A program made the translations under genes and the position numbers. From an uncultured Verrucomicrobiota bacterium (GTDB lineage Bacteria; Verrucomicrobiota; Kiritimatiellia; RFP12; UBA1067): a DNA stretch of 64,000 bases. Location: contig CAMAHK010000003.1 in assembly GCA_945834475.1 (NCBI GenBank), positions 900 through 64,899 of the forward strand, written 5' to 3'. Positions 1 to 64,000 of the stretch are shown piece by piece; positions within the stretch are counted from its first letter, which is position 1, and every line of letters begins with the position of its first letter. The notes below the pieces were generated by a model. That model was given only the letters and a program-made list of their open reading frames with translations, was not told where the DNA came from and did not search any database.

Positions 1-739
1 ACGACTGCGTCTCGCCCCGCTCGTTCTGCCAGCGCACGACATAGCCCCACGGACACATCGTGTAGCAGCAGATGTCCGGCCCGAGTCCGCACGAGCGCGC
101 GAACGCGACGTACGCGTCAAAGATCGAATAGTCGAACTGCCAGGTTCCGTCGTCCTTCTTGATCCGGCCAATCATCGTGCCATACGCGTCATAGCACTGA
201 TGGTCCCACGCCTCGGGCAGGATCGTCGTCGTAATCGTCTTCTGTCCGGCCGTCGCCAGAAGCTCCCAGACGGGACGCATCCGGCGGTAATGTTCAGGCG
301 AGAACGGCGCCACGCCGAAATAGCGGGAGACCGCCCACGGGTGCTGCCAGAGATCGAGGAAGTACTTCCAGTCCTTCGCCGGCGGCAGAACCCGATCGAC
401 GACACGGATATTCATGAGTCCGCACGCATAAATACCGGGCTTTGCATCGGCCGGCACGGACACCTCCACGACGCGCGGACCGTCCCCGTCCTTGCCCCAG
501 ACGACACGGTCATAGGCCTCGAGCCGCTTGAGACTCTTCACCCTCGGCGCGTACTTCACCGTCTCCAAGACGCCCACGCGCACGCCGATGCCGTCCGGCG
601 CATCCCCGAGCTCGGCGAAGTCCTCGACCAGCGCCGCGACCGTCTCGCCACGCCACGCCGCAATTTCAAAGGTCCGTGCCTGAAGTGTAAAAGATCCCGC
701 GAGAGCGACGAGCGACACCACCTGCTTGCTGATACTCAT
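1..739 (-). CDS. Secreted DUF4091/GH123-like glycoside-hydrolase family protein, N-terminal part (gene runs off the left edge)
   Basis: Not in the ORF track because it is open at the window edge. My translation from the ATG at 739 gives MSISKQVVSLVALAGSFTLQA (signal-like) ... KDWKYFLDLWQHPWAVSRYFGV ... TILPEAWDHQCYDAYG ... CYTMCPWGY, with no stop down to base 1. A GGGGA SD-like sequence lies upstream. The family call is from memory of DUF4091 motifs. Confidence 0.5.
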   Translation of the reverse strand, partial: MSISKQVVSLVALAGSFTLQARTFEIAAWRGETVAALVEDFAELGDAPDGIGVRVGVLETVKYAPRVKSLKRLEAYDRVVWGKDGDGPRVVEVSVPADAKPGIYACGLMNIRVVDRVLPPAKDWKYFLDLWQHPWAVSRYFGVAPFSPEHYRRMRPVWELLATAGQKTITTTILPEAWDHQCYDAYGTMIGRIKKDDGTWQFDYSIFDAYVAFARSCGLGPDICCYTMCPWGYVVRWQNERGETQS

Positions 740-754
740 TTTGACGAATCCCCC

Positions 755-2566
755 TTAATGTTCCTTGATCGTGCCCTTCAGGACGGCGATGAATGCCGAC
801 TGTGGCACGTTGACATGACCGAATTCCTTCATGCGCGCCTTGCCGCGCTTCTGTTTCTCGAGAACCTTCATCTTGCGCGTCACGTCGCCGCCGTAGAGCT
901 TGGCGAGAACGTCCTTGCGGAACGGACGGATGTCTTCGCGCGCAATGATCTCGCGGCCGATCGCGGCCTGCACCGGAATCTTGAACTGGTGCGGCGGAAT
1001 CGTGTCGGCGAGCGCCTTGCACATCTGGATACCGCGGTTGCGGGCTTTGTCACGGTGAACCATCGTCGCAAACGCGTCGACCGTCTCGCCGTTAAGAAGA
1101 ATGTCCATCTTCACGATGTCCGAGACCTGATAGCCCGCCGGTTCGTAGTCCATCGACGCATAGCCGTGCGAAATGGACTTGAGCGTGTCATGGAAGTCGA
1201 TCAGGATCTCGTTGAGCGGCAGCTTGCAGTGGAGCATCACGCGCTTCGCGTCGATCGTCTCCGTCCCTTCCACAAAGCCGCGGCGATCCATCACGACGCG
1301 CATCACATCGCCAATCGACTCGGACGGCGTGATGATGCGCGCTTCGAGAATCGGCTCGGAAATCGTCTCGAGAACGGACGGATCGGGCATCTGGAGCGGA
1401 TTGTCGAGTTCCTTCTCCTCGCCGTTCTTGAGCTTGAGCTTGTAAACGACGCCTGGGGCCGTTGAGATGATGTCGAGACCGAACTCGCGGCGGAGACGCT
1501 CCTGAACGATCTCCATGTGGAGAAGCCCGAGGAAGCCGCAGCGGAAGCCGAAGCCGAGCGCGAGGGACGACTCGTGGTGGAAAGTGAAGGCAGAATCGTT
1601 GAGATGAAGCTTTTCAAGCCCCGCCTCGACTTTCTGGAATTCGTCCGTCGACATGGGGTAGATGCCGCAGAAAACCGTCGGACGCAGTTCCTGGAAACCG
1701 GGTAGCGCCTCGGTCGCGCCGAGCTTCTGCGTCGTCACCGTATCGCCGATCTTAATCTCGCTCGGATCCTTCACCGTGCCGACGATGTAGCCGACTTCGC
1801 CCGCGGTGAGCGCGTCGACCGGCTTTTTCGTCGGCGAGAAGATGCCGACCTCATGCACCGTCGTCGTGACGCCAGACCCCATGAACTTCACGGTCTGGCC
1901 CGCCGCAAGCGAGCCGTCCATCACGCGCACATACGTGATCACGCCGCGGAACTCGTCGAAGACCGAGTCAAAGACGAGTGCGCGAAGCGGCGCGTCGGTG
2001 CCCTTCGTCTCGGGCGGCGGAATGCGCTTGACGATTGCTTCGAGAACATCAGGGCATCCGACACCCGTCTTCGCCGAAACGAGCAGCGGATCGTCCATCG
2101 GAATCGCGAGAATGTCCTCGACTTCGCGCGAAACCTCCTTCACGTCCGCACCCGGGAGATCGACCTTGTTGAGGACCGGCACGATCTCGAGCTGCGCGTC
2201 TTGCGCGAAATAGGTGTTCGCGACCGTCTGCGCCTCGACGCCCTGCGCGGCGTCGACGACGAGGAGCGCCCCTTCGCACGCGCCCATCGAACGGGAGACC
2301 TCGTAGGCGAAATCGACGTGGCCGGGCGTGTCGAGGAGATTGAAGAGATACGTCTTCCCGTCCTTCGCCGTGTAGTGCATCGACACCGGATGGGATTTGA
2401 TGGTAATGCCGCGTTCGCGCTCGAGGTCCATCGCGTCCAGCGTCTGTTCCTTCAGTTCGCGCGCACTGATGGCGTTGGTGAGTTCGAGAATGCGATCCGA
2501 CAGCGTCGTCTTGCCGTGGTCAACGTGGGCGATGATGCAGAAATTGCGGATGTGGTCAAGCGTCAT
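755..2566 (-). CDS. lepA: Elongation factor 4 (LepA)
   Basis: 603-aa ORF with ATG start. It has the GTPase motifs AHVDHGKTT, DTPGHVDF and NKVD and a LepA-type C-terminal region. Confidence 0.97.
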   Translation of the reverse strand: MTLDHIRNFCIIAHVDHGKTTLSDRILELTNAISARELKEQTLDAMDLERERGITIKSHPVSMHYTAKDGKTYLFNLLDTPGHVDFAYEVSRSMGACEGALLVVDAAQGVEAQTVANTYFAQDAQLEIVPVLNKVDLPGADVKEVSREVEDILAIPMDDPLLVSAKTGVGCPDVLEAIVKRIPPPETKGTDAPLRALVFDSVFDEFRGVITYVRVMDGSLAAGQTVKFMGSGVTTTVHEVGIFSPTKKPVDALTAGEVGYIVGTVKDPSEIKIGDTVTTQKLGATEALPGFQELRPTVFCGIYPMSTDEFQKVEAGLEKLHLNDSAFTFHHESSLALGFGFRCGFLGLLHMEIVQERLRREFGLDIISTAPGVVYKLKLKNGEEKELDNPLQMPDPSVLETISEPILEARIITPSESIGDVMRVVMDRRGFVEGTETIDAKRVMLHCKLPLNEILIDFHDTLKSISHGYASMDYEPAGYQVSDIVKMDILLNGETVDAFATMVHRDKARNRGIQMCKALADTIPPHQFKIPVQAAIGREIIAREDIRPFRKDVLAKLYGGDVTRKMKVLEKQKRGKARMKEFGHVNVPQSAFIAVLKGTIKEH

Positions 2567-2571
2567 GTTGA

Positions 2572-3432
2572 TTAGAACAAGGGCTTCGATCCCGAGTTAT
2601 TGATAAGGCTCTTGAACTTCTTGTCTTCCTGCCACTTCGCCTTGCGACGCTGCAACTTGAGGTAGTCAATTTTGTTCGCGTAAAGGTCGGCGCAGATCGG
2701 CGGCGTCAGATAGACCAGGCCTGCGGCTCGGGCTGCGGCAAGCACGTCGTCTGCGGAAGTGCTCTGTTTAAGGATATCCGGAAGCGCGGACAGAACCTGC
2801 TCGGCCGAATGCGTATCAGCAGACACACGCGCATAGCGGTCGCCGAAGATAAGAATGCCACCCTTGAGAAGCGTGGCGTTAAGGTCGGTCCGTATTTTGT
2901 TGACTCGAGCGACAAGAGCCTTGGCGGCATCGTTCATGACGAAATCGCCGTCCAGCACATACGAAACGGTTGTCGTCGGCTTCGGGGGACGCTTTTTGGC
3001 GACTTTTTTCTTCTTGGTCGGCTTCTTCACGGCCTTCTTGGCCGGCTTCGGATCGTCGTCAAAGAGGTCGTCGAGCGAGCTATAGGTGTCATCCTCTTCT
3101 TCCTCCTCTTCCTCGACCTCCGGCTCCGGTTCGGGTTCGGCCGCCGCCGGCGTGGACTCCGTCTTCGTGACCTTCACGCCGGACTGCGTCTTGAGGAAGT
3201 CCGACCAGTCAACGATCTGACCGATGACCGGCGTGCCATTGATCCGGATTCCCGTGCCCCAACGTTCGACAACATACGGCGGCTCAAGGTACTTACCGTT
3301 GATAAACACGAGGCCTTCGGAGAAAGCCCGTCCCCTCGACACCCCCAAAGCCTTGCCGCTCGCCTTCGGAATCTCAATCGCCGAAGCAATCGAAATCACC
3401 ATCGCCGCCAGTACCATCAGAATTGTCCGCAT
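2572..3432 (-). CDS. Secreted hypothetical protein with an acidic/lysine-rich low-complexity linker
   Basis: The track ORF starts at a TTG at 3435. I prefer the ATG at 3432 (MRTILMVLAAMVISIASA, signal-like), which has a GGAAGGA SD. The linker reads EPEPEPEVEEEEEEEDD ... KKAVKKPTKKKKVAKKRPPK. I recognise no family. Confidence 0.6.
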   Translation of the reverse strand: MRTILMVLAAMVISIASAIEIPKASGKALGVSRGRAFSEGLVFINGKYLEPPYVVERWGTGIRINGTPVIGQIVDWSDFLKTQSGVKVTKTESTPAAAEPEPEPEVEEEEEEEDDTYSSLDDLFDDDPKPAKKAVKKPTKKKKVAKKRPPKPTTTVSYVLDGDFVMNDAAKALVARVNKIRTDLNATLLKGGILIFGDRYARVSADTHSAEQVLSALPDILKQSTSADDVLAAARAAGLVYLTPPICADLYANKIDYLKLQRRKAKWQEDKKFKSLINNSGSKPLF

Positions 3433-3450
3433 CAATCCAAATCCTTCCTC

Positions 3451-3482
3451 GCTTATCGCTAATCACTTATCGCTTATCGCTT
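3451..3482. repeat. GCTTATCGCT-type short tandem repeat in the 5' region of the gene at 2572-3432
   Basis: GCTTATCGCTAATCACTTATCGCTTATCGCTT. It is related to the GATAAGTG array at 15121 but in the opposite orientation relative to its gene. Confidence 0.7.
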
Positions 3483-3552
3483 AAAAAGTCCCACATTGCC
3501 GTAGTGTCGAGTCCTCGGAACCCAAGTTCCAAACCGGTGGGCTTGCGCCCCC

Positions 3553-3581
3553 TATTTAAAATGTCGGCCGAGAAATGTCAA
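3553..3581 (-). promoter_or_regulatory. Candidate sigma70-type promoter (TTGACA-17 nt-TAAATA) for the gene at 2572-3432
   Basis: The minus strand reads TTGACATTTCTCGGCCGACATTTTAAATA in the 180-nt pheT-downstream spacer. Confidence 0.35.
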
Positions 3582-3615
3582 CTGAATCCGCGAGCAACAC
3601 AGGACCCACGCTTTC

Positions 3616-6081
3616 TTAACTCTCGCGGACTTCGACGCCGGCCGTCCCCTTCAGCGCATCGACGATACGCTGGAAGACCCGTCCGACCTCGTCATCCGTC
3701 AACGTCTTCTCGGCCGAGCGGAACTCGAGCGAGTAGGCGCGAGACGTCTTGAAGATATCAAAGAGCATCACCTTTGTCAACTCCTTGCCGCCGTTCTTGC
3801 GGATGACGTCCACGACCTGGTCGTTCGTGACACCCGTGCCGACGGTGATCGCGATGTCACGCTTCACCGACGGGAACTGCGGAACCGGCGAGACGCGACC
3901 CGTCTCGTTCGTCTTCTTGAGCAGCATCTTCGCCTCAAGCTCGCAGAGTGCCATCTGCGTCGTCAGACGGAACGGATGGCGAAGCTTCGCCGAGACCGCG
4001 CCGAGAACGCCGATCGTCTTGCCGTTGAGCTTGACCGAAAGCGCCGCCGCGAAGGCGGAATGGTCAACGGGCGCAAACTCGACGCGCCCCGCATGGAGCT
4101 TCGCGATGAGTTCCTCGACAATGCCCTTCATCCAAAGGACCGCTTCCTCTTCCGTCACCGCCGCGCGACGGCGAAGCGCCTCGCGTCCCACGGGACCGAC
4201 AAGACCGAGGGAGAGCATCTCCTTCTCGCAGGGAATGGAAGTCGGCGCCGTGTTTTGCTGGTCAACGCCGCGGCCGGGGACGGCTCGCGGTACGGTGTAG
4301 AACACCTTGCCCAATTCGAAGAGCATCGCCGACTCCTCGTGCGCCGCGTTGCGGCCGAGGGTCTGGTAGAGCTGCGGCAGCAGGCTGTCGCGCATGACAC
4401 CGTATTCCGCCGAGACGGGATCGGGAATGATGAGACGCGTGTCGCTCGCCCCCGCGAAGTCCTTGAGCTCCTTCTCCGAGAGGAACGAATAGTGCATCGC
4501 CTCCGAGAAGCCAAGCCCCATCGCAATCTCGCGCACCTTCGCCTTCGCGCGGAACGGTGCGTCGGAAAGCGGCGAGACGGACGGCGCGGACGGCATCGTA
4601 TCGGGAATGTTGTCGAGCCCGTAGAGACGTGCGATCTCCTCGACGAGATCGGCCTCCATCGTCAAATCCCAGCGCCAGGACGGAATCTCGAACGCAACGG
4701 ACTTCTCCGCCGCAAAACGGTCGAGCGTCGACAGCACCTTGAGGCCCAGCGACTGCAGGATGAACACCATCGCGTCGTTGCCGATGTCGATGCCGATCAG
4801 CTTGCGCGCGCGGTCAAAGTCGAGCGTGACGGGCTCGTTGGTGCCGTGCTCGCCCTTCACGCGATTGTCGATGTCAACGAGGCCCTTCGCGATCTTCGCG
4901 TGGCCGTACTGCTGCAGGAGGTGCGCGGCACGACGCGAAGCCGTGTCGGCGATGTCCTTGTCGACGCCGCGGATGTAACGGTAGGAGGATTCGCTGCCAA
5001 GGCCGAGCGTCGTCGCCGTCGCCTTGATCGTCGTCGGCTCGAAGAGTGCGCTCTCGAGCATCACCGTCTTCGTGCCGGGCGCAATGCCCGAGTTCTCGCC
5101 GCCCATCACACCCGCGACGGCGTTCGGCTTCTCGGCATCGCAGATGACGAGCATTGACGGATCGAGCTTGCGCTCGACGCCGTCCAGCGTCATCATCTTC
5201 TCGCCTTCCTTCGCGTCGCGCACGACGATCGTACGGTCCTTCAGCGTCGTGTGGTCAAAGGCATGCATCGGCGCACCGAGCTCGAGCATCACGTAGTTCG
5301 TGACGTCGACCGCAAGACCGAGCGAACGGACGCCGCAGAGCTCGAGGCGCTTGGCCATCCAGTCCGGACTCGGCGCATCGGGCGTCATCTCGGTGACGAC
5401 GCGGGCGGTGTACCGGAGGCACTTCGCGGGATTCTCAACAACGACCTTGACCTCCGAGTTGACGTCCGTCGCCTCTTCGGTGAAGTCGGTCGGCGGGAGC
5501 GTCAGCGGACGGTTCAGGATCGCCGCGTATTCGCGGGCGAGGCCGACGATCGAGAGCGCGTCGGGACGGTTCCACGTCACTTCAATATCAAAGACGACCT
5601 CGGGCTTCTCGAGCTTCGCAATGTCACGGACGAGCGCGCCGGTCGGGGTTTCCGCCGGATACTCGATGATGCCGTCCGCACCCTGGCCGATGTGGAGTTC
5701 CTTCTCGGAGCAGCACATGCCGTTGGACTCAACGCCGCGGAGCTTGCCCTTCTTGATCTTGAACTCGCCTTCGGGGATCAGCGCGCCGATCTTCGCGAAC
5801 GCCGTCTTGATGCCCTTGCGCATGTTCGGCGCACCGCAGACGACCTGATACTCGGTCGTGCCGTCCGTCACCTTGCAGACCTGGAGGTGATCCGAATTCG
5901 GATGCGCCTCGCATTCGAGAACCTCGACGACGACAATGAGATCCGAGAGCGGATCGCCGCCGACCGTGTCGATGGACTCCACCTGGAGTCCCGCACGCGT
6001 CAGCTTCTCCGCCAGTTCCTTCGGGTCGATGTCATCGACCTTCACATAATCATTCAGCCACGACAGGGGCAACTTCATCAT
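3616..6081 (-). CDS. pheT: Phenylalanine--tRNA ligase beta subunit
   Basis: 821-aa ORF with N-terminal MMKLPLSWLNDYV, a tRNA-binding domain, and B3/4, B5 and FDX-ACB-like regions. The alternative start at 6078 is equally possible. It carries a solo repeat arm at 4267-4293. Confidence 0.95.
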   Translation of the reverse strand: MMKLPLSWLNDYVKVDDIDPKELAEKLTRAGLQVESIDTVGGDPLSDLIVVVEVLECEAHPNSDHLQVCKVTDGTTEYQVVCGAPNMRKGIKTAFAKIGALIPEGEFKIKKGKLRGVESNGMCCSEKELHIGQGADGIIEYPAETPTGALVRDIAKLEKPEVVFDIEVTWNRPDALSIVGLAREYAAILNRPLTLPPTDFTEEATDVNSEVKVVVENPAKCLRYTARVVTEMTPDAPSPDWMAKRLELCGVRSLGLAVDVTNYVMLELGAPMHAFDHTTLKDRTIVVRDAKEGEKMMTLDGVERKLDPSMLVICDAEKPNAVAGVMGGENSGIAPGTKTVMLESALFEPTTIKATATTLGLGSESSYRYIRGVDKDIADTASRRAAHLLQQYGHAKIAKGLVDIDNRVKGEHGTNEPVTLDFDRARKLIGIDIGNDAMVFILQSLGLKVLSTLDRFAAEKSVAFEIPSWRWDLTMEADLVEEIARLYGLDNIPDTMPSAPSVSPLSDAPFRAKAKVREIAMGLGFSEAMHYSFLSEKELKDFAGASDTRLIIPDPVSAEYGVMRDSLLPQLYQTLGRNAAHEESAMLFELGKVFYTVPRAVPGRGVDQQNTAPTSIPCEKEMLSLGLVGPVGREALRRRAAVTEEEAVLWMKGIVEELIAKLHAGRVEFAPVDHSAFAAALSVKLNGKTIGVLGAVSAKLRHPFRLTTQMALCELEAKMLLKKTNETGRVSPVPQFPSVKRDIAITVGTGVTNDQVVDVIRKNGGKELTKVMLFDIFKTSRAYSLEFRSAEKTLTDDEVGRVFQRIVDALKGTAGVEVRES
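4267..4293. repeat. Class-1 palindromic element, solo arm (in pheT)
   Basis: GCCGCGGCCGGGGACGGCTCGCGGTAC matches the right arm of the argS copy at 25 of 27 positions. It is translated as TVPRAVPGRG. Confidence 0.6.
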
Positions 6082-7555
6082 TCTTCTCCTCTTCAGAAAT
6101 CAAATTCGTACCGTCGTGCGTCCCCGCCGACGGCGCGGTAACAGCCGCAACCTCAGTCTCCTCCGTTTCAGCGCCGCGGGCGAGACGCACCGCGGTACGG
6201 TCTTCGGCCTTCCGCTTCTTCCACTGCGGACCGTACTTCGGATTCTTCTCGACAGCCGAGTAGACGCCGTTCGTAAACGAGACCGCATGACCCGTCGAGA
6301 CGAGCCACTGGAGGTGCTTCTCAAAGTCCGCAATCTCCGCCGGGAACTCCGACTTGTCAAGGCACGGATGCGCATCGAGATACTTCGAAACGGCCGCGAG
6401 CTCGGGAATCGCGTGCTCGGCGTCAAACGGCTTCAATTCGGCCGCGACGACAAACTCGGGACCACGCGCCTCGTTCGCACGGAAGATATTGAGCTTGCGG
6501 TGATGGAATGCGCCGCGGAGAGCGTAGATCATCGCGTACGGTGCGCGGCGTTCGGCCGCAATCGCGTCGTTGACCGCCCAGACGAGCGGCTTCGCCGGCG
6601 ACGTCGCCGCGACGCTCGCCTTGATCATGAGGTGCTTCGGCTTGTCGACAAGCGACGGCAGGACGACACGCTTGAACTCGCCCTCGGCCTGTTCACGCGT
6701 CAGTTGCGCCGCGCCTTCGGTCTCGGCCTCGCCCTTGTGGAAGAAGACCGTCTTCTTGACCGCGCTCGCCCGCCACGCTTCGATGGACTCCGTATCCCGC
6801 ACCATCTCGATGCGGGAGCGATAGTCCGCCTCGGACATGTTCGGATACTTCGTGCGGATCATCTTCTTGACGACCGCGTTGAACTCATGGATGTTCGGCG
6901 GCCCCAAGAGGATGCCCGAAAGCCCGCACTTCGCGACGCACGTGAAATTGCCCTTCGGCGGCTCGCAGTCGATCTCCTTCGCATCGTAGTACTCGCCGAG
7001 ATGCGCCGAGAGGACGTGTTCGAGAACATCCTCTTCCTTCGTGGACGCAAAACCGCAGACTTTACACTGATAAAAAGAGGTTGAGGTCGAAGGTTGAGGT
7101 TGAGAACCCTGTGGAGCCTTAGGAGAAATCTTCAGGAGGATCGACTCGGGATTGTCGAGGAAGAAGTACGCGAGGTCCTTGAGCTTGTACGCGTGCGTGT
7201 CGCCCTGGATCTTGCGGATGATCGTGCCAAGCGCCTTCGTCTCGGGCAGGATCTTCACTTCGCACGCGAGCGGCTGCGGCTTCTCGAAACTCGGACGGTC
7301 GAAGCGCGGCTTATCGCCAAAAGACTTGCGCGGACGGTCCCCCATCGGCTTGCGCTCGCCAAAGGGCTTTCGGCCCTCGCCAAAGTTCCGACGCGGCTTG
7401 TCGCCACCGCCAAAACCCGAACGCGGCCGATCGTCCTCAACGCGTCCACGGCCGCCCTCGACCGTGACCTTCTCGTCTTTCTTGGCCCAAGCCGGCGTAA
7501 AGTCAAACGCCCCCAGAGAACCCAAGTCAATCGCATTAGTCTTTTCTTCGCTCAT
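6050..7555 (-). CDS. Hypothetical protein with an Arg/Gly/Pro-rich N-terminus and one classical C2H2 zinc finger
   Basis: I prefer the internal ATG at 7555 (MSEEKTNAIDL). The RG-rich stretch reads GGGDKPRRNFGEGRKPFGERKPMGDRPRKSFGDKPRFDRP. The finger is YQCKVCGFASTKEEDVLEHVLSAH (about 7001-7066). The 3' end overlaps the pheT start by about 30 nt. Confidence 0.7.
   Translation of the reverse strand: MSEEKTNAIDLGSLGAFDFTPAWAKKDEKVTVEGGRGRVEDDRPRSGFGGGDKPRRNFGEGRKPFGERKPMGDRPRKSFGDKPRFDRPSFEKPQPLACEVKILPETKALGTIIRKIQGDTHAYKLKDLAYFFLDNPESILLKISPKAPQGSQPQPSTSTSFYQCKVCGFASTKEEDVLEHVLSAHLGEYYDAKEIDCEPPKGNFTCVAKCGLSGILLGPPNIHEFNAVVKKMIRTKYPNMSEADYRSRIEMVRDTESIEAWRASAVKKTVFFHKGEAETEGAAQLTREQAEGEFKRVVLPSLVDKPKHLMIKASVAATSPAKPLVWAVNDAIAAERRAPYAMIYALRGAFHHRKLNIFRANEARGPEFVVAAELKPFDAEHAIPELAAVSKYLDAHPCLDKSEFPAEIADFEKHLQWLVSTGHAVSFTNGVYSAVEKNPKYGPQWKKRKAEDRTAVRLARGAETEETEVAAVTAPSAGTHDGTNLISEEEKNDEVAPVVAE
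6108..6198. repeat. Class-1 palindromic element, 91-bp doublet (in the C2H2 protein gene)
   Basis: GTACCGTCGTGCGTCCCCGCC ... GCCGCGGGCGAGACGCACCGCGGTAC. The spacer (GGCGCGGTAACAGCCG ... CTCCGTTTCAGCGCC) resembles the spacer of the 92-bp subfamily. It is translated as RTAVRLARGAETEETEVAAVTAPSAGTHDGT. Confidence 0.8.
7077..7104. repeat. GAGGTT-type simple repeat inside the C2H2 protein gene
   Basis: GAGGTTGAGGTCGAAGGTTGAGGTTGAG on the plus strand, translated on the minus strand as QPQPSTSTS. Confidence 0.7.
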
Positions 7556-7564
7556 AACCTGTAT

Positions 7565-7573
7565 ATTATAGCA
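7565..7573 (-). promoter_or_regulatory. Extended -10 box TGCTATAAT, 9 nt upstream of the ATG at 7555
   Basis: The minus strand reads TGCTATAATATACAGGTT-ATG with no SD. Confidence 0.5.
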
Positions 7574-7619
7574 CAATCCTGTGCGAGAGTGTCAAAGTAG
7601 ACGCAAGTCTCATCTTACG

Positions 7620-7802
7620 TCAGCCACCGGAAACGACTCGAAAAATTTCGATTTTTGCATTCTCGACATAGGGGACGGACGCCAGATCGGAGCCTGGCGG
7701 ATAAATCGTTCCCTGATAATCGACGATCGCCGTCTTGAGATCAACGCCCTTCGCGTCCAGAACATCTTTCAGCGAGCGAGCAGCCGTCTTCTCTCCATCC
7801 AT
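7620..7802 (-). CDS. ThiS/MoaD-family ubiquitin-like sulfur-carrier protein (putative)
   Basis: 60-aa ORF ending in ...KIEIFRVVSGG, a C-terminal diglycine. Length and hydrophobic pattern resemble ThiS. A GAGGTG SD lies 7 nt upstream of the ATG. Confidence 0.55.
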   Translation of the reverse strand: MDGEKTAARSLKDVLDAKGVDLKTAIVDYQGTIYPPGSDLASVPYVENAKIEIFRVVSGG

Positions 7803-7850
7803 ATTTTACACCTCATTCTTTGACACTGAAACCATCAGCGATGTAGTATA

Positions 7851-9062
7851 TCAAATTAAGGCGCATCGCGCGCTTGTTGCCGAGACGCGCCAGTCGCCAA
7901 TAAGAAGTCCCCGCGCAAGCCGACCTTCGGCTCCCGTGGGGAACGACTGCGTTTCGAGCCACGCCGCGACTTTCGACGGACTCAGTATGCGGCTTTTGCG
8001 CACTTCCGTCGCCTTGATCTTGTCCCAAGCCTTGTTATAGAGCTCCATCGCCGCGTCATCGAGCGGCTTGATGACATGGCCGTGCTTGATCGTCTCGTCG
8101 TCGAGGACGAGGAGATTGCGGTAGTCCTCGTCGAGTGCGTCAATGCCGGGCTTGACGGGCGACGGCCCCATGATGTACTCCATGTTGACCTTCGCGTTCT
8201 CGCCGTCGTAGACGTAGTTCATGAACGCATACGCAAGGTCCGGATTCGGCGCATCCTTCGCGAGCACCATCTCGTCGAACGCAATCGAGAAGCCCTCCTT
8301 CGGAAGCGCGAAACCGATGTCCTCACGCGGCGCAAGGCCTTCCTCCTCGTCGCCGACGATGACCTGCGTCGTGTCGGTCGAATAGCCGTGGCCGATCCAC
8401 GTCGCGCCCGAGGCGACCTCGGTCTTGTAGCTCTCCGCGTCGAACTTGCGGATGTTCGCGCGCCACTTGAGGACCGTCTCAACGGCCTTCTCGATCTCGG
8501 CCGGATTGGACGACGAACCGCTGAAGCCGTTCACCATAAGGCCCGCGCCGATCACCTCGCGGATGTCATCGAGGAGCGTCACCTTGCCCTTGACCGCCGG
8601 ATTCTCGAGGATCGTCCAGCTGTTGACGTCCGCCCCTTCCGGTACCTTGTCCTTCAAATACATGAAGCCCGTGTACGTCACGGCATACGGCACGTTGTAC
8701 GTGAGCGACGCATCGAGGATCTGGCTCGCGAAGCGCGGATCGAAGTTCGCCTTGACGTTCGGCATCTTCGAATGGTCGAGCTTGACGATGAGGTCTTCCT
8801 TCGCCATCGTCGCGACGAGATACGAGCTCGGCATGATGATGTCGTAGCCCTTGCCGCCCGCCTTGAGCTTCGCGTACATCGTCTCGTTCGAGTCGAACGT
8901 GTCCACGACGACCTTGCAACCGTACTCGGCCTCAAAGCCTTCGATCACCTCGGGGGAGATGTAGTCGCTCCAGGTGTAGATGTGTAGCTCGGGCTTGGAG
9001 TCGCATCCGGCGAACGCGAGGGCCGCCGCAGCGGCAAGAGCGGAGAGTCGGAGGGTCTTCAT
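7851..9062 (-). CDS. potD: Spermidine/putrescine ABC transporter substrate-binding lipoprotein (PotD/PotF-like)
   Basis: Internal ATG at 9062 gives MKTLRLSALAAAAALAFAGCDS (lipobox). It continues ELHIYTWSDYISPEVIEGFEAEYGCKVVVDTFDSNETMYAKLKAGG. An unusual tail of about 50 aa follows WDKIKA. Confidence 0.85.
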   Translation of the reverse strand: MKTLRLSALAAAAALAFAGCDSKPELHIYTWSDYISPEVIEGFEAEYGCKVVVDTFDSNETMYAKLKAGGKGYDIIMPSSYLVATMAKEDLIVKLDHSKMPNVKANFDPRFASQILDASLTYNVPYAVTYTGFMYLKDKVPEGADVNSWTILENPAVKGKVTLLDDIREVIGAGLMVNGFSGSSSNPAEIEKAVETVLKWRANIRKFDAESYKTEVASGATWIGHGYSTDTTQVIVGDEEEGLAPREDIGFALPKEGFSIAFDEMVLAKDAPNPDLAYAFMNYVYDGENAKVNMEYIMGPSPVKPGIDALDEDYRNLLVLDDETIKHGHVIKPLDDAAMELYNKAWDKIKATEVRKSRILSPSKVAAWLETQSFPTGAEGRLARGLLIGDWRVSATSARCALI

Positions 9063-9088
9063 GTTGTCGTGGTTCTTTCGGTTACGTG

Positions 9089-9964
9089 TTAGATGAGATT
9101 GAGGGACTTGAGCGTCGCCGACATCTGCGCGAGATTCGCGTCGGTCGTCTCGCAGAGCGGCAGACGGAAGACGCGTCCGCACTTGCCGCGCAGGGCCAGC
9201 GCCTCCTTCACCATCACGGGATTTGTGTCGATGAAGAGGTCGTGGAAAAGCGGATAGTACTTCTGGTGGTACGCACGAGCCTCAACGAACTTGCCGCCAA
9301 GCGCGAGACGCACCATATCGCCCATCTCCTGCGGGATCACGTTCGACGCGACCGAGATGACGCCTTCCGCACCGACCGAGATCATCGGCAGCGCGAGCGA
9401 GTCGTCGCCCGAGAGAACGGTGAAGTCGGGACAGCGGCTCTTGATCGCCGAGACACGCTCGACCGAACCGGCCGCCTCCTTGATCGCGACGATGTTCGGA
9501 TGCGCCGCGAGACGCACGACGACGTCGAGCGGAATCTCCTTGCCCGCGCGGCCCGGCACATTGTAAAGGATCACTGGAAGCCCCAGATCGGCGACCGTCA
9601 TGAAGTGGCGATAGAGCCCTTCCGCGTTCGGCTTGTTGTAGTACGGCGTCACCTGCAGGCACGCGTCGGAACCGCCCGCCGCAATCGCCGCCTTGGTGAG
9701 CGAGATCGCCTCGGCCGTCGCGTTCGCGCCGGTTCCTGCAATGATCTTGCACTTGCCCGCCGCGAATTCAATCGTCTTCTCGATGACCTTGTGATGCTCC
9801 TCATGCGAGAGGGTCGGCGACTCGCCCGTCGTCCCGACGGAGCAGATGCCTTCAATGCCCGCCGCCGTCTGCTCCTCGACAATCGCCTTGAGAGCGCCGT
9901 AATCGACCGAACCGTCCTTCGCGAACGGGGTGACCAGCGCCGTAATCGTACCTGAAATTTTCAT
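9089..9964 (-). CDS. dapA: 4-hydroxy-tetrahydrodipicolinate synthase
   Basis: 291-aa ORF with TALVTPF, GTTGESPTLSHEEH and TPYYNKP motifs. Confidence 0.95.
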   Translation of the reverse strand: MKISGTITALVTPFAKDGSVDYGALKAIVEEQTAAGIEGICSVGTTGESPTLSHEEHHKVIEKTIEFAAGKCKIIAGTGANATAEAISLTKAAIAAGGSDACLQVTPYYNKPNAEGLYRHFMTVADLGLPVILYNVPGRAGKEIPLDVVVRLAAHPNIVAIKEAAGSVERVSAIKSRCPDFTVLSGDDSLALPMISVGAEGVISVASNVIPQEMGDMVRLALGGKFVEARAYHQKYYPLFHDLFIDTNPVMVKEALALRGKCGRVFRLPLCETTDANLAQMSATLKSLNLI

Positions 9965-9971
9965 GCCGCGT

Positions 9972-9980
9972 ATTATATCA
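9972..9980 (-). promoter_or_regulatory. Extended -10 box TGATATAAT, 7 nt upstream of the dapA ATG
   Basis: The minus strand reads TGATATAATACGCGGC-ATG with no SD. Confidence 0.55.
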
Positions 9981-10001
9981 TTTTTTATCCGCGCCGCGCT
10001 G

Positions 10002-10010
10002 TGCTATAAT
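10002..10010 (+). promoter_or_regulatory. Extended -10 box TGCTATAAT, 11 nt upstream of the GT2 ATG (divergent from the dapA box)
   Basis: TGCTATAATACACGGCAACA-ATG. Confidence 0.5.
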
Positions 10011-10021
10011 ACACGGCAACA

Positions 10022-10921
10022 ATGATCGTTTCCGTCATCATTCCCGTCTACAACGTCGCCCCGTATCTCCGCGCCGGCCTTGATTCGGTGCGCACCGCAG
10101 CCGAAAACCAGTCCGCGGCGACAGTCGAGATCATCTGTGTCGACGACGGGTCGACGGACGGGTCGACCGGAATCCTCGACACATCCCCCTCGCCTGCCGT
10201 CCCGCACACGCTCAAGGTCCTGCATTGTCCCCACCGGGGCGTTTCCGCCGCGCGCAACGCCGGATTAGACGCTGCCACGGGCGATCTCATCCTCTTTGCC
10301 GATCCCGACGACATGGTTGCTGCCGATTGGATCGCGAACCTGATCCGCGCAGCGGCCAACGCCGATCTCGTCTGGACGGGATACGCGCAGGACGGCATCC
10401 GCCACGAGCCCTCCGACGTCAACCAGACTTACGTCGGCGACGCAATCCGTCGCCGTCTCTGGCGCGCCGTCTTCGGCTACCGACTGCGCGATCTCGCGAA
10501 ACTGTTCCTTCCCGGAGGACTTTGGACGCGCTGCAAACGCGAAATGGCGGGCGTCTGGCGTTGTGCCGTCCGTCGCGAGACCCTTGGAGGTCTCCGCTTT
10601 GACCCAAGCCTGAGTCTTTACGAAGACGCGATGTTCATCACCGAACTGGCGACCCGCGCCCGCCGTCTCGGCGTTGTCGGGGACTGCGGCTATGACTGGC
10701 GCGTTCGCCCGACCGGCGCGATGTCCCGCGAATTCCGCGAGCGCGCCGTCGTCCACAAATTCGCCGTCCGCAACGTCCGCGCCCGGATCGACCCGAAGAA
10801 GACCCACTGGCGCGGCACATTCCTGCTCTCGGCTCTTGAGATCCTCAAGACCGCCGGCTTCGCCTGCGCGATCCGTTATCTCACGGGGAAAGACCCCGAC
10901 CTCACTTGCCGCCGAGCTTGA
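10022..10921 (+). CDS. Family 2 glycosyltransferase
   Basis: MIVSVIIPVYNVAPYL ... CVDDGSTDGS ... DPDD pattern typical of GT2. This is the only plus-strand gene I accept. Its 3' end overlaps the convergent gene by 20 nt. Confidence 0.8.
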   Translation: MIVSVIIPVYNVAPYLRAGLDSVRTAAENQSAATVEIICVDDGSTDGSTGILDTSPSPAVPHTLKVLHCPHRGVSAARNAGLDAATGDLILFADPDDMVAADWIANLIRAAANADLVWTGYAQDGIRHEPSDVNQTYVGDAIRRRLWRAVFGYRLRDLAKLFLPGGLWTRCKREMAGVWRCAVRRETLGGLRFDPSLSLYEDAMFITELATRARRLGVVGDCGYDWRVRPTGAMSREFRERAVVHKFAVRNVRARIDPKKTHWRGTFLLSALEILKTAGFACAIRYLTGKDPDLTCRRA

Positions 10922-13900
10922 GCCAGACGCGGAGAAGTTCCGAGTCGCTCCAGGCCTGAGCCGTGCAGCCCTTCTGGGCATGCGGCGCATCGCCGTCGGC
11001 GTTCTCGCTCACGTGACAGAGACAGCCCGCGTTGACGTTCTCGACGGCCGTCGCGAGAAGCTGCAGCGCAACCTCCTTCGAACAGCTCTTCGTCATCGCC
11101 AGGGCCTCCGCATAGAGCGGGAACGGCCACGCCCAGATCGTCCCGTTGTGATACGCGGGCTTCCGGCATGTGTCCTCGTCGCCCGCATAGACGCCGCGAT
11201 ACATCGGATGCTCCGCGTTGAGCGAACGGACTCCGCCCGGCACGAGCAGTTCCTCGGTCGCCGCGAGGATCGACTTGTCGTCGAGCACGCCCAGCGTGAT
11301 GAGAAAGAGCTGGTTCGGACGGATCGTGTCCTCCGGCTTCGCCAAAGCCGCAGGCTCCCCATTCGGTGCCGCGAGACAATCGTAGTACCCCGTACCGCGG
11401 TGCGTCTCGCCCGCGGCGTCTCCAAGCCCCTCTCCCCCAACCTTGAAATACTTCGTGACGCTGGCCAGCGCCTTCTCGGCGAGTTCCGTGCGTCCGAGGA
11501 AGCGAAGCGCCGAGATCCAGAGCGCCTGAATCTCGACCGGATACCCGATGCGCGGCGTACAGGCTGGATAGTTCGTATCCATCCACGTGAAGTGCGACGG
11601 CGACCAGATCAGCGCCGACTCCGGATCCATGTGAATCCCGTTCGGCGTCCCCGAGATGTAATGGTCGACAATCGACTCGCAAGTCTTTTTGAGCGTGGAT
11701 ATAGTACCCGGCGTGACCTCACGCCGAGGCGTGGTATCAGCCGACTGACTCAAGGCTTCCGTGTCAGCGCCACGGCGTGAGGTCACGCCGGGTACTTGAG
11801 ACACCTCTTGCACACAGCGGATGAACCAGAGCTGGGCGTCGGTCGTGTCGCGGTTGCCGGCCGTCTTGCCGTAGATGATGTTGGGAAGCGTCCCGTTCTC
11901 CTCGAACGCGGCGAACGCCTGAAGGATGCGCACGGAGTCCTCGATCTTCCCCGCGGCAATCATACCGCGCATGAAGATGAACGTGTCGCGTCCCCAGTCG
12001 AGGAACCACGGATACCCCGCGATCACGGTTTTCAAATCATCGCGTTTGACAATGAAGAGGTCCAGCGACTGCGCGAGCGCAGTCGCAAAAGACACCGTAC
12101 CGCGAGCGGCCTTCGGCTGCGTCGCTTCGCTCGGCTGTTTCTCGGCCGCGGCACTCTCCAAGACGCCTGTTGCCACGCCGCCGGCGAGGACGCTCGGCGG
12201 TACGGTGTTCAGCCCCCCTAGTATCTCCGCCGTCTCGCCGACCTTGAGGTCGGCCGAGATCCAGCCGGGCGAATAGAGGTCGCCCGAGCCGTCCTGTCCG
12301 CGCGCCGCCTCCTCGGCGTGCGACACGTTGTAGATCCACTCGGGCTCGTGGTGGTACGCGCCATTGACGACGCGCATCGCGAACGTCTCCCCATACGGCG
12401 CGAAGTCAAACCCCGCCGACGTACCCGCAGCCGTACCGCGGTGCGTCTCGCCCGAACAGCCGAGCGAAGCGAGACAGCCGCAGGCCGCGTCTCCAAGCCC
12501 ATCCCCGTTACCCGCCGCGGGCGAGACGCACCGCGGTACGGTTTTCTCCCTGAACAGCCCTTCCGCCCCACCATACGCCTTCGTCGTCGCATGGAAGCTG
12601 CGCCATTCGATGTCGGGACGGAACACAAGGCGAACCTGATCGCCGACATCGTCCTCGCCTGCGTCGCCGCGCGTCACGGTAAGCCGCGCGACATTGCCCT
12701 TCTCCAGCGCGAGTGTGAACGCAAAGGCAGTCTCACGGCCCATGCCGCACGGCACACGGAAGTCCCACGTCGCGAAGCGTCCCGCCGGATCGGCCGTAAA
12801 GCGCGTCACACACTTCATGTCGAGTTCGCGCACATAGCCCTCGCGCTGCAGCCAGCACCGTGTGCGCGCCCAGAGGTTGAGACGGTCGGACGGTACATCG
12901 GGATTCGGATTCGCCGCGAGCGTCGCGTCGTACTGGCTCGCAATCGAGCCCCAGGCGACGCGCAGCTGCGCCGCGGCCCCCTCGCCGTTCGAGAGGATCG
13001 TGCGCATCAGCGGATTCTTGCGCACCTCCTCACCCATCAGCGACAGCTTCACCTTCGCCTGACGCGAGCGCGGCGGGATCAAGAGTTCGGAGACCGTCCG
13101 CGTCGTCGCATGCGCGGCATAGACCGTCATTTTGAAGACCAGTCGCCGACACGCCGTGCCGTCGCCCTTATAGTGCGGCGCGTCAAAGGTAATGAGGTTG
13201 AGGTTAGAGGTTGAGAGATTGGTTGAAGACGAGAGGTTGGCGGGGACGGAGCGATAGGCGCGGATCGTCTTGCCGGTCGCCGGATCGACAATCTCGAGGC
13301 GGAAACGATGCGGCGCCGAAACCTCCAGAAGCTGGTTCTCCGGCACGCAGACCTGCCGCCGCGCGTCCCGCGGATACACCCAATGGAAGGTGTGACGAGT
13401 ACCCGGCGTGACCTCACGCCGAGGCGCGGTAACAGCCGACTGACTCAAGACCTCCGTGTCAGCGCCACGGCGTGAGGTCACGCCGGGTACTTCTTCCACG
13501 CACAGCACTTCGCCCGGCTTGAGGAACTCCTTGCCCGACAGGTAGCGCCGTTCTCCCGTGATGAGATCGGTGACCTCACCCCCCGGGAACTTCGCGGCGT
13601 CCCACGCGATCGTCGCGCCATTGGCGCAGTCGAGATTGGCGAGAATGAGAACCTTGTCAGCGCCTGTCGCCGAGACGGCGACGGTACGGACGACGGCAAG
13701 CGTATTACCCTCGCCGCGCGTCACGACCTCGAGGTGACTCGCGTTCGCGAAGCTCGGATGTGTCGAGAGAATCGCATTGAGCCGCGAAATGAGCGGCACC
13801 ATGTTGTTGGACGCGCCCCAGTTGAGGTCGTTCTTGCCGTGGACGTCGATCTTCTCGGTCGCGTACCACTCGACGCCATTCGCCATACCCCACGCGCCCT

Positions 13901-15116
13901 GCCACGAGAGCAGCGCGGCGAGCTGGACGCGCAAGCGCGCGTAAGTGACGCCGCTCTTCGCGAGGCGGTCGTTGTCGTGCGTTTCGGCGAAGTGGACGAG
14001 CGTGCCGAACTTCTCGGACCGCGCAATCGCTCCGGGCAGATACCACTCGAACGCGCCGCGGTCGTAGGTCTGGAAGATTTCCGAATACGCCCAGTCGAGA
14101 TTCGCCTCGGCGAGAAGCGCGTCCGTCACCTCGAGCTTGCCGCCGAGGCCCTCGAGCATGAAGACCGTGTCGGGATACTCCTCGCGGACACGCGCGACGA
14201 TGTATTCCCAGGTCTTGAGCGGGATCATGTACCCCGCGTCACAGCGGAAGCCGTCCACGCCATTCCGGCACCAGAAGAGGAAGACATCCGCCATGTAAGC
14301 GCGGAGTTCCGGCTTCGAATAGTCGAGCTCGACAAGGTCCGCCCACTTGACACCCCACGCGCCCGGCGAATGGAAGCGTCCGTCGGCCTCATGCGAGAAC
14401 CAGTCCGGATGATGCGTCTGCAGCGTCGATGCCCAGCCCGTGTGGTTCGCCGGCAGGTCAACGAAGAAGAGTCCCTCGCGGGCATGGACGGCGTCCACAA
14501 GCTCGCGGAACTGATCGAGCGGCGTCGCGAACTCGTCGAACTCGGCCATCGCCGGATCGACCGAGAAGAAGTCCGTCGCGGCGAACGGACACCCATACTC
14601 GCCCATCACCGCGTACGTCGTCGGCACGGGGAACGGCGGCAGCGTCTGAATGATCTTGAAGCCCATGTCGCCCATGATGAAGTCGAGCTTGCGGGCGACG
14701 GCACGGAACGAGCCAAACTGACGCGGGAAGACCGTGTAGATCGAGTTGTTCGTGCGCGTGTCGGCGCTCTCGACCTTGACGTGCGTGTTCGGACCCTCCG
14801 GCCACTCGGGTACGTTCGAGCCCTCCGGGAAGAAACAAGCCTTGCCAGAGAAGATACCGACCTCATTGAGCGGAATCGTCACGTGAAAGACGCCCGGCGC
14901 CGTCTCGGCCATCGGGATATCGGTCCACGCCCGCGCGAGCGGCGTCTCGCCGCGCTCGGTCTCGGCGATGATCTCGCGACGGCGGATGCGCGCGTTGCCG
15001 AGGTTCGTACGGAACGCGGCGCGTCCCTTCCGCGGCGCATCGAGGGTCAGGGTCACGTCAAGGGAATCACCGCGCCATTTGAGAATGAAGTCGTTAGTCG
15101 AGGGGAACTGGGTCAT
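10902..15116 (-). CDS. Bifunctional-type glycogen debranching enzyme (N-terminal GH13 alpha-amylase-family domain plus C-terminal GH133 amylo-alpha-1,6-glucosidase/GDE_C domain)
   Basis: 1404-aa ORF. GH13 signatures are GFRCDAGYMIP, FMLEGLGG and FAETHDN. GDE_C signatures are GYPWFLDWGRDTFI and GTIWAWPFPLY. It is interrupted in-frame by at least five palindromic repeat copies and one simple-repeat array. Confidence 0.85.
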   Translation of the reverse strand: MTQFPSTNDFILKWRGDSLDVTLTLDAPRKGRAAFRTNLGNARIRRREIIAETERGETPLARAWTDIPMAETAPGVFHVTIPLNEVGIFSGKACFFPEGSNVPEWPEGPNTHVKVESADTRTNNSIYTVFPRQFGSFRAVARKLDFIMGDMGFKIIQTLPPFPVPTTYAVMGEYGCPFAATDFFSVDPAMAEFDEFATPLDQFRELVDAVHAREGLFFVDLPANHTGWASTLQTHHPDWFSHEADGRFHSPGAWGVKWADLVELDYSKPELRAYMADVFLFWCRNGVDGFRCDAGYMIPLKTWEYIVARVREEYPDTVFMLEGLGGKLEVTDALLAEANLDWAYSEIFQTYDRGAFEWYLPGAIARSEKFGTLVHFAETHDNDRLAKSGVTYARLRVQLAALLSWQGAWGMANGVEWYATEKIDVHGKNDLNWGASNNMVPLISRLNAILSTHPSFANASHLEVVTRGEGNTLAVVRTVAVSATGADKVLILANLDCANGATIAWDAAKFPGGEVTDLITGERRYLSGKEFLKPGEVLCVEEVPGVTSRRGADTEVLSQSAVTAPRREVTPGTRHTFHWVYPRDARRQVCVPENQLLEVSAPHRFRLEIVDPATGKTIRAYRSVPANLSSSTNLSTSNLNLITFDAPHYKGDGTACRRLVFKMTVYAAHATTRTVSELLIPPRSRQAKVKLSLMGEEVRKNPLMRTILSNGEGAAAQLRVAWGSIASQYDATLAANPNPDVPSDRLNLWARTRCWLQREGYVRELDMKCVTRFTADPAGRFATWDFRVPCGMGRETAFAFTLALEKGNVARLTVTRGDAGEDDVGDQVRLVFRPDIEWRSFHATTKAYGGAEGLFREKTVPRCVSPAAGNGDGLGDAACGCLASLGCSGETHRGTAAGTSAGFDFAPYGETFAMRVVNGAYHHEPEWIYNVSHAEEAARGQDGSGDLYSPGWISADLKVGETAEILGGLNTVPPSVLAGGVATGVLESAAAEKQPSEATQPKAARGTVSFATALAQSLDLFIVKRDDLKTVIAGYPWFLDWGRDTFIFMRGMIAAGKIEDSVRILQAFAAFEENGTLPNIIYGKTAGNRDTTDAQLWFIRCVQEVSQVPGVTSRRGADTEALSQSADTTPRREVTPGTISTLKKTCESIVDHYISGTPNGIHMDPESALIWSPSHFTWMDTNYPACTPRIGYPVEIQALWISALRFLGRTELAEKALASVTKYFKVGGEGLGDAAGETHRGTGYYDCLAAPNGEPAALAKPEDTIRPNQLFLITLGVLDDKSILAATEELLVPGGVRSLNAEHPMYRGVYAGDEDTCRKPAYHNGTIWAWPFPLYAEALAMTKSCSKEVALQLLATAVENVNAGCLCHVSENADGDAPHAQKGCTAQAWSDSELLRVWLKLGGK
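11392..11429. repeat. Class-1 element, solo arm plus GTCTCCAAGCCC tail (in the debranching enzyme gene)
   Basis: GTACCGCGGTGCGTCTCGCCCGCGGCGTCTCCAAGCCC, translated as GLGDAAGETHRGT. Confidence 0.85.
11704..11795. repeat. Class-1 related 92-bp nested palindrome, copy 1 (in the debranching enzyme gene)
   Basis: Perfect 23-nt terminal inverted repeats GTACCCGGCGTGACCTCACGCCG / CGGCGTGAGGTCACGCCGGGTAC. Each arm is itself a palindrome (GGCGTGA-CC-TCACGCC). It is translated as VPGVTSRRGADTEALSQSADTTPRREVTPGT. Confidence 0.9.
12097..12203. repeat. Class-1 element, 107-bp doublet, type 2 (in the debranching enzyme gene)
   Basis: GTACCGCGAGCGGCCTTCGGCTGCGTCGCTTCGCTCGGCTG ... GCCGGCGAGGACGCTCGGCGGTAC. 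The first 55 nt are identical to the copy at 15374. Confidence 0.9.
12433..12539. repeat. Class-1 element, 107-bp doublet, type 1 (in the debranching enzyme gene)
   Basis: GTACCGCGGTGCGTCTCGCCC ... GGGCGAGACGCACCGCGGTAC are perfect 21-nt inverted termini. The internal module CAGCCGAGCGAAGCGAGACAGCCGCAGGCCGC is the inverse of the module in the type 2 copies. Confidence 0.9.
13194..13240. repeat. GAGGTT-type simple repeat inside the debranching enzyme gene
   Basis: GAGGTTGAGGTTAGAGGTTGAGAGATTGGTTGAAGACGAGAGGTTGG, translated as ANLSSSTNLSTSNLNL. Confidence 0.7.
13399..13490. repeat. 92-bp nested palindrome, copy 2 (in the debranching enzyme gene)
   Basis: It matches the copy at 11704-11795 at 88 of 92 positions by hand alignment. 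It is translated as VPGVTSRRGADTEVLSQSAVTAPRREVTPGT. Confidence 0.9.
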
Positions 15117-15120
15117 GAGA

Positions 15121-15151
15121 GTGTTAAGTGATAAGTGTTAAGTGATAAGTG
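15121..15151. repeat. GTGTTAAGTGATAA tandem repeat (2.2 units) immediately upstream of the debranching-enzyme start
   Basis: GTGTTAAGTGATAAGTGTTAAGTGATAAGTG begins 5 nt from the ATG at 15116. Confidence 0.75.
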
Positions 15152-15165
15152 GCGGTGGGAGATTC

Positions 15166-16119
15166 TTATTGCCAAAGGGATTTGAGATAGGCGAGGCCTG
15201 CGGCGAGTTCGGGTTCGGTGATGCCGGCGTGGGGTTCGAAAACGATGTGGCGCACCGTTTCGGCAAGCGGTTTCAGCGCGGCAAAATCGACCTTGCCCTG
15301 TCCCGGCGCGAGATGGTCATCGCCTCCGACCGAGTCGTTGATGTGCAAGCCCAACACCGTACCGTCCAGCCCCGTACCGCGAGCGGCCTTCGGCTGCGTC
15401 GCTTCGCTCGGCTGTTTCTCGGCCGCGGCGTCTCCAAGCTCCCCCGTACCAGCACCGCGGGCGAGGACGCTCCGCGGTACGAAGTTATGCCGAACAAAGT
15501 CATGCCCCGTGTCAAACCAGGGCTTCACCCAGTCGCCGCAAAGCTGACCGATCTCCCATTCGGCGGGGAAGCCCTCGAGATACGGCAGGTTCTCGAGCCC
15601 GAGCGTCACCTTGTTCGCCTCGAGGTCAGGCACAAGCGCGGCGAGTTCCTTCTTCGCAATGTCAATCATCTTGAGGCCGCGCTTCACGCGGCGACTGAAG
15701 TCCCAACGCGAGAAGCACCCGCGGCACATCACACGGCCGAGATGCAGGACAAGCGCGTCGGCCCCCATCTCCGCAGCAAAGCGGATGTTCTTGCGAATCT
15801 GGAACTGAGCCATCTTCCGCGCCTCCTCGTCGAACGAGGCGAGGTGGTAAAGTTCGGGATACCCCTGCGGTGCGGAAATCGGGACGGGACAAAATGCGTG
15901 CACAGACCCGACAGGCATCTCATCGAGCCGCGCCTTGAAGCCCTTCACTTGGAAATCCGTCGTATGGAAGCCGAGCTCCAACGCCTTGAACCCCAGACGG
16001 AGCGCCATATCGACAATCTCCTCCCCGGACTCCAGACGCCGATTGCACCAATTAGTCGAGAGCGCGAACGTCGCGCTCCACCGATTAATCGTCCCATTCG
16101 TCTTCCCGCTTTCTGTCAT
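15166..16119 (-). CDS. Sugar phosphate isomerase/epimerase (xylose isomerase-like TIM barrel)
   Basis: 317-aa ORF with ALELGFH ... ADALVLHLGRV ... LGLENLPY pattern. It carries a 107-bp repeat element at 15374-15480. Confidence 0.75.
   Translation of the reverse strand: MTESGKTNGTINRWSATFALSTNWCNRRLESGEEIVDMALRLGFKALELGFHTTDFQVKGFKARLDEMPVGSVHAFCPVPISAPQGYPELYHLASFDEEARKMAQFQIRKNIRFAAEMGADALVLHLGRVMCRGCFSRWDFSRRVKRGLKMIDIAKKELAALVPDLEANKVTLGLENLPYLEGFPAEWEIGQLCGDWVKPWFDTGHDFVRHNFVPRSVLARGAGTGELGDAAAEKQPSEATQPKAARGTGLDGTVLGLHINDSVGGDDHLAPGQGKVDFAALKPLAETVRHIVFEPHAGITEPELAAGLAYLKSLWQ
15374..15480. repeat. Class-1 element, 107-bp doublet, type 2 (in the TIM-barrel isomerase gene)
   Basis: It has the same GTACC...GGTAC termini and the same internal module as 12097-12203. 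It is translated as VPRSVLARGAGTGELGDAAAEKQPSEATQPKAARGT. Confidence 0.9.
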
Positions 16120-16128
16120 CAGGCGAAT

Positions 16129-16137
16129 ATTATATCA
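16129..16137 (-). promoter_or_regulatory. Extended -10 box TGATATAAT, 9 nt upstream of the ATG at 16119
   Basis: The minus strand reads TGATATAATATTCGCCTG-ATG with no SD. Confidence 0.5.
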
Positions 16138-16254
16138 AATCATCGCCGCATCAGAAACGAAGGCTCGGGCGAATCTCGGAACGATACATTCGCTGGGCAA
16201 CTCCACCACCCAAGCCCCACCACTAATGTCCGACCCCGACAACACCCTAACGAT

Positions 16255-18759
16255 TTACTTCTTCGCCTTGACGCCGAGGTCGGAGAGCTTCATCGAGATG
16301 ACGCGCGAGACGCCCTTCTCCTGCTGGGAGACGCCGTAGACGAGATCGCTGCCCGCAATCGTGTGCTGGTTGTGGGTGATGATCAGGAACTGCGACTGGG
16401 CGAGGAACTCCTGCAGCTGCGCGACGAAGCGGCCGATGTTCGCGTCGTCAAGCGCCGCGTCGAGCTCGTCGAGCATACAGAACGGCGCCGGCTTGATCAT
16501 GAAGATCGAGAACAACAGCGCGACGGCCGTCATCGTGCGCTCGCCGCCCGAGAGGAGCGTCACGGACTGCGGACGCTTGCCCGGCGGACGGGCGATGATG
16601 TCGATGCCGCATTCAAGCGGATCCTCTTCGTTCTCCAGCAGCACGAGGCGCGCCTCGCCGCCGCCGAAGAGCTTCGTGAACATCGTCTGGAAGTTCTTGT
16701 TCGCCGTCTCGAACGTCGAGCGGAACATCTGCCCCGACGTGTCGTTCAGGTTGCCGATGAGCTCCATGAGCTGCGCCTTCGCGGCGAGGAGATCTTCTTC
16801 CTGAGCCTTCTCGCGGGCGTAGCGCTCCTCGAGCTCGCGGCACTCATCGATGGCGACCATGTTGACGGGACCGAGCGCGGCGATTTCCGCCTGCAGGCGG
16901 CCGACGGTGCCCTCGAGCTCGTCCATCGGCGGCACGACGCCGCCCTTCCACTCGGGATCGGGCTCGCGCATCGCGGCGTCGGCGAAGAGGCCGTACTCGT
17001 CCTGCAAATGCTCGAAGACATTCTGGCGGCGCATATTCGCCTCGGTCGCCTGGACCTCGAGCTTGCCGCGGAAGTCACGCGCCTGGTCGAGCGCGCCGCG
17101 CTTCTGCGAGACCTGGGCATCCGCCGCCGTAATGCGCTGCAGCATCTCGGCGCGCTTGCCGCGCTCGTCGTTGATCGCGTCGACGTAGCTCTCGGCCTTC
17201 TGCTTGAGCTCGTCGAGCTGATCGAGGAGATCGCCGCTCTCTTCCGTCAGGCGGGCCATCGCGTCCTCATACTCGTTGATCGTCGCCTCACGTCCCTTGA
17301 TCACACGTTCGAGCTCGTCGTGACGCAGCTGGGCGGACGCCTCCTGCTGTCCGATGAACGAGAGCTCCTGCTCCATCTGGCTCGTCGCGATGCGGCATTC
17401 GGTCAGCTTCTGCGACGCGGGGATGTGCTGCATCTCCGCCGCACGGAGCTCGTCCTCGGCCTGCGTGACGACGGCCATCAGGTCCTCGCGCTTCATCATC
17501 GTCGTGACGCTCGTGCCGGCGCGCCAGGTCTCGACCGCGCCGTTGCGATTCACCTCGCTGTCGTTGACGAGCGTGCCCGTGCGGGTCGTCTCGGCGACTT
17601 CGCGGCGCCGCGCGGCGACCGCTTCGCGCTTCTGGTCGATCGTCTGCTGGAGGTTGTAGAATTCCTCTTCGGCGCGCGCGAGGGACTCCTTCTGCGCGGC
17701 GAGGGATTCCGTAAGGAAATGGGTCTTCTGGCTGAGCGACTCGGCCTGCATCCGCACCTCTTCGAGCTGCTGGTGCGACGCCGCAATCTCGGCCTTGTCA
17801 CGCGCGATGTACGTGCGGTATTCCTCGACACGCGTCGCATTGACGCCGATCACCTCGCGGCTGCGCTGGTACGCGCTCTCGGCCTGGGCCTGCTCGGCGG
17901 CGAGCTGCTGGAGACGGTCCTCAAGGGCGTGAACCTGCGCGTGGAGGTCCTGCGCCGTCTGCTCGGCCTCGGCGACGGTCTCCTGCGCCTCGGCGATTGC
18001 CTTGTCGATCTCGTTGCGGTTGATCGCGTTCTGCTCGAGTTCCTGATCGAAGGCGTGGATCTTCTGCTTCGAAACGTAAATGTCGAGCCCCTTGAGCTGG
18101 TCGCGGAGTTCCTTGTACTTCTGGGCCTTGCCGACCTGGCGCTGGAGGGATGCGATCTGCCGCTTCATTTCGCGGAGGACGTCCGCCTCGCGGAGAAGGT
18201 TCTGCTCGGTCTGCTCAATCTTGCGCAGGGCCTCCTTGCGATCCATCTTGAACTTCGTGATGCCGGCGGCCTCTTCGAAGACCGCGCGGCGGTCTTCGGG
18301 CTTGGACGAGAGAATCGCGTCGATCTGGCCCTGGGCCATCACCGAGTAGGAGCTTGTGCCGATACCCGTGCCCATGAAGAGATGCTGGACATCTTTGAGA
18401 CGGCTCTGCTGCTTGTTGATGAAATACTCGCCCGAGCCGTCGCGATAGACGCGGCGGGTGATCGTCACCTCATGATAGTCGGTGCCCAGTTCCTTCTCGC
18501 AGTCCGCAAACGTAATCGACACTTCCGCCGCGCCGAGGGGCTTGCGCGTGTCGGTTCCGTTGAAGACGACATCCGCTAGCTTCGAGCACCGAAGCGCCGT
18601 CGGCTTCTGTTCACCGAGCACCCACCGAATCGCATCCGAAACGTTGGACTTGCCGCACCCGTTCGGACCGACGATGGCAATCAACCCCGGATCAAAGTCG
18701 AGCCGCGTCTTGTCCGCGAACGACTTAAAGCCGAGAATTTCTAGTTGTTTCAGATACAT
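16255..18759 (-). CDS. smc: SMC-family chromosome segregation ATPase, short form without a recognisable hinge
   Basis: The N-terminal head is MYLKQLEILGFKSFADKTRLDFDPGLIAIVGPNGCGKSNVSDAIRWVLGEQ. The C-terminal head has LSGGERTMTAVALLFSIFMIKPAPFCMLDELDAALD. The ORF is only 834 aa. Confidence 0.85.
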   Translation of the reverse strand: MYLKQLEILGFKSFADKTRLDFDPGLIAIVGPNGCGKSNVSDAIRWVLGEQKPTALRCSKLADVVFNGTDTRKPLGAAEVSITFADCEKELGTDYHEVTITRRVYRDGSGEYFINKQQSRLKDVQHLFMGTGIGTSSYSVMAQGQIDAILSSKPEDRRAVFEEAAGITKFKMDRKEALRKIEQTEQNLLREADVLREMKRQIASLQRQVGKAQKYKELRDQLKGLDIYVSKQKIHAFDQELEQNAINRNEIDKAIAEAQETVAEAEQTAQDLHAQVHALEDRLQQLAAEQAQAESAYQRSREVIGVNATRVEEYRTYIARDKAEIAASHQQLEEVRMQAESLSQKTHFLTESLAAQKESLARAEEEFYNLQQTIDQKREAVAARRREVAETTRTGTLVNDSEVNRNGAVETWRAGTSVTTMMKREDLMAVVTQAEDELRAAEMQHIPASQKLTECRIATSQMEQELSFIGQQEASAQLRHDELERVIKGREATINEYEDAMARLTEESGDLLDQLDELKQKAESYVDAINDERGKRAEMLQRITAADAQVSQKRGALDQARDFRGKLEVQATEANMRRQNVFEHLQDEYGLFADAAMREPDPEWKGGVVPPMDELEGTVGRLQAEIAALGPVNMVAIDECRELEERYAREKAQEEDLLAAKAQLMELIGNLNDTSGQMFRSTFETANKNFQTMFTKLFGGGEARLVLLENEEDPLECGIDIIARPPGKRPQSVTLLSGGERTMTAVALLFSIFMIKPAPFCMLDELDAALDDANIGRFVAQLQEFLAQSQFLIITHNQHTIAGSDLVYGVSQQEKGVSRVISMKLSDLGVKAKK

Positions 18760-18767
18760 CGGTGGAT

Positions 18768-18776
18768 ATTATATCA
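18768..18776 (-). promoter_or_regulatory. Extended -10 box TGATATAAT, 8 nt upstream of the smc ATG
   Basis: The minus strand reads TGATATAATATCCACCG-ATG with no SD. Confidence 0.55.
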
Positions 18777-18778
18777 AA

Positions 18779-18811
18779 ATTCCATGATTGTGCCTGGCAC
18801 AATCATGGAAT
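18779..18811 (-). terminator. Probable intrinsic terminator after the GH84 gene (16-bp perfect hairpin followed by a T-run), abutting the smc -10 box
   Basis: ATTCCATGATTGTGCC-T-GGCACAATCATGGAAT. On the minus strand the hairpin is followed by TTTTG. Confidence 0.55.
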
Positions 18812-18826
18812 GTGGATGGAATTGCA

Positions 18827-20689
18827 TCACTTGTCGACGAGCGCCTCGAGGAGTGCGTCGACGGAATTGATCGCGCCCGTCACGTCTACCCGGAAGAGGT
18901 TAAGCTTGACGTCAACAGGCTTGTCGGAAACATTGCGGACACGCACCCGCTTCCAGTTTCCAGCCGGAATCGTCTGCGCCAGAAGGCGTCCCTCGGTCCG
19001 CACGACATTCGGCACGTTCTGCCAGGTCTTGCCGTCAGCCGAAACCTCAAGGACGCAGGCTTCCCGCGCCGTCACGCTGCCGAGGCGGACGTCAATCGTT
19101 CTGACGGCGACGCCGTCTGGGAGCTGTAGCCCCAGCCATTCGTCCGAAGCGAACTGACGCTGCTCGAAGACGCGTTCGAGGCCCACCGAAGATTCTTCCT
19201 GATACAGCACGGGCTTCGGGAAGGCCACCGCGCCGGTCAGGGCCTTCAGGCCGAAGACGTCGGCGAAGTCGCATCCCTTCTGCACCCGATACTCGCGCGC
19301 CAACGAGAACCGCAGGAGGTCAATGACCATCGGCAAAATCTCCTTATCAGCCGTATGCGGCGGCTTGATGTAACGACGGTCGTTCTCGAATGTCGCGGCG
19401 CGGAACTTCGCCATGTGATTCTGCTGGGTCAGCTTCTGGAAGTGGCGTCCCTTGTAGAGTCGATTGACGGCCTTCTGGCAGTGGCGGTGATCGCGGTTCT
19501 CCAAGAGGTCGAGTACGATCATGCCGCAGTCCATCATGTGCATCTGGTCGAGAAGCCAGCCCTCAAGCTCCCAGAACATCTCGGGATTCTCCGCCGGCAG
19601 CTTCCGGACGAGCGTGAATGTTGCGTTGTCGAGTTCAAGGAAGAGTTTGTAAAGCTTGTCACGCGTCTCTTCCGAAAGGTCGCCATACTTCTTCAGTTCG
19701 GTGCGCACCGCATGACAGATCGGTGCCGCGGCGACGCTCTCCTCGCGATGATAACCATGACCGTTCGGGCCCTGGTCAGAGTTGTGGAGCGCAAAGATGC
19801 GCATCGCGGCGGCGACCTCGGGATCGGTGAAGATCTGCGCGAAGCCCTCGTCCCAAGCCTTCTGCGAATCGAATCCCGACGGATTCTTGCACCATTCGCC
19901 AAAGCTATGGATCGCGATCTTGTTGAGCTCGCAGTTCTCCATCGGATTCAGCACCACGCCCGCGTAGGTGCAGGCATCAAGACCATAGAGGCGTCCGAGA
20001 AGCACCTTCGAGCGGCAGTAGTCGTTCACCGGCCAGTTCCACCAGATGAACGGGGGACGCCGGAAGTCGGCCGTGATCTTCGCGACGTCCTCGGCGCGGA
20101 TGTCGGAGCAGATCGCACGACCCGTCCACATGATCATCGCCGTCTTGTCGAGCTTCTCGCCGAGCTGCTTCTGGTACGGGTGTCCGAAACCCCAGTAGAC
20201 GTTCGGACAGACGAGCAGCGGTGCACAGTCGCCCTTCTTTTGAAGAAACTCCCCGATGACACGGTTGCCGATCGTCGCGTGGAGATCCGCGTCCGCCGCG
20301 CCAAAGTCGTCGAAGAAGACCGCGAACGAGCGCACGCCGAGCGCATACATCGCCTCGAGCTTACCGAAGAGCGCGACATACTCATCCTTGAAGTTGCCAA
20401 GATGGATCGCCCAGTAGAAGTTGATGCGATTCGCCTGGGCGACCTTCAGGAGCTTTTGGAAGTCCGCCGCCTCCTTCGCGGGATACGGCTCGCGCCACTT
20501 CGCGTGATGGTACGGATCGTCCTTCGGCCCGTAGATGAAGGTGTTAAGGTCGCGCGATCCCATAAAGTTCATCAGCGAGACACGGCCGTCGGTTCCCCAC
20601 GGACGCCCGTAATAGCCTTCAACCACACCACGATATTGCGGCGCGGAGATTGTCGATGCTGCCAGAAACACGGCACTCAAGAATGTCAT
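18827..20689 (-). CDS. GH84 beta-N-acetylglucosaminidase (O-GlcNAcase/NagJ-like) with a C-terminal discoidin-like domain
   Basis: It has a signal peptide. Motifs are YRGVVEGYYGRPW ... FIYGPKDDPYH ... FAVFFDDF ... WTG. Confidence 0.85.
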   Translation of the reverse strand: MTFLSAVFLAASTISAPQYRGVVEGYYGRPWGTDGRVSLMNFMGSRDLNTFIYGPKDDPYHHAKWREPYPAKEAADFQKLLKVAQANRINFYWAIHLGNFKDEYVALFGKLEAMYALGVRSFAVFFDDFGAADADLHATIGNRVIGEFLQKKGDCAPLLVCPNVYWGFGHPYQKQLGEKLDKTAMIMWTGRAICSDIRAEDVAKITADFRRPPFIWWNWPVNDYCRSKVLLGRLYGLDACTYAGVVLNPMENCELNKIAIHSFGEWCKNPSGFDSQKAWDEGFAQIFTDPEVAAAMRIFALHNSDQGPNGHGYHREESVAAAPICHAVRTELKKYGDLSEETRDKLYKLFLELDNATFTLVRKLPAENPEMFWELEGWLLDQMHMMDCGMIVLDLLENRDHRHCQKAVNRLYKGRHFQKLTQQNHMAKFRAATFENDRRYIKPPHTADKEILPMVIDLLRFSLAREYRVQKGCDFADVFGLKALTGAVAFPKPVLYQEESSVGLERVFEQRQFASDEWLGLQLPDGVAVRTIDVRLGSVTAREACVLEVSADGKTWQNVPNVVRTEGRLLAQTIPAGNWKRVRVRNVSDKPVDVKLNLFRVDVTGAINSVDALLEALVDK

Positions 20690-20715
20690 TTGTTTTCCCC
20701 TTATTTCTTAAAAAA

Positions 20716-21573
20716 TCAATCTCCGACCATCGCGGCGTGGATGTCCGTCTCGCCCAAAAGCGCGGCAATCAGACGATCGACGCCCAGCGCCACGCCCGAG
20801 GCGCTTTTCATCAACGGCACAAGCGACAGGAACTCCTCGTCGATCGGATAGTCACTCTCGCCCAAGGTCTTGCGCTCCTCCCGGGCCGCGACAAAGCGCC
20901 GCCGCTGCTCGCCTTCGTCACAGAGCTCCGTGAAGCAATTCGCGAGCTCGATGCCGTCCAGATAGAGTTCCCACCGCTCCGCCACGCCGTCCCGAACGAC
21001 GGCTAGGGACGACGCCTGCGGCGGATAATCCCACAGCGAGACGAGTCCCGCGCCGAGGGACGGCTCGATCTTCGTCGCCATATCGTAGTCGAAACGATCC
21101 TGATCCCAATCCGTCCACGGATCCCACCCCGCGACGCGGCGGTAGGCATCGCGCACCTTCAGTTCGCGGAAAGCCGTGTCCGTCCGCGATGAGCAACGCG
21201 ACAGCAGACGCGTCAGGAGCCCCTTCATGTCGCGATAGATGTCGCGATAGTCGGCGTTCCGCCGATACCACTCGATCATCGTAAACTCGGAATTGTGCCG
21301 CGCGCCGAATTCGCCTTCGCGAAAGCAGGGACCGATCTGATAGATTCGGTCCATGCCCGCGGCCAGCAGCTTTTTCATCTGCAATTCAGGGGACGCCCGC
21401 AGATAGGAGACTTCACCCCCCCTGACGACGGTCGGACAGTCAATGTGCGGCTCCGGCGCCGGCGCTGCGATCCGTACGGGCGTCGTCACCTCGACGAAGT
21501 CCTCCGCGTCAAAAAACGCACGAATCTCGCGAACGATCCGCGAGCGCTTTTCAAGATTCGCGATGAGGTCCAT
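20716..21573 (-). CDS. epmA: EF-P lysine aminoacylase (EpmA/GenX/PoxA, class II LysRS paralogue)
   Basis: 285 aa with FVEVTTP, GPCFREGEFGARHNSEFTMIEWY and GVALGVDRL class II aaRS core motifs. It has no anticodon-binding domain. Confidence 0.85.
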   Translation of the reverse strand: MDLIANLEKRSRIVREIRAFFDAEDFVEVTTPVRIAAPAPEPHIDCPTVVRGGEVSYLRASPELQMKKLLAAGMDRIYQIGPCFREGEFGARHNSEFTMIEWYRRNADYRDIYRDMKGLLTRLLSRCSSRTDTAFRELKVRDAYRRVAGWDPWTDWDQDRFDYDMATKIEPSLGAGLVSLWDYPPQASSLAVVRDGVAERWELYLDGIELANCFTELCDEGEQRRRFVAAREERKTLGESDYPIDEEFLSLVPLMKSASGVALGVDRLIAALLGETDIHAAMVGD

Positions 21574-21668
21574 TACACGAAGCGGTACTCGAACTTGAAG
21601 TACTTGACCTTAGCTCCGCCGCACAACAGGAAAGCGACAGCAGCCAGTAGTGTTTTGATTTTGCTCAT
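21573..21668 (-). CDS. Possible 31-aa lipoprotein/small peptide (MSKIKTLLAAVAFLLCGGAKVKYFKFEYRFV)
   Basis: This is an internal ATG of the track ORF 21573-21836. An AAGGAA SD lies 8 nt upstream. It has an LLCG lipobox-like site, and its stop overlaps the epmA start (TAATG). A TGGTATAAT box lies 51 nt upstream. Confidence 0.3.
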   Translation of the reverse strand: MSKIKTLLAAVAFLLCGGAKVKYFKFEYRFV

Positions 21669-21719
21669 TTGTGTTTTCCTTGTCTGTTGTACGACATATC
21701 GTGCGATTCTCCAGCAAAT

Positions 21720-21728
21720 ATTATACCA
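21720..21728 (-). promoter_or_regulatory. Extended -10 box TGGTATAAT upstream of the small ORF/epmA unit (51-nt leader)
   Basis: The minus strand reads TGGTATAAT in the AT-richer spacer after the M16 peptidase stop. Confidence 0.45.
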
Positions 21729-21789
21729 CACTCCCGAGCAATCACACAACCGCCTGTCTAACGAGTTCTTGGACTCCTCCGGTAGGCAG

Positions 21790-23112
21790 TCATTCACGCC
21801 CGTTTGACATCGTTTTCGGCAAAACCAAACTGACACTCGCGTTTTCGGGACGGAAGATTTCCGCCGCCACGGCCTGGACGTCGGCGGCTGTCACGCGCTT
21901 GATGGCCTCGACCTGTTCTTGCGGCATCACCAGGCGGTCAAACGAGAGCGCGGTGTTGCCGTAGAAGAAGAGCTTCGACGTCACCTTCTCGTGCGAGAGC
22001 CGGAAATTGCCAACAAGGAACTCCTTGATGCGCTTGAGCTCCGTCACCGAGACACGCTTCGCCACCAGCTTCTGCAACTCCCGGTCGATCGTCGCACGGG
22101 CCTTGTCGCCCTTCGCGGCGTCGAGTCCCGCCGTGATCGAGAGAAAGCCCGCATCCTGAAAGAACTGCATCCGCGAGGAAATGTCATAACTGAGTCCGCG
22201 CTTCTCGCGCACTTCCTGAAAAAGCCGGCTTGACATGCCACGTCCGAGGATCGCGTCCAGCACCGTCGCCGCGTACTTGCGCTCGTCGTGGATGCCGAAC
22301 GTGCGATACCCGAGCGCGAGCTGCGCCTGATTGACATCCTTGCGCGCGACGACTTCGGGGGTCGGAGGAAGGAGAACTGCGGAAGAAATGTTTTTATTCC
22401 GACGCGACAGGAGTGTCGCGTCCCCGGCTGGCGTGGACAATGGGGACGCGACACTCTTGTCGCGTCGCAACAAAGATTTCCCACCTCTTTCCCCCAGAGC
22501 CCGCGCGACGACGTCAAGCGCCATCTCGGGCTCGAATGCGCCGACGACGACGGCTATCGTGGCCGTCGGCAGGTAGTGCGCCTTGATATACTGGCGCAAG
22601 TCGTCCGGCGTCAGCGGTCCGAGCGACTTCGCACTGCCGGCGACGGGACGCCCGAGAGGATGCTTCGGGAAGAGCGCGGCCTGCAGGTTCTCCATCGCGA
22701 CGCAGTCCGGCTCGTCCGCATACATTTTGATTTCCTCGATCACGACATCCTTCTCGCGTGCGAACTCGTCAGCGGGAATCGTCGCGTTGAGGTACATGTC
22801 GGAAATGATGTCGACCGCCTCCTCCAGATACTCGCTCGGCAAATGCACGAAGTAGCAGGTCGATTCCTCGCCCGTACAGGCGTTGAAGTTGCCGCCACGT
22901 CCTTCGATCGCCCGCGTGATGTCGATCGGGCGCCGCGTGGGCGTCCCCTTGAAAAGCATGTGTTCGATGAAATGCGAAATGCCAGCCGTCTTCGCCGTCT
23001 CATGGCGCGAGCCGGACGCAATGAAGAGTCCGAACGCAACGGACTCCGCTTCACAGGGAACCAGCACGACTCGAAGGCCGTTGGATAGAATGTGTTGCTG
23101 AGGACGATTCAT
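21790..23112 (-). CDS. M16-family (pitrilysin-like) zinc peptidase
   Basis: HFIEHMLFKGT zinc-binding motif (HxxEH) in a 440-aa ORF. It is interrupted by a 68-bp palindromic element at 22400-22467. Confidence 0.9.
   Translation of the reverse strand: MNRPQQHILSNGLRVVLVPCEAESVAFGLFIASGSRHETAKTAGISHFIEHMLFKGTPTRRPIDITRAIEGRGGNFNACTGEESTCYFVHLPSEYLEEAVDIISDMYLNATIPADEFAREKDVVIEEIKMYADEPDCVAMENLQAALFPKHPLGRPVAGSAKSLGPLTPDDLRQYIKAHYLPTATIAVVVGAFEPEMALDVVARALGERGGKSLLRRDKSVASPLSTPAGDATLLSRRNKNISSAVLLPPTPEVVARKDVNQAQLALGYRTFGIHDERKYAATVLDAILGRGMSSRLFQEVREKRGLSYDISSRMQFFQDAGFLSITAGLDAAKGDKARATIDRELQKLVAKRVSVTELKRIKEFLVGNFRLSHEKVTSKLFFYGNTALSFDRLVMPQEQVEAIKRVTAADVQAVAAEIFRPENASVSLVLPKTMSNGRE
22400..22467. 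repeat. Class-2 68-bp nested palindrome (in the M16 peptidase gene)
   Basis: CGACGCGACAGGAGTGTCGCGTCCCC ... GGGGACGCGACACTCTTGTCGCGTCG. Each arm contains GCGACA..TGTCGC. It is translated as RRDKSVASPLSTPAGDATLLSRR. Confidence 0.9.
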
Positions 23113-23951
23113 AAAACCTTAACAAGGCCGACCGCCGCGGAGTAGCCCGCACCGAAGCCGGCGATCAAGGCTGTGGCTCCGCCGGTCGGGATGCGGTCCG
23201 TGTTCGTCGCAAGCGTCAGCGGAATCGAACAGCTCCCCGGATTCTTGAGCGCGGGATCGAGCGTCAGGAGTTGCTCCGTGAGGCCGAGAGCTTTCGCAAG
23301 CTGGCGGACCATGTAGGGGTTCGCCTGGTGGGGGATGAAGAGCGCCGCGCCCGAGGCTGGCCGCGGTACGGCGCTGGTCACGAAGCGATCCAGCATCGCC
23401 TTCACTTCGGTCGCCACGAAGGTGAAGACCTTCATGCCATCCATATGGATCGGACCCGTCGCCGAGCAGGTCAGCGCATCGTCGGCGCGCGAGAGAAAAT
23501 CGAAATAGCTCTTCTCCGTCGCTGTCGCATCGGACGAGATGACGCTCACGGTCATCGCGTCGGAAAAGATCTCGCCCGTCGCGTGATCGGCGCGATCGAC
23601 GAGCGGCGTCTGGCAGTCGCCGTTGACGACAAGCACCTTCTTGCCCGTATCCGCCGCGAGGCGTCCCGCGAGATAGACGGCGTACGGATACGCGCTGCAG
23701 GCCATCTGCAAGTCAAACGCCGGCGTTGAAGGCGAAAGGCCGAGCTCCGCGGCGACGCGCACCGCCAATGAGGGAAAGCGCTCGGGATTCGAAAACGTCG
23801 CGGCAATCACCCCGCCGACGTTCTCGACGGGCCCGAGGGACTGAAGGGCTTCACGAACAAGGGCAAGATGGCCTGGAGACGCCGCGGGCGAGGCGCACCG
23901 CGGTACGGAATAAGAAACCTTCTCAATGACAACAAGAGGAACTTCCACCAT
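23109..23951 (-). CDS. KAS-III (FabH)-like condensing enzyme, short form
   Basis: Cys (MACSAY), His (IPHQANP) and Asn (NPGSCSIP) triad context plus C-terminal GFGAGYS. ATGA overlap with the M16 peptidase gene. A repeat arm lies near the N-terminus. Confidence 0.7.
   Translation of the reverse strand: MVEVPLVVIEKVSYSVPRCASPAASPGHLALVREALQSLGPVENVGGVIAATFSNPERFPSLAVRVAAELGLSPSTPAFDLQMACSAYPYAVYLAGRLAADTGKKVLVVNGDCQTPLVDRADHATGEIFSDAMTVSVISSDATATEKSYFDFLSRADDALTCSATGPIHMDGMKVFTFVATEVKAMLDRFVTSAVPRPASGAALFIPHQANPYMVRQLAKALGLTEQLLTLDPALKNPGSCSIPLTLATNTDRIPTGGATALIAGFGAGYSAAVGLVKVL
23875..23906. repeat. Class-1 element, solo arm (in the KAS-III-like gene)
   Basis: GGAGACGCCGCGGGCGAGGCGCACCGCGGTAC, translated as VPRCASPAASP. 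Confidence 0.8.
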
Positions 23952-23952
23952 T

Positions 23953-23988
23953 CTTCAACTTCAACTCAACACTTCAACTTCTCTCAAC
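23953..23988. repeat. (CTTCAA/CTCAAC)n array filling the whole ptsI to KAS-III-like spacer
   Basis: On the coding strand it reads GTTGAGAGAAGTTGAAGTGTTGAGTTGAAGTTGAAGA directly before the ATG at 23951. Confidence 0.75.
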
Positions 23989-25776
23989 TCAAATCACAAT
24001 ATTGTCGAAGTCGGGGATCCGCGCACGCATCCAGTCGCGGCAGACGGCTTCGAGCTCGGCGGCCGTATGGTTGTCGCCGGCCGCCTCGACCGTGCGCCGA
24101 TAGTCGTCGAGATCCTCGCGCGTCAGTTTGGAGAAGATCTTGGACATGACGGGAATGTACGTCGCGGACATCGAGAGCACCGTCGCCCCCATCGCAGCCC
24201 AAAGTGTTCCGACGATCGGATCGGCCGCCGTCTCGCCGCAGACGCTGACGGGGATGCCGGCAGCCTTCGCGGCCTCGATGGCGCGTCGTACCAAATAGAT
24301 GACGGAAGGATGCGTCGGCTGGTAGAGATGGGCGACGGCATCGTTGACGCGGTCGGCCGCCATCACATACTGGATGAGGTCATTCGTGCCGAGCGAAATG
24401 AAATCAACGTGACGGGCAATGGCGGTCGCGGCGATTGCCGCGGCGGGGACCTCGATCATCGCACCGATCGGAATCTGCGGATCGAAAGGAACGCCCTCTT
24501 CCGTCAACTTGACCCGCACCTCGTCGAGAATCGCCGCCGCTGCGCGAAGTTCCTCGACGCAGGAGATCATCGGATAAAGAATACGGATCTTGCCGTAGGC
24601 CGACGCCCGAAGAATCGCGCGGAGCTGCGTGCGGAAGACGTCGGGGTGCGACAGGAGATAGCGGATCGAGCGGTTGCCGAGGAACGGGTTCGACTCAACC
24701 TGATGCGTGTCGTTCAGCTGCGAGATGCCCTTGACGATCTTGTCGCCGCCGATGTCGAGCACGCGGATCGTGACGGAAGCCGTCGGCGAGACTTCCTTCG
24801 CGAACTCGGCGACCGCGCGATAGGCCTCGAACTGCTGTTCTTCGGACGGCTCACCCTCTTCGTTCAGCCACAGGTACTCGCTTCGATAAAGCCCGATGCC
24901 ACGTGCGCCGAGATCGCGCACTTCCTTGAATGGCGCACCAGGATGAAGGTTGGCGTAGAGCAGGATCTCGCCGCCCGACTTGAGCGTGCCGGCGGGTGCG
25001 CCGAAGACGACTTCCTCCGAAAGTTCTTTCTGCCGCTCAATGAGGTCACGGAAATCGCGAATCGCCGTCGCCGTCGGGGCAATCGTCACCTCGCCGCCCG
25101 TGCCGTCCAGCAGGATCGTCTCGCCCGGCTCGACGCGCGAGGTGATGTCCCCGAGCCCCGCCACCGACGGAATGCCCATCGACCGCGCCAAGAGCGCGAC
25201 ATGGCTCGTCACCGAACCGCCGTTCGTCGCGAAACCAAGGACGAGTTCGCGCGGAATCTGGATCGTCTCGCCCGGCGTCAGGTCGTCCGCCACGATGATC
25301 GACGGCGTCTTCAGTTCCTGAAGCGGATTGACCGCAAAGCCGAGAAGGCACTTCAGGAGACGGCGCTCGACGTCGTCGAGGTCGCGCACGCGTTCGCGGA
25401 AATACGGGTCGTTCATCCGCTGGAACACGGAACGAGCAGAATCAAACGCCCGGCGGACGGCCGATTCGGCGTTGACGCGGTTCTCAAGGATCTGCTTTTC
25501 GACCTGACCGATGAGAACCGGGTCTTCCATGAGCATCTGATGACACTCAAAGACCTTCGACTCAGTCTGGCCGTTGCGCTCGTAGAGCGCGGAAATCAGG
25601 GTCTCAAGGTCGCGCTTCGCTTCGTAAAGCGCACGCTTGAACCGCAGGAGTTCGTCGCCGTCGCACCCAGGCTCGACGACATATTCGGGAATCGGGATCG
25701 CCCCGCTTCCGCGAAAGACGAAGACCGGGCCGACCGCGAAACCGCGGGCGGCGGCCAGTCCTCGGACCGTTTCCAT
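23989..25776 (-). CDS. ptsI: Phosphoenolpyruvate-protein phosphotransferase (PTS enzyme I)
   Basis: GGSVTSHVALLARSMGIP phosphohistidine region, and SLGTNDLIQY and CGE motifs in the PEP-utilising TIM barrel. I prefer the start at ATG 25776 (METVRGLAA). The track ORF starts at 25830, and 25794 is an alternative. Confidence 0.9.
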   Translation of the reverse strand: METVRGLAAARGFAVGPVFVFRGSGAIPIPEYVVEPGCDGDELLRFKRALYEAKRDLETLISALYERNGQTESKVFECHQMLMEDPVLIGQVEKQILENRVNAESAVRRAFDSARSVFQRMNDPYFRERVRDLDDVERRLLKCLLGFAVNPLQELKTPSIIVADDLTPGETIQIPRELVLGFATNGGSVTSHVALLARSMGIPSVAGLGDITSRVEPGETILLDGTGGEVTIAPTATAIRDFRDLIERQKELSEEVVFGAPAGTLKSGGEILLYANLHPGAPFKEVRDLGARGIGLYRSEYLWLNEEGEPSEEQQFEAYRAVAEFAKEVSPTASVTIRVLDIGGDKIVKGISQLNDTHQVESNPFLGNRSIRYLLSHPDVFRTQLRAILRASAYGKIRILYPMISCVEELRAAAAILDEVRVKLTEEGVPFDPQIPIGAMIEVPAAAIAATAIARHVDFISLGTNDLIQYVMAADRVNDAVAHLYQPTHPSVIYLVRRAIEAAKAAGIPVSVCGETAADPIVGTLWAAMGATVLSMSATYIPVMSKIFSKLTREDLDDYRRTVEAAGDNHTAAELEAVCRDWMRARIPDFDNIVI

Positions 25777-25783
25777 TGTACGG

Positions 25784-26068
25784 TTATTGCTCATCCGGGA
25801 TGTCGAACTTGCGCCCGACAAGAGCCTCAAGCTCGTCCAGAGCTTCCTTCGCCTGCGCCCCGGTCGCCGTCACCTTCAGCACCGTGCCGCACACGGCCTC
25901 CAGCGTCATGAGCGCCATGATTGACTTGCCCGAGACGACGTTGCCGTCCTTCTCAACGCTCACCTCGCAGTCGTAGCGACTCGCCAGCTTCGCAAAGAGG
26001 CCGGCCGGCCGCACGTGCATGCCGTACTTGTTGAGCAGCTTCATTTCCCGCGTCAGTTTCTCTGCCAT
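25784..26068 (-). CDS. ptsH: Phosphocarrier protein HPr
   Basis: 94 aa with GMHVRPA (His15 context) and GKSIMALM (Ser46 context). Confidence 0.9.
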   Translation of the reverse strand: MAEKLTREMKLLNKYGMHVRPAGLFAKLASRYDCEVSVEKDGNVVSGKSIMALMTLEAVCGTVLKVTATGAQAKEALDELEALVGRKFDIPDEQ

Positions 26069-26080
26069 GATTTTACTTCC

Positions 26081-27073
26081 TCACTTCTTGTTCGTATTCA
26101 AATTGCCTTGTTCCGCGCGCAGGCGCAGGTGCTCCGACAGCGCAAAGACGGGATCGATCCCCGACAGGATAAGCTTCTGCTGCAGGGCCGCCGTCTCCAC
26201 GAGATTGACGAGATCGCGCCCTTCCGAGACAGGAATGACGATATTCGGAACATCGACCCCGAGAATTGTCTTTGCGCGCCGCGTCTGCCCGATGCGGTCG
26301 ATTTCGCCGCGCACGTCGTGCAGACGCTTGAAGGTGATGATCAACTGCAGCCGCTTCTCGCCACGGACGGCGGAAATGCCGAAGAGACTCGGCACGTGCA
26401 TGATACCGATGCCGCGAATCTCCATATAGCCCTCGGTCGATTCGGACGCCGAACCAAAGAGGAGATTGTTGCCGACATCCTTGCGGATGCACGTGAGATC
26501 GTCGGCAATCAGCGCCGACCCATGCTTGATGAGACCGAGCGCCGTCTCGGACTTGCCAAGCCCCGGGTCGCCCTCGAACAGGACGCCGAGCCCGTAGACC
26601 TCGACCATCGTACCGTAGATCGTCGTCGTCGGTGCCGCGAGCTTCTCCAGCAGGAACGCGCTCTGGTTCGCGAAGACGCGCGTCTTGAGCGGTGACGTCA
26701 TGATCACGAGGTTACGCTCTTCGGCCAGGCGAACGATCGCCGCGTCGGGCTTCTGTCTGTTGGTAAAAATGTAGAAGAACGCCTTCCGGTCGGCCAACTC
26801 GCGAAAACGCGCGAGCCGCTCCTCCGGCGACAGCGACTTCAGGTACGCCATTTCGCCCTTGCCGATCAGCTGAATCCGCCCGGGTGCGAAATGTTCGTAG
26901 AAACCCGTGAGCGCCAGACCGGGCCGGTTCATGATCGGTTCCTCGATCTGACGCTCCAGATTCTTTCCGCCGGCAATGACAGAGAGAGACAACTTCTCGC
27001 GGCTGGCTTCCAGGAAGTCAGCCACGGAGAAGCGGTTCCCCTTCGCGCTGTTTTTCGACGGCAGGTTCTTCAC
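26081..27073 (-). CDS. hprK: HPr kinase/phosphorylase
   Basis: GVLFEGDPGLGKSETALGLI P-loop and IRGIGI motif. GTG start. Confidence 0.9.
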   Translation of the reverse strand: MKNLPSKNSAKGNRFSVADFLEASREKLSLSVIAGGKNLERQIEEPIMNRPGLALTGFYEHFAPGRIQLIGKGEMAYLKSLSPEERLARFRELADRKAFFYIFTNRQKPDAAIVRLAEERNLVIMTSPLKTRVFANQSAFLLEKLAAPTTTIYGTMVEVYGLGVLFEGDPGLGKSETALGLIKHGSALIADDLTCIRKDVGNNLLFGSASESTEGYMEIRGIGIMHVPSLFGISAVRGEKRLQLIITFKRLHDVRGEIDRIGQTRRAKTILGVDVPNIVIPVSEGRDLVNLVETAALQQKLILSGIDPVFALSEHLRLRAEQGNLNTNKK

Positions 27074-27090
27074 AACACGACCTCGTCGCC

Positions 27091-27426
27091 TCAGTTCTTG
27101 GCGGACGCCGCGCGCTGCTCGCGAACGGTTCCCTTGCGGGCCTTCACGCGCATCTTGAGGAGCTGACGCTCGGCGTGGGCCGCCGCACCGTCGATCACGC
27201 TCTTCGCGGACTCCGAGAACTGCTGCGCGCCGACGGCGACCTCGCCAAGGCGGTTGCAGACGACTTCGGCCATGTACATGTGCTTCTTGACGTCAATGTC
27301 GATGACGATCTGCGCCTTCGTCACCTTCGGAAACTTCGCCTTGAGCTGCGCCATGCGCTTCTCCGCGTATTCCTTCAAGGACTCAATGCGGACGTCGCTG
27401 TGCCGCATCGTAACTTCAATGCTCAT
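27091..27426 (-). CDS. hpf: Ribosome hibernation promoting factor (HPF/RaiA family, short form)
   Basis: 111 aa with the MSIEVTMRHSDV ... pattern of sigma54-modulation/S30AE proteins. AAGGAGAA SD. Confidence 0.85.
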   Translation of the reverse strand: MSIEVTMRHSDVRIESLKEYAEKRMAQLKAKFPKVTKAQIVIDIDVKKHMYMAEVVCNRLGEVAVGAQQFSESAKSVIDGAAAHAERQLLKMRVKARKGTVREQRAASAKN

Positions 27427-27450
27427 CTACTTTTCTCCTTTCGTTTTGTT

Positions 27451-28230
27451 TTACATTCTGAAATTCTCGCCGAGATACTTCTCGCGAACCTCGGGATCGT
27501 TGACCAATTCTTCGCTCGTGCCCTCGCGGAGGAGCTTCCCGTTGTAGACGAGATACGCGCGGTTCACGACCGACAGCGTCTCGCGCACGTTGTGGTCGGT
27601 AATGATGATGCCGAGACCCTGCGCCGCGAGCTTGCGGACGATGTCTTGAATCTCGTTGACGCTCAGCGGATCGACGCCCGCGAACGGCTCGTCGAGCATG
27701 AGGATCGCCGGATTGCGGACAAGAGCACGGGCGATCTCGAGCTTCCGGCGTTCGCCGCCCGAAAGCGTGTACGCCGGCTGTTTTGCAACCTTCATGAGAT
27801 CGAACGGCGCAAGCAGTTCCTCGGCACGCTGTTTGCGCTCCTTGCGCGACATCGGCAGCGTCTCAAGAATGGCCATCACGTTGTCCCAGACCGAGAGCTT
27901 GCGGAAGATCGACGGTTCCTGCGCGAGATATCCGAGGCCCTTGCGGGCGCGCTGATAGACCGGCAACTTCGTCACGTCCTCGCCACGGAACGTCACCGAG
28001 CCCGATTCGGGCTTCACCAAGCCGACAACCATGTAAAACGTCGTCGTCTTGCCGGCGCCGTTGGGGCCGAGAATGCCGACGATCTCGCCGCACGAACACT
28101 TCACGTTCATGCCGTTGACGACCGTGCGGTCGCCGTAGGCCTTTACCAGGCCCCGAGCCTCAAGGTCGGGCGCGGACACGCCCTTCTCCGCCGCCATCGC
28201 ATTCATCGCATCGATCACAGGATCTGTCAT
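27451..28230 (-). CDS. lptB: LPS export ABC transporter ATP-binding protein
   Basis: GPNGAGKTT Walker A, LSGGERRKLEIARAL signature and LMLDEPFAG Walker B. Synteny with kdsA and the lptA-like gene. Confidence 0.9.
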   Translation of the reverse strand: MTDPVIDAMNAMAAEKGVSAPDLEARGLVKAYGDRTVVNGMNVKCSCGEIVGILGPNGAGKTTTFYMVVGLVKPESGSVTFRGEDVTKLPVYQRARKGLGYLAQEPSIFRKLSVWDNVMAILETLPMSRKERKQRAEELLAPFDLMKVAKQPAYTLSGGERRKLEIARALVRNPAILMLDEPFAGVDPLSVNEIQDIVRKLAAQGLGIIITDHNVRETLSVVNRAYLVYNGKLLREGTSEELVNDPEVREKYLGENFRM

Positions 28231-29234
28231 AGTTTCTTCAATTCTCCTTTGCCCTGCGTCTTGATCGTCAACACGGAATCAACGACCTCGACCTGCTCTC
28301 CATCAAGCCAAATCTTGATGCAACGACCGTCGACCGCATTACCCGCCGCCTCCTCCAGATGCGCCCGGTCGCCGCCCGTCTTGCCGTACATCTCAATCTC
28401 GCCCGTCTTCCGGCGGAAGACCACGCGGTCGCAGGCACCACTGCGCACGTCGTTCGTCAGCGTGACGTTTCCGAACGCCACCAGCCGATTAAGGCCGTCG
28501 CCATCCAGGAAAGCATAGAGATTCTCACCTGTCATCTGGTAGTCGGGCACGTAGTCGACCTGCACGGCCCCCTCGAAGACGACCACGTTTTCAGCGCGGT
28601 CGAAGTCTCCCGCGCGTGACCGGATCTTGACCGACTCGCCCGCCGGCCGATGGGTCGGCAGGGATGTCTTGGCGACCGCCGTAGGCATCTTGCCCTCGAG
28701 CGCCGCGCCAGAGAGCATGTCGGCCGAGTCGATCTGCAGACGGCGGAAAGCCATCAGATACTGCTCGGGTGACGAAAAGAAGAGGTCTTCGCCGGTAAAG
28801 ACGGTCTTGCCGTGGCGGAACCGCGCCGCACCCTGCGCCCACCCGCTCTTCGTCGTGCGGTCGATGAGGCATTCCTTCGCATCGATGCGCGTCGTCTCGG
28901 AACCGTCCTCGGCATAGTTGAAGATCGACACGTCCGAACCGAGGACATAGCCCTCGTCGACGAAGACACACGCCTTCTTGGCCTCGATTTTGAGCTTGAC
29001 CGAACCGTCGGGATGCGTCTCGAGAGGAACGGCCGCATCTTCGGACGGCTGCGCGGCACGAGCCGTGAAATTCGTAAACGCCACCGCCAGACGATGCGCC
29101 TCTTCCTTCAGCACGGCTCGCTTCAGCGACCAGGCCTCAAGGTCGAACGACGTCGAAACACGGTCGGCCGCTTCGTCAGACGGAGCGGTGAAGGCTAGCG
29201 CGGCCAAGACGAGACTGTTAACGAACAATGCCAT
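28227..29234 (-). CDS. Periplasmic OstA/LptA-family LPS-transport protein (putative)
   Basis: Internal ATG at 29234 gives MALFVNSLVLAALAFTA (signal). The sequence is beta-rich. ATGA overlap with lptB. Position between kdsA and lptB supports the call. Confidence 0.5.
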   Translation of the reverse strand: MALFVNSLVLAALAFTAPSDEAADRVSTSFDLEAWSLKRAVLKEEAHRLAVAFTNFTARAAQPSEDAAVPLETHPDGSVKLKIEAKKACVFVDEGYVLGSDVSIFNYAEDGSETTRIDAKECLIDRTTKSGWAQGAARFRHGKTVFTGEDLFFSSPEQYLMAFRRLQIDSADMLSGAALEGKMPTAVAKTSLPTHRPAGESVKIRSRAGDFDRAENVVVFEGAVQVDYVPDYQMTGENLYAFLDGDGLNRLVAFGNVTLTNDVRSGACDRVVFRRKTGEIEMYGKTGGDRAHLEEAAGNAVDGRCIKIWLDGEQVEVVDSVLTIKTQGKGELKKL

Positions 29235-30036
29235 TGATTTGAACGAGGGTCTTCCAAAGTTTCTCGACTTCGGCAAACTTGATTGCGTTCGCGGCGTCCG
29301 ACTTCGCAACGGCTGGATTCACGTGCGTCTCCATGAAGACGCCGTCGACCGAGCCCGTCGCCACGGCCGCACGCGCAATGAGCGGCGCGTACTTGCCATC
29401 GCCGCCCGAACCCGTACCAAGACCGCCTGGACGCTGCACCGCATGCGTGACATCCATCACGACCGGATAGCCAAGCTCGCGCATGATCGGCAGCGAACGC
29501 ATGTCGACGACGAGATTGCGATAACCGAACGACGTGCCGCGATCACAGAGGACGATTCGCCTGTTGCCGGTCGACTCGATCTTCTTCACAACCTGCGCCA
29601 TGTCCTCCGGCGCCATGAACTGGCCCTTCTTCACGTTGATCACCGCGCCCGTCTCGCCCGCCGCAACGACGAGGTCGGTCTGGCGCGCGAGAAACGCGGG
29701 AATCTGCAGAACGTCGCACACTTCCGCGACCGGCTTCGCCTGCCAGGGTTCGTGAATGTCGGTGAGGACGGGCACATCGAACGTCGCGCGGATCTCGGCG
29801 AGGATCTCAAGCCCCTTCTCCAGACCGGGCCCGCGAAAGGAATCGACGCTCGTGCGATTCGCCTTGTCGAAGCTCGCCTTGAAAATGTAGGGAACCTTCA
29901 GCTTTTTCGAAAGTGCCGTCAGCCTCTTCGCGAGATCAAGCGCCATCTCGCGGGACTCAATGACGCAAGGCCCCGCGATAAAAACGAGGTCCTTGCGTCC
30001 AAACGAAACACCTTTGTCAACGAGTACATCCTTCAT
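29218..30036 (-). CDS. kdsA: 2-dehydro-3-deoxyphosphooctonate aldolase (KDO-8-P synthase)
   Basis: 272 aa with FIAGPCVIES, FKASFDKANRTS and VTHAVQ motifs. Confidence 0.93.
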   Translation of the reverse strand: MKDVLVDKGVSFGRKDLVFIAGPCVIESREMALDLAKRLTALSKKLKVPYIFKASFDKANRTSVDSFRGPGLEKGLEILAEIRATFDVPVLTDIHEPWQAKPVAEVCDVLQIPAFLARQTDLVVAAGETGAVINVKKGQFMAPEDMAQVVKKIESTGNRRIVLCDRGTSFGYRNLVVDMRSLPIMRELGYPVVMDVTHAVQRPGGLGTGSGGDGKYAPLIARAAVATGSVDGVFMETHVNPAVAKSDAANAIKFAEVEKLWKTLVQINGIVR

Positions 30037-30043
30037 GGTGAAG

Positions 30044-30052
30044 ATTATACCA
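30044..30052 (-). promoter_or_regulatory. Extended -10 box TGGTATAAT, 7 nt upstream of the kdsA ATG
   Basis: The minus strand reads TGGTATAATCTTCACC-ATG with no SD. Confidence 0.55.
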
Positions 30053-30084
30053 AAAAGACATGCCGATATGAAAGGTGCAAGATT

Positions 30085-31086
30085 CTATGTCGTAATAGGC
30101 GACAGCGTGACGATCGTGCGCCCGGACGCGACACCGATCGTCAGATCGATGCCCAGGCGACGCGCCCGGGCTTTCATACCCTCGAGACCGAAATGGCCTT
30201 CCGAAGGTCCTGGTGCCGTTTCCGGCTCGTAGGGCTTACCGTCGTTCGAGATGCGCAACTTCCAGCCCTTCTTGCCAACGGGATCAGCGACGATCGCGAT
30301 TTTGTGCGCCCCGCCGTGCTTGATCGCATTGCCGACGGCTTCGCGGATGATCAGCGAGAGGTCGCGCATGGCGGACGCCTCCAGACGCTCGGGCAAGCCC
30401 GTAAGCCGCGTCTCAACACGGCAGACACCCTTCTTCGTCTCGGCCTTTGCGTAGTTGTGAATCATCTCGCTCGGCGTCAGTCGCATCATGTCGTCGTTTT
30501 TGAGGCCCCAGACGATGTCACGCATCTCGCGCTTCGCACGGACGAGAATCTCCCGCGCCTCGTTCGTCTTGCCGATTTGCAGGAGCATTCCAGCCCCGAC
30601 GAGATGCTGTTCGATCGTATCATGCAGGTCGTCCGCCATGCGCTTGCGCTCGGTCATCAACGTGCGTGTCTTGAGCTGCCGACGGGAAATGAACGAGAGA
30701 TAGATGACGAGCAGCAGAACGAGAACGCCCAGCGTGAACGGGTTGAGGAAGAACCGTCCGTCGGGACGGAATACAAGATCCTTCACCGACCTTGGACGAA
30801 TTCGCAGGCCGACGACACCCTCTTTCTGTCCCGACGCCGTCGAACCGTAAACCTGCTCCAGCGTTCCCGTCACCTCCACGAGCGGCTGAGTGATCGAGCA
30901 GGCCTTCAGATAGACGGGACGCTCCTCGACGATGACGGTGAGCGGCACGTCGTCAACTTTGATCGCAAAACCTGACTCCGTAAAGCCGATCGCCCGTCCT
31001 TCGACCGTGATCGCCTGTCCGTCGAAATCGCCCTCCATCAGTTCCACGCCCGACACCAACGCAGCCAAGACAATTCCAAGAATCAT
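30085..31086 (-). CDS. Sensor histidine kinase, HisKA_3 (NarX/DegS-type)
   Basis: I prefer the ATG at 31086 (MILGIVLAALV), which gives an ATGA overlap with the upstream kinase. H-box is ADDLHDTIEQHL. The ATPase has REAVGNAIKHGGA ... DGKP ... GLEGM. Confidence 0.8.
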   Translation of the reverse strand: MILGIVLAALVSGVELMEGDFDGQAITVEGRAIGFTESGFAIKVDDVPLTVIVEERPVYLKACSITQPLVEVTGTLEQVYGSTASGQKEGVVGLRIRPRSVKDLVFRPDGRFFLNPFTLGVLVLLLVIYLSFISRRQLKTRTLMTERKRMADDLHDTIEQHLVGAGMLLQIGKTNEAREILVRAKREMRDIVWGLKNDDMMRLTPSEMIHNYAKAETKKGVCRVETRLTGLPERLEASAMRDLSLIIREAVGNAIKHGGAHKIAIVADPVGKKGWKLRISNDGKPYEPETAPGPSEGHFGLEGMKARARRLGIDLTIGVASGRTIVTLSPITT

Positions 31087-32168
31087 ACAGACCTCCGCAA
31101 CGTCAACGTGAACACACAACCCTTCGGCTCATTCGCCGCAACCGTCAGATCGCCACCCATCAAGCGGGCAAAGCTCCGCGCATTCGCCAAACCGATGCCA
31201 AAACCGCCCTTGCCGCTCTGCGAGGTGCGCTTTGCACGGTAGTAGCGGCGGAAGATCTTCCGTCGTTCGCCAGCCGTCAACCCCGGCCCCTCATCGACAA
31301 AACTGACGCGCACACAAGTCCGATCGGACGCAAAACGGACGCGCACGAGTCCGTACGGCGCGGCGTACTTCATTTCGTTCGCGAGTAGATTCCAAAGGAT
31401 CTGGACGGTTTTCGTGCGGTCGGCCAAGACCTCCAAACGTTCAGGACATTCGACCGCCACGTCCTTGCCGTCGAAAAGGAATCGGAAGTCCTCCTTGAAC
31501 AGCGCGTAAGCCTCTTCATAAGCCGCGCGCAAGTCAAAGGCCTCTGTCTGCAGGCGATGTCGACGCCCATCCACAAGCGTGAGGGAATCCGTCAGATTCT
31601 TGACGAGCCGCATCATCCGTTCGGAAACGCGCACCGCCTCCCCGGGTTCGCGACGAATGAGTCGACGCAGCGCCACAAGAGGCGTCGTCAGATCGTGGGC
31701 GGTCGCAGCAATAAAGTCGTCGCGTTCCTTCACCGACCTGTAAAAGAGCCAACAGCCTGCGATCGTCACGCACCAGAAAACCACCAGTGCAATGCCGAGC
31801 GTCGGTAGGATGAGCGAACTGAACGGCAGACGATCAGGATGCGGCACATCAACGACCTGCATCCGCTTGTTGTTCAGATACCAGACTGTGATTCGGTCAT
31901 CATATTCGACATACCCCCAACGTCCCTTTCCGATAGAGTAGGCGTTCTTCCAGCCTTCGGGACGCTCGGGACGCTGTCTTCCAACGCCCTTTTCAGGGTG
32001 ATCCCGCAAATCCTCAACAGCCTCTCGGCATTCCGCCTTGAGTTGCGCCTGTTCACGCTCCTCGTAAATCGGCAAAAGCCGACGACAGGCCCGAACAGAC
32101 AGATACGTCGCCAGCAGCGCCGGCAAGCAAATGCAGTAGATTCCGCCAATGATCCGCCTGTCGATCAT
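31083..32168 (-). CDS. Sensor histidine kinase, HisKA/HATPase_c (classical type)
   Basis: H-box is FIAATAHDLTTPL. It also has NLLANEMKY, DEGPGL and GGFGIGL boxes and two predicted TM segments. Confidence 0.85.
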   Translation of the reverse strand: MIDRRIIGGIYCICLPALLATYLSVRACRRLLPIYEEREQAQLKAECREAVEDLRDHPEKGVGRQRPERPEGWKNAYSIGKGRWGYVEYDDRITVWYLNNKRMQVVDVPHPDRLPFSSLILPTLGIALVVFWCVTIAGCWLFYRSVKERDDFIAATAHDLTTPLVALRRLIRREPGEAVRVSERMMRLVKNLTDSLTLVDGRRHRLQTEAFDLRAAYEEAYALFKEDFRFLFDGKDVAVECPERLEVLADRTKTVQILWNLLANEMKYAAPYGLVRVRFASDRTCVRVSFVDEGPGLTAGERRKIFRRYYRAKRTSQSGKGGFGIGLANARSFARLMGGDLTVAANEPKGCVFTLTLRRSV

Positions 32169-33139
32169 AACCCCATCAGCTTTTTCGCCGCCGCAAATTG
32201 CGCGGACAGATCGACCTTGCGCGATCCGTCGACATAGCCGTCAGCGCGCAAGTTCTCGACGAAGCGACGAAACTTGTGCGAACCCGGATTCAAGTTGTCG
32301 AGCGCCACAACCTCGGCCGAACCAAAGGTACAGGCCTCCGAGAGCATCCCCGTCGACTCGGCCGTCACGTAAAGCCGCTTCGCGAGTTTCACGAACGCCG
32401 GAATCGGATTGAAATGATCCTTCGAATAGAGAAGCTTGTAGTCCCACGGATACGAGTCGATCAGCGCCTCGATCTCCGGCGGCGTCCGGCGCGAGGTTGT
32501 GACACAACGGAGAATTGGCGAATTGCCGAATTGGCGAATTGCCGAATCGGCGAAGATTGCATCCAATTCGCGTTTCATCCAGTCGACGGACATCGTCGAG
32601 CACTTATTGGGGCCGCCGACGATCACGGCGACGAGCGGACGCGCCGCGACCTGGTCGGCGGTGAAGCCGCTGTGGTTGTAGAACGCCGCGACGCCCTTCT
32701 CGTAGAACGCCGCATCGGCCGCGACGAGGTTCGCCGGAATCTCGATCACGTTCGGCGCCGCCGCGGGACGGTCGAACGCCGGCGCGAGCACGCAGTCGAA
32801 CGACGCGATGTCATACCCGCGCGGATAGAGAACGGCGCCGCACGTGACGCCCAGCTTCTTCGCCAGCGCCTTCGCGGCATAGAAGGTTCCCGACCCGGTG
32901 CCGATCACGGCGACAAACGCCGTACTGCGGCGCGTCTCGCCCGCGACGCTCTCCCACCCCCTCACCAGACCAAGCGCCCTAATGCCCAGGCGGTCGCACG
33001 CATACGAGAGCGCCTTGTGGAACTTGGACTTGAACTGCACGGGAACGATCTCGAACTCACAACCAAGCGCACGGGCAAAGGCCTTGGACTGGTTTTCGTG
33101 TCCGGCCTTGCCGTCAGTCAGAATCAGAACCTTAGACAT
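32165..33139 (-). CDS. ELM1/DUF1022-family protein (putative glycosyltransferase-like)
   Basis: I prefer the ATG at 33139 (MSKVLILTDGKAGHENQSKAFARALG). The track start is 33157. It contains the octamer-repeat insertion at 32511-32560. The family call is from memory. Confidence 0.65.
   Translation of the reverse strand: MSKVLILTDGKAGHENQSKAFARALGCEFEIVPVQFKSKFHKALSYACDRLGIRALGLVRGWESVAGETRRSTAFVAVIGTGSGTFYAAKALAKKLGVTCGAVLYPRGYDIASFDCVLAPAFDRPAAAPNVIEIPANLVAADAAFYEKGVAAFYNHSGFTADQVAARPLVAVIVGGPNKCSTMSVDWMKRELDAIFADSAIRQFGNSPILRCVTTSRRTPPEIEALIDSYPWDYKLLYSKDHFNPIPAFVKLAKRLYVTAESTGMLSEACTFGSAEVVALDNLNPGSHKFRRFVENLRADGYVDGSRKVDLSAQFAAAKKLMGL
32511..32560. repeat. Octamer tandem array (AATTGGCG/AATTGCCG)n (in the ELM1-like gene)
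   Basis: AGAATTGGCGAATTGCCGAATTGGCGAATTGCCGAATCGGCGAAGATTGC with 8-nt periodicity. It is translated as IFADSAIRQFGNSPILR. Confidence 0.85.
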
Positions 33140-34181
33140 TCCGCTCTTCACCTTCATCCTTTACCTTCACCTCGGTCTTCAACCGGCCCTTCAGCAAATC
33201 CTTGACCGCCGCACGCATCTGGCGCTTCGCCGTCGCGAGCGGGGCCTTGATCGTGCAGCCGGCCGCCTTGCGATGTCCGCCGCCGCCGAACTTGCCGGCC
33301 AGAACGGTCGCATCCCAGTCGCCGCGCGTACGGATCGAGCACCGTGTCTCCTTCGTGCGGTCCGGAATCTGATAGAAAAAGAGCGCGATCTCATTTCCAG
33401 CGACCGAGCGAGGAATCTCGATGACATCCTCCGCCTCGGCCTTCGTGCCGCGGACTGCCCGGAAGTCGTCGCGCGTCAACGTCACCTCGGCGACCTTGCG
33501 GTTCTTCCAGATGTGGAGCGACCGCCAGGCGAGACGCTTGAGCTCGATCGCCTTGCGGGAGAACATCCCGTAGATGATGTCATTGATATAAGCCGTCCGT
33601 ACGCCGTACTTGAGCAGGTCTCCCGCCGCGCGAAGCGTTCGTTCGGAGGTCGAATCGTACGCGAAGCGTCCCGAATCCGTGATCAGCGCGACCCAGAGGG
33701 CCTCGGCAATTGCGCGATCCAGGCTCCACTCGTTCCACTTCGCGAATCGCCAGATGATCTCGCCTGTCGACGAGGCCGTCGGGTCGACGATCTGGACTTG
33801 TCCGAACGTGCCGTCATTCGTGACATGATGGTCGATGCAGATCGCCGGGAGTTTCTCGGCGACCGCCTTGACTTCTGGCGGCATGCGCGTAAAGGACGAG
33901 TTGTCGACGGCGATGAAGAGATCGAACTTCGCACGCTTCGCCCTGCTCTTGAGTTTACGCACCGGAATGAGATCTTCGACACCCTCTAGAAAACCAGGCT
34001 TGCCAAGGGCATTGAGATCGGCCGTCGCAAAGGACTCCTTGCCCGCGCCCTTCAGCAGGCGGGCCAACGCAATCATGCTCCCCAAGGAATCCCCATCGGG
34101 ACTCAAGTGCCCCGAGATCAGAACCCGCCGTGATGCGGCAATCAATTCCATCGCCGCCTGATAGTCTTGCCACTTCTCCAT
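33132..34181 (-). CDS. nrnA: DHH/DHHA1 phosphoesterase (NrnA-like oligoribonuclease/pAp phosphatase)
   Basis: HLSPDGDSLGS, DHH context and GGGHRKAAG motifs. Confidence 0.85.
   Translation of the reverse strand: MEKWQDYQAAMELIAASRRVLISGHLSPDGDSLGSMIALARLLKGAGKESFATADLNALGKPGFLEGVEDLIPVRKLKSRAKRAKFDLFIAVDNSSFTRMPPEVKAVAEKLPAICIDHHVTNDGTFGQVQIVDPTASSTGEIIWRFAKWNEWSLDRAIAEALWVALITDSGRFAYDSTSERTLRAAGDLLKYGVRTAYINDIIYGMFSRKAIELKRLAWRSLHIWKNRKVAEVTLTRDDFRAVRGTKAEAEDVIEIPRSVAGNEIALFFYQIPDRTKETRCSIRTRGDWDATVLAGKFGGGGHRKAAGCTIKAPLATAKRQMRAAVKDLLKGRLKTEVKVKDEGEERNV
33146..33173. repeat. (CACCTTC)n-like array at the nrnA 3' end / ELM1-like 5' region
   Basis: The coding strand reads GAGGTGAAGGTAAAGGATGAAGGTGAAG upstream of the ATG at 33139. 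It also encodes the NrnA tail EVKVKDEGE. Confidence 0.7.
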
Positions 34182-34221
34182 GTCTCAACCAATCATTGCA
34201 AATCCAATATCCCTCTGCAAC

Positions 34222-35436
34222 CTAGACAGCGTCTTTCCTGAAGGTCACCATTCGCGCGAAAAAGACGAGCACCGCACCCGCCAGGGCGAAAACCGCCAGC
34301 GAGGCAAACGACGTGCGAATCGTGAAATGATCGTTCATGAACCCCATCACGCCGGGACCAAACGCGCCGAAAATACACCCGCCGCACCCGAAGAGCCCCG
34401 TCGCCACCGCCCGGTAGCGCGGATTGATGACGTCCATCAGCGCCGCGTAGAGGTTCGAGTCGTAAATGCCCGTCGTGAAGCCGAACGCAAACACGGCCAC
34501 AATCATCAGCGGCAACGACCCCGCCCAGGCTGTCATCAGGAGGCACGGAACGGAGAGGAGAACCGCGACGATCTCGACCTCCAGGCGAACGGCCGTCCGC
34601 CGCGCCTTGAGCCGGTCGCTGACGAGTCCGCCAAGGAAGACACCGACGACCGCGCCCAGGTAGAACCAGAACGAAGAATGAAACGCCGCAGATGTCTTCG
34701 ACAGGTCGAATGTCGTTAGGAAGAGTTTCGGCACCCACTGTTTGTAGCCATAGAGCAGATAGAAATAACACCCGAGCGCCAGCATCAACGTAATTGCCGT
34801 CGGCTTGGAGAAGAAGGCGGCAAACGCCTCGCGCAGCGTCGGCTTGTCCCCGCCCCCGGCTTCCTGTTGCGTGTCGCGGAGCTTCAGGGTTGCGACGAGC
34901 GCCCAAGCGATGCCAATCGCACCAAAAAGGAGAAAAGCCGTTTTCCACCGTCCGGGGCCAAGGTCGGAAAGATAGCCCGCGACGATACAGCAGATGATAC
35001 TCCCCGCGTAGATCGCCGCCTGATAAACCGCGAATGCCGTCCCGCGCGTCTCGACGTGCATCTGGCTGATGAGGGACGAATTGGACGGCGGGAGCATCGC
35101 CTGACCGAAGGCGTTGGCGATGCCGTAACAGAGCACAAGCATAGCCAAACCGTCCGCAAAGCCGACACCCAGGATACCGGCCGAGAAGACAAGCGTCCCC
35201 ACGACGATCATCCACTTGCGCCGGAAGAAGTCGGCCGCCAAACCCGAGAAAAACAAAACGACGCCAAAAACGAGCGTAAAGGCCGAGGCGACGGACCCAA
35301 TTTGCGCGTCAGTGAGAGCGAAGTCGATGCCGATCTGCGGCGAGACGGCACTGTAAACCTGACGGACACCCTGCGCCAGAAAATACGTCAGCGAGACGAT
35401 GCCCAGCATAATCCACTTGTAATCGACTTTCGTCAT
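34222..35436 (-). CDS. MFS transporter
   Basis: 404 aa with about 12 hydrophobic segments. It has a DFFRRKW-type loop between TM2 and TM3. GGGGGAG SD. Confidence 0.85.
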   Translation of the reverse strand: MTKVDYKWIMLGIVSLTYFLAQGVRQVYSAVSPQIGIDFALTDAQIGSVASAFTLVFGVVLFFSGLAADFFRRKWMIVVGTLVFSAGILGVGFADGLAMLVLCYGIANAFGQAMLPPSNSSLISQMHVETRGTAFAVYQAAIYAGSIICCIVAGYLSDLGPGRWKTAFLLFGAIGIAWALVATLKLRDTQQEAGGGDKPTLREAFAAFFSKPTAITLMLALGCYFYLLYGYKQWVPKLFLTTFDLSKTSAAFHSSFWFYLGAVVGVFLGGLVSDRLKARRTAVRLEVEIVAVLLSVPCLLMTAWAGSLPLMIVAVFAFGFTTGIYDSNLYAALMDVINPRYRAVATGLFGCGGCIFGAFGPGVMGFMNDHFTIRTSFASLAVFALAGAVLVFFARMVTFRKDAV

Positions 35437-35445
35437 GTCTCCCCC

Positions 35446-37962
35446 TTAGAAAAACGTCATCTGCCCTGGGAGTTCCGAAAGTCGCTTGCGGGGCTTCTTC
35501 ACGACCTTGGGTCGGTTCACATCGAGTTCATTCGCCTCGAGGTTCTTGAGAATCTCCTCGGCGCGGCCGACGACCTCCTGCGGGAGCCCCGCCATCGCGC
35601 CGACGTGAATGCCGAAGCTCTTCTCGGCGATGCCCGGGACGATTCGCCGCAGGAACACGACGCGTCCGCCCTCGTCCTTCACCTTCACCGTGTAGTTCTT
35701 GATGCCCGGGAACGTGTCCGCGAGGTCGGTGAGCTCGTGGTAGTGCGTCGCGAAGAGCGTCTTCGCCTTCGCGCTCGCCTTGCCGTGCAGATACTCCGCG
35801 ACCGACCAGGCGATCGAGATGCCGTCGAAGGTCGAGGTGCCGCGGCCGATCTCGTCCAGGACGATCAGCGACTTCGGCGTCGCATTGTTGAGGATGTTCG
35901 CCGTCTCCTGCATCTCGACGAGGAACGTCGAACGTCCGCGCGCGAGGTCGTCCCCGGCGCCGATGCGCGTGAAGACACGGTCCAGAACGCCGAGCCGCAT
36001 CGCCGCCGCCGGCACGAACGAGCCCATCTGCGCCATCACCGCGATTGTCGCAACCTGACGGATGTACGTCGACTTGCCGGCCATGTTCGGCCCCGTGATG
36101 AGGATGATCTGGTCCGTCGTCGTGTTGAGGAACGACGAGTTCGGCACGAACGGCTCCGCATCGGGGAGCTGCTCGATAATTGGATGGCGTCCGTCGACGA
36201 TTTCAAGAACATCCGAGTCGTCGACCGTCGGCCGCACGTATCCCGCCGCCAGCGCACGGTCCGCCAGCGCCAGCGTCGCGTCGAGCGCCCCGAGCGCAAG
36301 CGCTGTCTCCTGAATCTCGACCGTCTTTGCCGCAATCGTCTCGAGGACGCCGCGAAAGAGCGTCTGCTCGATCGCGATCGCCTTGTCCTGCGCCCCGACG
36401 ACCTTGCGCTCGTATTCCTTCAGCTCCTCCGTGACGTACTGTTCGCCCGTCGTCAGCGTGCGGCGCCGCACATAGTCGGCCGGCACCTGGGGGATGAACG
36501 ACTTCGGCACTTCGATCATATAGCCGAACGCCGGCACGCGCTTCACCTTGAGCTTCGAAATGCCCGTGCGCTGCTGTTCGCGCGCCTGGTACTCGGCAAG
36601 CCACTGATGCCCTTCCGCCGCAATCGCGCGCAGCTCGTCAAGCTCTCCATTGTAGCCCGAGGCAATGTACCCGCCGTCCGCGAGCATCACCGCAGGGTCT
36701 TCGCAGATGGCCTTGTCGATGAGATCGACAAGAGCGGATTGTGGCGTTAGATTTTGAACAAGCGATCTGGAGATCGCTTCCCCTGTACCGCGGTGCGTCT
36801 CGCCCGCGGCACTCTCCAAGCCCCCCAAAATCTCCGGGATCGGCCGCAAGCTCGCCGCGAGGGCCTTCACATCGCGCGGATTCGCGCGGAAGGCGTCGAC
36901 CTTCTGGATGAGCCGCTCCAAATCCCTGACCCCCGACAGCAATGTGCGCAGCGACGCGAGCGCTCCGCGGTTCTCGACAAACGCCTGCACGGCGTCGAGC
37001 CGCGCGTTGACGTCCGCCGCCCGTGCGAGCGGCCGCAGAATCCAGTTGCGCATCGTGCGCGCACCCATCGGCGTCTTCGTGACGTCGAGAACGCCGAGAA
37101 GCGACGCCTCCTTCGGCACGTCGCCGACCGGAATGAGCTGCAGGTGGCGGAGCGTTCCAACGTCGAGAACCAGCACGTCGTCCGACTGCCGCAGCTGAAT
37201 CTTGCGCACGTGCTCGAGCGAATGATGGAGCGTCGTCCCGACATAATAGAGAAGCGCCCCCGCCGCCGAGATGAGATCGGTCTTGTCCGTAAGTCCGAAG
37301 CCATCAAGCGACAGGACCTTGAAGTGCCGCGTCAGGCAATCGAGTGCCGCATCAACCGAAAACGTCCAACTCTCAATGGGCGTCGCCTGGCGCGACAAGA
37401 GTGTCGCGCCCCCGTTATCCGTCCCAACCGGGGACGCGACACTCTTGTCGCGTCGGTCAGGAACAATCACCTCTGCCGGATGATACCGCTCCAGCGCCTC
37501 GTCGAGCTTTTCCTGCGCGGCGAACTGTTCGACGATGAACTCGCCCGTCGAGAGATCGAGAAGCGCGAGCCCGAGACCCGACACCGCCGCGGCGTACGTG
37601 TTCGTCGTCTCGTCGAGAAGCCCGTCCTCCGTCACCGTACCCGGCGTCACGATGCGCGTCACTTCGCGGCGGACAAGTCCCTTCGCCGTCTTCGGATCCT
37701 CGACCTGATCGCAGAGAGCCGCCGTCTTGCCGGCACGGATCAGCTTCGCGAGATACGAGTTGAGCGCGTGATACGGCACGCCGCACATCGGCTGGTCACC
37801 GCGGTGCGTGAGCGTCGCGCCTAGGATCGGCGAGGCGATCACCGCGTCCTCGCCGAACATCTCGTAGAAGTCGCCGAGGCGAAACATCACAATGGCCCCC
37901 GCCGGCACCTCGCGCTTGATCGCGAGGTACTGGCGCATCAGCGGTGTCAGTTCGGCGGCCAT
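35446..37962 (-). CDS. mutS: DNA mismatch repair protein MutS
   Basis: 838 aa with TPLMRQYL, GPNMAGKST Walker A, DEIGRGTST and HYHELT. It carries two in-frame repeat insertions (36785-36823 and 37391-37455). Confidence 0.97.
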   Translation of the reverse strand: MAAELTPLMRQYLAIKREVPAGAIVMFRLGDFYEMFGEDAVIASPILGATLTHRGDQPMCGVPYHALNSYLAKLIRAGKTAALCDQVEDPKTAKGLVRREVTRIVTPGTVTEDGLLDETTNTYAAAVSGLGLALLDLSTGEFIVEQFAAQEKLDEALERYHPAEVIVPDRRDKSVASPVGTDNGGATLLSRQATPIESWTFSVDAALDCLTRHFKVLSLDGFGLTDKTDLISAAGALLYYVGTTLHHSLEHVRKIQLRQSDDVLVLDVGTLRHLQLIPVGDVPKEASLLGVLDVTKTPMGARTMRNWILRPLARAADVNARLDAVQAFVENRGALASLRTLLSGVRDLERLIQKVDAFRANPRDVKALAASLRPIPEILGGLESAAGETHRGTGEAISRSLVQNLTPQSALVDLIDKAICEDPAVMLADGGYIASGYNGELDELRAIAAEGHQWLAEYQAREQQRTGISKLKVKRVPAFGYMIEVPKSFIPQVPADYVRRRTLTTGEQYVTEELKEYERKVVGAQDKAIAIEQTLFRGVLETIAAKTVEIQETALALGALDATLALADRALAAGYVRPTVDDSDVLEIVDGRHPIIEQLPDAEPFVPNSSFLNTTTDQIILITGPNMAGKSTYIRQVATIAVMAQMGSFVPAAAMRLGVLDRVFTRIGAGDDLARGRSTFLVEMQETANILNNATPKSLIVLDEIGRGTSTFDGISIAWSVAEYLHGKASAKAKTLFATHYHELTDLADTFPGIKNYTVKVKDEGGRVVFLRRIVPGIAEKSFGIHVGAMAGLPQEVVGRAEEILKNLEANELDVNRPKVVKKPRKRLSELPGQMTFF
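36785..36823. repeat. Class-1 element, solo arm (in mutS)
   Basis: GTACCGCGGTGCGTCTCGCCCGCGGCACTCTCCAAGCCC, translated as GLESAAGETHRGT. Confidence 0.85.
37391..37455. repeat. Class-2 nested palindrome, second copy (in mutS)
   Basis: CGCGACAAGAGTGTCGCGCCCC ... GGGGACGCGACACTCTTGTCGCGTCG. The spacer looks inverted relative to the copy at 22400. It is translated as RRDKSVASPVGTDNGGATLLSRQ. Confidence 0.9.
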
Positions 37963-37964
37963 GG

Positions 37965-39059
37965 TCAGACGACGGGACGGATGTAAGTCGACTTGACGGT
38001 GCGCCAGAGGACGACGCAGAACGCCGAGAGCGGAATCGCCAGGAGAAGGCCGAGAAGCGGCCCCAGAACCGTCGGCCAGAAGATGAAGCTGAAGATCACG
38101 CCCGCGAAGCCGAGTCCCGTCTTGTCACCCTGCACCTTCGGCGTGATCACATAGCCGTCAAGCACCTGTCCGCAGAGCCAGACAACGAGGACGAGCACCA
38201 ACCGCATCACAGAACCTCCCGCCCCGAAATACGCGAGCGGCAGGGCAACGGGAAGGCAGATGACCGTGCCGAAGAGCGGCACGAGGTTGAGAAGCCCAAG
38301 CATAAACCCGATTAGGAAGCCATAGGGAAGCCCCACAACCAAGAAGCCCACCCCGTAAAGACAGCCCTCAATCAGGCAGATGACGGTCTGACGCTGAAAG
38401 AAGGAAACGAGGATGTCGACGAACGTGTCGATCTGTGTCGCCAGGAAGTTGCGCGTCTCATCCTTCAAGAACGGCATCTGCCCGACGATCTCGCTGCCTC
38501 GGCGATCCTTCGTCATCAGGAAGAAGACGAGGAAGAGAAGCGACAGCAGAAGAACCAAAACACCCGACAGGCACTTGAGCGCACCCGAACCCGCCTTCAC
38601 CGCCGTCGCACCGTACTTGGAGACAATATCACCAAGTCCTTCGTCCACAAGGCCTGTCTGCGAGAGGAATGCGTGAAGACGCGGGAAGGTCGCGGCGAAC
38701 CAGTCCGCCACGTGATGAATGAGCTGCGGTCCTTGCGCAATCAGGTTGATCGCCTGATCGATCAAAACTGCCCCCGCGTACCACAAGATGCACCCGAACG
38801 GCACAAGAACTGTCGCCAACATCAGCACGACCGCGAGCGTCGGATTCTTCACAAGTCGCTTCCACCAATTGTAGTAAGGCTTAAAGAAGAGCGAGAGAAA
38901 GAATCCAAAGAAGACCGGCACGAGCGCCGAAGCCGCAAAGGAAACGAGTTTCAGAACCCCCCAGGCGACCGCACTGACGAACGCAAACGTGAGTGCCAGG
39001 CAAAGGACCGTAATTCCCCCCGCAATTGTCTTCTTCTGTGTCGGTGAAAAATCAATCAT
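37965..39059 (-). CDS. AI-2E family transporter (PerM/UPF0118)
   Basis: Multi-TM protein with the conserved C-terminal region. The track start at 39086 is a TTG. I prefer the ATG at 39059, which sits 7 nt downstream of a TGATATAAT box. Confidence 0.85.
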   Translation of the reverse strand: MIDFSPTQKKTIAGGITVLCLALTFAFVSAVAWGVLKLVSFAASALVPVFFGFFLSLFFKPYYNWWKRLVKNPTLAVVLMLATVLVPFGCILWYAGAVLIDQAINLIAQGPQLIHHVADWFAATFPRLHAFLSQTGLVDEGLGDIVSKYGATAVKAGSGALKCLSGVLVLLLSLLFLVFFLMTKDRRGSEIVGQMPFLKDETRNFLATQIDTFVDILVSFFQRQTVICLIEGCLYGVGFLVVGLPYGFLIGFMLGLLNLVPLFGTVICLPVALPLAYFGAGGSVMRLVLVLVVWLCGQVLDGYVITPKVQGDKTGLGFAGVIFSFIFWPTVLGPLLGLLLAIPLSAFCVVLWRTVKSTYIRPVV

Positions 39060-39066
39060 ATTATGT

Positions 39067-39075
39067 ATTATATCA
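39067..39075 (-). promoter_or_regulatory. Extended -10 box TGATATAAT, 7 nt upstream of the ATG at 39059 (AI-2E transporter)
   Basis: The minus strand reads TGATATAATACATAAT-ATG. Confidence 0.5.
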
Positions 39076-39124
39076 AAACCTTTCAACCCTCGCGATACCT
39101 CAAAGCGCTCGAATCGGCGACAAA

Positions 39125-39703
39125 CTAGGGATCGTGCCGCAGCCAGGCTGTGCGCATGAACTTCACGGCCCGGGAAAAGATCTGATCGACATTGCCGGCG
39201 GACGAGATCTCAAGGAAGTCCTTCACCTCCGCGCTCGAGAGATGGAATCGCGTCTTCAGGATGTGCACGTAGGCCTTTTCGGGATCGTCCATCCAGAGAT
39301 CGTGGAAGCAGTAATGCGTCGTGATCCAGATGTCCTTTGAAATGACCTTCTTGTCCTGCACCGGCACGTCCATCCCCGTCGCGCCGTCCTCGTCGTCGGG
39401 ATGCGCATTCTCGAGCGAGACCACGCCGTGCTTGTTCGGATTCGCGTTCAGCACGTACCCGCGCACGTAGCGCTTGAGCCAGCCCTCGAAGCTACCTTCG
39501 CCGCGAAAGAGGTCGATCTTGCCGCGAGCGATCATCTCCTCATAAAGAAGCCCCATCAGGTCGCCGCCGGTGAGCGAATAGCGCTTCATCATCTCGGCGG
39601 ACCGCAGCGACACGGCCTCGGGCGCGACGACGCGCTCCCAGACCAGCTTCCAGCCGACGTCCTCGCCGGCCTTGACACTCTCGAACCATTCGGCGTCTGT
39701 CAT
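39125..39703 (-). CDS. Divergent sigma-70/ECF-like factor (putative)
   Basis: Region-2-like FEGWLKRYVRGYVLN and a C-terminal HTH-like LSSAEVKDFLEISSAGNVDQIFSRAVKFMR. The assignment is weak. Confidence 0.5.
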   Translation of the reverse strand: MTDAEWFESVKAGEDVGWKLVWERVVAPEAVSLRSAEMMKRYSLTGGDLMGLLYEEMIARGKIDLFRGEGSFEGWLKRYVRGYVLNANPNKHGVVSLENAHPDDEDGATGMDVPVQDKKVISKDIWITTHYCFHDLWMDDPEKAYVHILKTRFHLSSAEVKDFLEISSAGNVDQIFSRAVKFMRTAWLRHDP

Positions 39704-40017
39704 TCAAACGTCAATGCGCCCGGCACAGGCGGCATTCCCTTGCGATGGAGCCAGATTCCCCCGTCATGCTTGCCGCGGACGAAATCGCCGCACCGCAGCG
39801 CGCCGCGTCCCGCCGTGACGGGAATCGTCGTCCCGGCGTATTCGAACCCACCCGCCGCGATCGGTGTCCCCTCCCCGTCGGCGATGTCGAGCACCGCCTC
39901 CGAGTTGTCCGTCGATCCCGGCGCAAAGGTAAGGTGGGCCTTCCAACGCTGCTTCGCATCCTTCATCGGATGCGAATACAACGTAAAGACGATCGTCTTG
40001 TCGACGGGCGTCCTCAT
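39700..40017 (-). CDS. Hypothetical 105-aa protein
   Basis: ATGA overlaps at both ends tie it translationally to the DUF1080 gene upstream and the sigma-like gene downstream. I recognise no family. Confidence 0.5.
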   Translation of the reverse strand: MRTPVDKTIVFTLYSHPMKDAKQRWKAHLTFAPGSTDNSEAVLDIADGEGTPIAAGGFEYAGTTIPVTAGRGALRCGDFVRGKHDGGIWLHRKGMPPVPGALTFE

Positions 40018-40970
40018 TTCGCGGGACGCAGAATCATGTTCTTGAAGTCCGCATCGGAGTGGTCACCCTGCAGGTAGATCGGCCCCGGCACGAACTCGTC
40101 CGCATCAATCGCACCGCCGGTGATACCGACAACGGGCGCGTCCTCAATGATCGTCTCGCCGTTGAGGACGACCGTCAAGTGGCGCTTGTAGAGCGTGACG
40201 GAAACATGCTGCCACTCACCCGGCGCCTTCTCGGCGGCGACGCACGGCACCACGCGGCCGTAGTACGCGGCCATGTTGTGCTCGTTGACCTTCTCGCCGT
40301 AGCTGTCGACAACCTGGCACTCGTAGCGGCCGCGGAGGTAGACGCCCGAGTTGGAGGCCTTCGGCACGCGCACGTCGTACTCGAGGTTGAAGTCATAGAA
40401 GTCGGCACGCTTGGACATGAGATTCGCGCCGCCACCTGCCCATTTCCCGTCCGGCGTGAGCCCGAGGCTGTTCGAGAGGACGCCGTCCTTGAACGACCAG
40501 CCGAACTTCGCCTTCTCGTCCATCGATTTCCAGCCGTCGAGGCCGTCCTTCAGGAGGTCAATCGGCTCGCCGAGGACCGCGTCCTTCGTCGAGGCCGGCT
40601 CGATTTCGGAATTTTTCCAGCCCGTGACACTCGTCTCGCCAAGGCCGTTCTTCTTGATCGCAACCGCCTTGAGCGTTCCGGCTGTCACCGTGCCCTTCAC
40701 CGTGAAGCCCCACGGATGCGTGAAGCTGAAGTCACGTCCGTCGACGACGACATCCTTCATCGGGATCGGCGACGCCCAGCGCCAGAGCACGGTCGCCTGC
40801 GGCTGGCCGTCCGCATCGCGGGACATGATCATGTGACCCGCATTCATCGACTCGTAGCCGAGCTTCAACCCCCAATTGCCCATCACGGGATCCGTGCAGC
40901 AGGTCTTCTTCGCGCACACGCAGCCCGACAGAGCCGCCACGGCTAGGGCCGACAACATCATCTTGTTCAT
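40014..40970 (-). CDS. DUF1080 (3-keto-disaccharide hydrolase-like) lipoprotein
   Basis: MNKMMLSALAVAALSGC lipobox. Also SNSGVYLRGRYECQVVDSYG ... GPIYLQGDHSDADFKNMILRP. Confidence 0.8.
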   Translation of the reverse strand: MNKMMLSALAVAALSGCVCAKKTCCTDPVMGNWGLKLGYESMNAGHMIMSRDADGQPQATVLWRWASPIPMKDVVVDGRDFSFTHPWGFTVKGTVTAGTLKAVAIKKNGLGETSVTGWKNSEIEPASTKDAVLGEPIDLLKDGLDGWKSMDEKAKFGWSFKDGVLSNSLGLTPDGKWAGGGANLMSKRADFYDFNLEYDVRVPKASNSGVYLRGRYECQVVDSYGEKVNEHNMAAYYGRVVPCVAAEKAPGEWQHVSVTLYKRHLTVVLNGETIIEDAPVVGITGGAIDADEFVPGPIYLQGDHSDADFKNMILRPAK

Positions 40971-41007
40971 CAGTATGTTCCCTTTATGGTTATTCGTGTT
41001 TCAAAAC

Positions 41008-41751
41008 TCAAGGCTTGAAATAAAGGCGGCAGTGACAGAGTCCATGGTAGTTTGGATCTCGGAGCTGGCCCTTGAACTCGTCGCAGGGGCAGAAGAACTC
41101 CGGCAGTTTCTGCAGCCGGCACGGACAGAACGCGTTCTTGCGCACGACGCCCTGCCGCACCATCGCCGCGAGCTTCGCGTCTGGATTGAGCGTCACGCCG
41201 TTCTTCGCAAAAAGCTCACGGATCTCCGTTGACGACTCCTTCGTCCGGGGATACGCCTTAAACGTCACCAGCTTCTTCAGCTCGTCAATGTCCTTCCACT
41301 TCGGCAGTCCCTCGACCGAGTCCTCGCCGATGATTAAGTAGAGGTGGAGAGAAGAGGTGGAGGTGGACAAAGGAGCATATTCTTCCTTGATTTCCCGCAC
41401 GGTGTCGATCGTGTACGAGACGCCGCCGCGCTTCAACTCGCGGTCGTCGACCACCACGCGCGGATCGTCGGCAAACGCCGCCTTCACCAGCTCCAGCCGA
41501 TCCCAGGGGAACTCCGTACCGCGGCCCGCGGCGTTGTCTTCCGTACCGCGGTGCGTCTCGCCCGCGGCGTCACCAAGCCCGCTGTTACCCGCCGCGGGCG
41601 GGACGCACCGCGGTACGGTCTTGAACGGACTCACGTTCGCCGGAATGACGATGAGCTTATCGAGCTTCAGCTCCTCAAGCGCCTTGCGGGCGACCGTCAG
41701 ATGCCCGAAGTGAATCGGATTGAAGCTTCCCCCGTAAATGCCAATGTTCAT
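41008..41751 (-). CDS. nadD: Nicotinate-nucleotide adenylyltransferase fused to a C-terminal ferredoxin:thioredoxin-reductase-catalytic-subunit-like Cys motif
   Basis: I prefer the ATG at 41751 (MNIGIYGGSFNPIHFGHL). It has ESSTEIR (ISSTxIR-like). The C-terminal part is FCPCRLQKLPEFFCPCDEFKGQLRDPNYHGLCHCRLYF (41029-41127). It carries two repeat insertions. Confidence 0.85.
   Translation of the reverse strand: MNIGIYGGSFNPIHFGHLTVARKALEELKLDKLIVIPANVSPFKTVPRCVPPAAGNSGLGDAAGETHRGTEDNAAGRGTEFPWDRLELVKAAFADDPRVVVDDRELKRGGVSYTIDTVREIKEEYAPLSTSTSSLHLYLIIGEDSVEGLPKWKDIDELKKLVTFKAYPRTKESSTEIRELFAKNGVTLNPDAKLAAMVRQGVVRKNAFCPCRLQKLPEFFCPCDEFKGQLRDPNYHGLCHCRLYFKP
41338..41368. repeat. GAGGTGGA-type simple repeat inside nadD
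   Basis: GTAGAGGTGGAGAGAAGAGGTGGAGGTGGAC on the plus strand, translated as STSTSSLHLY. Confidence 0.7.
41516..41616. repeat. Class-1 element, composite of about 101 bp (in nadD)
   Basis: GTACCGCGGCCCGCGGCGTTGTCTTCC + GTACCGCGGTGCGTCTCGCCCGCGGCGTCACCAAGCCCGCTGTTACCCGCCGCGGGCGGGACGCACCGCGGTAC. It is translated as VPRCVPPAAGNSGLGDAAGETHRGTEDNAAGRGT. Confidence 0.9.
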
Positions 41752-41767
41752 ACGCCAATCTCCTCGT

Positions 41768-41785
41768 TCTCCACCTCTACACGGC
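41768..41785. repeat. 18-mer GCCGTGTAGAGGTGGAGA (reverse orientation) just upstream of the nadD ATG
   Basis: The same 18-mer occurs at 60226-60243 inside the FAD oxidoreductase gene. Confidence 0.7.
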
Positions 41786-41793
41786 CCCAAAGC

Positions 41794-42576
41794 TCACGCC
41801 AACTCCTTCGAGCGCTTCGCGGCGGCAGCGAGCGTCGCGGCGACCATCTTCTTGAAGGCGGGCTTGTCGAGCTTCGTCATGCCCGCAGCGGTCGTGCCCC
41901 CCTTCGTGCAGACGCCGTCGATGAACGGACGAAGCGCCATCTGCGACTCGCGCAGGAACTTGGCCGTGCCGTACATCGTCTGCTCCGCGAGGAGCCGCGC
42001 GACCTTCGGGTCGAGTCCGAGCGCGACGCCCCCTTCCATCATCGCCTCTTCCATGTAGGCGAAGTAGGCGGGACCCGAACCCGAGAGCGCGGTCACCGCG
42101 TCGAAGTGCTTCTCGTCCAGGACGACCGTCTCGCCCGCGCCGCCGAGGATCTTCTCGACGAGCTTCACGTCGGCCTTCTTCGCGTTCGGCGCGGCGCAGA
42201 TCGCACACATGCCGGCGTTCGCGCGGAGCGCGAGGTTGGGCATCACGCGGATGAGCTTCACCTTCTCGCCGAAGGCGGCGCGCAACTTCGCGAGCGTCTT
42301 GCCGGCGACGATCGAGACGAGCGTCTGTGCGCTCGTGAGAAGCGGCGCGACTTCCGCCGCGACGGCGTCGACGTCCTGGGGACGCACCGCGAGGAAGATC
42401 GTCTTCGCCGTCAGCGCGACGGTCTTCACGTCCTCGGTCGTCACGACCTTGTACTTCTTCACGAGCTCGACGGCCCGCGCCTCGACCTTCTCGGCCATGA
42501 TGACCGAGGTCTTGTCCTCAATCGCCGAGAGAATCCCCTCGGCCATCTTGCCCGCACCAAAAAATCCGATTTTCAT
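41794..42576 (-). CDS. proC: Pyrroline-5-carboxylate reductase
   Basis: MKIGFFGAGKMAEGI Rossmann start, and RVMPN and GGTT motifs. Confidence 0.92.
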   Translation of the reverse strand: MKIGFFGAGKMAEGILSAIEDKTSVIMAEKVEARAVELVKKYKVVTTEDVKTVALTAKTIFLAVRPQDVDAVAAEVAPLLTSAQTLVSIVAGKTLAKLRAAFGEKVKLIRVMPNLALRANAGMCAICAAPNAKKADVKLVEKILGGAGETVVLDEKHFDAVTALSGSGPAYFAYMEEAMMEGGVALGLDPKVARLLAEQTMYGTAKFLRESQMALRPFIDGVCTKGGTTAAGMTKLDKPAFKKMVAATLAAAAKRSKELA

Positions 42577-42586
42577 TCACCACCTC

Positions 42587-42622
42587 GCAATTCGCCAATT
42601 CGTCAATTCGTCAATTCGCCAA
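42587..42622. repeat. Octamer tandem array (GCCAATTC/GTCAATTC)n, intergenic between the S1 gene stop and the proC start
   Basis: GCAATTCGCCAATTCGTCAATTCGTCAATTCGCCAA is the reverse complement of the unit at 32511. Confidence 0.85.
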
Positions 42623-43408
42623 TTACAACTTATCAAACGCTCCCGTCCCGAAGCCCGCGTTCTTCTTCGCGTTGTCCTTCATCCACGCGGCGACCTCCTC
42701 GGCGGACTTCGCGGCCGCCTCGTCCTCGGGCGTACGCCTGAACGTCCGCGCCATGCACTCCTTGCGCGAAAGCGTCACCTTGCCCTCCTCGCGGTCGATG
42801 TGCAGGATCTTCACCGTAATCGCATCGCCGCTCTTGAGAATCGTGTTGAGGTCGTCGACGCGCTCCCACGCGACTTCACGCGCGGGGACGAGTCCCTCGA
42901 CGCCGCCGAGGTCGACGAACGCGCCGAAGTTCATGACGCGCGTCACCGTGCCGTTCAGCGTCTCGCCTTCGGTGAGCTCGTTGAGGACGGCCTCCTTGAG
43001 CGCCTCGGCCTGGAGCTCCAGGAGCTGACGGCGAGAGACGACGACGTTGAGTCCGCGGTCGTCGACCGAGTAATCGGTGACGAGAAACTCGAACTTGCGT
43101 CCGACGTACTCCGCGGCGTCCTTCTTGAACTTGTCGATCTGGCTAAAGGGACAGAACGCGCGCTGGCCGGCGATCGTCACTTCGTAACCGCCCTTCGTCT
43201 CCTTGTCGACGACGCCCGCAATCGCCTCGCCCTGCTCGAACGCCGTCTTGATCGCCGCGTTGTCATTCGAGTCGACGACGAGCGTCTTCTTCTCGGGGCG
43301 CACGAGGGACTTGTCCTCGTTGAACGCCTTGCCGAACTTGTAACCCTTGCGGATGCCGCCGAACTGAGCGTCAAGCATCGCACCGAAATCGAAAGAATTA
43401 TTATCCAT
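42623..43408 (-). CDS. S1 RNA-binding domain protein (two S1 repeats)
   Basis: GEAIAGVVDKETKGGYEVTIAGQRAFCPFSQ and GETLNGTVTRVMNFGAFVDLGGVEGLVP S1 signatures. Confidence 0.8.
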   Translation of the reverse strand: MDNNSFDFGAMLDAQFGGIRKGYKFGKAFNEDKSLVRPEKKTLVVDSNDNAAIKTAFEQGEAIAGVVDKETKGGYEVTIAGQRAFCPFSQIDKFKKDAAEYVGRKFEFLVTDYSVDDRGLNVVVSRRQLLELQAEALKEAVLNELTEGETLNGTVTRVMNFGAFVDLGGVEGLVPAREVAWERVDDLNTILKSGDAITVKILHIDREEGKVTLSRKECMARTFRRTPEDEAAAKSAEEVAAWMKDNAKKNAGFGTGAFDKL

Positions 43409-43410
43409 TG

Positions 43411-43437
43411 TTCACCTTCACCTTAAACCTTGACCTA
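43411..43437. repeat. (CACCTT)n-like array between the trkA stop and the S1-protein start
   Basis: The coding strand reads AGGTCAAGGTTTAAGGTGAAGGTGAACA-ATG. Confidence 0.7.
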
Positions 43438-43443
43438 ACGGAC

Positions 43444-44100
43444 TCACGCCAGTGAGTCCAACTTCTTCGTCTCCCCGAAGAGAATGAGCCTGTCGCCTTC
43501 GTTGATCATGTCATCCGCCTGCGGAATGATGACCTTGCGCGGCTTCTTCGGATCGGCATCGGGACGCCGGATGCAGAGCACCGTCAAGTTCTTCTTCTTG
43601 CGAAGATCCGCCTCGGCGAGCGTCTTGCCGACGATGGACTCCGGCGCGGCGACTTCGGCGATCGAATAACCGTCGGAGACCTCGTAGAAGTCGAGCACGT
43701 TGTGGTTCGCGATCGACATCGCGAGACGATGTGCGCTGTCACGGTCGGGATAGATCACCTGGTCCGCGCCGATACGTTTGAGGATCTTGCCGTGCAGCTC
43801 GCTCGTCGCCTTCGCGACGACGTTCGGGATGCCCAGCTCCTTGCAGTTCGCCGTCGTCATGACCGAGGCCTCCATGTTGGACCCGATCGCGACCACGACG
43901 ACGTCACATTCGCCGAAGCCGGCCTCTTCCAGCACGTGCGGCTGCGTGGCGTCGGCCTGCAGCGCCGTCACGAACTCGCCCGCCTGCTGCATCGCGGGAC
44001 GGTTGCGGTCGATGAGCACCACCTCCGCGCCCGCATTCGCGAGCGACTCCGCGAGGGATATGCCGAAGCGTCCCGCGCCGACGATTCCGATTCGTTTCAT
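43444..44100 (-). CDS. trkA: TrkA/KtrA-type RCK potassium-uptake regulatory subunit
   Basis: MKRIGIVGAGRFGISLAESL NAD-binding start and a C-terminal RCK_C (GDRLILFG). Confidence 0.85.
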   Translation of the reverse strand: MKRIGIVGAGRFGISLAESLANAGAEVVLIDRNRPAMQQAGEFVTALQADATQPHVLEEAGFGECDVVVVAIGSNMEASVMTTANCKELGIPNVVAKATSELHGKILKRIGADQVIYPDRDSAHRLAMSIANHNVLDFYEVSDGYSIAEVAAPESIVGKTLAEADLRKKKNLTVLCIRRPDADPKKPRKVIIPQADDMINEGDRLILFGETKKLDSLA

Positions 44101-44900
44101 TCAAGCTCCATTTTCTTCGCTTCGCCGACCAAGCTCTGCGAGTACGGGTGGGTGGGATGAGCGAAAAAGGCCGCCGGATCATCCGACGTCTCGATGACGC
44201 GCCCGTTCTTCATGACCGCGAGCTTCGTCGCCATCTGCGAGACGACGCCGAGGTCGTGCGTGATGAGGAGCACACCGCTGTTCGCCTGGTGAAGGTCCTT
44301 CATGAGCTTCAGGACCTGCGCCTGCACCGTCACGTCGAGCGCCGTCGTCGGCTCATCGGCGATGACGAGATCGGGACCGAGCATCAGTCCCATCGCGATC
44401 ATCACGCGCTGCTGCATGCCGCCCGAAAGCTCGTGCGGATACGCCTTCGCCCACGTCACGGGATCCATCGTCGAATTGCCGCGCACCTTGCCGAGCCATT
44501 CGAGCGCCATGTCGCGCGCCGCTTGCTTCGAGACCTTTTCGTGCAGAAGCACCGTCTCGACAAGCTGGTCGCCGATGCGATGCAAGGGCGAGAGCGAGTC
44601 CATCGGGTCCTGGAAGATGACGCCGATCTTCTTGCCGCGCAGCTCGCGGAGTCGCGGCAGCGGCATCGACAGAATCTCCTCGTCGTCAAGGAAGATCTTC
44701 CCCTTCGGATAAAACGCCGGCGGACTCGGCAGAAGCCGCGCGACGGACAGCGACACGGTCGACTTGCCCGAACCCGACTCGCCGACGATGCCGAGGACCT
44801 CGCCGCGCTCCAGCGTCAGATTCACATTCCTCGCCGCCGCAGTGACTTCCCCTTCGTCGTTCCGATACGACACGTCCAGGTCTTCAATTCTCAGTAGCAT
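44097..44900 (-). CDS. Oligopeptide/dipeptide-type ABC transporter ATP-binding protein (OppD/DppD-like)
   Basis: I prefer the ATG at 44900 (MLLRIEDLDVSY). It has GESGSGKST, LSGGMQQRVMIA, IADEPTTALD and a C-terminal HPYS motif. ATGA overlap with trkA. Confidence 0.85.
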   Translation of the reverse strand: MLLRIEDLDVSYRNDEGEVTAAARNVNLTLERGEVLGIVGESGSGKSTVSLSVARLLPSPPAFYPKGKIFLDDEEILSMPLPRLRELRGKKIGVIFQDPMDSLSPLHRIGDQLVETVLLHEKVSKQAARDMALEWLGKVRGNSTMDPVTWAKAYPHELSGGMQQRVMIAMGLMLGPDLVIADEPTTALDVTVQAQVLKLMKDLHQANSGVLLITHDLGVVSQMATKLAVMKNGRVIETSDDPAAFFAHPTHPYSQSLVGEAKKMELE

Positions 44901-44914
44901 GCAAAATCCTTTGT

Positions 44915-44949
44915 CAACCTCAACCTTCGACCTCAACCTTGAACCCACC
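44915..44949. repeat. (CAACCT)n-like array between the argS stop and the ABC ATPase start
   Basis: The coding strand reads AGGTGGGTTCAAGGTTGAGGTCGAAGGTTGAGGTTG upstream of the ATG at 44900. It is nearly identical to the array at 7077-7104. Confidence 0.75.
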
Positions 44950-46755
44950 TCAGATATGCGCCGGCGTCTCAATGCCCAGAAGTCCGAGCCCCGTCTTCAG
45001 CACGTTGCCGAAAAGCGCACAGAGATGGAGTCGCGCGTTCTTCACGGACTCTTCGCTCTTTAGGATCGGCGAATTCTGGTAGAACGAGCTGTAGAGCTGC
45101 GCCGTCTGGAAGAGATAGTCCGCCAAGACGGACGGCTTGTACGCCTCCGCCGCACGAACGACCGCCCCCGGAAATTCCAGAAGCTGCAGCGCCAAACGCT
45201 TCTCCGACGGCGTCGTCACCGCGAATGCTCCCGTACCGCGGTGCGTCTCGCCCGCGGCGCTGGCCAGCCTGCTGTTACCCGCCGCGGCCGAGGGCGGCTC
45301 GCGGTACGTTCCCGCCTTCTCTAGGAGCGAGCAGACGCGCGCGTACGCGTACTGCAGGTACGGACCCGAGTTGCCCTCGAGCGCCAGCGCCTTGTCCCAG
45401 CTGAAGTCGATGTCGGTAATCGGATCGTGCGAGAGATCCGTGTACTTCACCGCGCCATACCCAATCGCCTCCGCCAACGCATCATTCCCCGTACCGTCGC
45501 TGTCCTCAGCGACAGGCGCGGTAACCGCAACCCCACCCGCCGGCTGCTGACGCGACTCGACGATCGCCAGCGACCGCTTCTTCGCCTCGGCGAGCAGCTC
45601 GTCGAGCTTGATGAGGTTGCCCTCGCGCGTCGAGATCGCCTTGCCCTGGAAGCTCATGAGCCCGAACGGCACGTGCACAAGCTTCGCCGTGACACCCATC
45701 TTGCCCGCGATATTGAACCACTGCTTGAAATGGAGCTGCTGACGCGCATCCGTCACGTAAATGATGCGCTCGGGATCGTATTCCTTCACGCGCATCTCGA
45801 CGCACGCAAGATCGCTCGTCGTGTAGTTGAAACCGCCGTCCGACTTGCGGACGATTGCGACGCCGAGTTTCTCCTCTTCGAGATTGACGACAAGCGCCCC
45901 TTCGGACTCGACGGCAAGGCCCATCTCCTGCAAACGCTTCACGACGCCCGGCATCGTGTCGTTATAGTACGACTCGCCGCGGTAGGTGTCGAACTTGACG
46001 CCCAACTTCGCGTACATGCGGTTGAACTCGGCGATTGAAATGTCGATAAACTTCCTCCAGAGCGCCAGGTTGTCGGGATCGCCCTGCTGGAGCTTCACGA
46101 GCTCCGCCTTGCAGGACTCCTTCCAGACGCCGTCCTCTTCCTTGGCCTTCGCCGCCGAAAGGACATAGCACTTCTCGAGATACGGCACCGAGAGGTTGTC
46201 GCGCTCCTCCTGCGTGAGAAGCTCGCGGTAGCCCTTGATGAGGATGCCGAACTGCGTGCCCCAGTCGCCGAGATGGTTGTCGGCGATGACCTCGTAGCCG
46301 AGCGAACGGAAGATGCGGTCGATCGCATTGCCGATCACCGTCGAGCGGATGTGGCCGATGTGCATCTGCTTGGCCGCATTCGGGGACGAGTAGTCGATGA
46401 CGATCTTCTTGCCCGCGCCGGACTGCGGAATGCCGCACTTCGACTGCGCGTTCAGCGTGGTCAGCTGGGCGTTGAGCCAGTCCGTCGAAACCGTCAGGTT
46501 AAGGAAGCCGGGCCCCGCGATCTCGACCTTCGCAAACGGGGAAGCGACGTCCACGTCGCTTGTAGGAAGACAAGCCACCACCTTCGCGGCGACCTCGCGC
46601 GGATTCGCGCGGAATTTCTTCGACAGCTTCAGCGCGTCGTTGCATTGGTAATCGCCAAACTTGGGGTCAGTCGCGGGGAGGACGCGGACAAACGAAAAGT
46701 CCTCGCCCGGGTACGCCTTCTCAAAGGCGGCCTTGATAATGTCTGTGAGTTCCAT
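44950..46755 (-). CDS. argS: Arginine--tRNA ligase
   Basis: 601 aa with SPNAAKQMHIGH (HIGH) and a C-terminal DALR anticodon-binding domain. It carries a 75-bp repeat insertion at 45233-45307. Confidence 0.97.
   Translation of the reverse strand: MELTDIIKAAFEKAYPGEDFSFVRVLPATDPKFGDYQCNDALKLSKKFRANPREVAAKVVACLPTSDVDVASPFAKVEIAGPGFLNLTVSTDWLNAQLTTLNAQSKCGIPQSGAGKKIVIDYSSPNAAKQMHIGHIRSTVIGNAIDRIFRSLGYEVIADNHLGDWGTQFGILIKGYRELLTQEERDNLSVPYLEKCYVLSAAKAKEEDGVWKESCKAELVKLQQGDPDNLALWRKFIDISIAEFNRMYAKLGVKFDTYRGESYYNDTMPGVVKRLQEMGLAVESEGALVVNLEEEKLGVAIVRKSDGGFNYTTSDLACVEMRVKEYDPERIIYVTDARQQLHFKQWFNIAGKMGVTAKLVHVPFGLMSFQGKAISTREGNLIKLDELLAEAKKRSLAIVESRQQPAGGVAVTAPVAEDSDGTGNDALAEAIGYGAVKYTDLSHDPITDIDFSWDKALALEGNSGPYLQYAYARVCSLLEKAGTYREPPSAAAGNSRLASAAGETHRGTGAFAVTTPSEKRLALQLLEFPGAVVRAAEAYKPSVLADYLFQTAQLYSSFYQNSPILKSEESVKNARLHLCALFGNVLKTGLGLLGIETPAHI
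45233..45307. repeat. Class-1 element, 75-bp doublet (in argS)
   Basis: GTACCGCGGTGCGTCTCGCCCGCGGC ... GCCGCGGCCGAGGGCGGCTCGCGGTAC, translated as YREPPSAAAGNSRLASAAGETHRGT. Confidence 0.9.
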
Positions 46756-46767
46756 AACTAGTTGAAT

Positions 46768-46776
46768 ATTCTATCA
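46768..46776 (-). promoter_or_regulatory. Extended -10 box TGATAGAAT, 12 nt upstream of the argS ATG, overlapping the dus stop codon
   Basis: The minus strand reads TGATAGAATATTCAACTAGTT-ATG. Confidence 0.45.
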
Positions 46777-47829
46777 TATTGCCGCGCGAAGTTCATCAAC
46801 CGAGCGGCAGATTTTGAGGAGATTCCAACGGCGCGACCAGTACGGGATTTCCTTCCAGTAGGAAAGGAGCTCCTTCATCCGCCCCAAAACGGGCCTGTCC
46901 CCCGAAAGTTCGCGCTGCGACGCGGCAATGTAACGCAAGAGCAATTCGCGCGAATCCGGCCGCGCGCCGAGCGCACGAACAAACGACCGACCGATCATCC
47001 TCCCCGTACCGCCGCCCGTCTCGGGCGAACAGCCGAGCGAAGCGACGCAGCCGAAGGCCGCGCTTCCAAGCACCACCTCCAGATCCCCGTTCAGCACGAC
47101 AGGCACACGCGCAGCGGCCACCACCTTCTCGCCGGCCGTCCAATCACACGCCCCTTCGTACATCTGCTTGGCCGTGCGGGCATGGATCGTGAGATGGCGG
47201 AGCGGAAATTCGTTGATGAGCGGCATCAGCTTCAGGAGTTCGTCCGTCCGATCGACCCCGAGCCGCGCCTTGATGGAGAAGTTCCCGGGACCCATCACCT
47301 CACAACCGACTTCCATCATCTGTCGAAGCACATTCGGCGTCCGCAAAATCCCCGAGCCGCGTCCCTTGTTCCGCACCATCGGAAACGGACACCCGCAGTT
47401 GAGGTCGGCAGTCGTATACCCGACGGACTTAATCCGCTTCAAACAATACCGAAGCGCCCCCGGATCCTTCCCAATAAACTGCGGCGTCACCAACACCGTA
47501 CCGCGATGCGTCTCGCCCGCAGCGCCCCCCAGCACCGTACCGCGGTGCGTCTCGCCCGCGGCGTCTCCCAGCCCCGTACCGCGGTGCGTCTCGCCCGCGG
47601 CACTCACCAGGCCCTCTCGCCCACCGCTCATTCGTCCATTCGCCAACTCGCCAATTAGCCAGTTCCCTATCTCCCGATCCTTCAGCGGATCGACTCCCGC
47701 ATTCGCGGTGATAAACGGTGTCACGGCTTCCGTGAAACCCGCCGCGGCGATCTCCGCCGCAAACGTTTCCCGAAAGCATCGAATGGTCACCCCGCGAAGC
47801 GGCGCCAGAATCAACGAACCCTCCGTCAT
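46774..47829 (-). CDS. tRNA-dihydrouridine synthase (Dus family)
   Basis: I prefer the ATG at 47829 (MTEGSLILAPLRGVT) with a GGAAGGAG SD. It has LNCGCP and IHART motifs. It is interrupted by three repeat blocks. Confidence 0.85.
   Translation of the reverse strand: MTEGSLILAPLRGVTIRCFRETFAAEIAAAGFTEAVTPFITANAGVDPLKDREIGNWLIGELANGRMSGGREGLVSAAGETHRGTGLGDAAGETHRGTVLGGAAGETHRGTVLVTPQFIGKDPGALRYCLKRIKSVGYTTADLNCGCPFPMVRNKGRGSGILRTPNVLRQMMEVGCEVMGPGNFSIKARLGVDRTDELLKLMPLINEFPLRHLTIHARTAKQMYEGACDWTAGEKVVAAARVPVVLNGDLEVVLGSAAFGCVASLGCSPETGGGTGRMIGRSFVRALGARPDSRELLLRYIAASQRELSGDRPVLGRMKELLSYWKEIPYWSRRWNLLKICRSVDELRAAI
47006..47070. repeat. Class-1 element, truncated copy with one arm and the internal module (in dus)
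   Basis: GTACCGCCGCCCGTCTCGGGCGAACAGCCGAGCGAAGCGACGCAGCCGAAGGCCGCGCTTCCAAG, translated as GSAAFGCVASLGCSPETGGGT. Confidence 0.75.
47498..47614. repeat. Three tandem 39-bp class-1 arms (in dus)
   Basis: Units start at 47498, 47537 and 47576, each GTACCGCG[A/G]TGCGTCTCGCCCGC[A/G]GC plus a 13-nt tail. They are translated as AAGETHRGTGLGD-AAGETHRGTVLGG-AAGETHRGTV. Confidence 0.9.
47627..47665. repeat. Degenerate octamer array (in dus, adjacent to the tandem class-1 arms)
   Basis: CTCATTCGTCCATTCGCCAACTCGCCAATTAGCCAGTTC, translated as GNWLIGELANGRMS. Confidence 0.7.
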
Positions 47830-47906
47830 TAAATCTCCTTCCCCACGCTTGATCCCCAGCATAATGAGAACCGCAAACGGCCCCGTACAGGTAATGGCGT
47901 GAGTGA

Positions 47907-47964
47907 TCAGTCTCATAAATCGAGATTAAAGGTCAGACCTTTTGTCTCATATTTATGAGACTGA
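47907..47964. other. AT-rich nested inverted repeat between the SWIM gene and dus
   Basis: The 14-nt perfect arms TCAGTCTCATAAAT / ATTTATGAGACTGA are separated by 30 nt. The spacer contains the palindrome AAAGGTC-A-GACCTTT (47928-47942). Confidence 0.6.
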
Positions 47965-48082
47965 CTCCACCCGACGTCGCACAATCTTCCACATTAACCG
48001 ACCATCGCGCGAGCAAGCGAATCCCAAAGCCATTAAGAATCTCTTTCTCTAGCAAGAGTATATCAAATCCAATCACCTACCT

Positions 48083-49024
48083 TCAGCGCAAGGCGAGGAG
48101 CGGCTTGATGAGAAACGCGGCTTTGTTCACGCACTTCCCTCGTTCAATCAGGCTGATTGTCGTTTGATTCGTGTCAAGTCGCCTTGCAAGCTCGAACTGC
48201 GAGAGTCCGAGTTGCTTACGAATCGCCTTGAACTGTGCGGCCAAATTGTCTTGGAGTTTGACTTCAGGGACAACGCTCTCGGACACCTCTTCGTCAAGAG
48301 AGATGCCGAAGACATCGCCGAGATCCGACGCTTCAATTTCGCTTGACGCGTCCGCCGTAAGCGAATCGACAACAGCCTCTGCCGAAACAATAGACTTCGG
48401 ATCAACCCCGCGCAACGTAAAGAAAAGCTCCGGCTCGTCATCGAGCCGCGCCCCGATGCCGTAAAGAACGGCAGCGACATGCTTGCAACAGCTCGCCCCG
48501 TCGGGGCAGCTACAGGAGAAGTCAATCTCTCTGGGATTGGGGAAGAGTCCCGTTTCTGTATTACAGAAGTCGGACAGCAATTCCTTCGGCAACTTGCCCG
48601 CCGCCAACGCCATCAGCGACGAGATCTTGCCCGTCATCCGCGCCACGAGGGCCTGCCATTTATCTGCGGGCATCGGCTTGATCTCAACCGTGACAGTGTA
48701 CGGATTCCGTCCGCTTCCGCAGACAAGCGCCTGCACATACCCTTTCTCGATCGAAAGATCAATGACGGAGCCACACCTCACGTACTTGCGTCCACGCTCG
48801 AGCCGATAGGCGTAGTCACGATACGACTCGATGTTGTCACACCACGCCTTACCCCAGAAGGTCTTCGCAATCGTCCGCCCAGCCAGCTTCACGCCGTGCA
48901 GCACACGTTTCTCCTTCTTGGCAATCCGCGCCGCCGTTTGCTCGGCCTTCGCCCCCAGCTCTGCCACCGAGACATACGGCGCAAATCCGCCCCAGCCTCG
49001 ACCTCGACTTGAATACCAGCCCAT
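48083..49024 (-). CDS. SWIM zinc-finger protein with a C-terminal XRE-type HTH domain
   Basis: I prefer the ATG at 49024 (MGWYSSRGRGW) with an AAGGAG SD. The track start at 49039 is a TTG. The SWIM motif is FSCSCPDGASCCKHVAAVLY. The C-terminal part is IRKQLGLSQFELARRLDTNQTTISLIERG. Confidence 0.8.
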   Translation of the reverse strand: MGWYSSRGRGWGGFAPYVSVAELGAKAEQTAARIAKKEKRVLHGVKLAGRTIAKTFWGKAWCDNIESYRDYAYRLERGRKYVRCGSVIDLSIEKGYVQALVCGSGRNPYTVTVEIKPMPADKWQALVARMTGKISSLMALAAGKLPKELLSDFCNTETGLFPNPREIDFSCSCPDGASCCKHVAAVLYGIGARLDDEPELFFTLRGVDPKSIVSAEAVVDSLTADASSEIEASDLGDVFGISLDEEVSESVVPEVKLQDNLAAQFKAIRKQLGLSQFELARRLDTNQTTISLIERGKCVNKAAFLIKPLLALR

Positions 49025-49035
49025 TTTAGCTCCTT

Positions 49036-51690
49036 TCAATCCTCTTGCGGCGTCTCGGAAAGACGCACGAGATCCATCAACTCTGCATCACTCATCTCGG
49101 TTACGAGCTTTTCGCCACCGTCAGCGAAGAGCGCATCCGCAAGACCCTGCTTGGCCTTGATCATTTCATCAATGCGCTCCTCCAGCGTGCCTGGCGTCAC
49201 GAACTTATGAATGAGGACATTGCGCTTCTGTCCAATACGATACGCACGATCGGACGCCTGATTCTCGACGGCGGGATTCCACCAGCGGTCGAAATGCACC
49301 ACGTGGTTCGCCGCTGTCAGCGTGAGACCCGTTCCCGCGGCCTTGACCGACAGCACAAAGAACGGTGGACCCATCGGTTCCTGAAATTGTTTCACCAGCT
49401 TGCCGCGTGTCGCTACCGGCGTTCCGCCATGGAGAATGAGTCCCTCGCGTCCAAAGACCGTCGCGAGATAATCCGCCAGCGGTTCGCACATCTCGCGATA
49501 CTGCGTAAAGACCAACATTTTCTCCTGACGAGCGGCGACTTCGGTGGCGCGTTCGCCGAGAACCAGGAACTTGCCGGAATCCTCAGGACGATACACATCC
49601 GTCCCCAAATACAGTGCCGGATGATTGCAGATCTGCTTGAACTTAAGCATATAGGCAAGGATGAGTCCCTTGCGCTTGATCGTCGAGCCCTCGCCTGTCG
49701 TCTCATCAAGCGCCTTGCGGAGCTCCTCGACCGTTCGGGCGTAGAGAAGTGTCTGCTTGCGCGAAAGCGCCGTCGCCACATCAAGTTCCGTCTTATCCGG
49801 CAGATCGGAGATGATCGACTTGTCGGTCTTCAGTCGACGCAGAATAAACGGACGCGTCAGGCGGCGCACGACAGAATAGTCCGTACTCTTGTCCGTCGCC
49901 TTCCGGAACGCCGTGAGACCGCCAAGAAGTCCCGGATTCACAAAATCGAAAATACTCCACAGATCTGTGAGGCGATTCTCGACCGGCGTACCCGTCAAGG
50001 CGAGTCGGCGCGGCGAGACAACCGAACGCACGGCCTTGCTCTGACCAGAACCCGGATTCTTAATCGCCTGTGCCTCATCCGCAATCACCGCATGGAACGG
50101 CAACTTCGCCAGTTCCTTCAATCGCGTGAACTGTCCATACGTCGTCAGCACCAAATCGTAGCGCGTGACATAGTCCGTTAGGGACGCGGCAGTTGGCGTT
50201 TTCAGGGACGCAAACTCGCGCCACGGCGCATCGCTCGGATGAATCGCCCCCACCTTGAGGTCGGGCGTGAATTTCGCCGCCTCGGCGCGCCAGTTCGAAA
50301 GCAACGAAGCGGGCATGACGATGAGCACAGGATTCGTCGCAAGATCACCCTGCTGCTTCCAGAGATCGATAAGCGTCAGCACTTGGAGCGTCTTGCCGAG
50401 ACCCATGTCATCCGCAAGACACGCGCCGAGTCCCGCCGCAAGCGTCCGACGAAGATAGTCGACGCCCGCCTTCTGGTACGGACGCAGAATGCCGCCGAGT
50501 CCGTTCGGCCAGTCTCCTCCTGCATCGGCTGTGGGTTGCGTAAGCGATTCCAAGAGTTCCTTCAGCTCACCATTCGCCCGCACCTCGACATCGTCCTTCG
50601 CGCCCGACTCCGCCGCGAGGGAATCGAGTCCGCCGCCCGCCAACAGCCGCAGTGCCTGCGCCATTGTGACGCCATCCCCGACGAGCCGCTTCGCCTCTTT
50701 CCAATGCGCGAGCAATTCCTGGATCTTCTCAGGATCCGCCATCACCCATTCGCCGCGGATGCGAACGAGTCCGTCGCGTGATTCGGCTAGCATCCGCAAT
50801 TCTTCCTCAGAGAGCATCTCGCCGTCCAACGATACACCAACCGAGAAATCGCAGAGCGCCATACCGTTGAGTCCACCGCCGGGCGTCTTACCAACCGTGA
50901 CCGAGACCTTCGCCTTCGGCGGCGCCTTCGCCCACAGGCGACCCGTCCGCACGAGAAGTCCCGCCGTCTCGTATCCGGCAATCCCCTTGAGGAAGCCATA
51001 AGCCTCGCCCACGGTGAGCGCACACGGCTGAAAGATGCGCCGCGTCTCGAGGAGCGACGACAAGAAGCCATCTTCTCTTGCGGCGGCTTCCAGAGGCGCG
51101 AGAATCCGTCCAAGCGCGGCGGGACGGCTCGCATAGGCCTTCAGTGCGGCCGAAAGCGGCAAATGACGCATCTTGCCGTCGGCATCTGCGCGATTGACAA
51201 AGGTCGCGAGAAAAGCAAACGGACGGCTACCGCTCTTATCGCCCTTGTTCTCTGCCAGATGGAGCGACACCTTACCGAGATCGCGCCAGCCGGATCCAAA
51301 AGTCTGAATATGAGCGAAGAGATCGCCGCCTGCGGCTTCGACCTCCAACGCCAGCGCCTGCTCAAACTGCGCATAGAGCGAAACAAGAACCTCGTCGCGC
51401 CAATACTCGCCGCCCGTCATCGGCGGAACAGACGCGAGCAGGCCGAGTCGCTCCATCGCATCGGGACGGCAACGCGCACAAACTTCTTTCGAGGGCATCC
51501 GTCCATCTTCCGATGCGGCGACCAGTTTGCGCACATGATCAGAGAGGAGGTGGCGCACCCAGAGTGCCGCCGCCGTAAGGTCCGGCGAACTTGTCTTGAC
51601 CAATTCGAGAAGAGCATTACCGGTTTCTACATTCCCCTCGGCGAGATCAAGAACGCCATCCGGCCTGAGTCTCACGTCACCACAACTCAC
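49036..51690 (-). CDS. SNF2-family helicase with a bacterial SNF2-associated N-terminal region
   Basis: LADDMGLGKT, VIADEAQAIKN, LTGTPVENRL, GGTGLTLTAANHVVHFDRWWNPAVENQASDRAYRIGQ, and an N-terminal VRIRGEWV region. The GTG start immediately follows the upstream stop (TGAGTG). Confidence 0.9.
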   Translation of the reverse strand: MSCGDVRLRPDGVLDLAEGNVETGNALLELVKTSSPDLTAAALWVRHLLSDHVRKLVAASEDGRMPSKEVCARCRPDAMERLGLLASVPPMTGGEYWRDEVLVSLYAQFEQALALEVEAAGGDLFAHIQTFGSGWRDLGKVSLHLAENKGDKSGSRPFAFLATFVNRADADGKMRHLPLSAALKAYASRPAALGRILAPLEAAAREDGFLSSLLETRRIFQPCALTVGEAYGFLKGIAGYETAGLLVRTGRLWAKAPPKAKVSVTVGKTPGGGLNGMALCDFSVGVSLDGEMLSEEELRMLAESRDGLVRIRGEWVMADPEKIQELLAHWKEAKRLVGDGVTMAQALRLLAGGGLDSLAAESGAKDDVEVRANGELKELLESLTQPTADAGGDWPNGLGGILRPYQKAGVDYLRRTLAAGLGACLADDMGLGKTLQVLTLIDLWKQQGDLATNPVLIVMPASLLSNWRAEAAKFTPDLKVGAIHPSDAPWREFASLKTPTAASLTDYVTRYDLVLTTYGQFTRLKELAKLPFHAVIADEAQAIKNPGSGQSKAVRSVVSPRRLALTGTPVENRLTDLWSIFDFVNPGLLGGLTAFRKATDKSTDYSVVRRLTRPFILRRLKTDKSIISDLPDKTELDVATALSRKQTLLYARTVEELRKALDETTGEGSTIKRKGLILAYMLKFKQICNHPALYLGTDVYRPEDSGKFLVLGERATEVAARQEKMLVFTQYREMCEPLADYLATVFGREGLILHGGTPVATRGKLVKQFQEPMGPPFFVLSVKAAGTGLTLTAANHVVHFDRWWNPAVENQASDRAYRIGQKRNVLIHKFVTPGTLEERIDEMIKAKQGLADALFADGGEKLVTEMSDAELMDLVRLSETPQED

Positions 51691-53253
51691 TCAAAAGTCC
51701 CTCTTGAATTTCGACAGAAACAGTCCGATTCGTTCATCCTCGGACGGATAAGCATCCCTGAAGTCCATCCTGTCATGCAGCTTTTGAAGCGCAACGACCC
51801 AGTCAAGGCATTTCGAAGAAGGCACCTCGTTCGTCGGAACCGAGAAACGGTCAATCACCTCAACGGCATCTGTGAGTCTCCCCTCGTTCACATACCACTC
51901 CAGAAGGACACCCGCCGCACGAACATCATCAGGATGACGAACACAAAACGATTCTAGCAATCCCACGGCAAGATCTTTGTCATGTCTGAACAACATGCCG
52001 AAATACGCGAGATTAACATAAGCCGAGCGCGGATGAGCGGCCACTAGCTCGCGCATCACGTTTTCAAACTGACTGTAGTCGTCACTCGCCGGGTCGACCT
52101 CCGACAACACCAGTTCATCCGCCTCGCAAACCAAATCGTCTTCCTCTTCAGTCAACTCACGAATTTCCAGCTCCAGCGGATAGACATAAAACGGCATACG
52201 CGGACACCCCTTCGCATCCACGTCGGCCTGTAGCTCAGCCTTCTCTTGAGCCACACAGTCTTCCTCCGACTTGACCATACGTTCCAGAACCGTTGCCATC
52301 CGCCGGGCGCGCTCGCTTGACAATTTACGCACCAGCGTCAGCGCGTCCTCCGTCGCAAGCGAATTGTCCGCGAGCAGAAAAGCGATGCAATCCTCGGCAA
52401 GAACCTTCGGACAACGAACGAAAGGGTCGACTCCGTTCGTAACATCATCAGAAAAGTTTCGGGCGGGCCTGAAGTTCAACCGATCGAAGTAGGGCCATTC
52501 ATCGCCATCCGCCGTCCACGGCAACACGTCATCCGCTAAAGCGTCCAGATAGCGAGCCGGAATCAGGGAATGCTGCGAATCACCGGTTTTCATAAGGTCA
52601 AGCGTCGCCTGCCCCGTCTCGTCAAGATTCGCATGGGCAATGCCCGTGTAGAAAGCCAGACGATCCGAGTCGGCCATGCCAGATTTCGCCACATACGCGA
52701 TGATGTCGCGGTGCCGATGATAAAGCGCAAGGGCAAAGCAGACTTCAAGTGCGCCATAGACGGAAATCGGCGGGACGGCGAGTGCGGCATCCAGCGATCT
52801 AATCGCCTCATCCTCATGTCCCGTCACATGCGCATAGACCGCCAGACGGGCAAGTCCAAACGAATCGACGGCACTCATCTTCGCGTTTCCCTCACGCTGG
52901 ATGTCGCACGCCGCCGCGTAGTCACCCATCTCCCAGGCGCAACTGGCCTCGTTGTTCCATGACGCGCTGTGCGTCGGATCGATTTCGCGGGAACGCTTGA
53001 ACAATTCGCGCGCCTTGGCGAAATCCAATGCCTTCATGGCGTCAATCCCCTTGTCATGAAGGTGCTCGGACTTGGGATCGAACGAAAGTTCTCCCGACTT
53101 GATGCCCGACTTCTCGCAGCGCACAAGCTGTGTGACCTCCGCAAGCGTCATGCCGTCGACCAACTTACTGCGATATTCCTTAAAGCAGCAGAACTTGAAC
53201 TTCTTGCCGCTCCCGCACGGACACGGCGCATAGATTATCTCCTGACCAAGCAT
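51691..53253 (-). CDS. SEC-C motif plus TPR-like repeat protein
   Basis: N-terminal CPCGSGKKFKFCC (SEC-C metal-binding motif) followed by helical repeats. It is the first gene of the SNF2 operon. Confidence 0.75.
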   Translation of the reverse strand: MLGQEIIYAPCPCGSGKKFKFCCFKEYRSKLVDGMTLAEVTQLVRCEKSGIKSGELSFDPKSEHLHDKGIDAMKALDFAKARELFKRSREIDPTHSASWNNEASCAWEMGDYAAACDIQREGNAKMSAVDSFGLARLAVYAHVTGHEDEAIRSLDAALAVPPISVYGALEVCFALALYHRHRDIIAYVAKSGMADSDRLAFYTGIAHANLDETGQATLDLMKTGDSQHSLIPARYLDALADDVLPWTADGDEWPYFDRLNFRPARNFSDDVTNGVDPFVRCPKVLAEDCIAFLLADNSLATEDALTLVRKLSSERARRMATVLERMVKSEEDCVAQEKAELQADVDAKGCPRMPFYVYPLELEIRELTEEEDDLVCEADELVLSEVDPASDDYSQFENVMRELVAAHPRSAYVNLAYFGMLFRHDKDLAVGLLESFCVRHPDDVRAAGVLLEWYVNEGRLTDAVEVIDRFSVPTNEVPSSKCLDWVVALQKLHDRMDFRDAYPSEDERIGLFLSKFKRDF

Positions 53254-53312
53254 GAATTATCGTTCCCCTTTCATTGCTGTAAAATCTGCCTCTGGAAATT
53301 CCTCTTACGCGC

Positions 53313-53321
53313 ATTATACCA
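53313..53321 (-). promoter_or_regulatory. Extended -10 box TGGTATAAT upstream of the SEC-C/SNF2/SWIM operon (59-nt leader)
   Basis: The minus strand reads TTTTGGTATAATGCGCG. An AAAGGGGAA SD precedes the ATG at 53253. Confidence 0.5.
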
Positions 53322-53345
53322 AAAGGCACGGCGCGGCGGGGAGAA

Positions 53346-53522
53346 TTATCGGGCGAGGCGCAGCTCGCGCACGGCGGCGACGAGCGCGGCGTAGGGCAGG
53401 AACCAGGCGGCCTTGCCGAGAAGCTTCGTGAGCAGCGTCGCTTCGGACGAGGCGAGGTGCGCGACGAGGGCAACGGCGATGGCGGTGCATGCAGCGGCGA
53501 TGATGACGGACTTCTTGTTCAT
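53346..53522 (-). CDS. Possible 58-aa membrane protein
   Basis: Internal ATG gives MNKKSVIIAAACTAIAVALVAHL. A strong AAGGAG SD lies 7 nt upstream. It has two hydrophobic stretches. Confidence 0.4.
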   Translation of the reverse strand: MNKKSVIIAAACTAIAVALVAHLASSEATLLTKLLGKAAWFLPYAALVAAVRELRLAR

Positions 53523-53586
53523 GGTTTGTTCTCCTTTCTTGTTGTTCTTGCCCTCCGTAGCCCGTGGCGCAAGAGGGTCGGGTGTT

Positions 53587-53643
53587 GATCCGAAGGACGG
53601 AGAACTCGCTTTTTGCAAAAAGACACCCACCGTCGTTCGGATC
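53587..53643. other. Inverted repeat in the 323-nt spacer upstream of the 58-aa ORF
   Basis: GATCCGAAGGACGG ... CCGTCGTTCGGATC pair at 13 of 14 positions. They enclose the palindrome CTTTTTGCAAAAAG (53609-53622). Confidence 0.5.
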
Positions 53644-53845
53644 AAAATCCAAACGGCGTGAAACGTTTCGTAGGTCCCTTTGCGAATAAGCTTGGCGGCG
53701 TATGACCTATTTCATCCGGGTCAGTGACTCCTGTGCATTCGCGAAGTTCGGCCCGAAGGCCTAGTGCTTCTCATCGATTCACTGACGCACAGTATACGCT
53801 TCTTGAGGCCAAAGGTCAAGAGGGCGAGACATTGAGAATTCGACT

Positions 53846-54829
53846 TTACCAGGCCTGGGCGTCAAGAGCATCAACCAGAAGCCGACGCGCGTGTTCATCG
53901 CGGATCTCCGAACCGCCCTTGACGACGCGACCCTTCGCGTCGAGCTGCGAATCGGAACCGAGCACAACGACGATGACGCGCTTGCCCTTGCGGGTCCCCG
54001 TCAGGACGACGGAGCTTCCGCCCGCATCGATGTAGCCCGTCTTGAGACCGTCGACACATTCCTTGCCGTCCGGGCCAATCACCTTCTGCTTGTCCTTCAC
54101 CATAATGTTGTTGTGGTTTCGGAGGTTCTTCACAAGCGACTCGCCCGGGGCAAACTTCGTTTCGCGCAAGGGACGGTTCACCTGACGCGTCACACTAACA
54201 CGGAAACCGGTCGGCGTCTTGACGAGGGCGGCTGTCTTGACGGACGTGAATTCGAGAATCTCGGAATACTTGAGCAGCTGCACGGCCAGCTTGAGCTGAT
54301 CCGCCGCCGTTGAGACGTTAAAGTTCTTCCACGGATACCGCTTCGCCTTGTTCGGCGGCAGCCCGTTCGGATTATAGTACGTCGTCGCGTTCATCCCGAG
54401 CTCCTTCGCCCGGGCGTTCATCTTCGCGACAAAACCGTCGAACGAGCCCGCAGAATGGATGCCGAGCGCAATCGCCGCGTCGTTGGCGCTTTCGACCATC
54501 AGCGCCAGCAACAGGTCGCGCACCGTCATCTGCTCGCCCGGCTTGATGCCGACCCAGCTCGGTTCGCACCGGTAGACATCGGGCGTTGCCGTGACCTTGT
54601 CGAAGAACGTGTACTTCTTCGCGCGCACGTCCTCCAGCACCAAGAGCGCTGTCATCAGCTTCGTGACGCTCGCCGGATAGGCGGGACGGTCGGCGTTGTC
54701 CGCGAAAAGGACGCGTCCCGACGCATCGGCCGAGATCGCACCCCGATACGGCGCGCACTTCATCGATGCCGCGACTGCGGAAGCCGCGGTCGCCAGGGCG
54801 ACGAGACCGACAAAGAGGAGACGCTTCAC
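53846..54829 (-). CDS. dacA: D-alanyl-D-alanine carboxypeptidase (S11, PBP5/6-like)
   Basis: SVTKLMT (SxxK), SAND-like (ESANDAA) and KTG (LKTGY) motifs. I prefer the GTG at 54829 (GTGA overlap with the upstream stop). The track start is 54856. Confidence 0.85.
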   Translation of the reverse strand: MKRLLFVGLVALATAASAVAASMKCAPYRGAISADASGRVLFADNADRPAYPASVTKLMTALLVLEDVRAKKYTFFDKVTATPDVYRCEPSWVGIKPGEQMTVRDLLLALMVESANDAAIALGIHSAGSFDGFVAKMNARAKELGMNATTYYNPNGLPPNKAKRYPWKNFNVSTAADQLKLAVQLLKYSEILEFTSVKTAALVKTPTGFRVSVTRQVNRPLRETKFAPGESLVKNLRNHNNIMVKDKQKVIGPDGKECVDGLKTGYIDAGGSSVVLTGTRKGKRVIVVVLGSDSQLDAKGRVVKGGSEIRDEHARRLLVDALDAQAW

Positions 54830-55656
54830 TTGACCGTCGCTCGCGTGGCTTTGCACAGCGCCTTCCAGAGCGCTGCGGAATCGGTCGCTTCAAGGACGGA
54901 TTTGCGGTTTGCCTCCTTCTCGAAGGACTGCATGAGACCCGACATGAGACGAAGGTAGAACGCCGAGACGGCGACCGGAATCGCCGACAGGAAGACGATG
55001 TTCACCTTGTTCTCGCCGTCCCAGTCGATGCCTTCCTTCGAGATACCGAGCGCCAGCGTGAGCGCACCGCCCTCGACGCCGCGAACGTGCGGGAACGCAA
55101 GCCCCTCGCCCATCGCCGTCGACATCACGTTCTCGCGGTCCATCGCCGCGGAAATAAGGCTGTCTGAATTCTTGATGAAGTTGTTACGCTCCATCGCCAT
55201 CGCCAGCGCCGCAATCGCGCCGACGCGGTCCGTCGTCTGAAGATCGACGACCATCAGTTCCTCGGCGCTGAAACGCGAAATGCCGACCTTCGGCTCTTCG
55301 GTCTTTTCGACCTCGGCAATATTCTGCGCCGCATCCTCGGGATTCGCGAAGAGGATACGCCCACAGCTTGAGCAACTCACGAGATGCTGGGCGAGGCGAA
55401 CCTGCTGCACCTGCGAGATCGGCACCTGCATGCCGCAGACCGCACAACAGTTGTTCGTCATCGCCGACATGACGATGTGACTCTTCTTGTAAAGACGCTG
55501 ATAAATCGCCGCAACCTGGGGATTCAACTGATCCTGCAGGGCGAAAATCGAATCATTCAAACGGTCGAGATGGTCGACCTGTCCGGCCTGGTTGAGTTCA
55601 TCACGCGTCAGCACGAGTTCCTGGAGCTGGCGCAGGGTATTGATCTGGCTCTTCAT
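54826..55656 (-). CDS. Fusion protein of a C4 zinc-ribbon/coiled-coil (COG1579-like) N-domain and a PTS EIIA(Ntr/fructose-type) C-domain
   Basis: I prefer the ATG at 55656 (MKSQINTLRQLQ). The zinc ribbon is CCAVCGMQVP ... CSSCGRILF. The EIIA part has GEGLAFPHVRG (phosphorylatable His context). ATGA overlap with the mntR stop. Confidence 0.75.
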   Translation of the reverse strand: MKSQINTLRQLQELVLTRDELNQAGQVDHLDRLNDSIFALQDQLNPQVAAIYQRLYKKSHIVMSAMTNNCCAVCGMQVPISQVQQVRLAQHLVSCSSCGRILFANPEDAAQNIAEVEKTEEPKVGISRFSAEELMVVDLQTTDRVGAIAALAMAMERNNFIKNSDSLISAAMDRENVMSTAMGEGLAFPHVRGVEGGALTLALGISKEGIDWDGENKVNIVFLSAIPVAVSAFYLRLMSGLMQSFEKEANRKSVLEATDSAALWKALCKATRATVK

Positions 55657-56027
55657 TTGTTTGTTTTCTCGGTATAGCTGCGAATCTTGTCTAGAGTTTC
55701 CGCAGAAAGGATATGTTCCATCAGGCACGCATCCTTGTCCGCGTTCTTCTGGGAAACGCCCAACATCATCAGAAATTTCCTCAGGAGCGTATGCCGCCCC
55801 AGGACGTGCTTCGCCAAGCGCTCCCCTTTCGCCGTCAGTTCGATCGGCGAATAGGGCTGTTGCGTCACGAGCTCAAGCTTCTTCAGCTCATGAATCGCCT
55901 TGACAACGGACGGCATCTTCACGTCGAGGAGCTTCGCCACGTCGCGGACCTGCGCCGGCTTCCCGTCGGCGATCAGCATGTAGATCGCCTCGAGATAGTC
56001 TTCCAAGCTCTGCGTCATCGTCGTCAT
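55653..56027 (-). CDS. mntR: DtxR/MntR-family metal-dependent transcriptional regulator (no SH3-like domain)
   Basis: MTQSLEDYLEAIYML ... VRDVAKLLDVKMPSVVKAIHELKK ... RHTLLRKFL. Confidence 0.85.
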   Translation of the reverse strand: MTTMTQSLEDYLEAIYMLIADGKPAQVRDVAKLLDVKMPSVVKAIHELKKLELVTQQPYSPIELTAKGERLAKHVLGRHTLLRKFLMMLGVSQKNADKDACLMEHILSAETLDKIRSYTEKTNK

Positions 56028-56034
56028 CTGGGAA

Positions 56035-57108
56035 TCACTTTCCGAACGGACTCGTCTTCTTCATGAGGTGGGCGAACTTCACCGTCTCGATGGCGTCATC
56101 GACCGTGATCGGGAACGGTGCCGCCGTGCGGACCGTGTCGTAGACGTGCTTCCAAAACGCCGACGGCCCCGTGAGAGACCCCTTCGGCAGTTCGACCGTG
56201 AAGGTCTTCACCGGCACGTTCTCGTGCATGTCAACGAGCTCGGGCGTACGAACCGACGAGCGGCGGCGCGGAAACTTGAAATCGGGATCAATCACCGTCA
56301 GCACGCCCTCGGACGCGCCCGGCTGAACCTTGAACGTGCCGCGCTCGGCGCGAATCACAAACGACGGCGCTCGGTCTTCGGGGAGCACACCGCCCGAAAA
56401 CTCAACGTCGGCCGTGATCGGTTCGCGCGTCTTCAGGTTGACGTGCGCGTAATCCTCCGCATCGCCGAGCGAAGCAATGCGCTTCAGGTCGCTCCACATC
56501 TGGATCGGCGGCACGGGCAGGAGCTTGAGCGTCTGGAGGATGAGATCGGGCATCGCATAGTAGGCCGCGCCGCCGCCGAGACGCTTCACGCACTGCCAGT
56601 CGTCACGACGGATGAAGTCTTCGCGGCGCACGCGGACCTGGTAGATCATGCCGAGCCGCGGATCGCCCATCATCTGCTTCGTCAGCAGAAAGTCAGGCGC
56701 GAACATGCCGCGATGCAGAAAGAGCAGACGGTTCTTCGCCTTGATCGCCGCACCCTTCAAAACCTGCGCGTCGTCCGGCGTCAGAGCCATCGGCGTCTCG
56801 AGAAGCGTCCAGAACCCGCGCCCGAGCGACTCGAGCGCGTGGGACACATGATCGACGGACGGCGTCGCGATGTCAACAAGGTCGATGTCGGACTCGTCCA
56901 GCATGTCGGAGAACTGGCGGAACATGCGGCACTCGGGAAAGTCCTTCGCGATGATGTCACGGCGCTCCTTGCGGAGGTCGCACGCGCAGATGACCTTGAA
57001 GAGCGCGGGATGGGCCTTGAAGACGGGATAGTGCGTCTCGAACATCGAACGGCCCAATCCCATGAGCGCCACGCGAATCGGCGGACGCTGATATTCGACA
57101 GTCTTCAT
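56035..57108 (-). CDS. Gfo/Idh/MocA-family oxidoreductase
   Basis: IRVALMGLGRSMFETHYP Rossmann start and typical C-terminal alpha/beta domain. ATGA overlap with nrdR. Confidence 0.85.
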   Translation of the reverse strand: MKTVEYQRPPIRVALMGLGRSMFETHYPVFKAHPALFKVICACDLRKERRDIIAKDFPECRMFRQFSDMLDESDIDLVDIATPSVDHVSHALESLGRGFWTLLETPMALTPDDAQVLKGAAIKAKNRLLFLHRGMFAPDFLLTKQMMGDPRLGMIYQVRVRREDFIRRDDWQCVKRLGGGAAYYAMPDLILQTLKLLPVPPIQMWSDLKRIASLGDAEDYAHVNLKTREPITADVEFSGGVLPEDRAPSFVIRAERGTFKVQPGASEGVLTVIDPDFKFPRRRSSVRTPELVDMHENVPVKTFTVELPKGSLTGPSAFWKHVYDTVRTAAPFPITVDDAIETVKFAHLMKKTSPFGK

Positions 57109-57548
57109 TTGCGCACGATCTCCGTTATGGCGGAAAGGAATTCCGCGACGTCCTTGAACTGACGGTAGACGCTCGCGAACCGGATGTACGCGACTTCGTC
57201 CACCTTGTGAAGTTCGTCCATGACGAGCTCGGCGATCTTCGTCGACAGGATCTCGTCGCCCTCGAGCTTCGCGACGACGTTGTCGATCATCGTCTTGATC
57301 TGCTCACTAGAGATCTTCCGCTTGCCGCACGCCTGGCGAATCGCCTTCTCGAGCTTCTGGCGGTCGAAGGTCTGCCGTGTGCCGTCACGCTTGACAACCT
57401 GGACCTCGTCGCGATTGATTTCCTCATACGTCGTGAACCGATGCCCGCACGTCACGCACTCGCGACGACGGCGTATGGCCGCCCCCTCGCGCGCACTGCG
57501 CGAGTCCAAGACCTTGTCATCGTCAGCTCCACATCTCGGACACTTCAT
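57105..57548 (-). CDS. nrdR: Transcriptional repressor NrdR
   Basis: I prefer the ATG at 57548. MKCPRCGADDDKVLDSR ... CVTCGHRFTTYE zinc ribbon plus an ATP-cone. Confidence 0.93.
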   Translation of the reverse strand: MKCPRCGADDDKVLDSRSAREGAAIRRRRECVTCGHRFTTYEEINRDEVQVVKRDGTRQTFDRQKLEKAIRQACGKRKISSEQIKTMIDNVVAKLEGDEILSTKIAELVMDELHKVDEVAYIRFASVYRQFKDVAEFLSAITEIVRK

Positions 57549-57620
57549 TTCAAACTCACCGATGTATGATTCACACTCGGTTGAATTATACACCAAGCAA
57601 CGAGAAAAAAGCAAGCGGAA

Positions 57621-58733
57621 TCAGAGCTTCTTGAGGACGTTCCGGATCGAGCGTTCGCGGGCTTCGACGGATTCGCAGAGGCGGAACTGGACACGCGCCC
57701 GGTTCAGGTTCTGCTCGGGCATCTTCGTTTTGAAGTAGACGTTGCCATTGAGGTAGTCCTGGAAGAAGCGAAGCCCGAGCTCGAATGGCAACAGGCGGAT
57801 CGAGTCGTAGAGGTACGCCCGGTCGGCGTCTGTCAGGAACGAGCCCGCCTCGCGCATGTAGCCCTTGCAGAACGCCGTGCAGAGGTCTTCGTCGAAGACG
57901 ACCTTCGCAAGGTTCGTCTCCTCCTCGCCGGCAGGATTACAGATCGAGCGAAGCGCATCACCGAAGTCAAGGTGGATGAGTCCCGGCGAGACGGTGTCGA
58001 GATCGATCATGGCCGTACCCTTGCCGGTCACGTCGTCGATCATAATGTTGTTCACCTTCGGATCGCCGTGGAAGAGACGCTTTTTGATCTCGCCCTTCTT
58101 CTGCGCCTTCTCAAGGCAGAGCGCGAGGTCGCGGCGCTCTTCGATGAACTTCGCCAGACGCTTCGCCTCCATCGAGCTCTTGATCAGCTCCTTCGCGGCC
58201 GCCGTCTTGAGCGTCTTGTCGTAGGCCTTGAGGTAGCCGGAGGTGATGTGGAAGCCCGGGAGCGGATCCTTGATGCTCTTCGGATCCATGTCCGAGATCA
58301 GATAGTGGAAGTGCCCGAGCGCGGCGCCGCACTCCATCGCATGCTCCGGCCCCTGCGCGACATCGAAGGCATGCGCGCTCATGATGCGCGTGATGACGCG
58401 CCAGACCTCGCCCTTGTCGTCAACGACGTAGTCCTTCGAATCCTTCGCCTTAATGATGCGCGGCATCTGCCAGACGCGGTCGTCACTACCCTTCGCCGCA
58501 TCATCCTCAAGCTTCTCGTGACAGTGCTTCGTCACCTCGTGCATATTCGCCATGATCGCCTGCGGGTCCGGGAAGACATTCCGGTTCACGCGTTGGAGGA
58601 TCACCTGCGTCTCAGTAAACGTGTTGCGGTAGATCGCCAGAAACGTGTCGTTGATGTTGCCGTTGCCGAACGGCTGAAGCGACACGAGGCGTCCCTTAAC
58701 ATTGAACTTGTTGATGAGAATCGAGAGTTCCAT
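57621..58733 (-). CDS. APH-family phosphotransferase, NahK-like sugar kinase (putative)
   Basis: LFHGDPKVNNIMIDD catalytic loop and IDLDTV motif. 370 aa. Confidence 0.7.
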   Translation of the reverse strand: MELSILINKFNVKGRLVSLQPFGNGNINDTFLAIYRNTFTETQVILQRVNRNVFPDPQAIMANMHEVTKHCHEKLEDDAAKGSDDRVWQMPRIIKAKDSKDYVVDDKGEVWRVITRIMSAHAFDVAQGPEHAMECGAALGHFHYLISDMDPKSIKDPLPGFHITSGYLKAYDKTLKTAAAKELIKSSMEAKRLAKFIEERRDLALCLEKAQKKGEIKKRLFHGDPKVNNIMIDDVTGKGTAMIDLDTVSPGLIHLDFGDALRSICNPAGEEETNLAKVVFDEDLCTAFCKGYMREAGSFLTDADRAYLYDSIRLLPFELGLRFFQDYLNGNVYFKTKMPEQNLNRARVQFRLCESVEARERSIRNVLKKL

Positions 58734-58828
58734 TTTTGATCATAACCTTTCCGATAGACTGACCAATACATGCTGTCTGTTTCACGAGTCCCGTATATCC
58801 TACCAAAAGCTCACGCCGTCCGCAAGGC

Positions 58829-60757
58829 TCAAAGACGGCTCGATAGCTCACTGAATTTGCACGAGCCCTGATTATACGTCTGCGGCGGTTGTTTTTTGCC
58901 GAGGCCAACGCCCTTCGTCATCAGGGCCTTGAGCTCGTCCAGATGATCCGTGTACACACCGCGCGGATCACAGCCGTGCTTCTTGCAGATCGACGCCGCC
59001 ATGCCGACGACTTCGCCCATCATGCCGTGCGTGCGCATGACGCGCGTCGTCCCGAGCGCGACATGCGTGACCGAGATGTCGCGTCCCGCCATGAAGAGGT
59101 TCGGCACGTTCCGCGAGTAGAAACAACGGTACGGAATCGGATACGGATAGTGCTTGTCGTGCGTGCAGATCGACCGAAACGGCTCGCCGTCGTAGTTGCG
59201 TTGATTGGCCGGCATCGGATAATGGAGGTCGATCGCCCACGTCGTGCAGCATGTGCCGTCCGGATAAGGACGCTCCTCGAAGACATCGTCGTAGGTGAGA
59301 ATGTGGTCGCCCATCAGCCGCCGCGTCTCGCGCTTGCCCGCAACATACGCGACCCACGCAAGTTCGGCATCGGCGAATTCATTCTTACGGGGCCCGATGT
59401 TCTTCACGTGATTCCAGTTCGAATACGCCACCAGCATCGCATAGTCGCGCACCGTCTCGAAGTCATTGAGCTGGTCGCGGAACATTCCTGTCTCCCAGTT
59501 CCAGTCCCCATGCAGCGTATAGTCGACCGCCTCCTCATTGAACCGAATCATCCACGGCTCGTTCGGGAACACCACCGTATCTTCTCCACCTCCACCTCTT
59601 TTCTCCACCTTCGCATTCCTCACCGCATACCACTGGCAGGAGGCGCCGAGAATCTGCTTGTCGGCGACATCGACAGCGTCCTTCTCGCCCGTCTCCGCCT
59701 TCGACTCGCGCCCGAGCCGCCAGTCCGCGCCCGCCAGCGCCCCGACGCACCCGTCGCCCGTGCAGTCGACGAAGAGCGGCGCGACAAACCGCGTCCGAGC
59801 CCCCGTCACCACGTCGCGCCCGATCACCGCCAAGATACGTCCCTGCGCCGTACCGCAGGCCGTCTCCGGCCGCGGCGCCGTCTCAGCTCCCACCACCCGG
59901 CAGTTCAGCACGAGCGTGATGTTCTTCTCCGCCTTCACCGCCGCCATCTTGCGGTCGTCCTCGTAGCGTTCCGCCGGCTGCGCGTTGCCGCCCTTCGCGG
60001 GACCGATCTCCGCGACGACGTCGCCGAGCCGCGGATACGGCCCGAGATTCTGATAGCCGCCCAAGTGCACGCGCACCTCCGACGAGTTCGCGCCGCCCAG
60101 CACGGGACGGTCCTGCACGAGCGCGACCTTGAGCCCGAGCCGCGCCGCCGAAATCGCCGTACAGATGCCCGCGATACCGCCGCCCGCGACGACGAGGTCG
60201 GCGTGACAGTCCGTAGTCGCTGTTGGCCGTGTAGAGGTGGAGAGCGTGTAGAGTTTGTCCGGGCTCTCGGATTTCTCCGTCGTCACGACAATCGCATCGC
60301 AACGGCCGTCAAAGCCCGTCAGGTCTTTGAGCCGGAGAAAATATCTCGTATTCGCGGCGAACTTCCGAACGCCCGCCTTTTGCCAATGCCAGGACGAATT
60401 ACCGTCCGTACCCATTGGCTCCGACAGCCACGGCGAGCGATTCCGCATCGAAAGGACTTCGATTTCGAGTTGGAACTTTCCGGCAGAGCCCTGCTTGGCC
60501 CATTTCGCCGTCCAGTCCATCGTGCGCACCCAAATCGCATATTCGCCGCCTTTCTTGACTTCGAATGTCGTCGACGCATCGGCGACGGGATGCCCAAGTC
60601 CGTGTGCGAGAAGATAGCTTGACCCCATCTCGTCGATGAACTGCGAATCGACCGACCACCCGCCATGGTTCGCGAACTGCTCGCACTCGAGCACAACCGT
60701 CTCCGCCCAGGCCGAAGACAACCCCATCAGCAGCACACCAGCAATTAGTCTCTTCAT
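58829..60757 (-). CDS. Secreted FAD-dependent oxidoreductase (FAD_oxidored family) with an N-terminal beta-sandwich domain
   Basis: Signal peptide. DLVVAGGGIAGICTAISAARLGLKVALVQDRPVLGGANSSE dinucleotide-binding motif. Confidence 0.8.
   Translation of the reverse strand: MKRLIAGVLLMGLSSAWAETVVLECEQFANHGGWSVDSQFIDEMGSSYLLAHGLGHPVADASTTFEVKKGGEYAIWVRTMDWTAKWAKQGSAGKFQLEIEVLSMRNRSPWLSEPMGTDGNSSWHWQKAGVRKFAANTRYFLRLKDLTGFDGRCDAIVVTTEKSESPDKLYTLSTSTRPTATTDCHADLVVAGGGIAGICTAISAARLGLKVALVQDRPVLGGANSSEVRVHLGGYQNLGPYPRLGDVVAEIGPAKGGNAQPAERYEDDRKMAAVKAEKNITLVLNCRVVGAETAPRPETACGTAQGRILAVIGRDVVTGARTRFVAPLFVDCTGDGCVGALAGADWRLGRESKAETGEKDAVDVADKQILGASCQWYAVRNAKVEKRGGGGEDTVVFPNEPWMIRFNEEAVDYTLHGDWNWETGMFRDQLNDFETVRDYAMLVAYSNWNHVKNIGPRKNEFADAELAWVAYVAGKRETRRLMGDHILTYDDVFEERPYPDGTCCTTWAIDLHYPMPANQRNYDGEPFRSICTHDKHYPYPIPYRCFYSRNVPNLFMAGRDISVTHVALGTTRVMRTHGMMGEVVGMAASICKKHGCDPRGVYTDHLDELKALMTKGVGLGKKQPPQTYNQGSCKFSELSSRL
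59583..59612. repeat. CCACCT-type simple repeat inside the FAD oxidoreductase gene
   Basis: TCTCCACCTCCACCTCTTTTCTCCACCTTC, translated as KVEKRGGGGED. Confidence 0.65.
59850..59884. repeat. Degenerate class-1 arm (in the FAD oxidoreductase gene)
   Basis: GTACCGCAGGCCGTCTCCGGCCGCGGCGCCGTCTC resembles GTACCGCGGTGCGTCTCGCCCGCGGCGTCTCC. It is translated as ETAPRPETACGT. Confidence 0.45.
60226..60253. repeat. GCCGTGTAGAGGTGGAGAGCGTGTAGAG repeat inside the FAD oxidoreductase gene
   Basis: It shares the 18-mer with 41768-41785 and is translated as LYTLSTSTRP. Confidence 0.65.
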
Positions 60758-60795
60758 GACAATATCCTCAACGAGTTAATTTCCGATTCTGAATT

Positions 60796-62454
60796 TTACC
60801 AAATCTTACCGATGCGAACCCAGACGAAATCGAGCTTCTCATCAACCTTAACCTTAAGCCTTAGTCCATCGGCAACCGCAGTTCCCCGCGGAGACAGCAC
60901 CTCGCACATTCCGGTCGGGACCGGACTTCTGGCGATCCCGACCGCACCCACAAACAGACGCAGATCAACCTCATAATCCGTCTCGTCATTCAGTTCGCGA
61001 AAAAGGATCACGTCCAGTTCCCCATCTTCCTGCGCGACAACAAACCCCGTCCAGGCGACGCCGTCGGGCTTCGCGCCGATCGGATGCACGACGCCCGCGT
61101 GCAGCCGCGTGCGATGCCGTTTCCACGTCGCGACGAACGGCTTCAGCCGCGCGACCGTCGCCGCATCGAGTCCGCTCGCCTCGAACCATCCGAGCGGCGA
61201 ACCGAGCATCACGCTCGCGAAGACACTCTCGATCGGCCAGGCCGCGGGGGCGAGCGGATCGTTCGCATACTTCTCGCGGTTGCGGAGTGGATTCAGGATC
61301 TCCATCCGCAGCCGCACGGGATCGACCACGTCGCAGAGCGCCCAGAATTGCCGCAACGTCTGATGCGGCCAGTACTTGTGCCAGTCGGTATAGCGGTTCT
61401 CGACGAAGACTGGGCCGATCTCGGGAAGGCCGAAATACCCTGGACGCCGCTCCGCCGTTACGTCCAAATCGAAGACGACCTTCTGCGCCGACCCCTTCAG
61501 CACCTTGTCGAAGAGCGCCGCCTGACGCTTGAGCGACAACTCGCTCCGCGTCTTCAGCGAATCGATCTTGAAATAGTCGACGCCCAGCGTCCGATGATAA
61601 TCGAGCAACAAGTCCGCATCACGCTCCCAATTCGCCGCGTCGTGCGACGAATCGGGACCGAACCAGAGCCCAAGCTTCATCCCGTGCGCGGCGAGCCCCT
61701 CGAGGATGGGCTTGAGTCCGTTCGGGAACCGCACCGGATCGGGCGACCAGAATTCCGGATCACTCGCCCAATAGCCGTCCCACACGCCCTTCCCCTTCGC
61801 CGCCGTCGAATTGGCCGTACGTCCCTTCTGCCAGCCGTCGTCAATCTGCACGACGTCGACGCCCAGCTCCGCCGCTGCCGCGATTTCCCGCATCAGGAAC
61901 GCCTCGCAGATGCGCGCGTCGCGGTTGCGGTCGCCCCACGTGTTCGAGAGGAAGAGTCCGTCGCGACCCGCGACGTAGGGACGCAGCTCGCGCTGCGCCT
62001 TCATGAGTGCCGTGCGTCGTCCGACCGTTCCGCCCGCGTACGGCAGCTTCAACGTGCGACACGGACGCTCGATGACCTCAACGCCGTCCACCGAACCGGG
62101 CTTCGTCCTGAAGTCGGAACCCTCCCAGTTCCGCGAACCAGGCAATGGCGAAAGCCGCAAATACACCGTCCCCGCGCCCGTCACAACATCCTGCACATCG
62201 ACGACATTCGCCGTGATCTCAACGGGGACTGTCCCCGGCAAGAGCAGCCACTCGCGCGTCTGCACCAGCTCCCCGACCCCGTCTGTCTGGTCCTTTAACT
62301 CCCACGCCGTCACCTTCAGATGCGACTGAGAACTGGCGCGAGGTGCCTGACACTCCGCGCCACTTTTTGCATCCGGATCCGTCTCGATGCCGGTCGCTCC
62401 GAAACACACACCGATCGTCCACACCGCCAAAAATAAAATCATCCGAGCCATCAT
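60796..62454 (-). CDS. Alpha-galactosidase-like glycoside hydrolase (GH36/GH27 clan, putative)
   Basis: Signal peptide. VDVVQIDDGWQKGR and YFKIDS motifs typical of melibiase-type enzymes. The family assignment is tentative. Confidence 0.6.
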   Translation of the reverse strand: MMARMILFLAVWTIGVCFGATGIETDPDAKSGAECQAPRASSQSHLKVTAWELKDQTDGVGELVQTREWLLLPGTVPVEITANVVDVQDVVTGAGTVYLRLSPLPGSRNWEGSDFRTKPGSVDGVEVIERPCRTLKLPYAGGTVGRRTALMKAQRELRPYVAGRDGLFLSNTWGDRNRDARICEAFLMREIAAAAELGVDVVQIDDGWQKGRTANSTAAKGKGVWDGYWASDPEFWSPDPVRFPNGLKPILEGLAAHGMKLGLWFGPDSSHDAANWERDADLLLDYHRTLGVDYFKIDSLKTRSELSLKRQAALFDKVLKGSAQKVVFDLDVTAERRPGYFGLPEIGPVFVENRYTDWHKYWPHQTLRQFWALCDVVDPVRLRMEILNPLRNREKYANDPLAPAAWPIESVFASVMLGSPLGWFEASGLDAATVARLKPFVATWKRHRTRLHAGVVHPIGAKPDGVAWTGFVVAQEDGELDVILFRELNDETDYEVDLRLFVGAVGIARSPVPTGMCEVLSPRGTAVADGLRLKVKVDEKLDFVWVRIGKIW

Positions 62455-63971
62455 TTTCCCCGTGGCGAGCCCAGCGTTACGCCCTTGTCGTATTGCGTCT
62501 TGTGTTCACAGTTCTTAAATTCATTGCCCTCGACGACGTTGTTCCACGGCGCAAAGGGATCCGTTTCAAGTGCGGACGCGAGCCCCGGATATGCCGCGCG
62601 CCATGCGTCATTGAAGGGACAAAACTCCGCGAAGGCCTTTGTGAACCAATCGGGATGCTCCGTCCACTGCCTCCACGTCGTCCCTCGTGAATCGATATGA
62701 ATACCGATCTTACAGTCCGCAAACGTATTACCTTCAATCCGGAAAAGATTCCCGCCCCCAAGCAGTACGCCGCGTCCGAGCCGCTCGAAGCGATTCGAGA
62801 TAACGCTATCCCCCCAATCACAATCGTCAAAATAGACAGCGCTTGTGTAATCACGCTTCGTCGGATCGCCGAGATCGTGGAAGTAGTTGCCGCAGATCAT
62901 CGTCCCCATTTCGCTCGGATTGCGCCCCGTGTAAATCGCCCCGGCGTCGCCCGTCTCCATCAGCACGCGGTCGAACTCGTTGCCTTCGATCAGATGGTCG
63001 TTCCCCTTGAAGAGAATCGCGTTGTGCGGCGCGTCACGGAAAACACAGTTGCGCACAACCTGTCCGCACCCCTGCATCAACACCCCCGGCGTATAGGTGC
63101 GCAGGAAACGCGCCCATCTGCGGAACTGACATCCGTCGATGACGATATTCGACTTCTTCAGCGTCTTGCGGTTCCCACCCGCCAAAATGATCGCACCCTT
63201 TCCGAGGTTGCCGAAGCGACACTTGTCGACTCGCGAATTGTCGCCCGTGAGCTGAAGCGCCGTCCCGCCCAGATTGACGAAGTCACACGCGGTCAGCCGA
63301 ACGCCGTCAACATGATCGAGTTGCACGGCCGTGTTCGCATGAGAATACTCGAAGACAATTCCCTCGAAGGCAAAATCGGTGAGACCGTCAGCCTTTATAA
63401 AAGGCACCGTTGAGGTCGCCAGAACGTAGTGCGCCTTCTCCTCGTCCGCCTGCGGCACGACCAGGAGACGCTTTTTCGCGCGATCGAGATACCATTCGCC
63501 CGGCGCATCGAGTTCGGAAAGCGCATTGTAGACACAATAGCGCCGACCCTTAAAGCCCCACGTCTTGCCGCCGAGTCCATACTGATGGCGTCCGCTGAAC
63601 GACAGGGTCTTCGTTACGGGATCAAACGCCGCACCCTTGATGAAACTTTCGGACCAGTCATGCCGCCAATACCCGTAGAACCAGATGCCGGCAGAAAAAT
63701 CCCAGTCCTTCGCGCGCACTTCGTTGCAGACGATGGCAGTCGCCTTCTCGGGATTCGCCGCGCCGTCTTGCGCAGCCTCACCTGCCGTAACAACAGAATT
63801 TTCGAACGTCAGCCATTCTGATCCGTTCGGAAACCGTGCAATCTCCAGCGGCTTGCCATTACGATAGAGCCATGGCCCCGGGGGCACACGAAACGAATCG
63901 GGCCAGTCCGCAAGCTCGCCCGCGACAAGCGCCGATACGTTCGCCGCACACACGTCAACGCCTTTGCGCAC
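62451..63971 (-). CDS. Right-handed parallel beta-helix repeat protein (pectate-lyase fold)
   Basis: Repeated GxxxxNxxF/I turns (NCVFRDAPHNAILF, GNEFDRV, NRFERLGRGVLLGGGN, GNTFADC). The upstream reading frame may continue beyond 63971 toward the window edge. Confidence 0.65.
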   Translation of the reverse strand: MRKGVDVCAANVSALVAGELADWPDSFRVPPGPWLYRNGKPLEIARFPNGSEWLTFENSVVTAGEAAQDGAANPEKATAIVCNEVRAKDWDFSAGIWFYGYWRHDWSESFIKGAAFDPVTKTLSFSGRHQYGLGGKTWGFKGRRYCVYNALSELDAPGEWYLDRAKKRLLVVPQADEEKAHYVLATSTVPFIKADGLTDFAFEGIVFEYSHANTAVQLDHVDGVRLTACDFVNLGGTALQLTGDNSRVDKCRFGNLGKGAIILAGGNRKTLKKSNIVIDGCQFRRWARFLRTYTPGVLMQGCGQVVRNCVFRDAPHNAILFKGNDHLIEGNEFDRVLMETGDAGAIYTGRNPSEMGTMICGNYFHDLGDPTKRDYTSAVYFDDCDWGDSVISNRFERLGRGVLLGGGNLFRIEGNTFADCKIGIHIDSRGTTWRQWTEHPDWFTKAFAEFCPFNDAWRAAYPGLASALETDPFAPWNNVVEGNEFKNCEHKTQYDKGVTLGSPRGK

Positions 63972-64000
63972 ACCCGCACGAAAGGCCGATTTCGGAATCT

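Follow-up and report, generated by a model that had tools for sequence, protein, structure and literature searches.

Gene organization of the locus

The window, a stretch of 64,000 nucleotides from an uncultured Kiritimatiellia bacterium, carries on its minus strand (41008..41751) a gene in which nicotinate-nucleotide adenylyltransferase (NadD) is fused to a small domain resembling the catalytic subunit of ferredoxin:thioredoxin reductase (FTR). The gene encodes 247 amino acids from an ATG at 41751 and ends at the stop codon 41008-41010; residue numbers given below count from this ATG. The listed open reading frame (ORF) runs over 41008..41790 on the same strand and begins at TTG 41790. The ATG at 41751 is almost certainly the true start, since all homologues begin with MxIGIYGGSF (MNIGIYGG / MxIGIYGGSF in the alignment). 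The ORF has the C-terminal end ...ESSTEIRELFAKNGVTLNPDAKLAAMVRQGVVRKNAFCPCRLQKLPEFFCPCDEFKGQLRDPNYHGLCHCRLYFKP*, and its tail is also given as ...YPRTKESSTEIRELFAKNGVTLNPDAKLAAMVRQGVVRKNAFCPCRLQKLPEFFCPCDEFKGQLRDPNYHGLCHCRLYFKP.

The gene preceding the nadD fusion is proC. The same pairing is found at 31 related loci, where proC is the sole recurrent neighbour. Other neighbours in the window are of housekeeping type and include argS, an ABC ATPase gene, trkA, the gene of an S1-domain protein, and a DUF1080-type gene (3-keto-disaccharide hydrolase family). A motif scan of the window revealed no thioredoxin or ferredoxin genes with classic motifs. At the 70 loci where the fusion was found in genomes, no thioredoxin motif or gene adjoins it, and ferredoxin-type Cys motifs are present at two of them (L051 and L054). 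An Rfam scan of the region, together with promoter and terminator scans, gave nothing informative.

Authenticity and distribution of the fusion

An ORF of this kind could be an artefact of assembly or sequencing, with nadD joined to a small downstream FTR-like gene by a frameshift or as a chimera. The read check that the initial annotation had proposed found no frameshift. Four independent pig-gut runs (two DNA, two RNA) yielded contigs that span 41000-41566, the junction included, with 0 gaps. The same architecture, continuous through the junction, is shared by the 70 genome loci and by every one of the 120 protein clusters listed. The sole irregularity consists of contig breaks at 41540-41620, inside the NadD part and off the junction, and no support for an artefact was found. 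A merging of two genes was rejected on the gap-free contigs and the relatives of the same architecture, and its probability is negligible. A 901-base stretch of the locus was found in many pig-gut runs, metatranscriptomes among them, and a variant in the second CPC motif (41089 G>A, run X4) is synonymous, changing TGC to TGT. The fusion is real and transcribed, and it is conserved across gut Kiritimatiellia.

The contig breaks and a jump in read depth, from ~10 to 1000-6000x at 41516-41626, are due to a high-copy REP-like palindromic repeat inside the NadD part. The repeat, recognised by the depth spike and by repeat families D1, D2, D4 and I25, forms an in-frame doublet at 41539..41620 that accounts for most of an inserted 35-aa loop of disordered sequence (TVPRCVPPAAGNSGLGDAAGETHRGTEDNAAGRGTEF). 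In the AF2 model pLDDT is <50 at residues 43-79, and the insertion is missing from most homologues, where it appears as an alignment gap. We also note that the window contains 13 copies of the palindromic unit CCGTACCGCGGTGCGTCTCGCCCGCGGCG, with both orientations represented. The coding sequence of nadD includes two inverted copies in frame, and the same doublet is in frame in argS, to which it adds ...AAGNSRLASAAGETHRGT... relative to its 72%-identical homologue. Rickettsia palindromic elements sit inside coding genes, and the in-frame repeat of nadD and argS resembles them.

Related genomes, in which the initial annotation had suggested looking for the fusion, proved rich in it, as did the protein database. 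The protein database holds >100 clusters at 59-99% identity and 94-97% query coverage, with the fusion in all 120 listed. These clusters are 208-248 aa long, except for a 387-aa Sua5/YrdC-NadD triple fusion that also carries the module (P0116), and their invariant core reads FCPCRLxKxPEFFCPCDEFKxQ...HGxCHCRLYxKP. In a genome scan with one genome per species, the module was present at 279 loci, of which 80 were kept for analysis; 70 of the 80 have the full-length NadD fusion and the other 10 the module alone. The fusion loci are nearly all labelled Kiritimatiellia (or, in the old nomenclature, ‘Verrucomicrobia’/‘Lentisphaerae’) and come from rumen, pig, horse and human gut. The junction sequence is continuous in all aligned relatives.

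The NadD domain

Residues 1-183 (41203..41751, minus strand) constitute the NadD domain. PF01467 matches it at 5.7e-19 (69.1 bits versus a cut-off of 21), TIGR00482 scores 115.7 bits against the NCBIfam cut-off of 112.45, NadD proteins of the PDB are matched by profile at E 1e-19 to 1e-27, and Foldseek with the full-length AlphaFold model retrieves NadD structures at E 2e-11. This AF2 model is compact (pLDDT 82, pTM 0.79), with the C-terminal module at pLDDT 92-96.

The (H/T)xGH nucleotidyltransferase motif is represented by GGSFNPIHFGH (residues 7-17; 41701..41733, minus strand), which occupies invariant columns in two alignments, is unchanged across 67 sequences and has the N-terminal pattern GxFxPxHxGH. 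The Trp of GEDSVEGLPxW is likewise invariant in the family alignment. ESSTEIR (residues 172-178; 41218..41238, minus strand) had been put forward as the equivalent of ISSTxIR, the ATP-phosphate-binding motif of NadD, and it does align with PEIDISSTKIR of 8aih and PRVDISSTMIR of 2h29; S173, S174, I177 and R178 are invariant in the family. The NadD core has its motifs intact and is predicted to have NaMN adenylyltransferase activity (NaMN + ATP -> NaAD + PPi). The NadD domain contains no conserved Cys in the 59 full-length fusions, which excludes a classical thioredoxin-type regulatory disulfide in NadD.

The C-terminal subdomain of canonical NadD is incomplete in the window protein. About 17 residues that lie between the last strand and the SST motif of canonical NadD are absent from the whole fusion family. 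The final NadD helix (LVPxAVxxFI) is kept in 16 of the 70 fusions (...SSTEVRRRIAAGEPIDDIVPEAVALFLKH-module), and the 17 residues of this helix are lost in the remaining 54, including the window gene, so that the module abuts the SSTEIR helix with no linker. Such trimming would be expected if the module were a structural metal-binding cap, in which a Cys6His set binds Zn or a non-redox Fe-S cluster and takes the place of the NadD C-terminal subdomain in folding or oligomerisation; the confident packing of the module in the AF2 model and its weak fold similarity to FDR agree with a cap as well. However, the 16 fusions that retain a whole NadD C-terminus possess the module in addition, and this marks it as an addition rather than a replacement. 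A cap is further at odds with the invariant FTR catalytic signature (CPCR, CPC and CHC followed by a hydrophobic/aromatic tail) and with the existence of the module as an autonomous protein beside thioredoxin. We consider a purely structural role improbable.

The FTR-like module

Past ESSTEIR, the ORF continues into CPC-x9-CPC-x15-CHC, as had been read directly from it at the outset. These motifs belong to a minimal module, similar to the FTR catalytic chain (FTRc) and to FDR, that comprises the 64 residues 184-247 (41011..41202, minus strand). The Cys span is 33 residues from first to last (41127..41029), in agreement with the coordinates initially assigned to it. By alignment with FTR, the first CPC (Cys209 and Cys211; 41119..41127) would supply a cluster ligand and the exposed redox-active Cys, the second CPC (Cys221 and Cys223; 41083..41091) two cluster ligands, and the CHC (Cys239-His240-Cys241; 41029..41037) a cluster ligand, the catalytic His and the second redox-active Cys, all on the minus strand. 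The three motifs are 100% conserved, with all six Cys invariant in the 59 full-length fusions, and the His of CHC and the Arg of CPCR are retained along with them. Mean pairwise identity over these fusions is 85% in the Cys core versus 70% in the NadD domain; the module is more tightly constrained than the enzyme domain. The motif is far beyond chance: the six Cys are invariant among proteins whose NadD domains are only ~70% identical pairwise.

The search against PF02943 (FeThRed_B) had been set beforehand as the test that could refute the FTR-like assignment. The entire protein scored 22.6 bits and its C-terminal 85 aa 24.3 bits, marginally above the curated Pfam cut-off of 22, with the module covering only positions ~10-87 of 106. 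All 18 of the diverse module sequences that were aligned match PF02943 (best E 4.7e-6). Some relatives score just under the cut-off (18.4-21.1 bits), and only a minority of the family therefore carries PF02943 in precomputed annotations.

With phmmer against the PDB, the sole match is 4TPU (E 0.004), with the three C-x-C motifs aligned; the module profile also finds 4TPU only (E 0.011). Neither search of the PDB gave a direct match to classical FTRc chains, and the link to FTRc therefore needed profile-profile comparison. Comparison by hhalign of the module alignment with the 4TPU core gives a probability of 94.5%, and with a profile of 25 FDR-type proteins 96.4% (E 1.4e-9), the six Cys being aligned. 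Against the chloroplast FTR catalytic chain (7BZK), the probability is 83.4% (E 8.5e-6), with the six Cys, the His and the tail aligned, which bears out the likeness that had been pointed out between CHCRLYF and CHCMLFL. By comparison, the profile of FDR-type proteins detects classical FTRc at no better than E 1e-6 to 3e-4. The module structure was predicted from an alignment of fusion-derived segments only, and the only Foldseek matches of this model with probability >0.5, weak ones, are the FDR structures 4TPU (top) and 7PWE (second). It is well supported by the sequence-profile comparisons that the module represents a true but distant, minimal homologue of FTRc and FDR, as predicted from its sequence, and the weak fold matches are consistent with this. 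Among proteins of solved structure, the archaeal/bacterial FDRs (4TPU, 7PWE) stand closer to it than plant FTR does. No FTR variable subunit, FDR rubredoxin domain or C-terminal extension was detected in the ORF or in the 10 neighbouring genes scanned.

Occurrence of the module outside NadD

A search with the 64-residue module as query against 1.84 billion representative proteins (E <= 0.001) yielded a family of 333 clusters at 50% identity, most of which are small proteins of 64-130 aa. These are stand-alone 66-aa proteins of gut Clostridia (e.g. P0294, MAVRFNEDAEIVAKIKEGLKRKDGYCPCRLPKLPEFKCICQEFKDQIADPEFEGYCHCRLYYKSKD), which are 51-53% identical to the window module and have the same x9/x15 spacing; their second motif is CIC or CMC, not CPC. 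The NCBI and JGI pipelines automatically name these proteins ‘ferredoxin thioredoxin reductase catalytic beta chain’, and the literature searched yielded no experimental work on them and no paper that mentions them. In several clostridial lineages (L072, L079, L081-L084), a thioredoxin gene precedes the stand-alone gene by 13-22 nt. The order is reversed in a Lentisphaeria MAG (L075), where the thioredoxin gene follows at a distance of 5 nt; thioredoxin adjacency is absent at L085-L088. The module is also found at the C-terminus of an acyl-ACP thioesterase (P0139) and of a cNMP-binding protein (P0262). The family may constitute an unrecognised, very small ferredoxin-dependent thioredoxin reductase system of gut Clostridia, and it would provide a minimal setting in which to study the unusual chemistry between cluster and disulfide in FTR.

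The pairing with thioredoxin genes lends weight to the main alternative for the fusion, a tethered ferredoxin:disulfide reductase that passes ferredoxin electrons to a thioredoxin-like protein in trans. NadD would serve there as an unregulated scaffold and stabilise the module, as the variable subunit does in FTR and the dimer in FDR. The relatives that have been characterised all catalyse the reduction of disulfides in thioredoxin-like proteins (PMC6262447, PMC7278568; Wei et al. 2015, as cited in PMC11846895). A tethered reductase fits everything known on the FTR/FDR family, is in keeping with the retained catalytic His and CPCR Arg, and has a precedent in 7PWE, where an FDR domain is fused to its own partner. 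Nevertheless, it leaves unexplained why NadD was chosen as carrier and why the fusion is retained class-wide. The lack of an adjoining thioredoxin gene at any of the 70 fusion loci, and in the window, argues against a simple operonic thioredoxin-reductase role here. It also speaks against a tethered reductase that unrelated enzymes carry the module and that most members have lost the linker helix, which suggests tight coupling to the NadD fold. On balance we regard a reductase acting in trans as a rather unlikely explanation of the fusion.

Proposed role of the fusion

Our best explanation, to which we give slightly less than even confidence, is that the gene encodes a functional NaMN adenylyltransferase whose shortened C-terminal end continues into a 64-residue Fe-S/disulfide centre of the FTR/FDR kind, with the two being redox-linked. 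By alignment with FTR and FDR, Cys209, Cys221, Cys223 and Cys239 would hold a [4Fe-4S] cluster, Cys211 and Cys241 would form a redox-active disulfide beside it, and reduced ferredoxin would be the electron donor to this disulfide. The assignment of cluster, disulfide and ferredoxin follows established knowledge of FTR, reportedly from the work of Dai et al. in 2000. The thioredoxin genes beside stand-alone relatives lend only indirect support to such a centre and to ferredoxin-dependent reduction of a thioredoxin-like protein.

The most likely role of the centre, though a tentative one, is that of a built-in redox or cluster-integrity switch on NadD. Since the module joins the ATP-phosphate-binding SSTEIR helix without a linker, its reduced or oxidised, or holo or apo, state would set NadD activity. 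A switch is favoured because the linker has been lost, the module is better conserved than NadD and recurs on unrelated enzymes, and no thioredoxin gene lies next to the fusion. With such a switch, a strict anaerobe would match its NAD synthesis to ferredoxin/thiol redox state or to contact with oxygen. A speculative rationale would be that a fermenter tunes its NAD pool to the redox state of ferredoxin, or that it halts NAD synthesis when exposed to oxygen. Against our explanation stand the borderline Pfam score and loop lengths unlike those of both FTR and FDR, as well as the lack of a conserved Cys in NadD and the disulfide-reductase function of every characterised relative.

There are hints in these features that the fusion ties NAD synthesis to the redox state of the cell. 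The redox control of NaMN adenylylation suggested by the initial annotation could not operate through a classical regulatory disulfide in NadD; it would have to be conformational, because NadD offers no conserved Cys as a target. We know of no precedent for conformational regulation by FTR-type domains. A precedent for redox control within NAD synthesis is the disulfide of the quinolinate synthase NadA of E. coli. NadD has an essential housekeeping function, is normally not regulated, and serves as a drug target. If the module gates its activity, there would be a direct link from ferredoxin/thiol redox state or oxygen to NAD pool synthesis in strict anaerobes of the animal gut.

A bolder proposal, which we find hard to favour at present, is that the 62-64-residue module represents the smallest self-contained [4Fe-4S]/disulfide centre of the FTR type and serves as an allosteric redox sensor that is portable between proteins. 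The fused enzyme would be switched directly by reduced ferredoxin or by oxygen damage to the cluster, with no thioredoxin intermediary, and the partners would be NadD, the acyl-ACP thioesterase and the Crp-like protein. If the module is such a sensor, the ferredoxin redox state would set the size of the NAD pool in gut Kiritimatiellia.

Comparison with known systems

The FDR of Methanosarcina acetivorans (4TPU) and its relatives are [4Fe-4S] enzymes that carry out ferredoxin-driven reduction of a thioredoxin-like protein (PMC6262447, PMC7278568). 4TPU is the best match of the module in sequence, profile and fold. The two share the LNPD...G(Y/F)CPCRL start and the C-x-C-x-LY end. In contrast to the x9/x15 loops and CHC of the module, FDR has CPC-x14-CPC-x12-CYC, with Tyr instead of His. 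FDR further possesses ~25 extra N-terminal and ~30 extra C-terminal residues, and 4TPU a rubredoxin domain, whereas the module is only 64 aa long and resides on NadD.

Chloroplast FTRc (7BZK) is similar to the module in its CPC...CPC...CHC arrangement with His, the Arg of CPCR and the 33-residue Cys span, and both end in a hydrophobic tail (CHCMLFL in FTRc, CHCRLYF in the module). The plant motif CPC-x16-CPC-x8-CHC-MLFL, which the initial annotation had quoted, is correct and legible in the alignment of 7bzk_A. Relative to this x16/x8 spacing, and to that of FDR, the first loop of the module is shorter and the second longer. FTRc requires a variable subunit, whereas none is present in the window ORF or the neighbouring genes scanned, and the module dispenses with the N- and C-terminal parts of its known relatives FTRc and FDR.

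That an FDR-type centre can form one domain of a fusion is known from 7PWE, a glutaredoxin-FDR protein of Desulfotalea psychrophila. The partner there, an N-terminal glutaredoxin, is the presumed redox substrate, whereas the partner in the window is a non-redox nucleotidyltransferase.

Canonical NadD (1KAM, 8AIH, 2H29, 1YUL) and the window NadD share GxFxPxHxGH, SSTxIR, the Trp of GEDS..LP.W and a Rossmann-like fold. The window protein differs in that ~17 residues before SST and the last helix are missing and an Fe-S-type domain is added. Fusions of NMNAT enzymes are known in the NadD-YqeK type (PRK07152), in NadR and in NadM-Nudix. The literature searched gave no description of an Fe-S, thiol-redox or FTR-like domain on any NadD or NMNAT and no paper on the present fusion, in line with the initial impression that it is uncharacterised. 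FTR, FDR and NadD themselves are well known; what is new is the domain architecture, together with a distinct minimal subfamily of the FTRc/FDR fold.

Subtypes of the nadD fusion

When the loci are compared with one another and with the window gene, the nadD fusion falls into two subtypes, distinguished by a 17-residue NadD C-terminal segment (RRIAAGEPIDDxVPEAVA) that precedes the module. The segment is kept in 16 of the 70 fusions (loci L045, L049, L051, L052, L054, and L057-L067) and is lost in the other 54, including the window gene. A partial duplicate of the fusion, comprising the last ~80 codons with ~96% identity, is located at L071 5806-6207 (contig DFGB01000051.1), ~8.5 kb from where L057 has its intact fusion gene. 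The duplicate spans the NadD C-terminal helix and the module, while the reading frame upstream is unrelated; it may represent a fragment of the gene or a duplication introduced by assembly. At the C-terminus of the window protein, RLYFKP carries Phe (codon 41017-41019) in place of the Leu found in the closest homologues; the Leu variant occurs in the matching pig-gut sequencing run X4 as 41019 A>G.

The module in other contexts

According to Pfam, the module is situated at the C-terminal end of an acyl-ACP thioesterase (P0139, 278 aa) and a cNMP-binding (Crp-like) protein (P0262, 209 aa), and comes last in a Sua5/YrdC-NadD-module triple fusion (P0116, 387 aa). In several Clostridia MAGs and one Lentisphaeria MAG, the stand-alone module gene (66-71 aa product) adjoins a thioredoxin gene with a gap of 5-22 nt, as seen at L072 5671-6198, L079 5658-6195, L081-L084 3676-4201, and L075 ~1010-1542. 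The stand-alone module of the L085-L088 lineages has no thioredoxin neighbour. Together, the module and its adjoining thioredoxin may make up a minimal, as yet uncharacterised pair for ferredoxin-dependent thioredoxin reduction.

Repeat families and in-frame insertions

The window harbours a 95-nt, internally palindromic repeat (11703-11797 and 13398-13492; copies 96% identical), an exact 58-nt repeat (12095-12152 and 15372-15429), and a short-period AATTGGCGAATTGCCG-type repeat (32509-32547 and 42587-42624), one copy of which sits between proC and the S1-domain gene.

A REP-like palindromic repeat with the core CCGTACCGCGGTGCGTCTCGCCCGCGGCG is present in 13 copies. Inverted doublets sit in frame within two essential genes, nadD at 41539-41620 and argS (ORF 44953-46770, minus strand) at 45228-45310; further copies lie at 6172, 11390, 12431, 12513, 23880, 32920, 36783, 47496, 47535, and 47574. 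In pig-gut metagenome contigs the repeat is extremely abundant, with a depth of 1000-6000x versus ~10x. The doublet contributes the peptide ...AAGNSxLxxAAGETHRGT... to both proteins in the form of a disordered loop. This in-frame insertion behaviour resembles that of Rickettsia palindromic elements.

Follow-up and report, generated by a model that had tools for sequence, protein, structure and literature searches.

Copy-number changes in coding minisatellites, or VNTRs, are put down to slipped-strand mispairing or to unequal recombination. The MIRU-VNTR loci of Mycobacterium tuberculosis lie mostly between the genes of operons, and none of their units is the arm of a REP-like palindrome. The palindromic elements of Rickettsia (RPEs) were reportedly described by Ogata et al. 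in 2000 (Science 290:347) and 2002. RPEs are selfish palindromes that sit in frame in numerous housekeeping genes unrelated to one another, where the peptide encoded by a family is conserved and read in one phase (PMC10969869). GTAG REPs are stem-loops of 20–40 nt with a terminal tetranucleotide, a stem of 5–13 bp and a loop of 2–20 nt; intragenic REPs of the GTAG/CGTC type are most numerous in Opitutus terrae, where dimers encode 20–30 amino acids and 'grouped' clusters 43–82 amino acids (PMC3733652). MITEs that fuse in frame with bacterial genes include the Coxiella QMITE (PMC5896051) as well as ERIC and the Anabaena MITEs (PMC10969869). Intragenic selfish palindromic DNA is a known phenomenon, described best in Rickettsia and catalogued in Opitutus, and the Rickettsia RPEs and the GTAG-REPs of O. 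terrae are the closest analogues of the repeat analysed here.

The window, by which we mean the whole 64-kb stretch of DNA that was analysed, is listed with sequencing runs that come from pig gut, are labelled 'feces metagenome' (one run) or are coded 'organism A'. The DNA therefore comes from an uncultured bacterium of the pig gut, probably a member of the Kiritimatiellia. The closest dus loci in species-representative genomes are ~62% identical and come almost all from gut MAGs labelled Kiritimatiellae or Kiritimatiellaeota, or from older 'Verrucomicrobia' or 'Lentisphaerae' bins. The dus gene of the window carries a tandem array and a second repeat-derived piece, as follows.

46774–47916, minus strand: Dus-family (DusC-like) ORF of 380 aa, recognised by Pfam, PDB, Foldseek and ortholog alignment.
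47498–47536, plus strand: unit U1, a degenerate arm in which G9A and G24A weaken the stem; its tail encodes VLGG and its minus-strand reading is AAGETHRGTVL.
47537–47575, plus strand: unit U2, with the consensus core and a near-canonical family tail, GCGTCTCCCAGCCCC, encoding GLGD.
47576–47614, plus strand: unit U3, with the consensus core and the tail GCACTCACCAGGCCC, encoding GLVS.
47627–47665, no strand assigned: array of a degenerate octamer, GCCAATTC, read in frame as IGNWLIGELANGRMS and forming part of the enlarged loop together with the 39-nt array.
47004–47071, no strand assigned: 'class-1' piece composed of an arm remnant and a B module, read as LGSAAFGCVASLGCSPETGGGT and filling the second variable loop of Dus.

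Tandem Repeats Finder detects a period-39 tandem at 47481–47601 (3.1 copies, 86% matches, score 182), within which three units stand head to tail, starting at 47498, 47537 and 47576, in frame with the minus-strand ORF. The ORF stays open throughout the array and its translation there is (AAGETHRGTxLGx)3, or in full GLVS-AAGETHRGT-GLGD-AAGETHRGT-VLGG-AAGETHRGT-VL. At 39 nt the unit length is a multiple of three, as in a coding VNTR or minisatellite. The 23-nt core GTACCGCGGTGCGTCTCGCCCGC is present at 47537 and 47576 and, with one mismatch, at 47498. Any two units differ at 5–7 of the 39 positions (6 between U2 and U3), mostly within the 12-nt tail, and the longest exact match between units at offset 39 is 28 nt. 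Every unit begins exactly at a GTAC tag. The tail of U2 resembles the family consensus more closely than it does the adjacent tails, a state that would also fit a new copy inserted from elsewhere. The octamer array is found at 47630–47665 (period 8, 4.5 copies, 75% matches) and showed no length change among the strains compared. Contigs from metatranscriptome (RNA) libraries span the 39-nt array in frame, at a depth similar to that of the DNA runs, so that DNA carry-over is possible; removal of the array at the RNA level was considered and rejected, as the RNA-library contigs retain it. One tryptic peptide predicted from the array translation is GTGLGDAAGETHR.

The anatomy given in the preliminary description has held. 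It had reported three in-frame units of 13 codons in an open dus ORF (recovered by Tandem Repeats Finder and translation), a degenerate octamer array downstream of them, a truncated class-1 copy nearby and inverted doublets elsewhere in the window. The class-1 piece is 85% identical to 12431–12498, and its segment 47028–47061 is 100% complementary to 12106–12139 and to 15383–15416. The inverted doublets are three in number.

12431–12541, no strand assigned: doublet in the gene for the glycogen debranching enzyme, enclosing a B module.
41541–41618, no strand assigned: near-perfect inverted doublet with a 29-bp stem, in a cytidylyltransferase-like gene, read as TVPRCVPPAAGNSGLGDAAGETHRGT.
45231–45308, no strand assigned: inverted doublet within the gene for ArgRS, with the reading TYREPPSAAAGNSRLASAAGETHRGT.

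The 39-nt unit corresponds to a single arm of a dispersed, hairpin-forming, REP/REPIN-like repeat, together with the inner tail of that arm. Its core occurs in 13 copies on both strands of the 64-kb window, against 0.00 expected from shuffles, and altogether 19 arms are present at 14 sites. An arm consists of the invariant GTAC tag, a GC hairpin of 6+3 bp and a tail of ~12 nt; it measures 28 nt, or 39 nt with the tail, and the doublets measure 78–111 nt. When the 19 arms are aligned, TAC is invariant and 93.6% of the stem cells are paired, five of them compensatory, a level reached by none of 500 shuffles. The folding energy is -11.1 kcal/mol (z -3.0) for a single arm and -44.6 kcal/mol (z -9.9) for the doublet at 41539–41620; the stems of the inverted doublets measure about 25 and 29 bp. 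Summed over contigs, the depth at the core is ~300–500 times the flank depth in four pig-gut metagenomes, which suggests several hundred core copies per genome. No Rfam family matches anything in the window; the repeat is therefore not a known structured RNA. A search of a protein collection with the repeat peptide, restricted by the workings of its word index, yielded only four candidates but did recover two small ORFs (P0121 and P0122) that hold a two-unit tandem, AAAETARGT-GLGS-AAGETHRGT. Exact scans of JGI metagenomes returned 0 matches both for a 25-mer from the dus flank and for the 23-nt core.

All 19 arms, at 14 sites in 11 genes of the window, lie inside ORFs without internal stops. 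In 9 of the 11 host genes Pfam domains flank the insert on both sides, as they do for a tenth in its called gene. The hosts include the genes for ArgRS, MutS, PheRS-beta, a 1404-aa glycogen debranching enzyme and a FabH-like protein, together with Elm1-like, AP-endonuclease-fold and cytidylyltransferase-like genes. At 13 of the 14 sites the repeat is read in a single phase (P about 2e-5), giving TVPRCVSPAA in one orientation of the arm and AAGETHRGT in the other. Stop codons were rejected as the source of this bias, since the doublets are free of stops in five of their six frames. The unused frames are rich in arginine (e.g. RTAVRLARG and RRGRDAPRYG), and we infer that insertions in other phases have been purged by selection.

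The product of the dus ORF is modelled as a DusC-like TIM barrel plus a helical domain, with dihydrouridine formation as its predicted activity. The ORF scores 86.3 bits against Pfam Dus (PF01207; cut-off 20.4), its best relative in the PDB is E. coli DusC (4bf9, E 1e-15), and an AlphaFold2 model built with 16 orthologs superposes on DusC 4bfa with a TM of 0.74 (Foldseek). The catalytic cysteine motif, DLNCGCP, coincides in alignment with the identical motif of E. coli DusC and is invariant in the 16 orthologs. Translation probably starts at Met30 (codon 47827–47829), because residues 1–29 are absent from the orthologs and are modelled with low confidence (pLDDT < 50). Model confidence is high for the barrel and the helical domain; residues 87–138 and 285–302 have pLDDT < 50, and the loop that bears the array is predicted to be disordered.

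That loop is the connection before barrel strand 3, between DPLKDRE and TPQFIGKD. Its length, readable in 62 of 83 loci, is 8–12 aa in most of them and up to 30 aa in other species, against 60 aa here, 39 of which come from the array. An insertion of roughly 60 aa, still to be placed relative to the TIM barrel, had been proposed earlier; the placement is now before strand 3 of a DusC-like fold, and the excess is closer to 50 aa. The second variable loop (NGDL to MIGRS), filled by the class-1 piece, has 27 aa, against 7 aa in the shortest orthologs. Both inserts should lie on the face of the barrel opposite the catalytic one, as judged from (beta/alpha)8 topology, because both directly precede a beta strand. 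In other lineages the array loop holds unrelated repeat-like peptides, such as an IRTFNHPL array with an 8-aa period (P0018) and SRDRNVASPL repeated twice (P0005); it is therefore a recurrent landing site. An ancestral conserved domain, which together with an invariant copy number the preliminary description had named as counting against it, is not what we find: neither the core nor the looser pattern GTACCGCGG-N10-CCGCGG occurs in the dus loci of 80 related species, and the repeat family is lineage-specific. A crude 18-mer screen of related species' dus loci gave no clear REP families in the two richest, where repeats were mostly paralogous or tandem genes. For Dus, the host gene in which this was checked, the insert is absent from orthologs and occupies a surface loop.

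Set beside the described systems, the repeat matches a protein-coding palindromic element (RPE-like, or an intragenic REP), being in frame, in intact ORFs, in a single phase and, for Dus, in a loop. Like RPEs, it occupies positions compatible with the fold and counts tRNA-related and DNA-repair genes among its hosts. However, RPE-1 is ~100–150 bp long, as compared with 28 nt for the arms here (39 nt with the tail, 78–111 nt for doublets), and the RPE host is an obligate intracellular alphaproteobacterium, whereas the present host, a PVC-group bacterium of the gut, is free-living. About half of the RPEs are intergenic, in contrast to none of the 14 sites of the 64-kb window, and a head-to-tail in-frame array with strain copy-number polymorphism is not the RPE pattern as described (PMC10969869).

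The likeness to REPs and REPINs lies in the 20–40-nt imperfect palindrome, dispersed in high copy as singles, inverted dimers and clusters, in the presence of several families per genome and in recurrent intragenic peptides; O. terrae, moreover, is also a PVC bacterium. Strict membership of the REP/RAYT class fails on two counts, the tag, which is not GTAG, and the position, which is not extragenic. REPs are predominantly extragenic, whereas all 14 sites here are intragenic. The genome of O. terrae is about 6 Mb in size. Against ~70 intragenic entries in that whole genome, the 64-kb window alone has 14 sites, and the tag is GTAC in all arms, as opposed to GTAG, GYAG, GYRG, GTRG, GTMG or GTGG (PMC3733652). 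With MITEs the repeat has in common its small size, non-autonomy, terminal inverted repeats (~29 nt in the doublets), location within ORFs and the addition of peptide segments; it differs in its shorter units, which resemble tagged REP hairpins, and inspection of the flanks of the three doublets revealed no consistent direct repeat of the kind left by target-site duplication. The array recalls MIRU-VNTR loci in its dispersed units (~40–100 bp), short head-to-tail runs and whole-unit differences between strains, but it lies inside an enzyme domain and its unit is the arm of a palindromic REP-like element. What is distinct here is the GTAC tag, the intragenic position of every site in the window, the higher local density and the whole-unit polymorphism within a species.

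This polymorphism was seen by comparing near-identical strains from pig-gut metagenomes (97–100% identity, most above 99%), in which the array exists as six alleles with three, two or one units.

[U1,U2,U3]: three units, in the window and L098.
[U1a,U2a,U3]: three units, in L097.
[U2a,U3]: two units, in L096.
[U1*,U3']: two units, in L001 and L099.
[U1,U3]: two units, U2 missing, in Logan contigs of runs X3, X4, X5, X10 and X14.
[U3]: one unit, identical to U3, in L002 and L003.

The protein collection likewise contains eight distinct Dus sequences, 98–100% identical, with three, two or one units. Differences in array length are always 39 or 78 nt, and U3 is the only unit found in every allele; no allele without a unit was found among the strains compared. 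Strains L097 and L096 have all flanking SNPs and a 2.8-kb upstream insertion in common and differ by exactly one unit. U1a and U2a have derived bases in common, which indicates exchange between adjacent units. Variability between strains had been anticipated, as had slippage or unequal recombination that expands the array. The whole-unit change bears out the former, and the latter is supported as well, with the refinement that repeated loss of units from an older array of three seems to us more likely than recent expansion, because units within an array diverge by 13–18% as compared with ~0.6% for the strains, and because three-unit arrays stand on three different flanking haplotypes while different units are missing from the two-unit alleles. 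Three units would accordingly be the older state. None of the six alleles contains a fresh duplicate of an adjacent unit, and no instance of unit gain has been documented. Strains vary in further modules of the family as well, always net in frame, with 30 additional nt at 15459 and 48 at 45241, the latter inside the ArgRS doublet (45231–45308) of strain L002. At 13390–13490, in the debranching-enzyme gene, strains differ by 42 or 87 additional nt, again net in frame, and non-homologous cassettes have been exchanged at one codon.

Since the allele evidence consists of assembled contigs (MEGAHIT, SPAdes and Logan), all from short reads, the three copies or the shorter alleles might be artefacts of assembly collapse or expansion, a concern already raised in the preliminary description. 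The ~300–500-fold depth of the core would tangle assembly graphs, and the Logan contigs of runs X1 and X2 break inside the array, although short Logan contigs in both cover the U2/U3 junction. We nevertheless regard an artefact as extremely improbable. The units can be told apart, their longest common run of 28 nt being shorter than the word sizes in the MEGAHIT contig records (k113–k141); the three-, two- and one-unit forms were all obtained repeatedly, from independent samples and by different assemblers, with MEGAHIT, SPAdes and Logan assemblies of different samples each recovering the alleles; and several Logan contigs cross the array unbroken.

Taking the alleles as real, we think it likely that a REP-like arm in a permissive loop now acts as a coding minisatellite altered by misalignment or unequal recombination. 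The arm would have become established in frame within the dus loop, copies persisting only if their length is a multiple of three, their phase permitted and the surface loop permissive; the permitted phase would yield a small, weakly charged peptide (TVPRCVSPAA...GLGDAAGETHRGT). Adjacent units, with an identical 28-nt core and each capable of forming a hairpin that may assist misalignment, could then lose or gain whole 39-nt units by replication misalignment or unequal recombination between cores. With a step of 39 nt, divisible by three, the Dus frame would be kept in every product, and the locus would behave as a neutral or near-neutral coding minisatellite of one to three units among strains. 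A rather unlikely alternative is that the element's own transposase, a HUH tyrosine enzyme of the RAYT/IS200 kind cutting at the GTAC tag, built the array and still edits it, each unit being a separate insertion or a product of tag processing. Di Nocera et al. (2013, PMC3733652) have indeed proposed RAYT processing of circular intermediates for REP arrays; in the dus array the start of each unit coincides exactly with the invariant tag, U2 combines its near-canonical tail with six differences from U3, and the modules at 15459, 45241 and 13390–13490 are gained or lost between strains, always net in frame. However, neither the 64-kb window nor the strain contigs contain a transposase ORF, and no RAYT (HUH Y1 transposase) gene was seen in them; the register of slippage in a tandem is arbitrary, so tag-aligned boundaries prove nothing; and the loss of a unit on an identical haplotype, together with derived bases common to adjacent units, is classic local misalignment. 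It is very improbable, and distinctly more so than the transposase, that the peptide has been co-opted as a flexible tRNA-contacting or regulatory linker whose copy number is selected and tunes Dus activity. The strongly non-random phase, the retention of at least one unit in all strains seen and the array in RNA-library contigs would suit such a role. Yet unrelated enzymes such as ArgRS, MutS and the debranching enzyme carry this peptide too, disorder is predicted for the segment, which from barrel topology should face away from the catalytic side, orthologs have unrelated inserts or none in this loop, copy number differs on closely related haplotypes, and selection against the Arg-rich alternative frames explains the phase bias.

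A broader possibility, to which we give only slightly more credit than to the transposase and which we therefore also doubt, is that the arms belong to a GTAC-tagged REP-like superfamily (A arms, E palindromes and B modules) adapted to coding sequence, mobilised by an unrecognised GTAC-specific HUH-type enzyme and diversifying protein loops. Such a superfamily would be almost confined to genes, occupying about one gene in four at a density an order of magnitude above that of Opitutus or Rickettsia, and the loops would be hypervariable through both minisatellite length change and cassette exchange, giving ongoing, proteome-wide loop diversity.

Returning to the coding minisatellite that we prefer, the dus locus is a useful natural system, if not one that will surprise specialists. 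The repeat explains breaks in assemblies of these genomes, the array can be used as a strain-typing marker, and annotators should be warned that length differences between orthologs here are due to repeats and not to new domains. Alleles with one, two and three units form a natural series for the tolerance of a TIM-barrel loop to a disordered insertion. For the organism itself, the locus offers a strain-resolved case of the in-frame colonisation of a housekeeping gene in an uncultured PVC-group bacterium of the gut, and one in which the insert, a coding minisatellite within the fold of an enzyme, can go on evolving.

In the glycogen-debranching-enzyme ORF, different repeats occupy the same place in different strains.

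10902-15116, glycogen-debranching-enzyme ORF, with repeat sites at 13390-13490 and 11703-11797

In the window and in L092, a contig of a near-identical pig-gut strain, this ORF carries a second GTAC-tagged family, a palindrome of ~95-110 nt with the stem CGGCGTGA and the loop CC. An A/B-type composite, unlike the palindrome, replaces it in strain contigs L093 (net +87 nt) and L090 (net +42 nt), and palindrome and composite sit between precisely matching flanks. The cassettes of the debranching enzyme are non-homologous repeats that are allelic at a single codon position.

The B module, approximately AACAGCCGAGCGAAGCGAGACAGCCGCAG, is present or absent depending on the strain at 15459 and 45241. 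At 15459, within an ORF of the AP-endonuclease fold, L090 and L093 carry a B module of +30 nt, and at 45241, in the ArgRS gene, L002 (a contig with the single-unit dus allele) carries +48 nt of B-like sequence; each difference lies within a pre-existing element and is in frame. The SMC_N/AAA ORF (16255-18759) encodes 834 aa in the window versus 1098 aa in strain L085, whose gene has ~790 nt extra in the coiled-coil region, the overall identity of L085 to the window being just 97.3%.

Two further genes contain paired copies of a third hairpin family, GACGCGACA-N4-TGTCGCGTC, whose pattern has 4 matches in the window against 0.05 expected.

22401-22466, third-family hairpin pair in the M16 peptidase ORF
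37389-37454, third-family hairpin pair in the MutS ORF

At window position 37454, in the MutS ORF, L002 has 54 nt extra. In the dus loop of the ortholog P0005, the peptide SRDRNVASPL seems to be encoded by a motif resembling this third family. Octamer arrays of the GCCAATTC type also recur, at three sites in the window.

32509-32547, octamer array
42587-42624, octamer array
47627-47665, octamer array

Two of the three lie within ORFs, where 3 x 8 nt give a peptide with a period of 8 aa, and the other is intergenic. The loop of the Dus ortholog P0018 equivalent to that of the window holds an IRTFNHPL array, which is octamer-like but different.

The window holds roughly 46 genes, nearly all on the minus strand; gene calls on the strain contigs place a glycosyltransferase gene (about 10022-10921) on the opposite strand. 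No close match to the window's species was found among species-representative genomes, the best dus locus being 62% identical. Orthologs lack codons 1-29 of the dus ORF (47830-47916), the structure model gives this stretch low confidence, and some gene callers omit it, which yields versions of 351 and 338 aa; the true start is probably Met30. Immediately upstream of dus, between it and the HTH-SWIM gene (window about 48000-48050), L096 and L097 (two- and three-unit alleles) contain ~2.8 kb of extra small genes, among them DUF3791, DUF4160 and DUF2442 (272-3004 in L096/L097), and L002 lacks 51 nt in this intergenic region.

Small ORFs at other loci (P0121 and P0122, from ENA contigs of 1.5-2.1 kb) carry the two-unit head-to-tail tandem AAAETARGT-GLGS-AAGETHRGT, and head-to-tail arrays of the AAGETHRGT arm are therefore not confined to dus.
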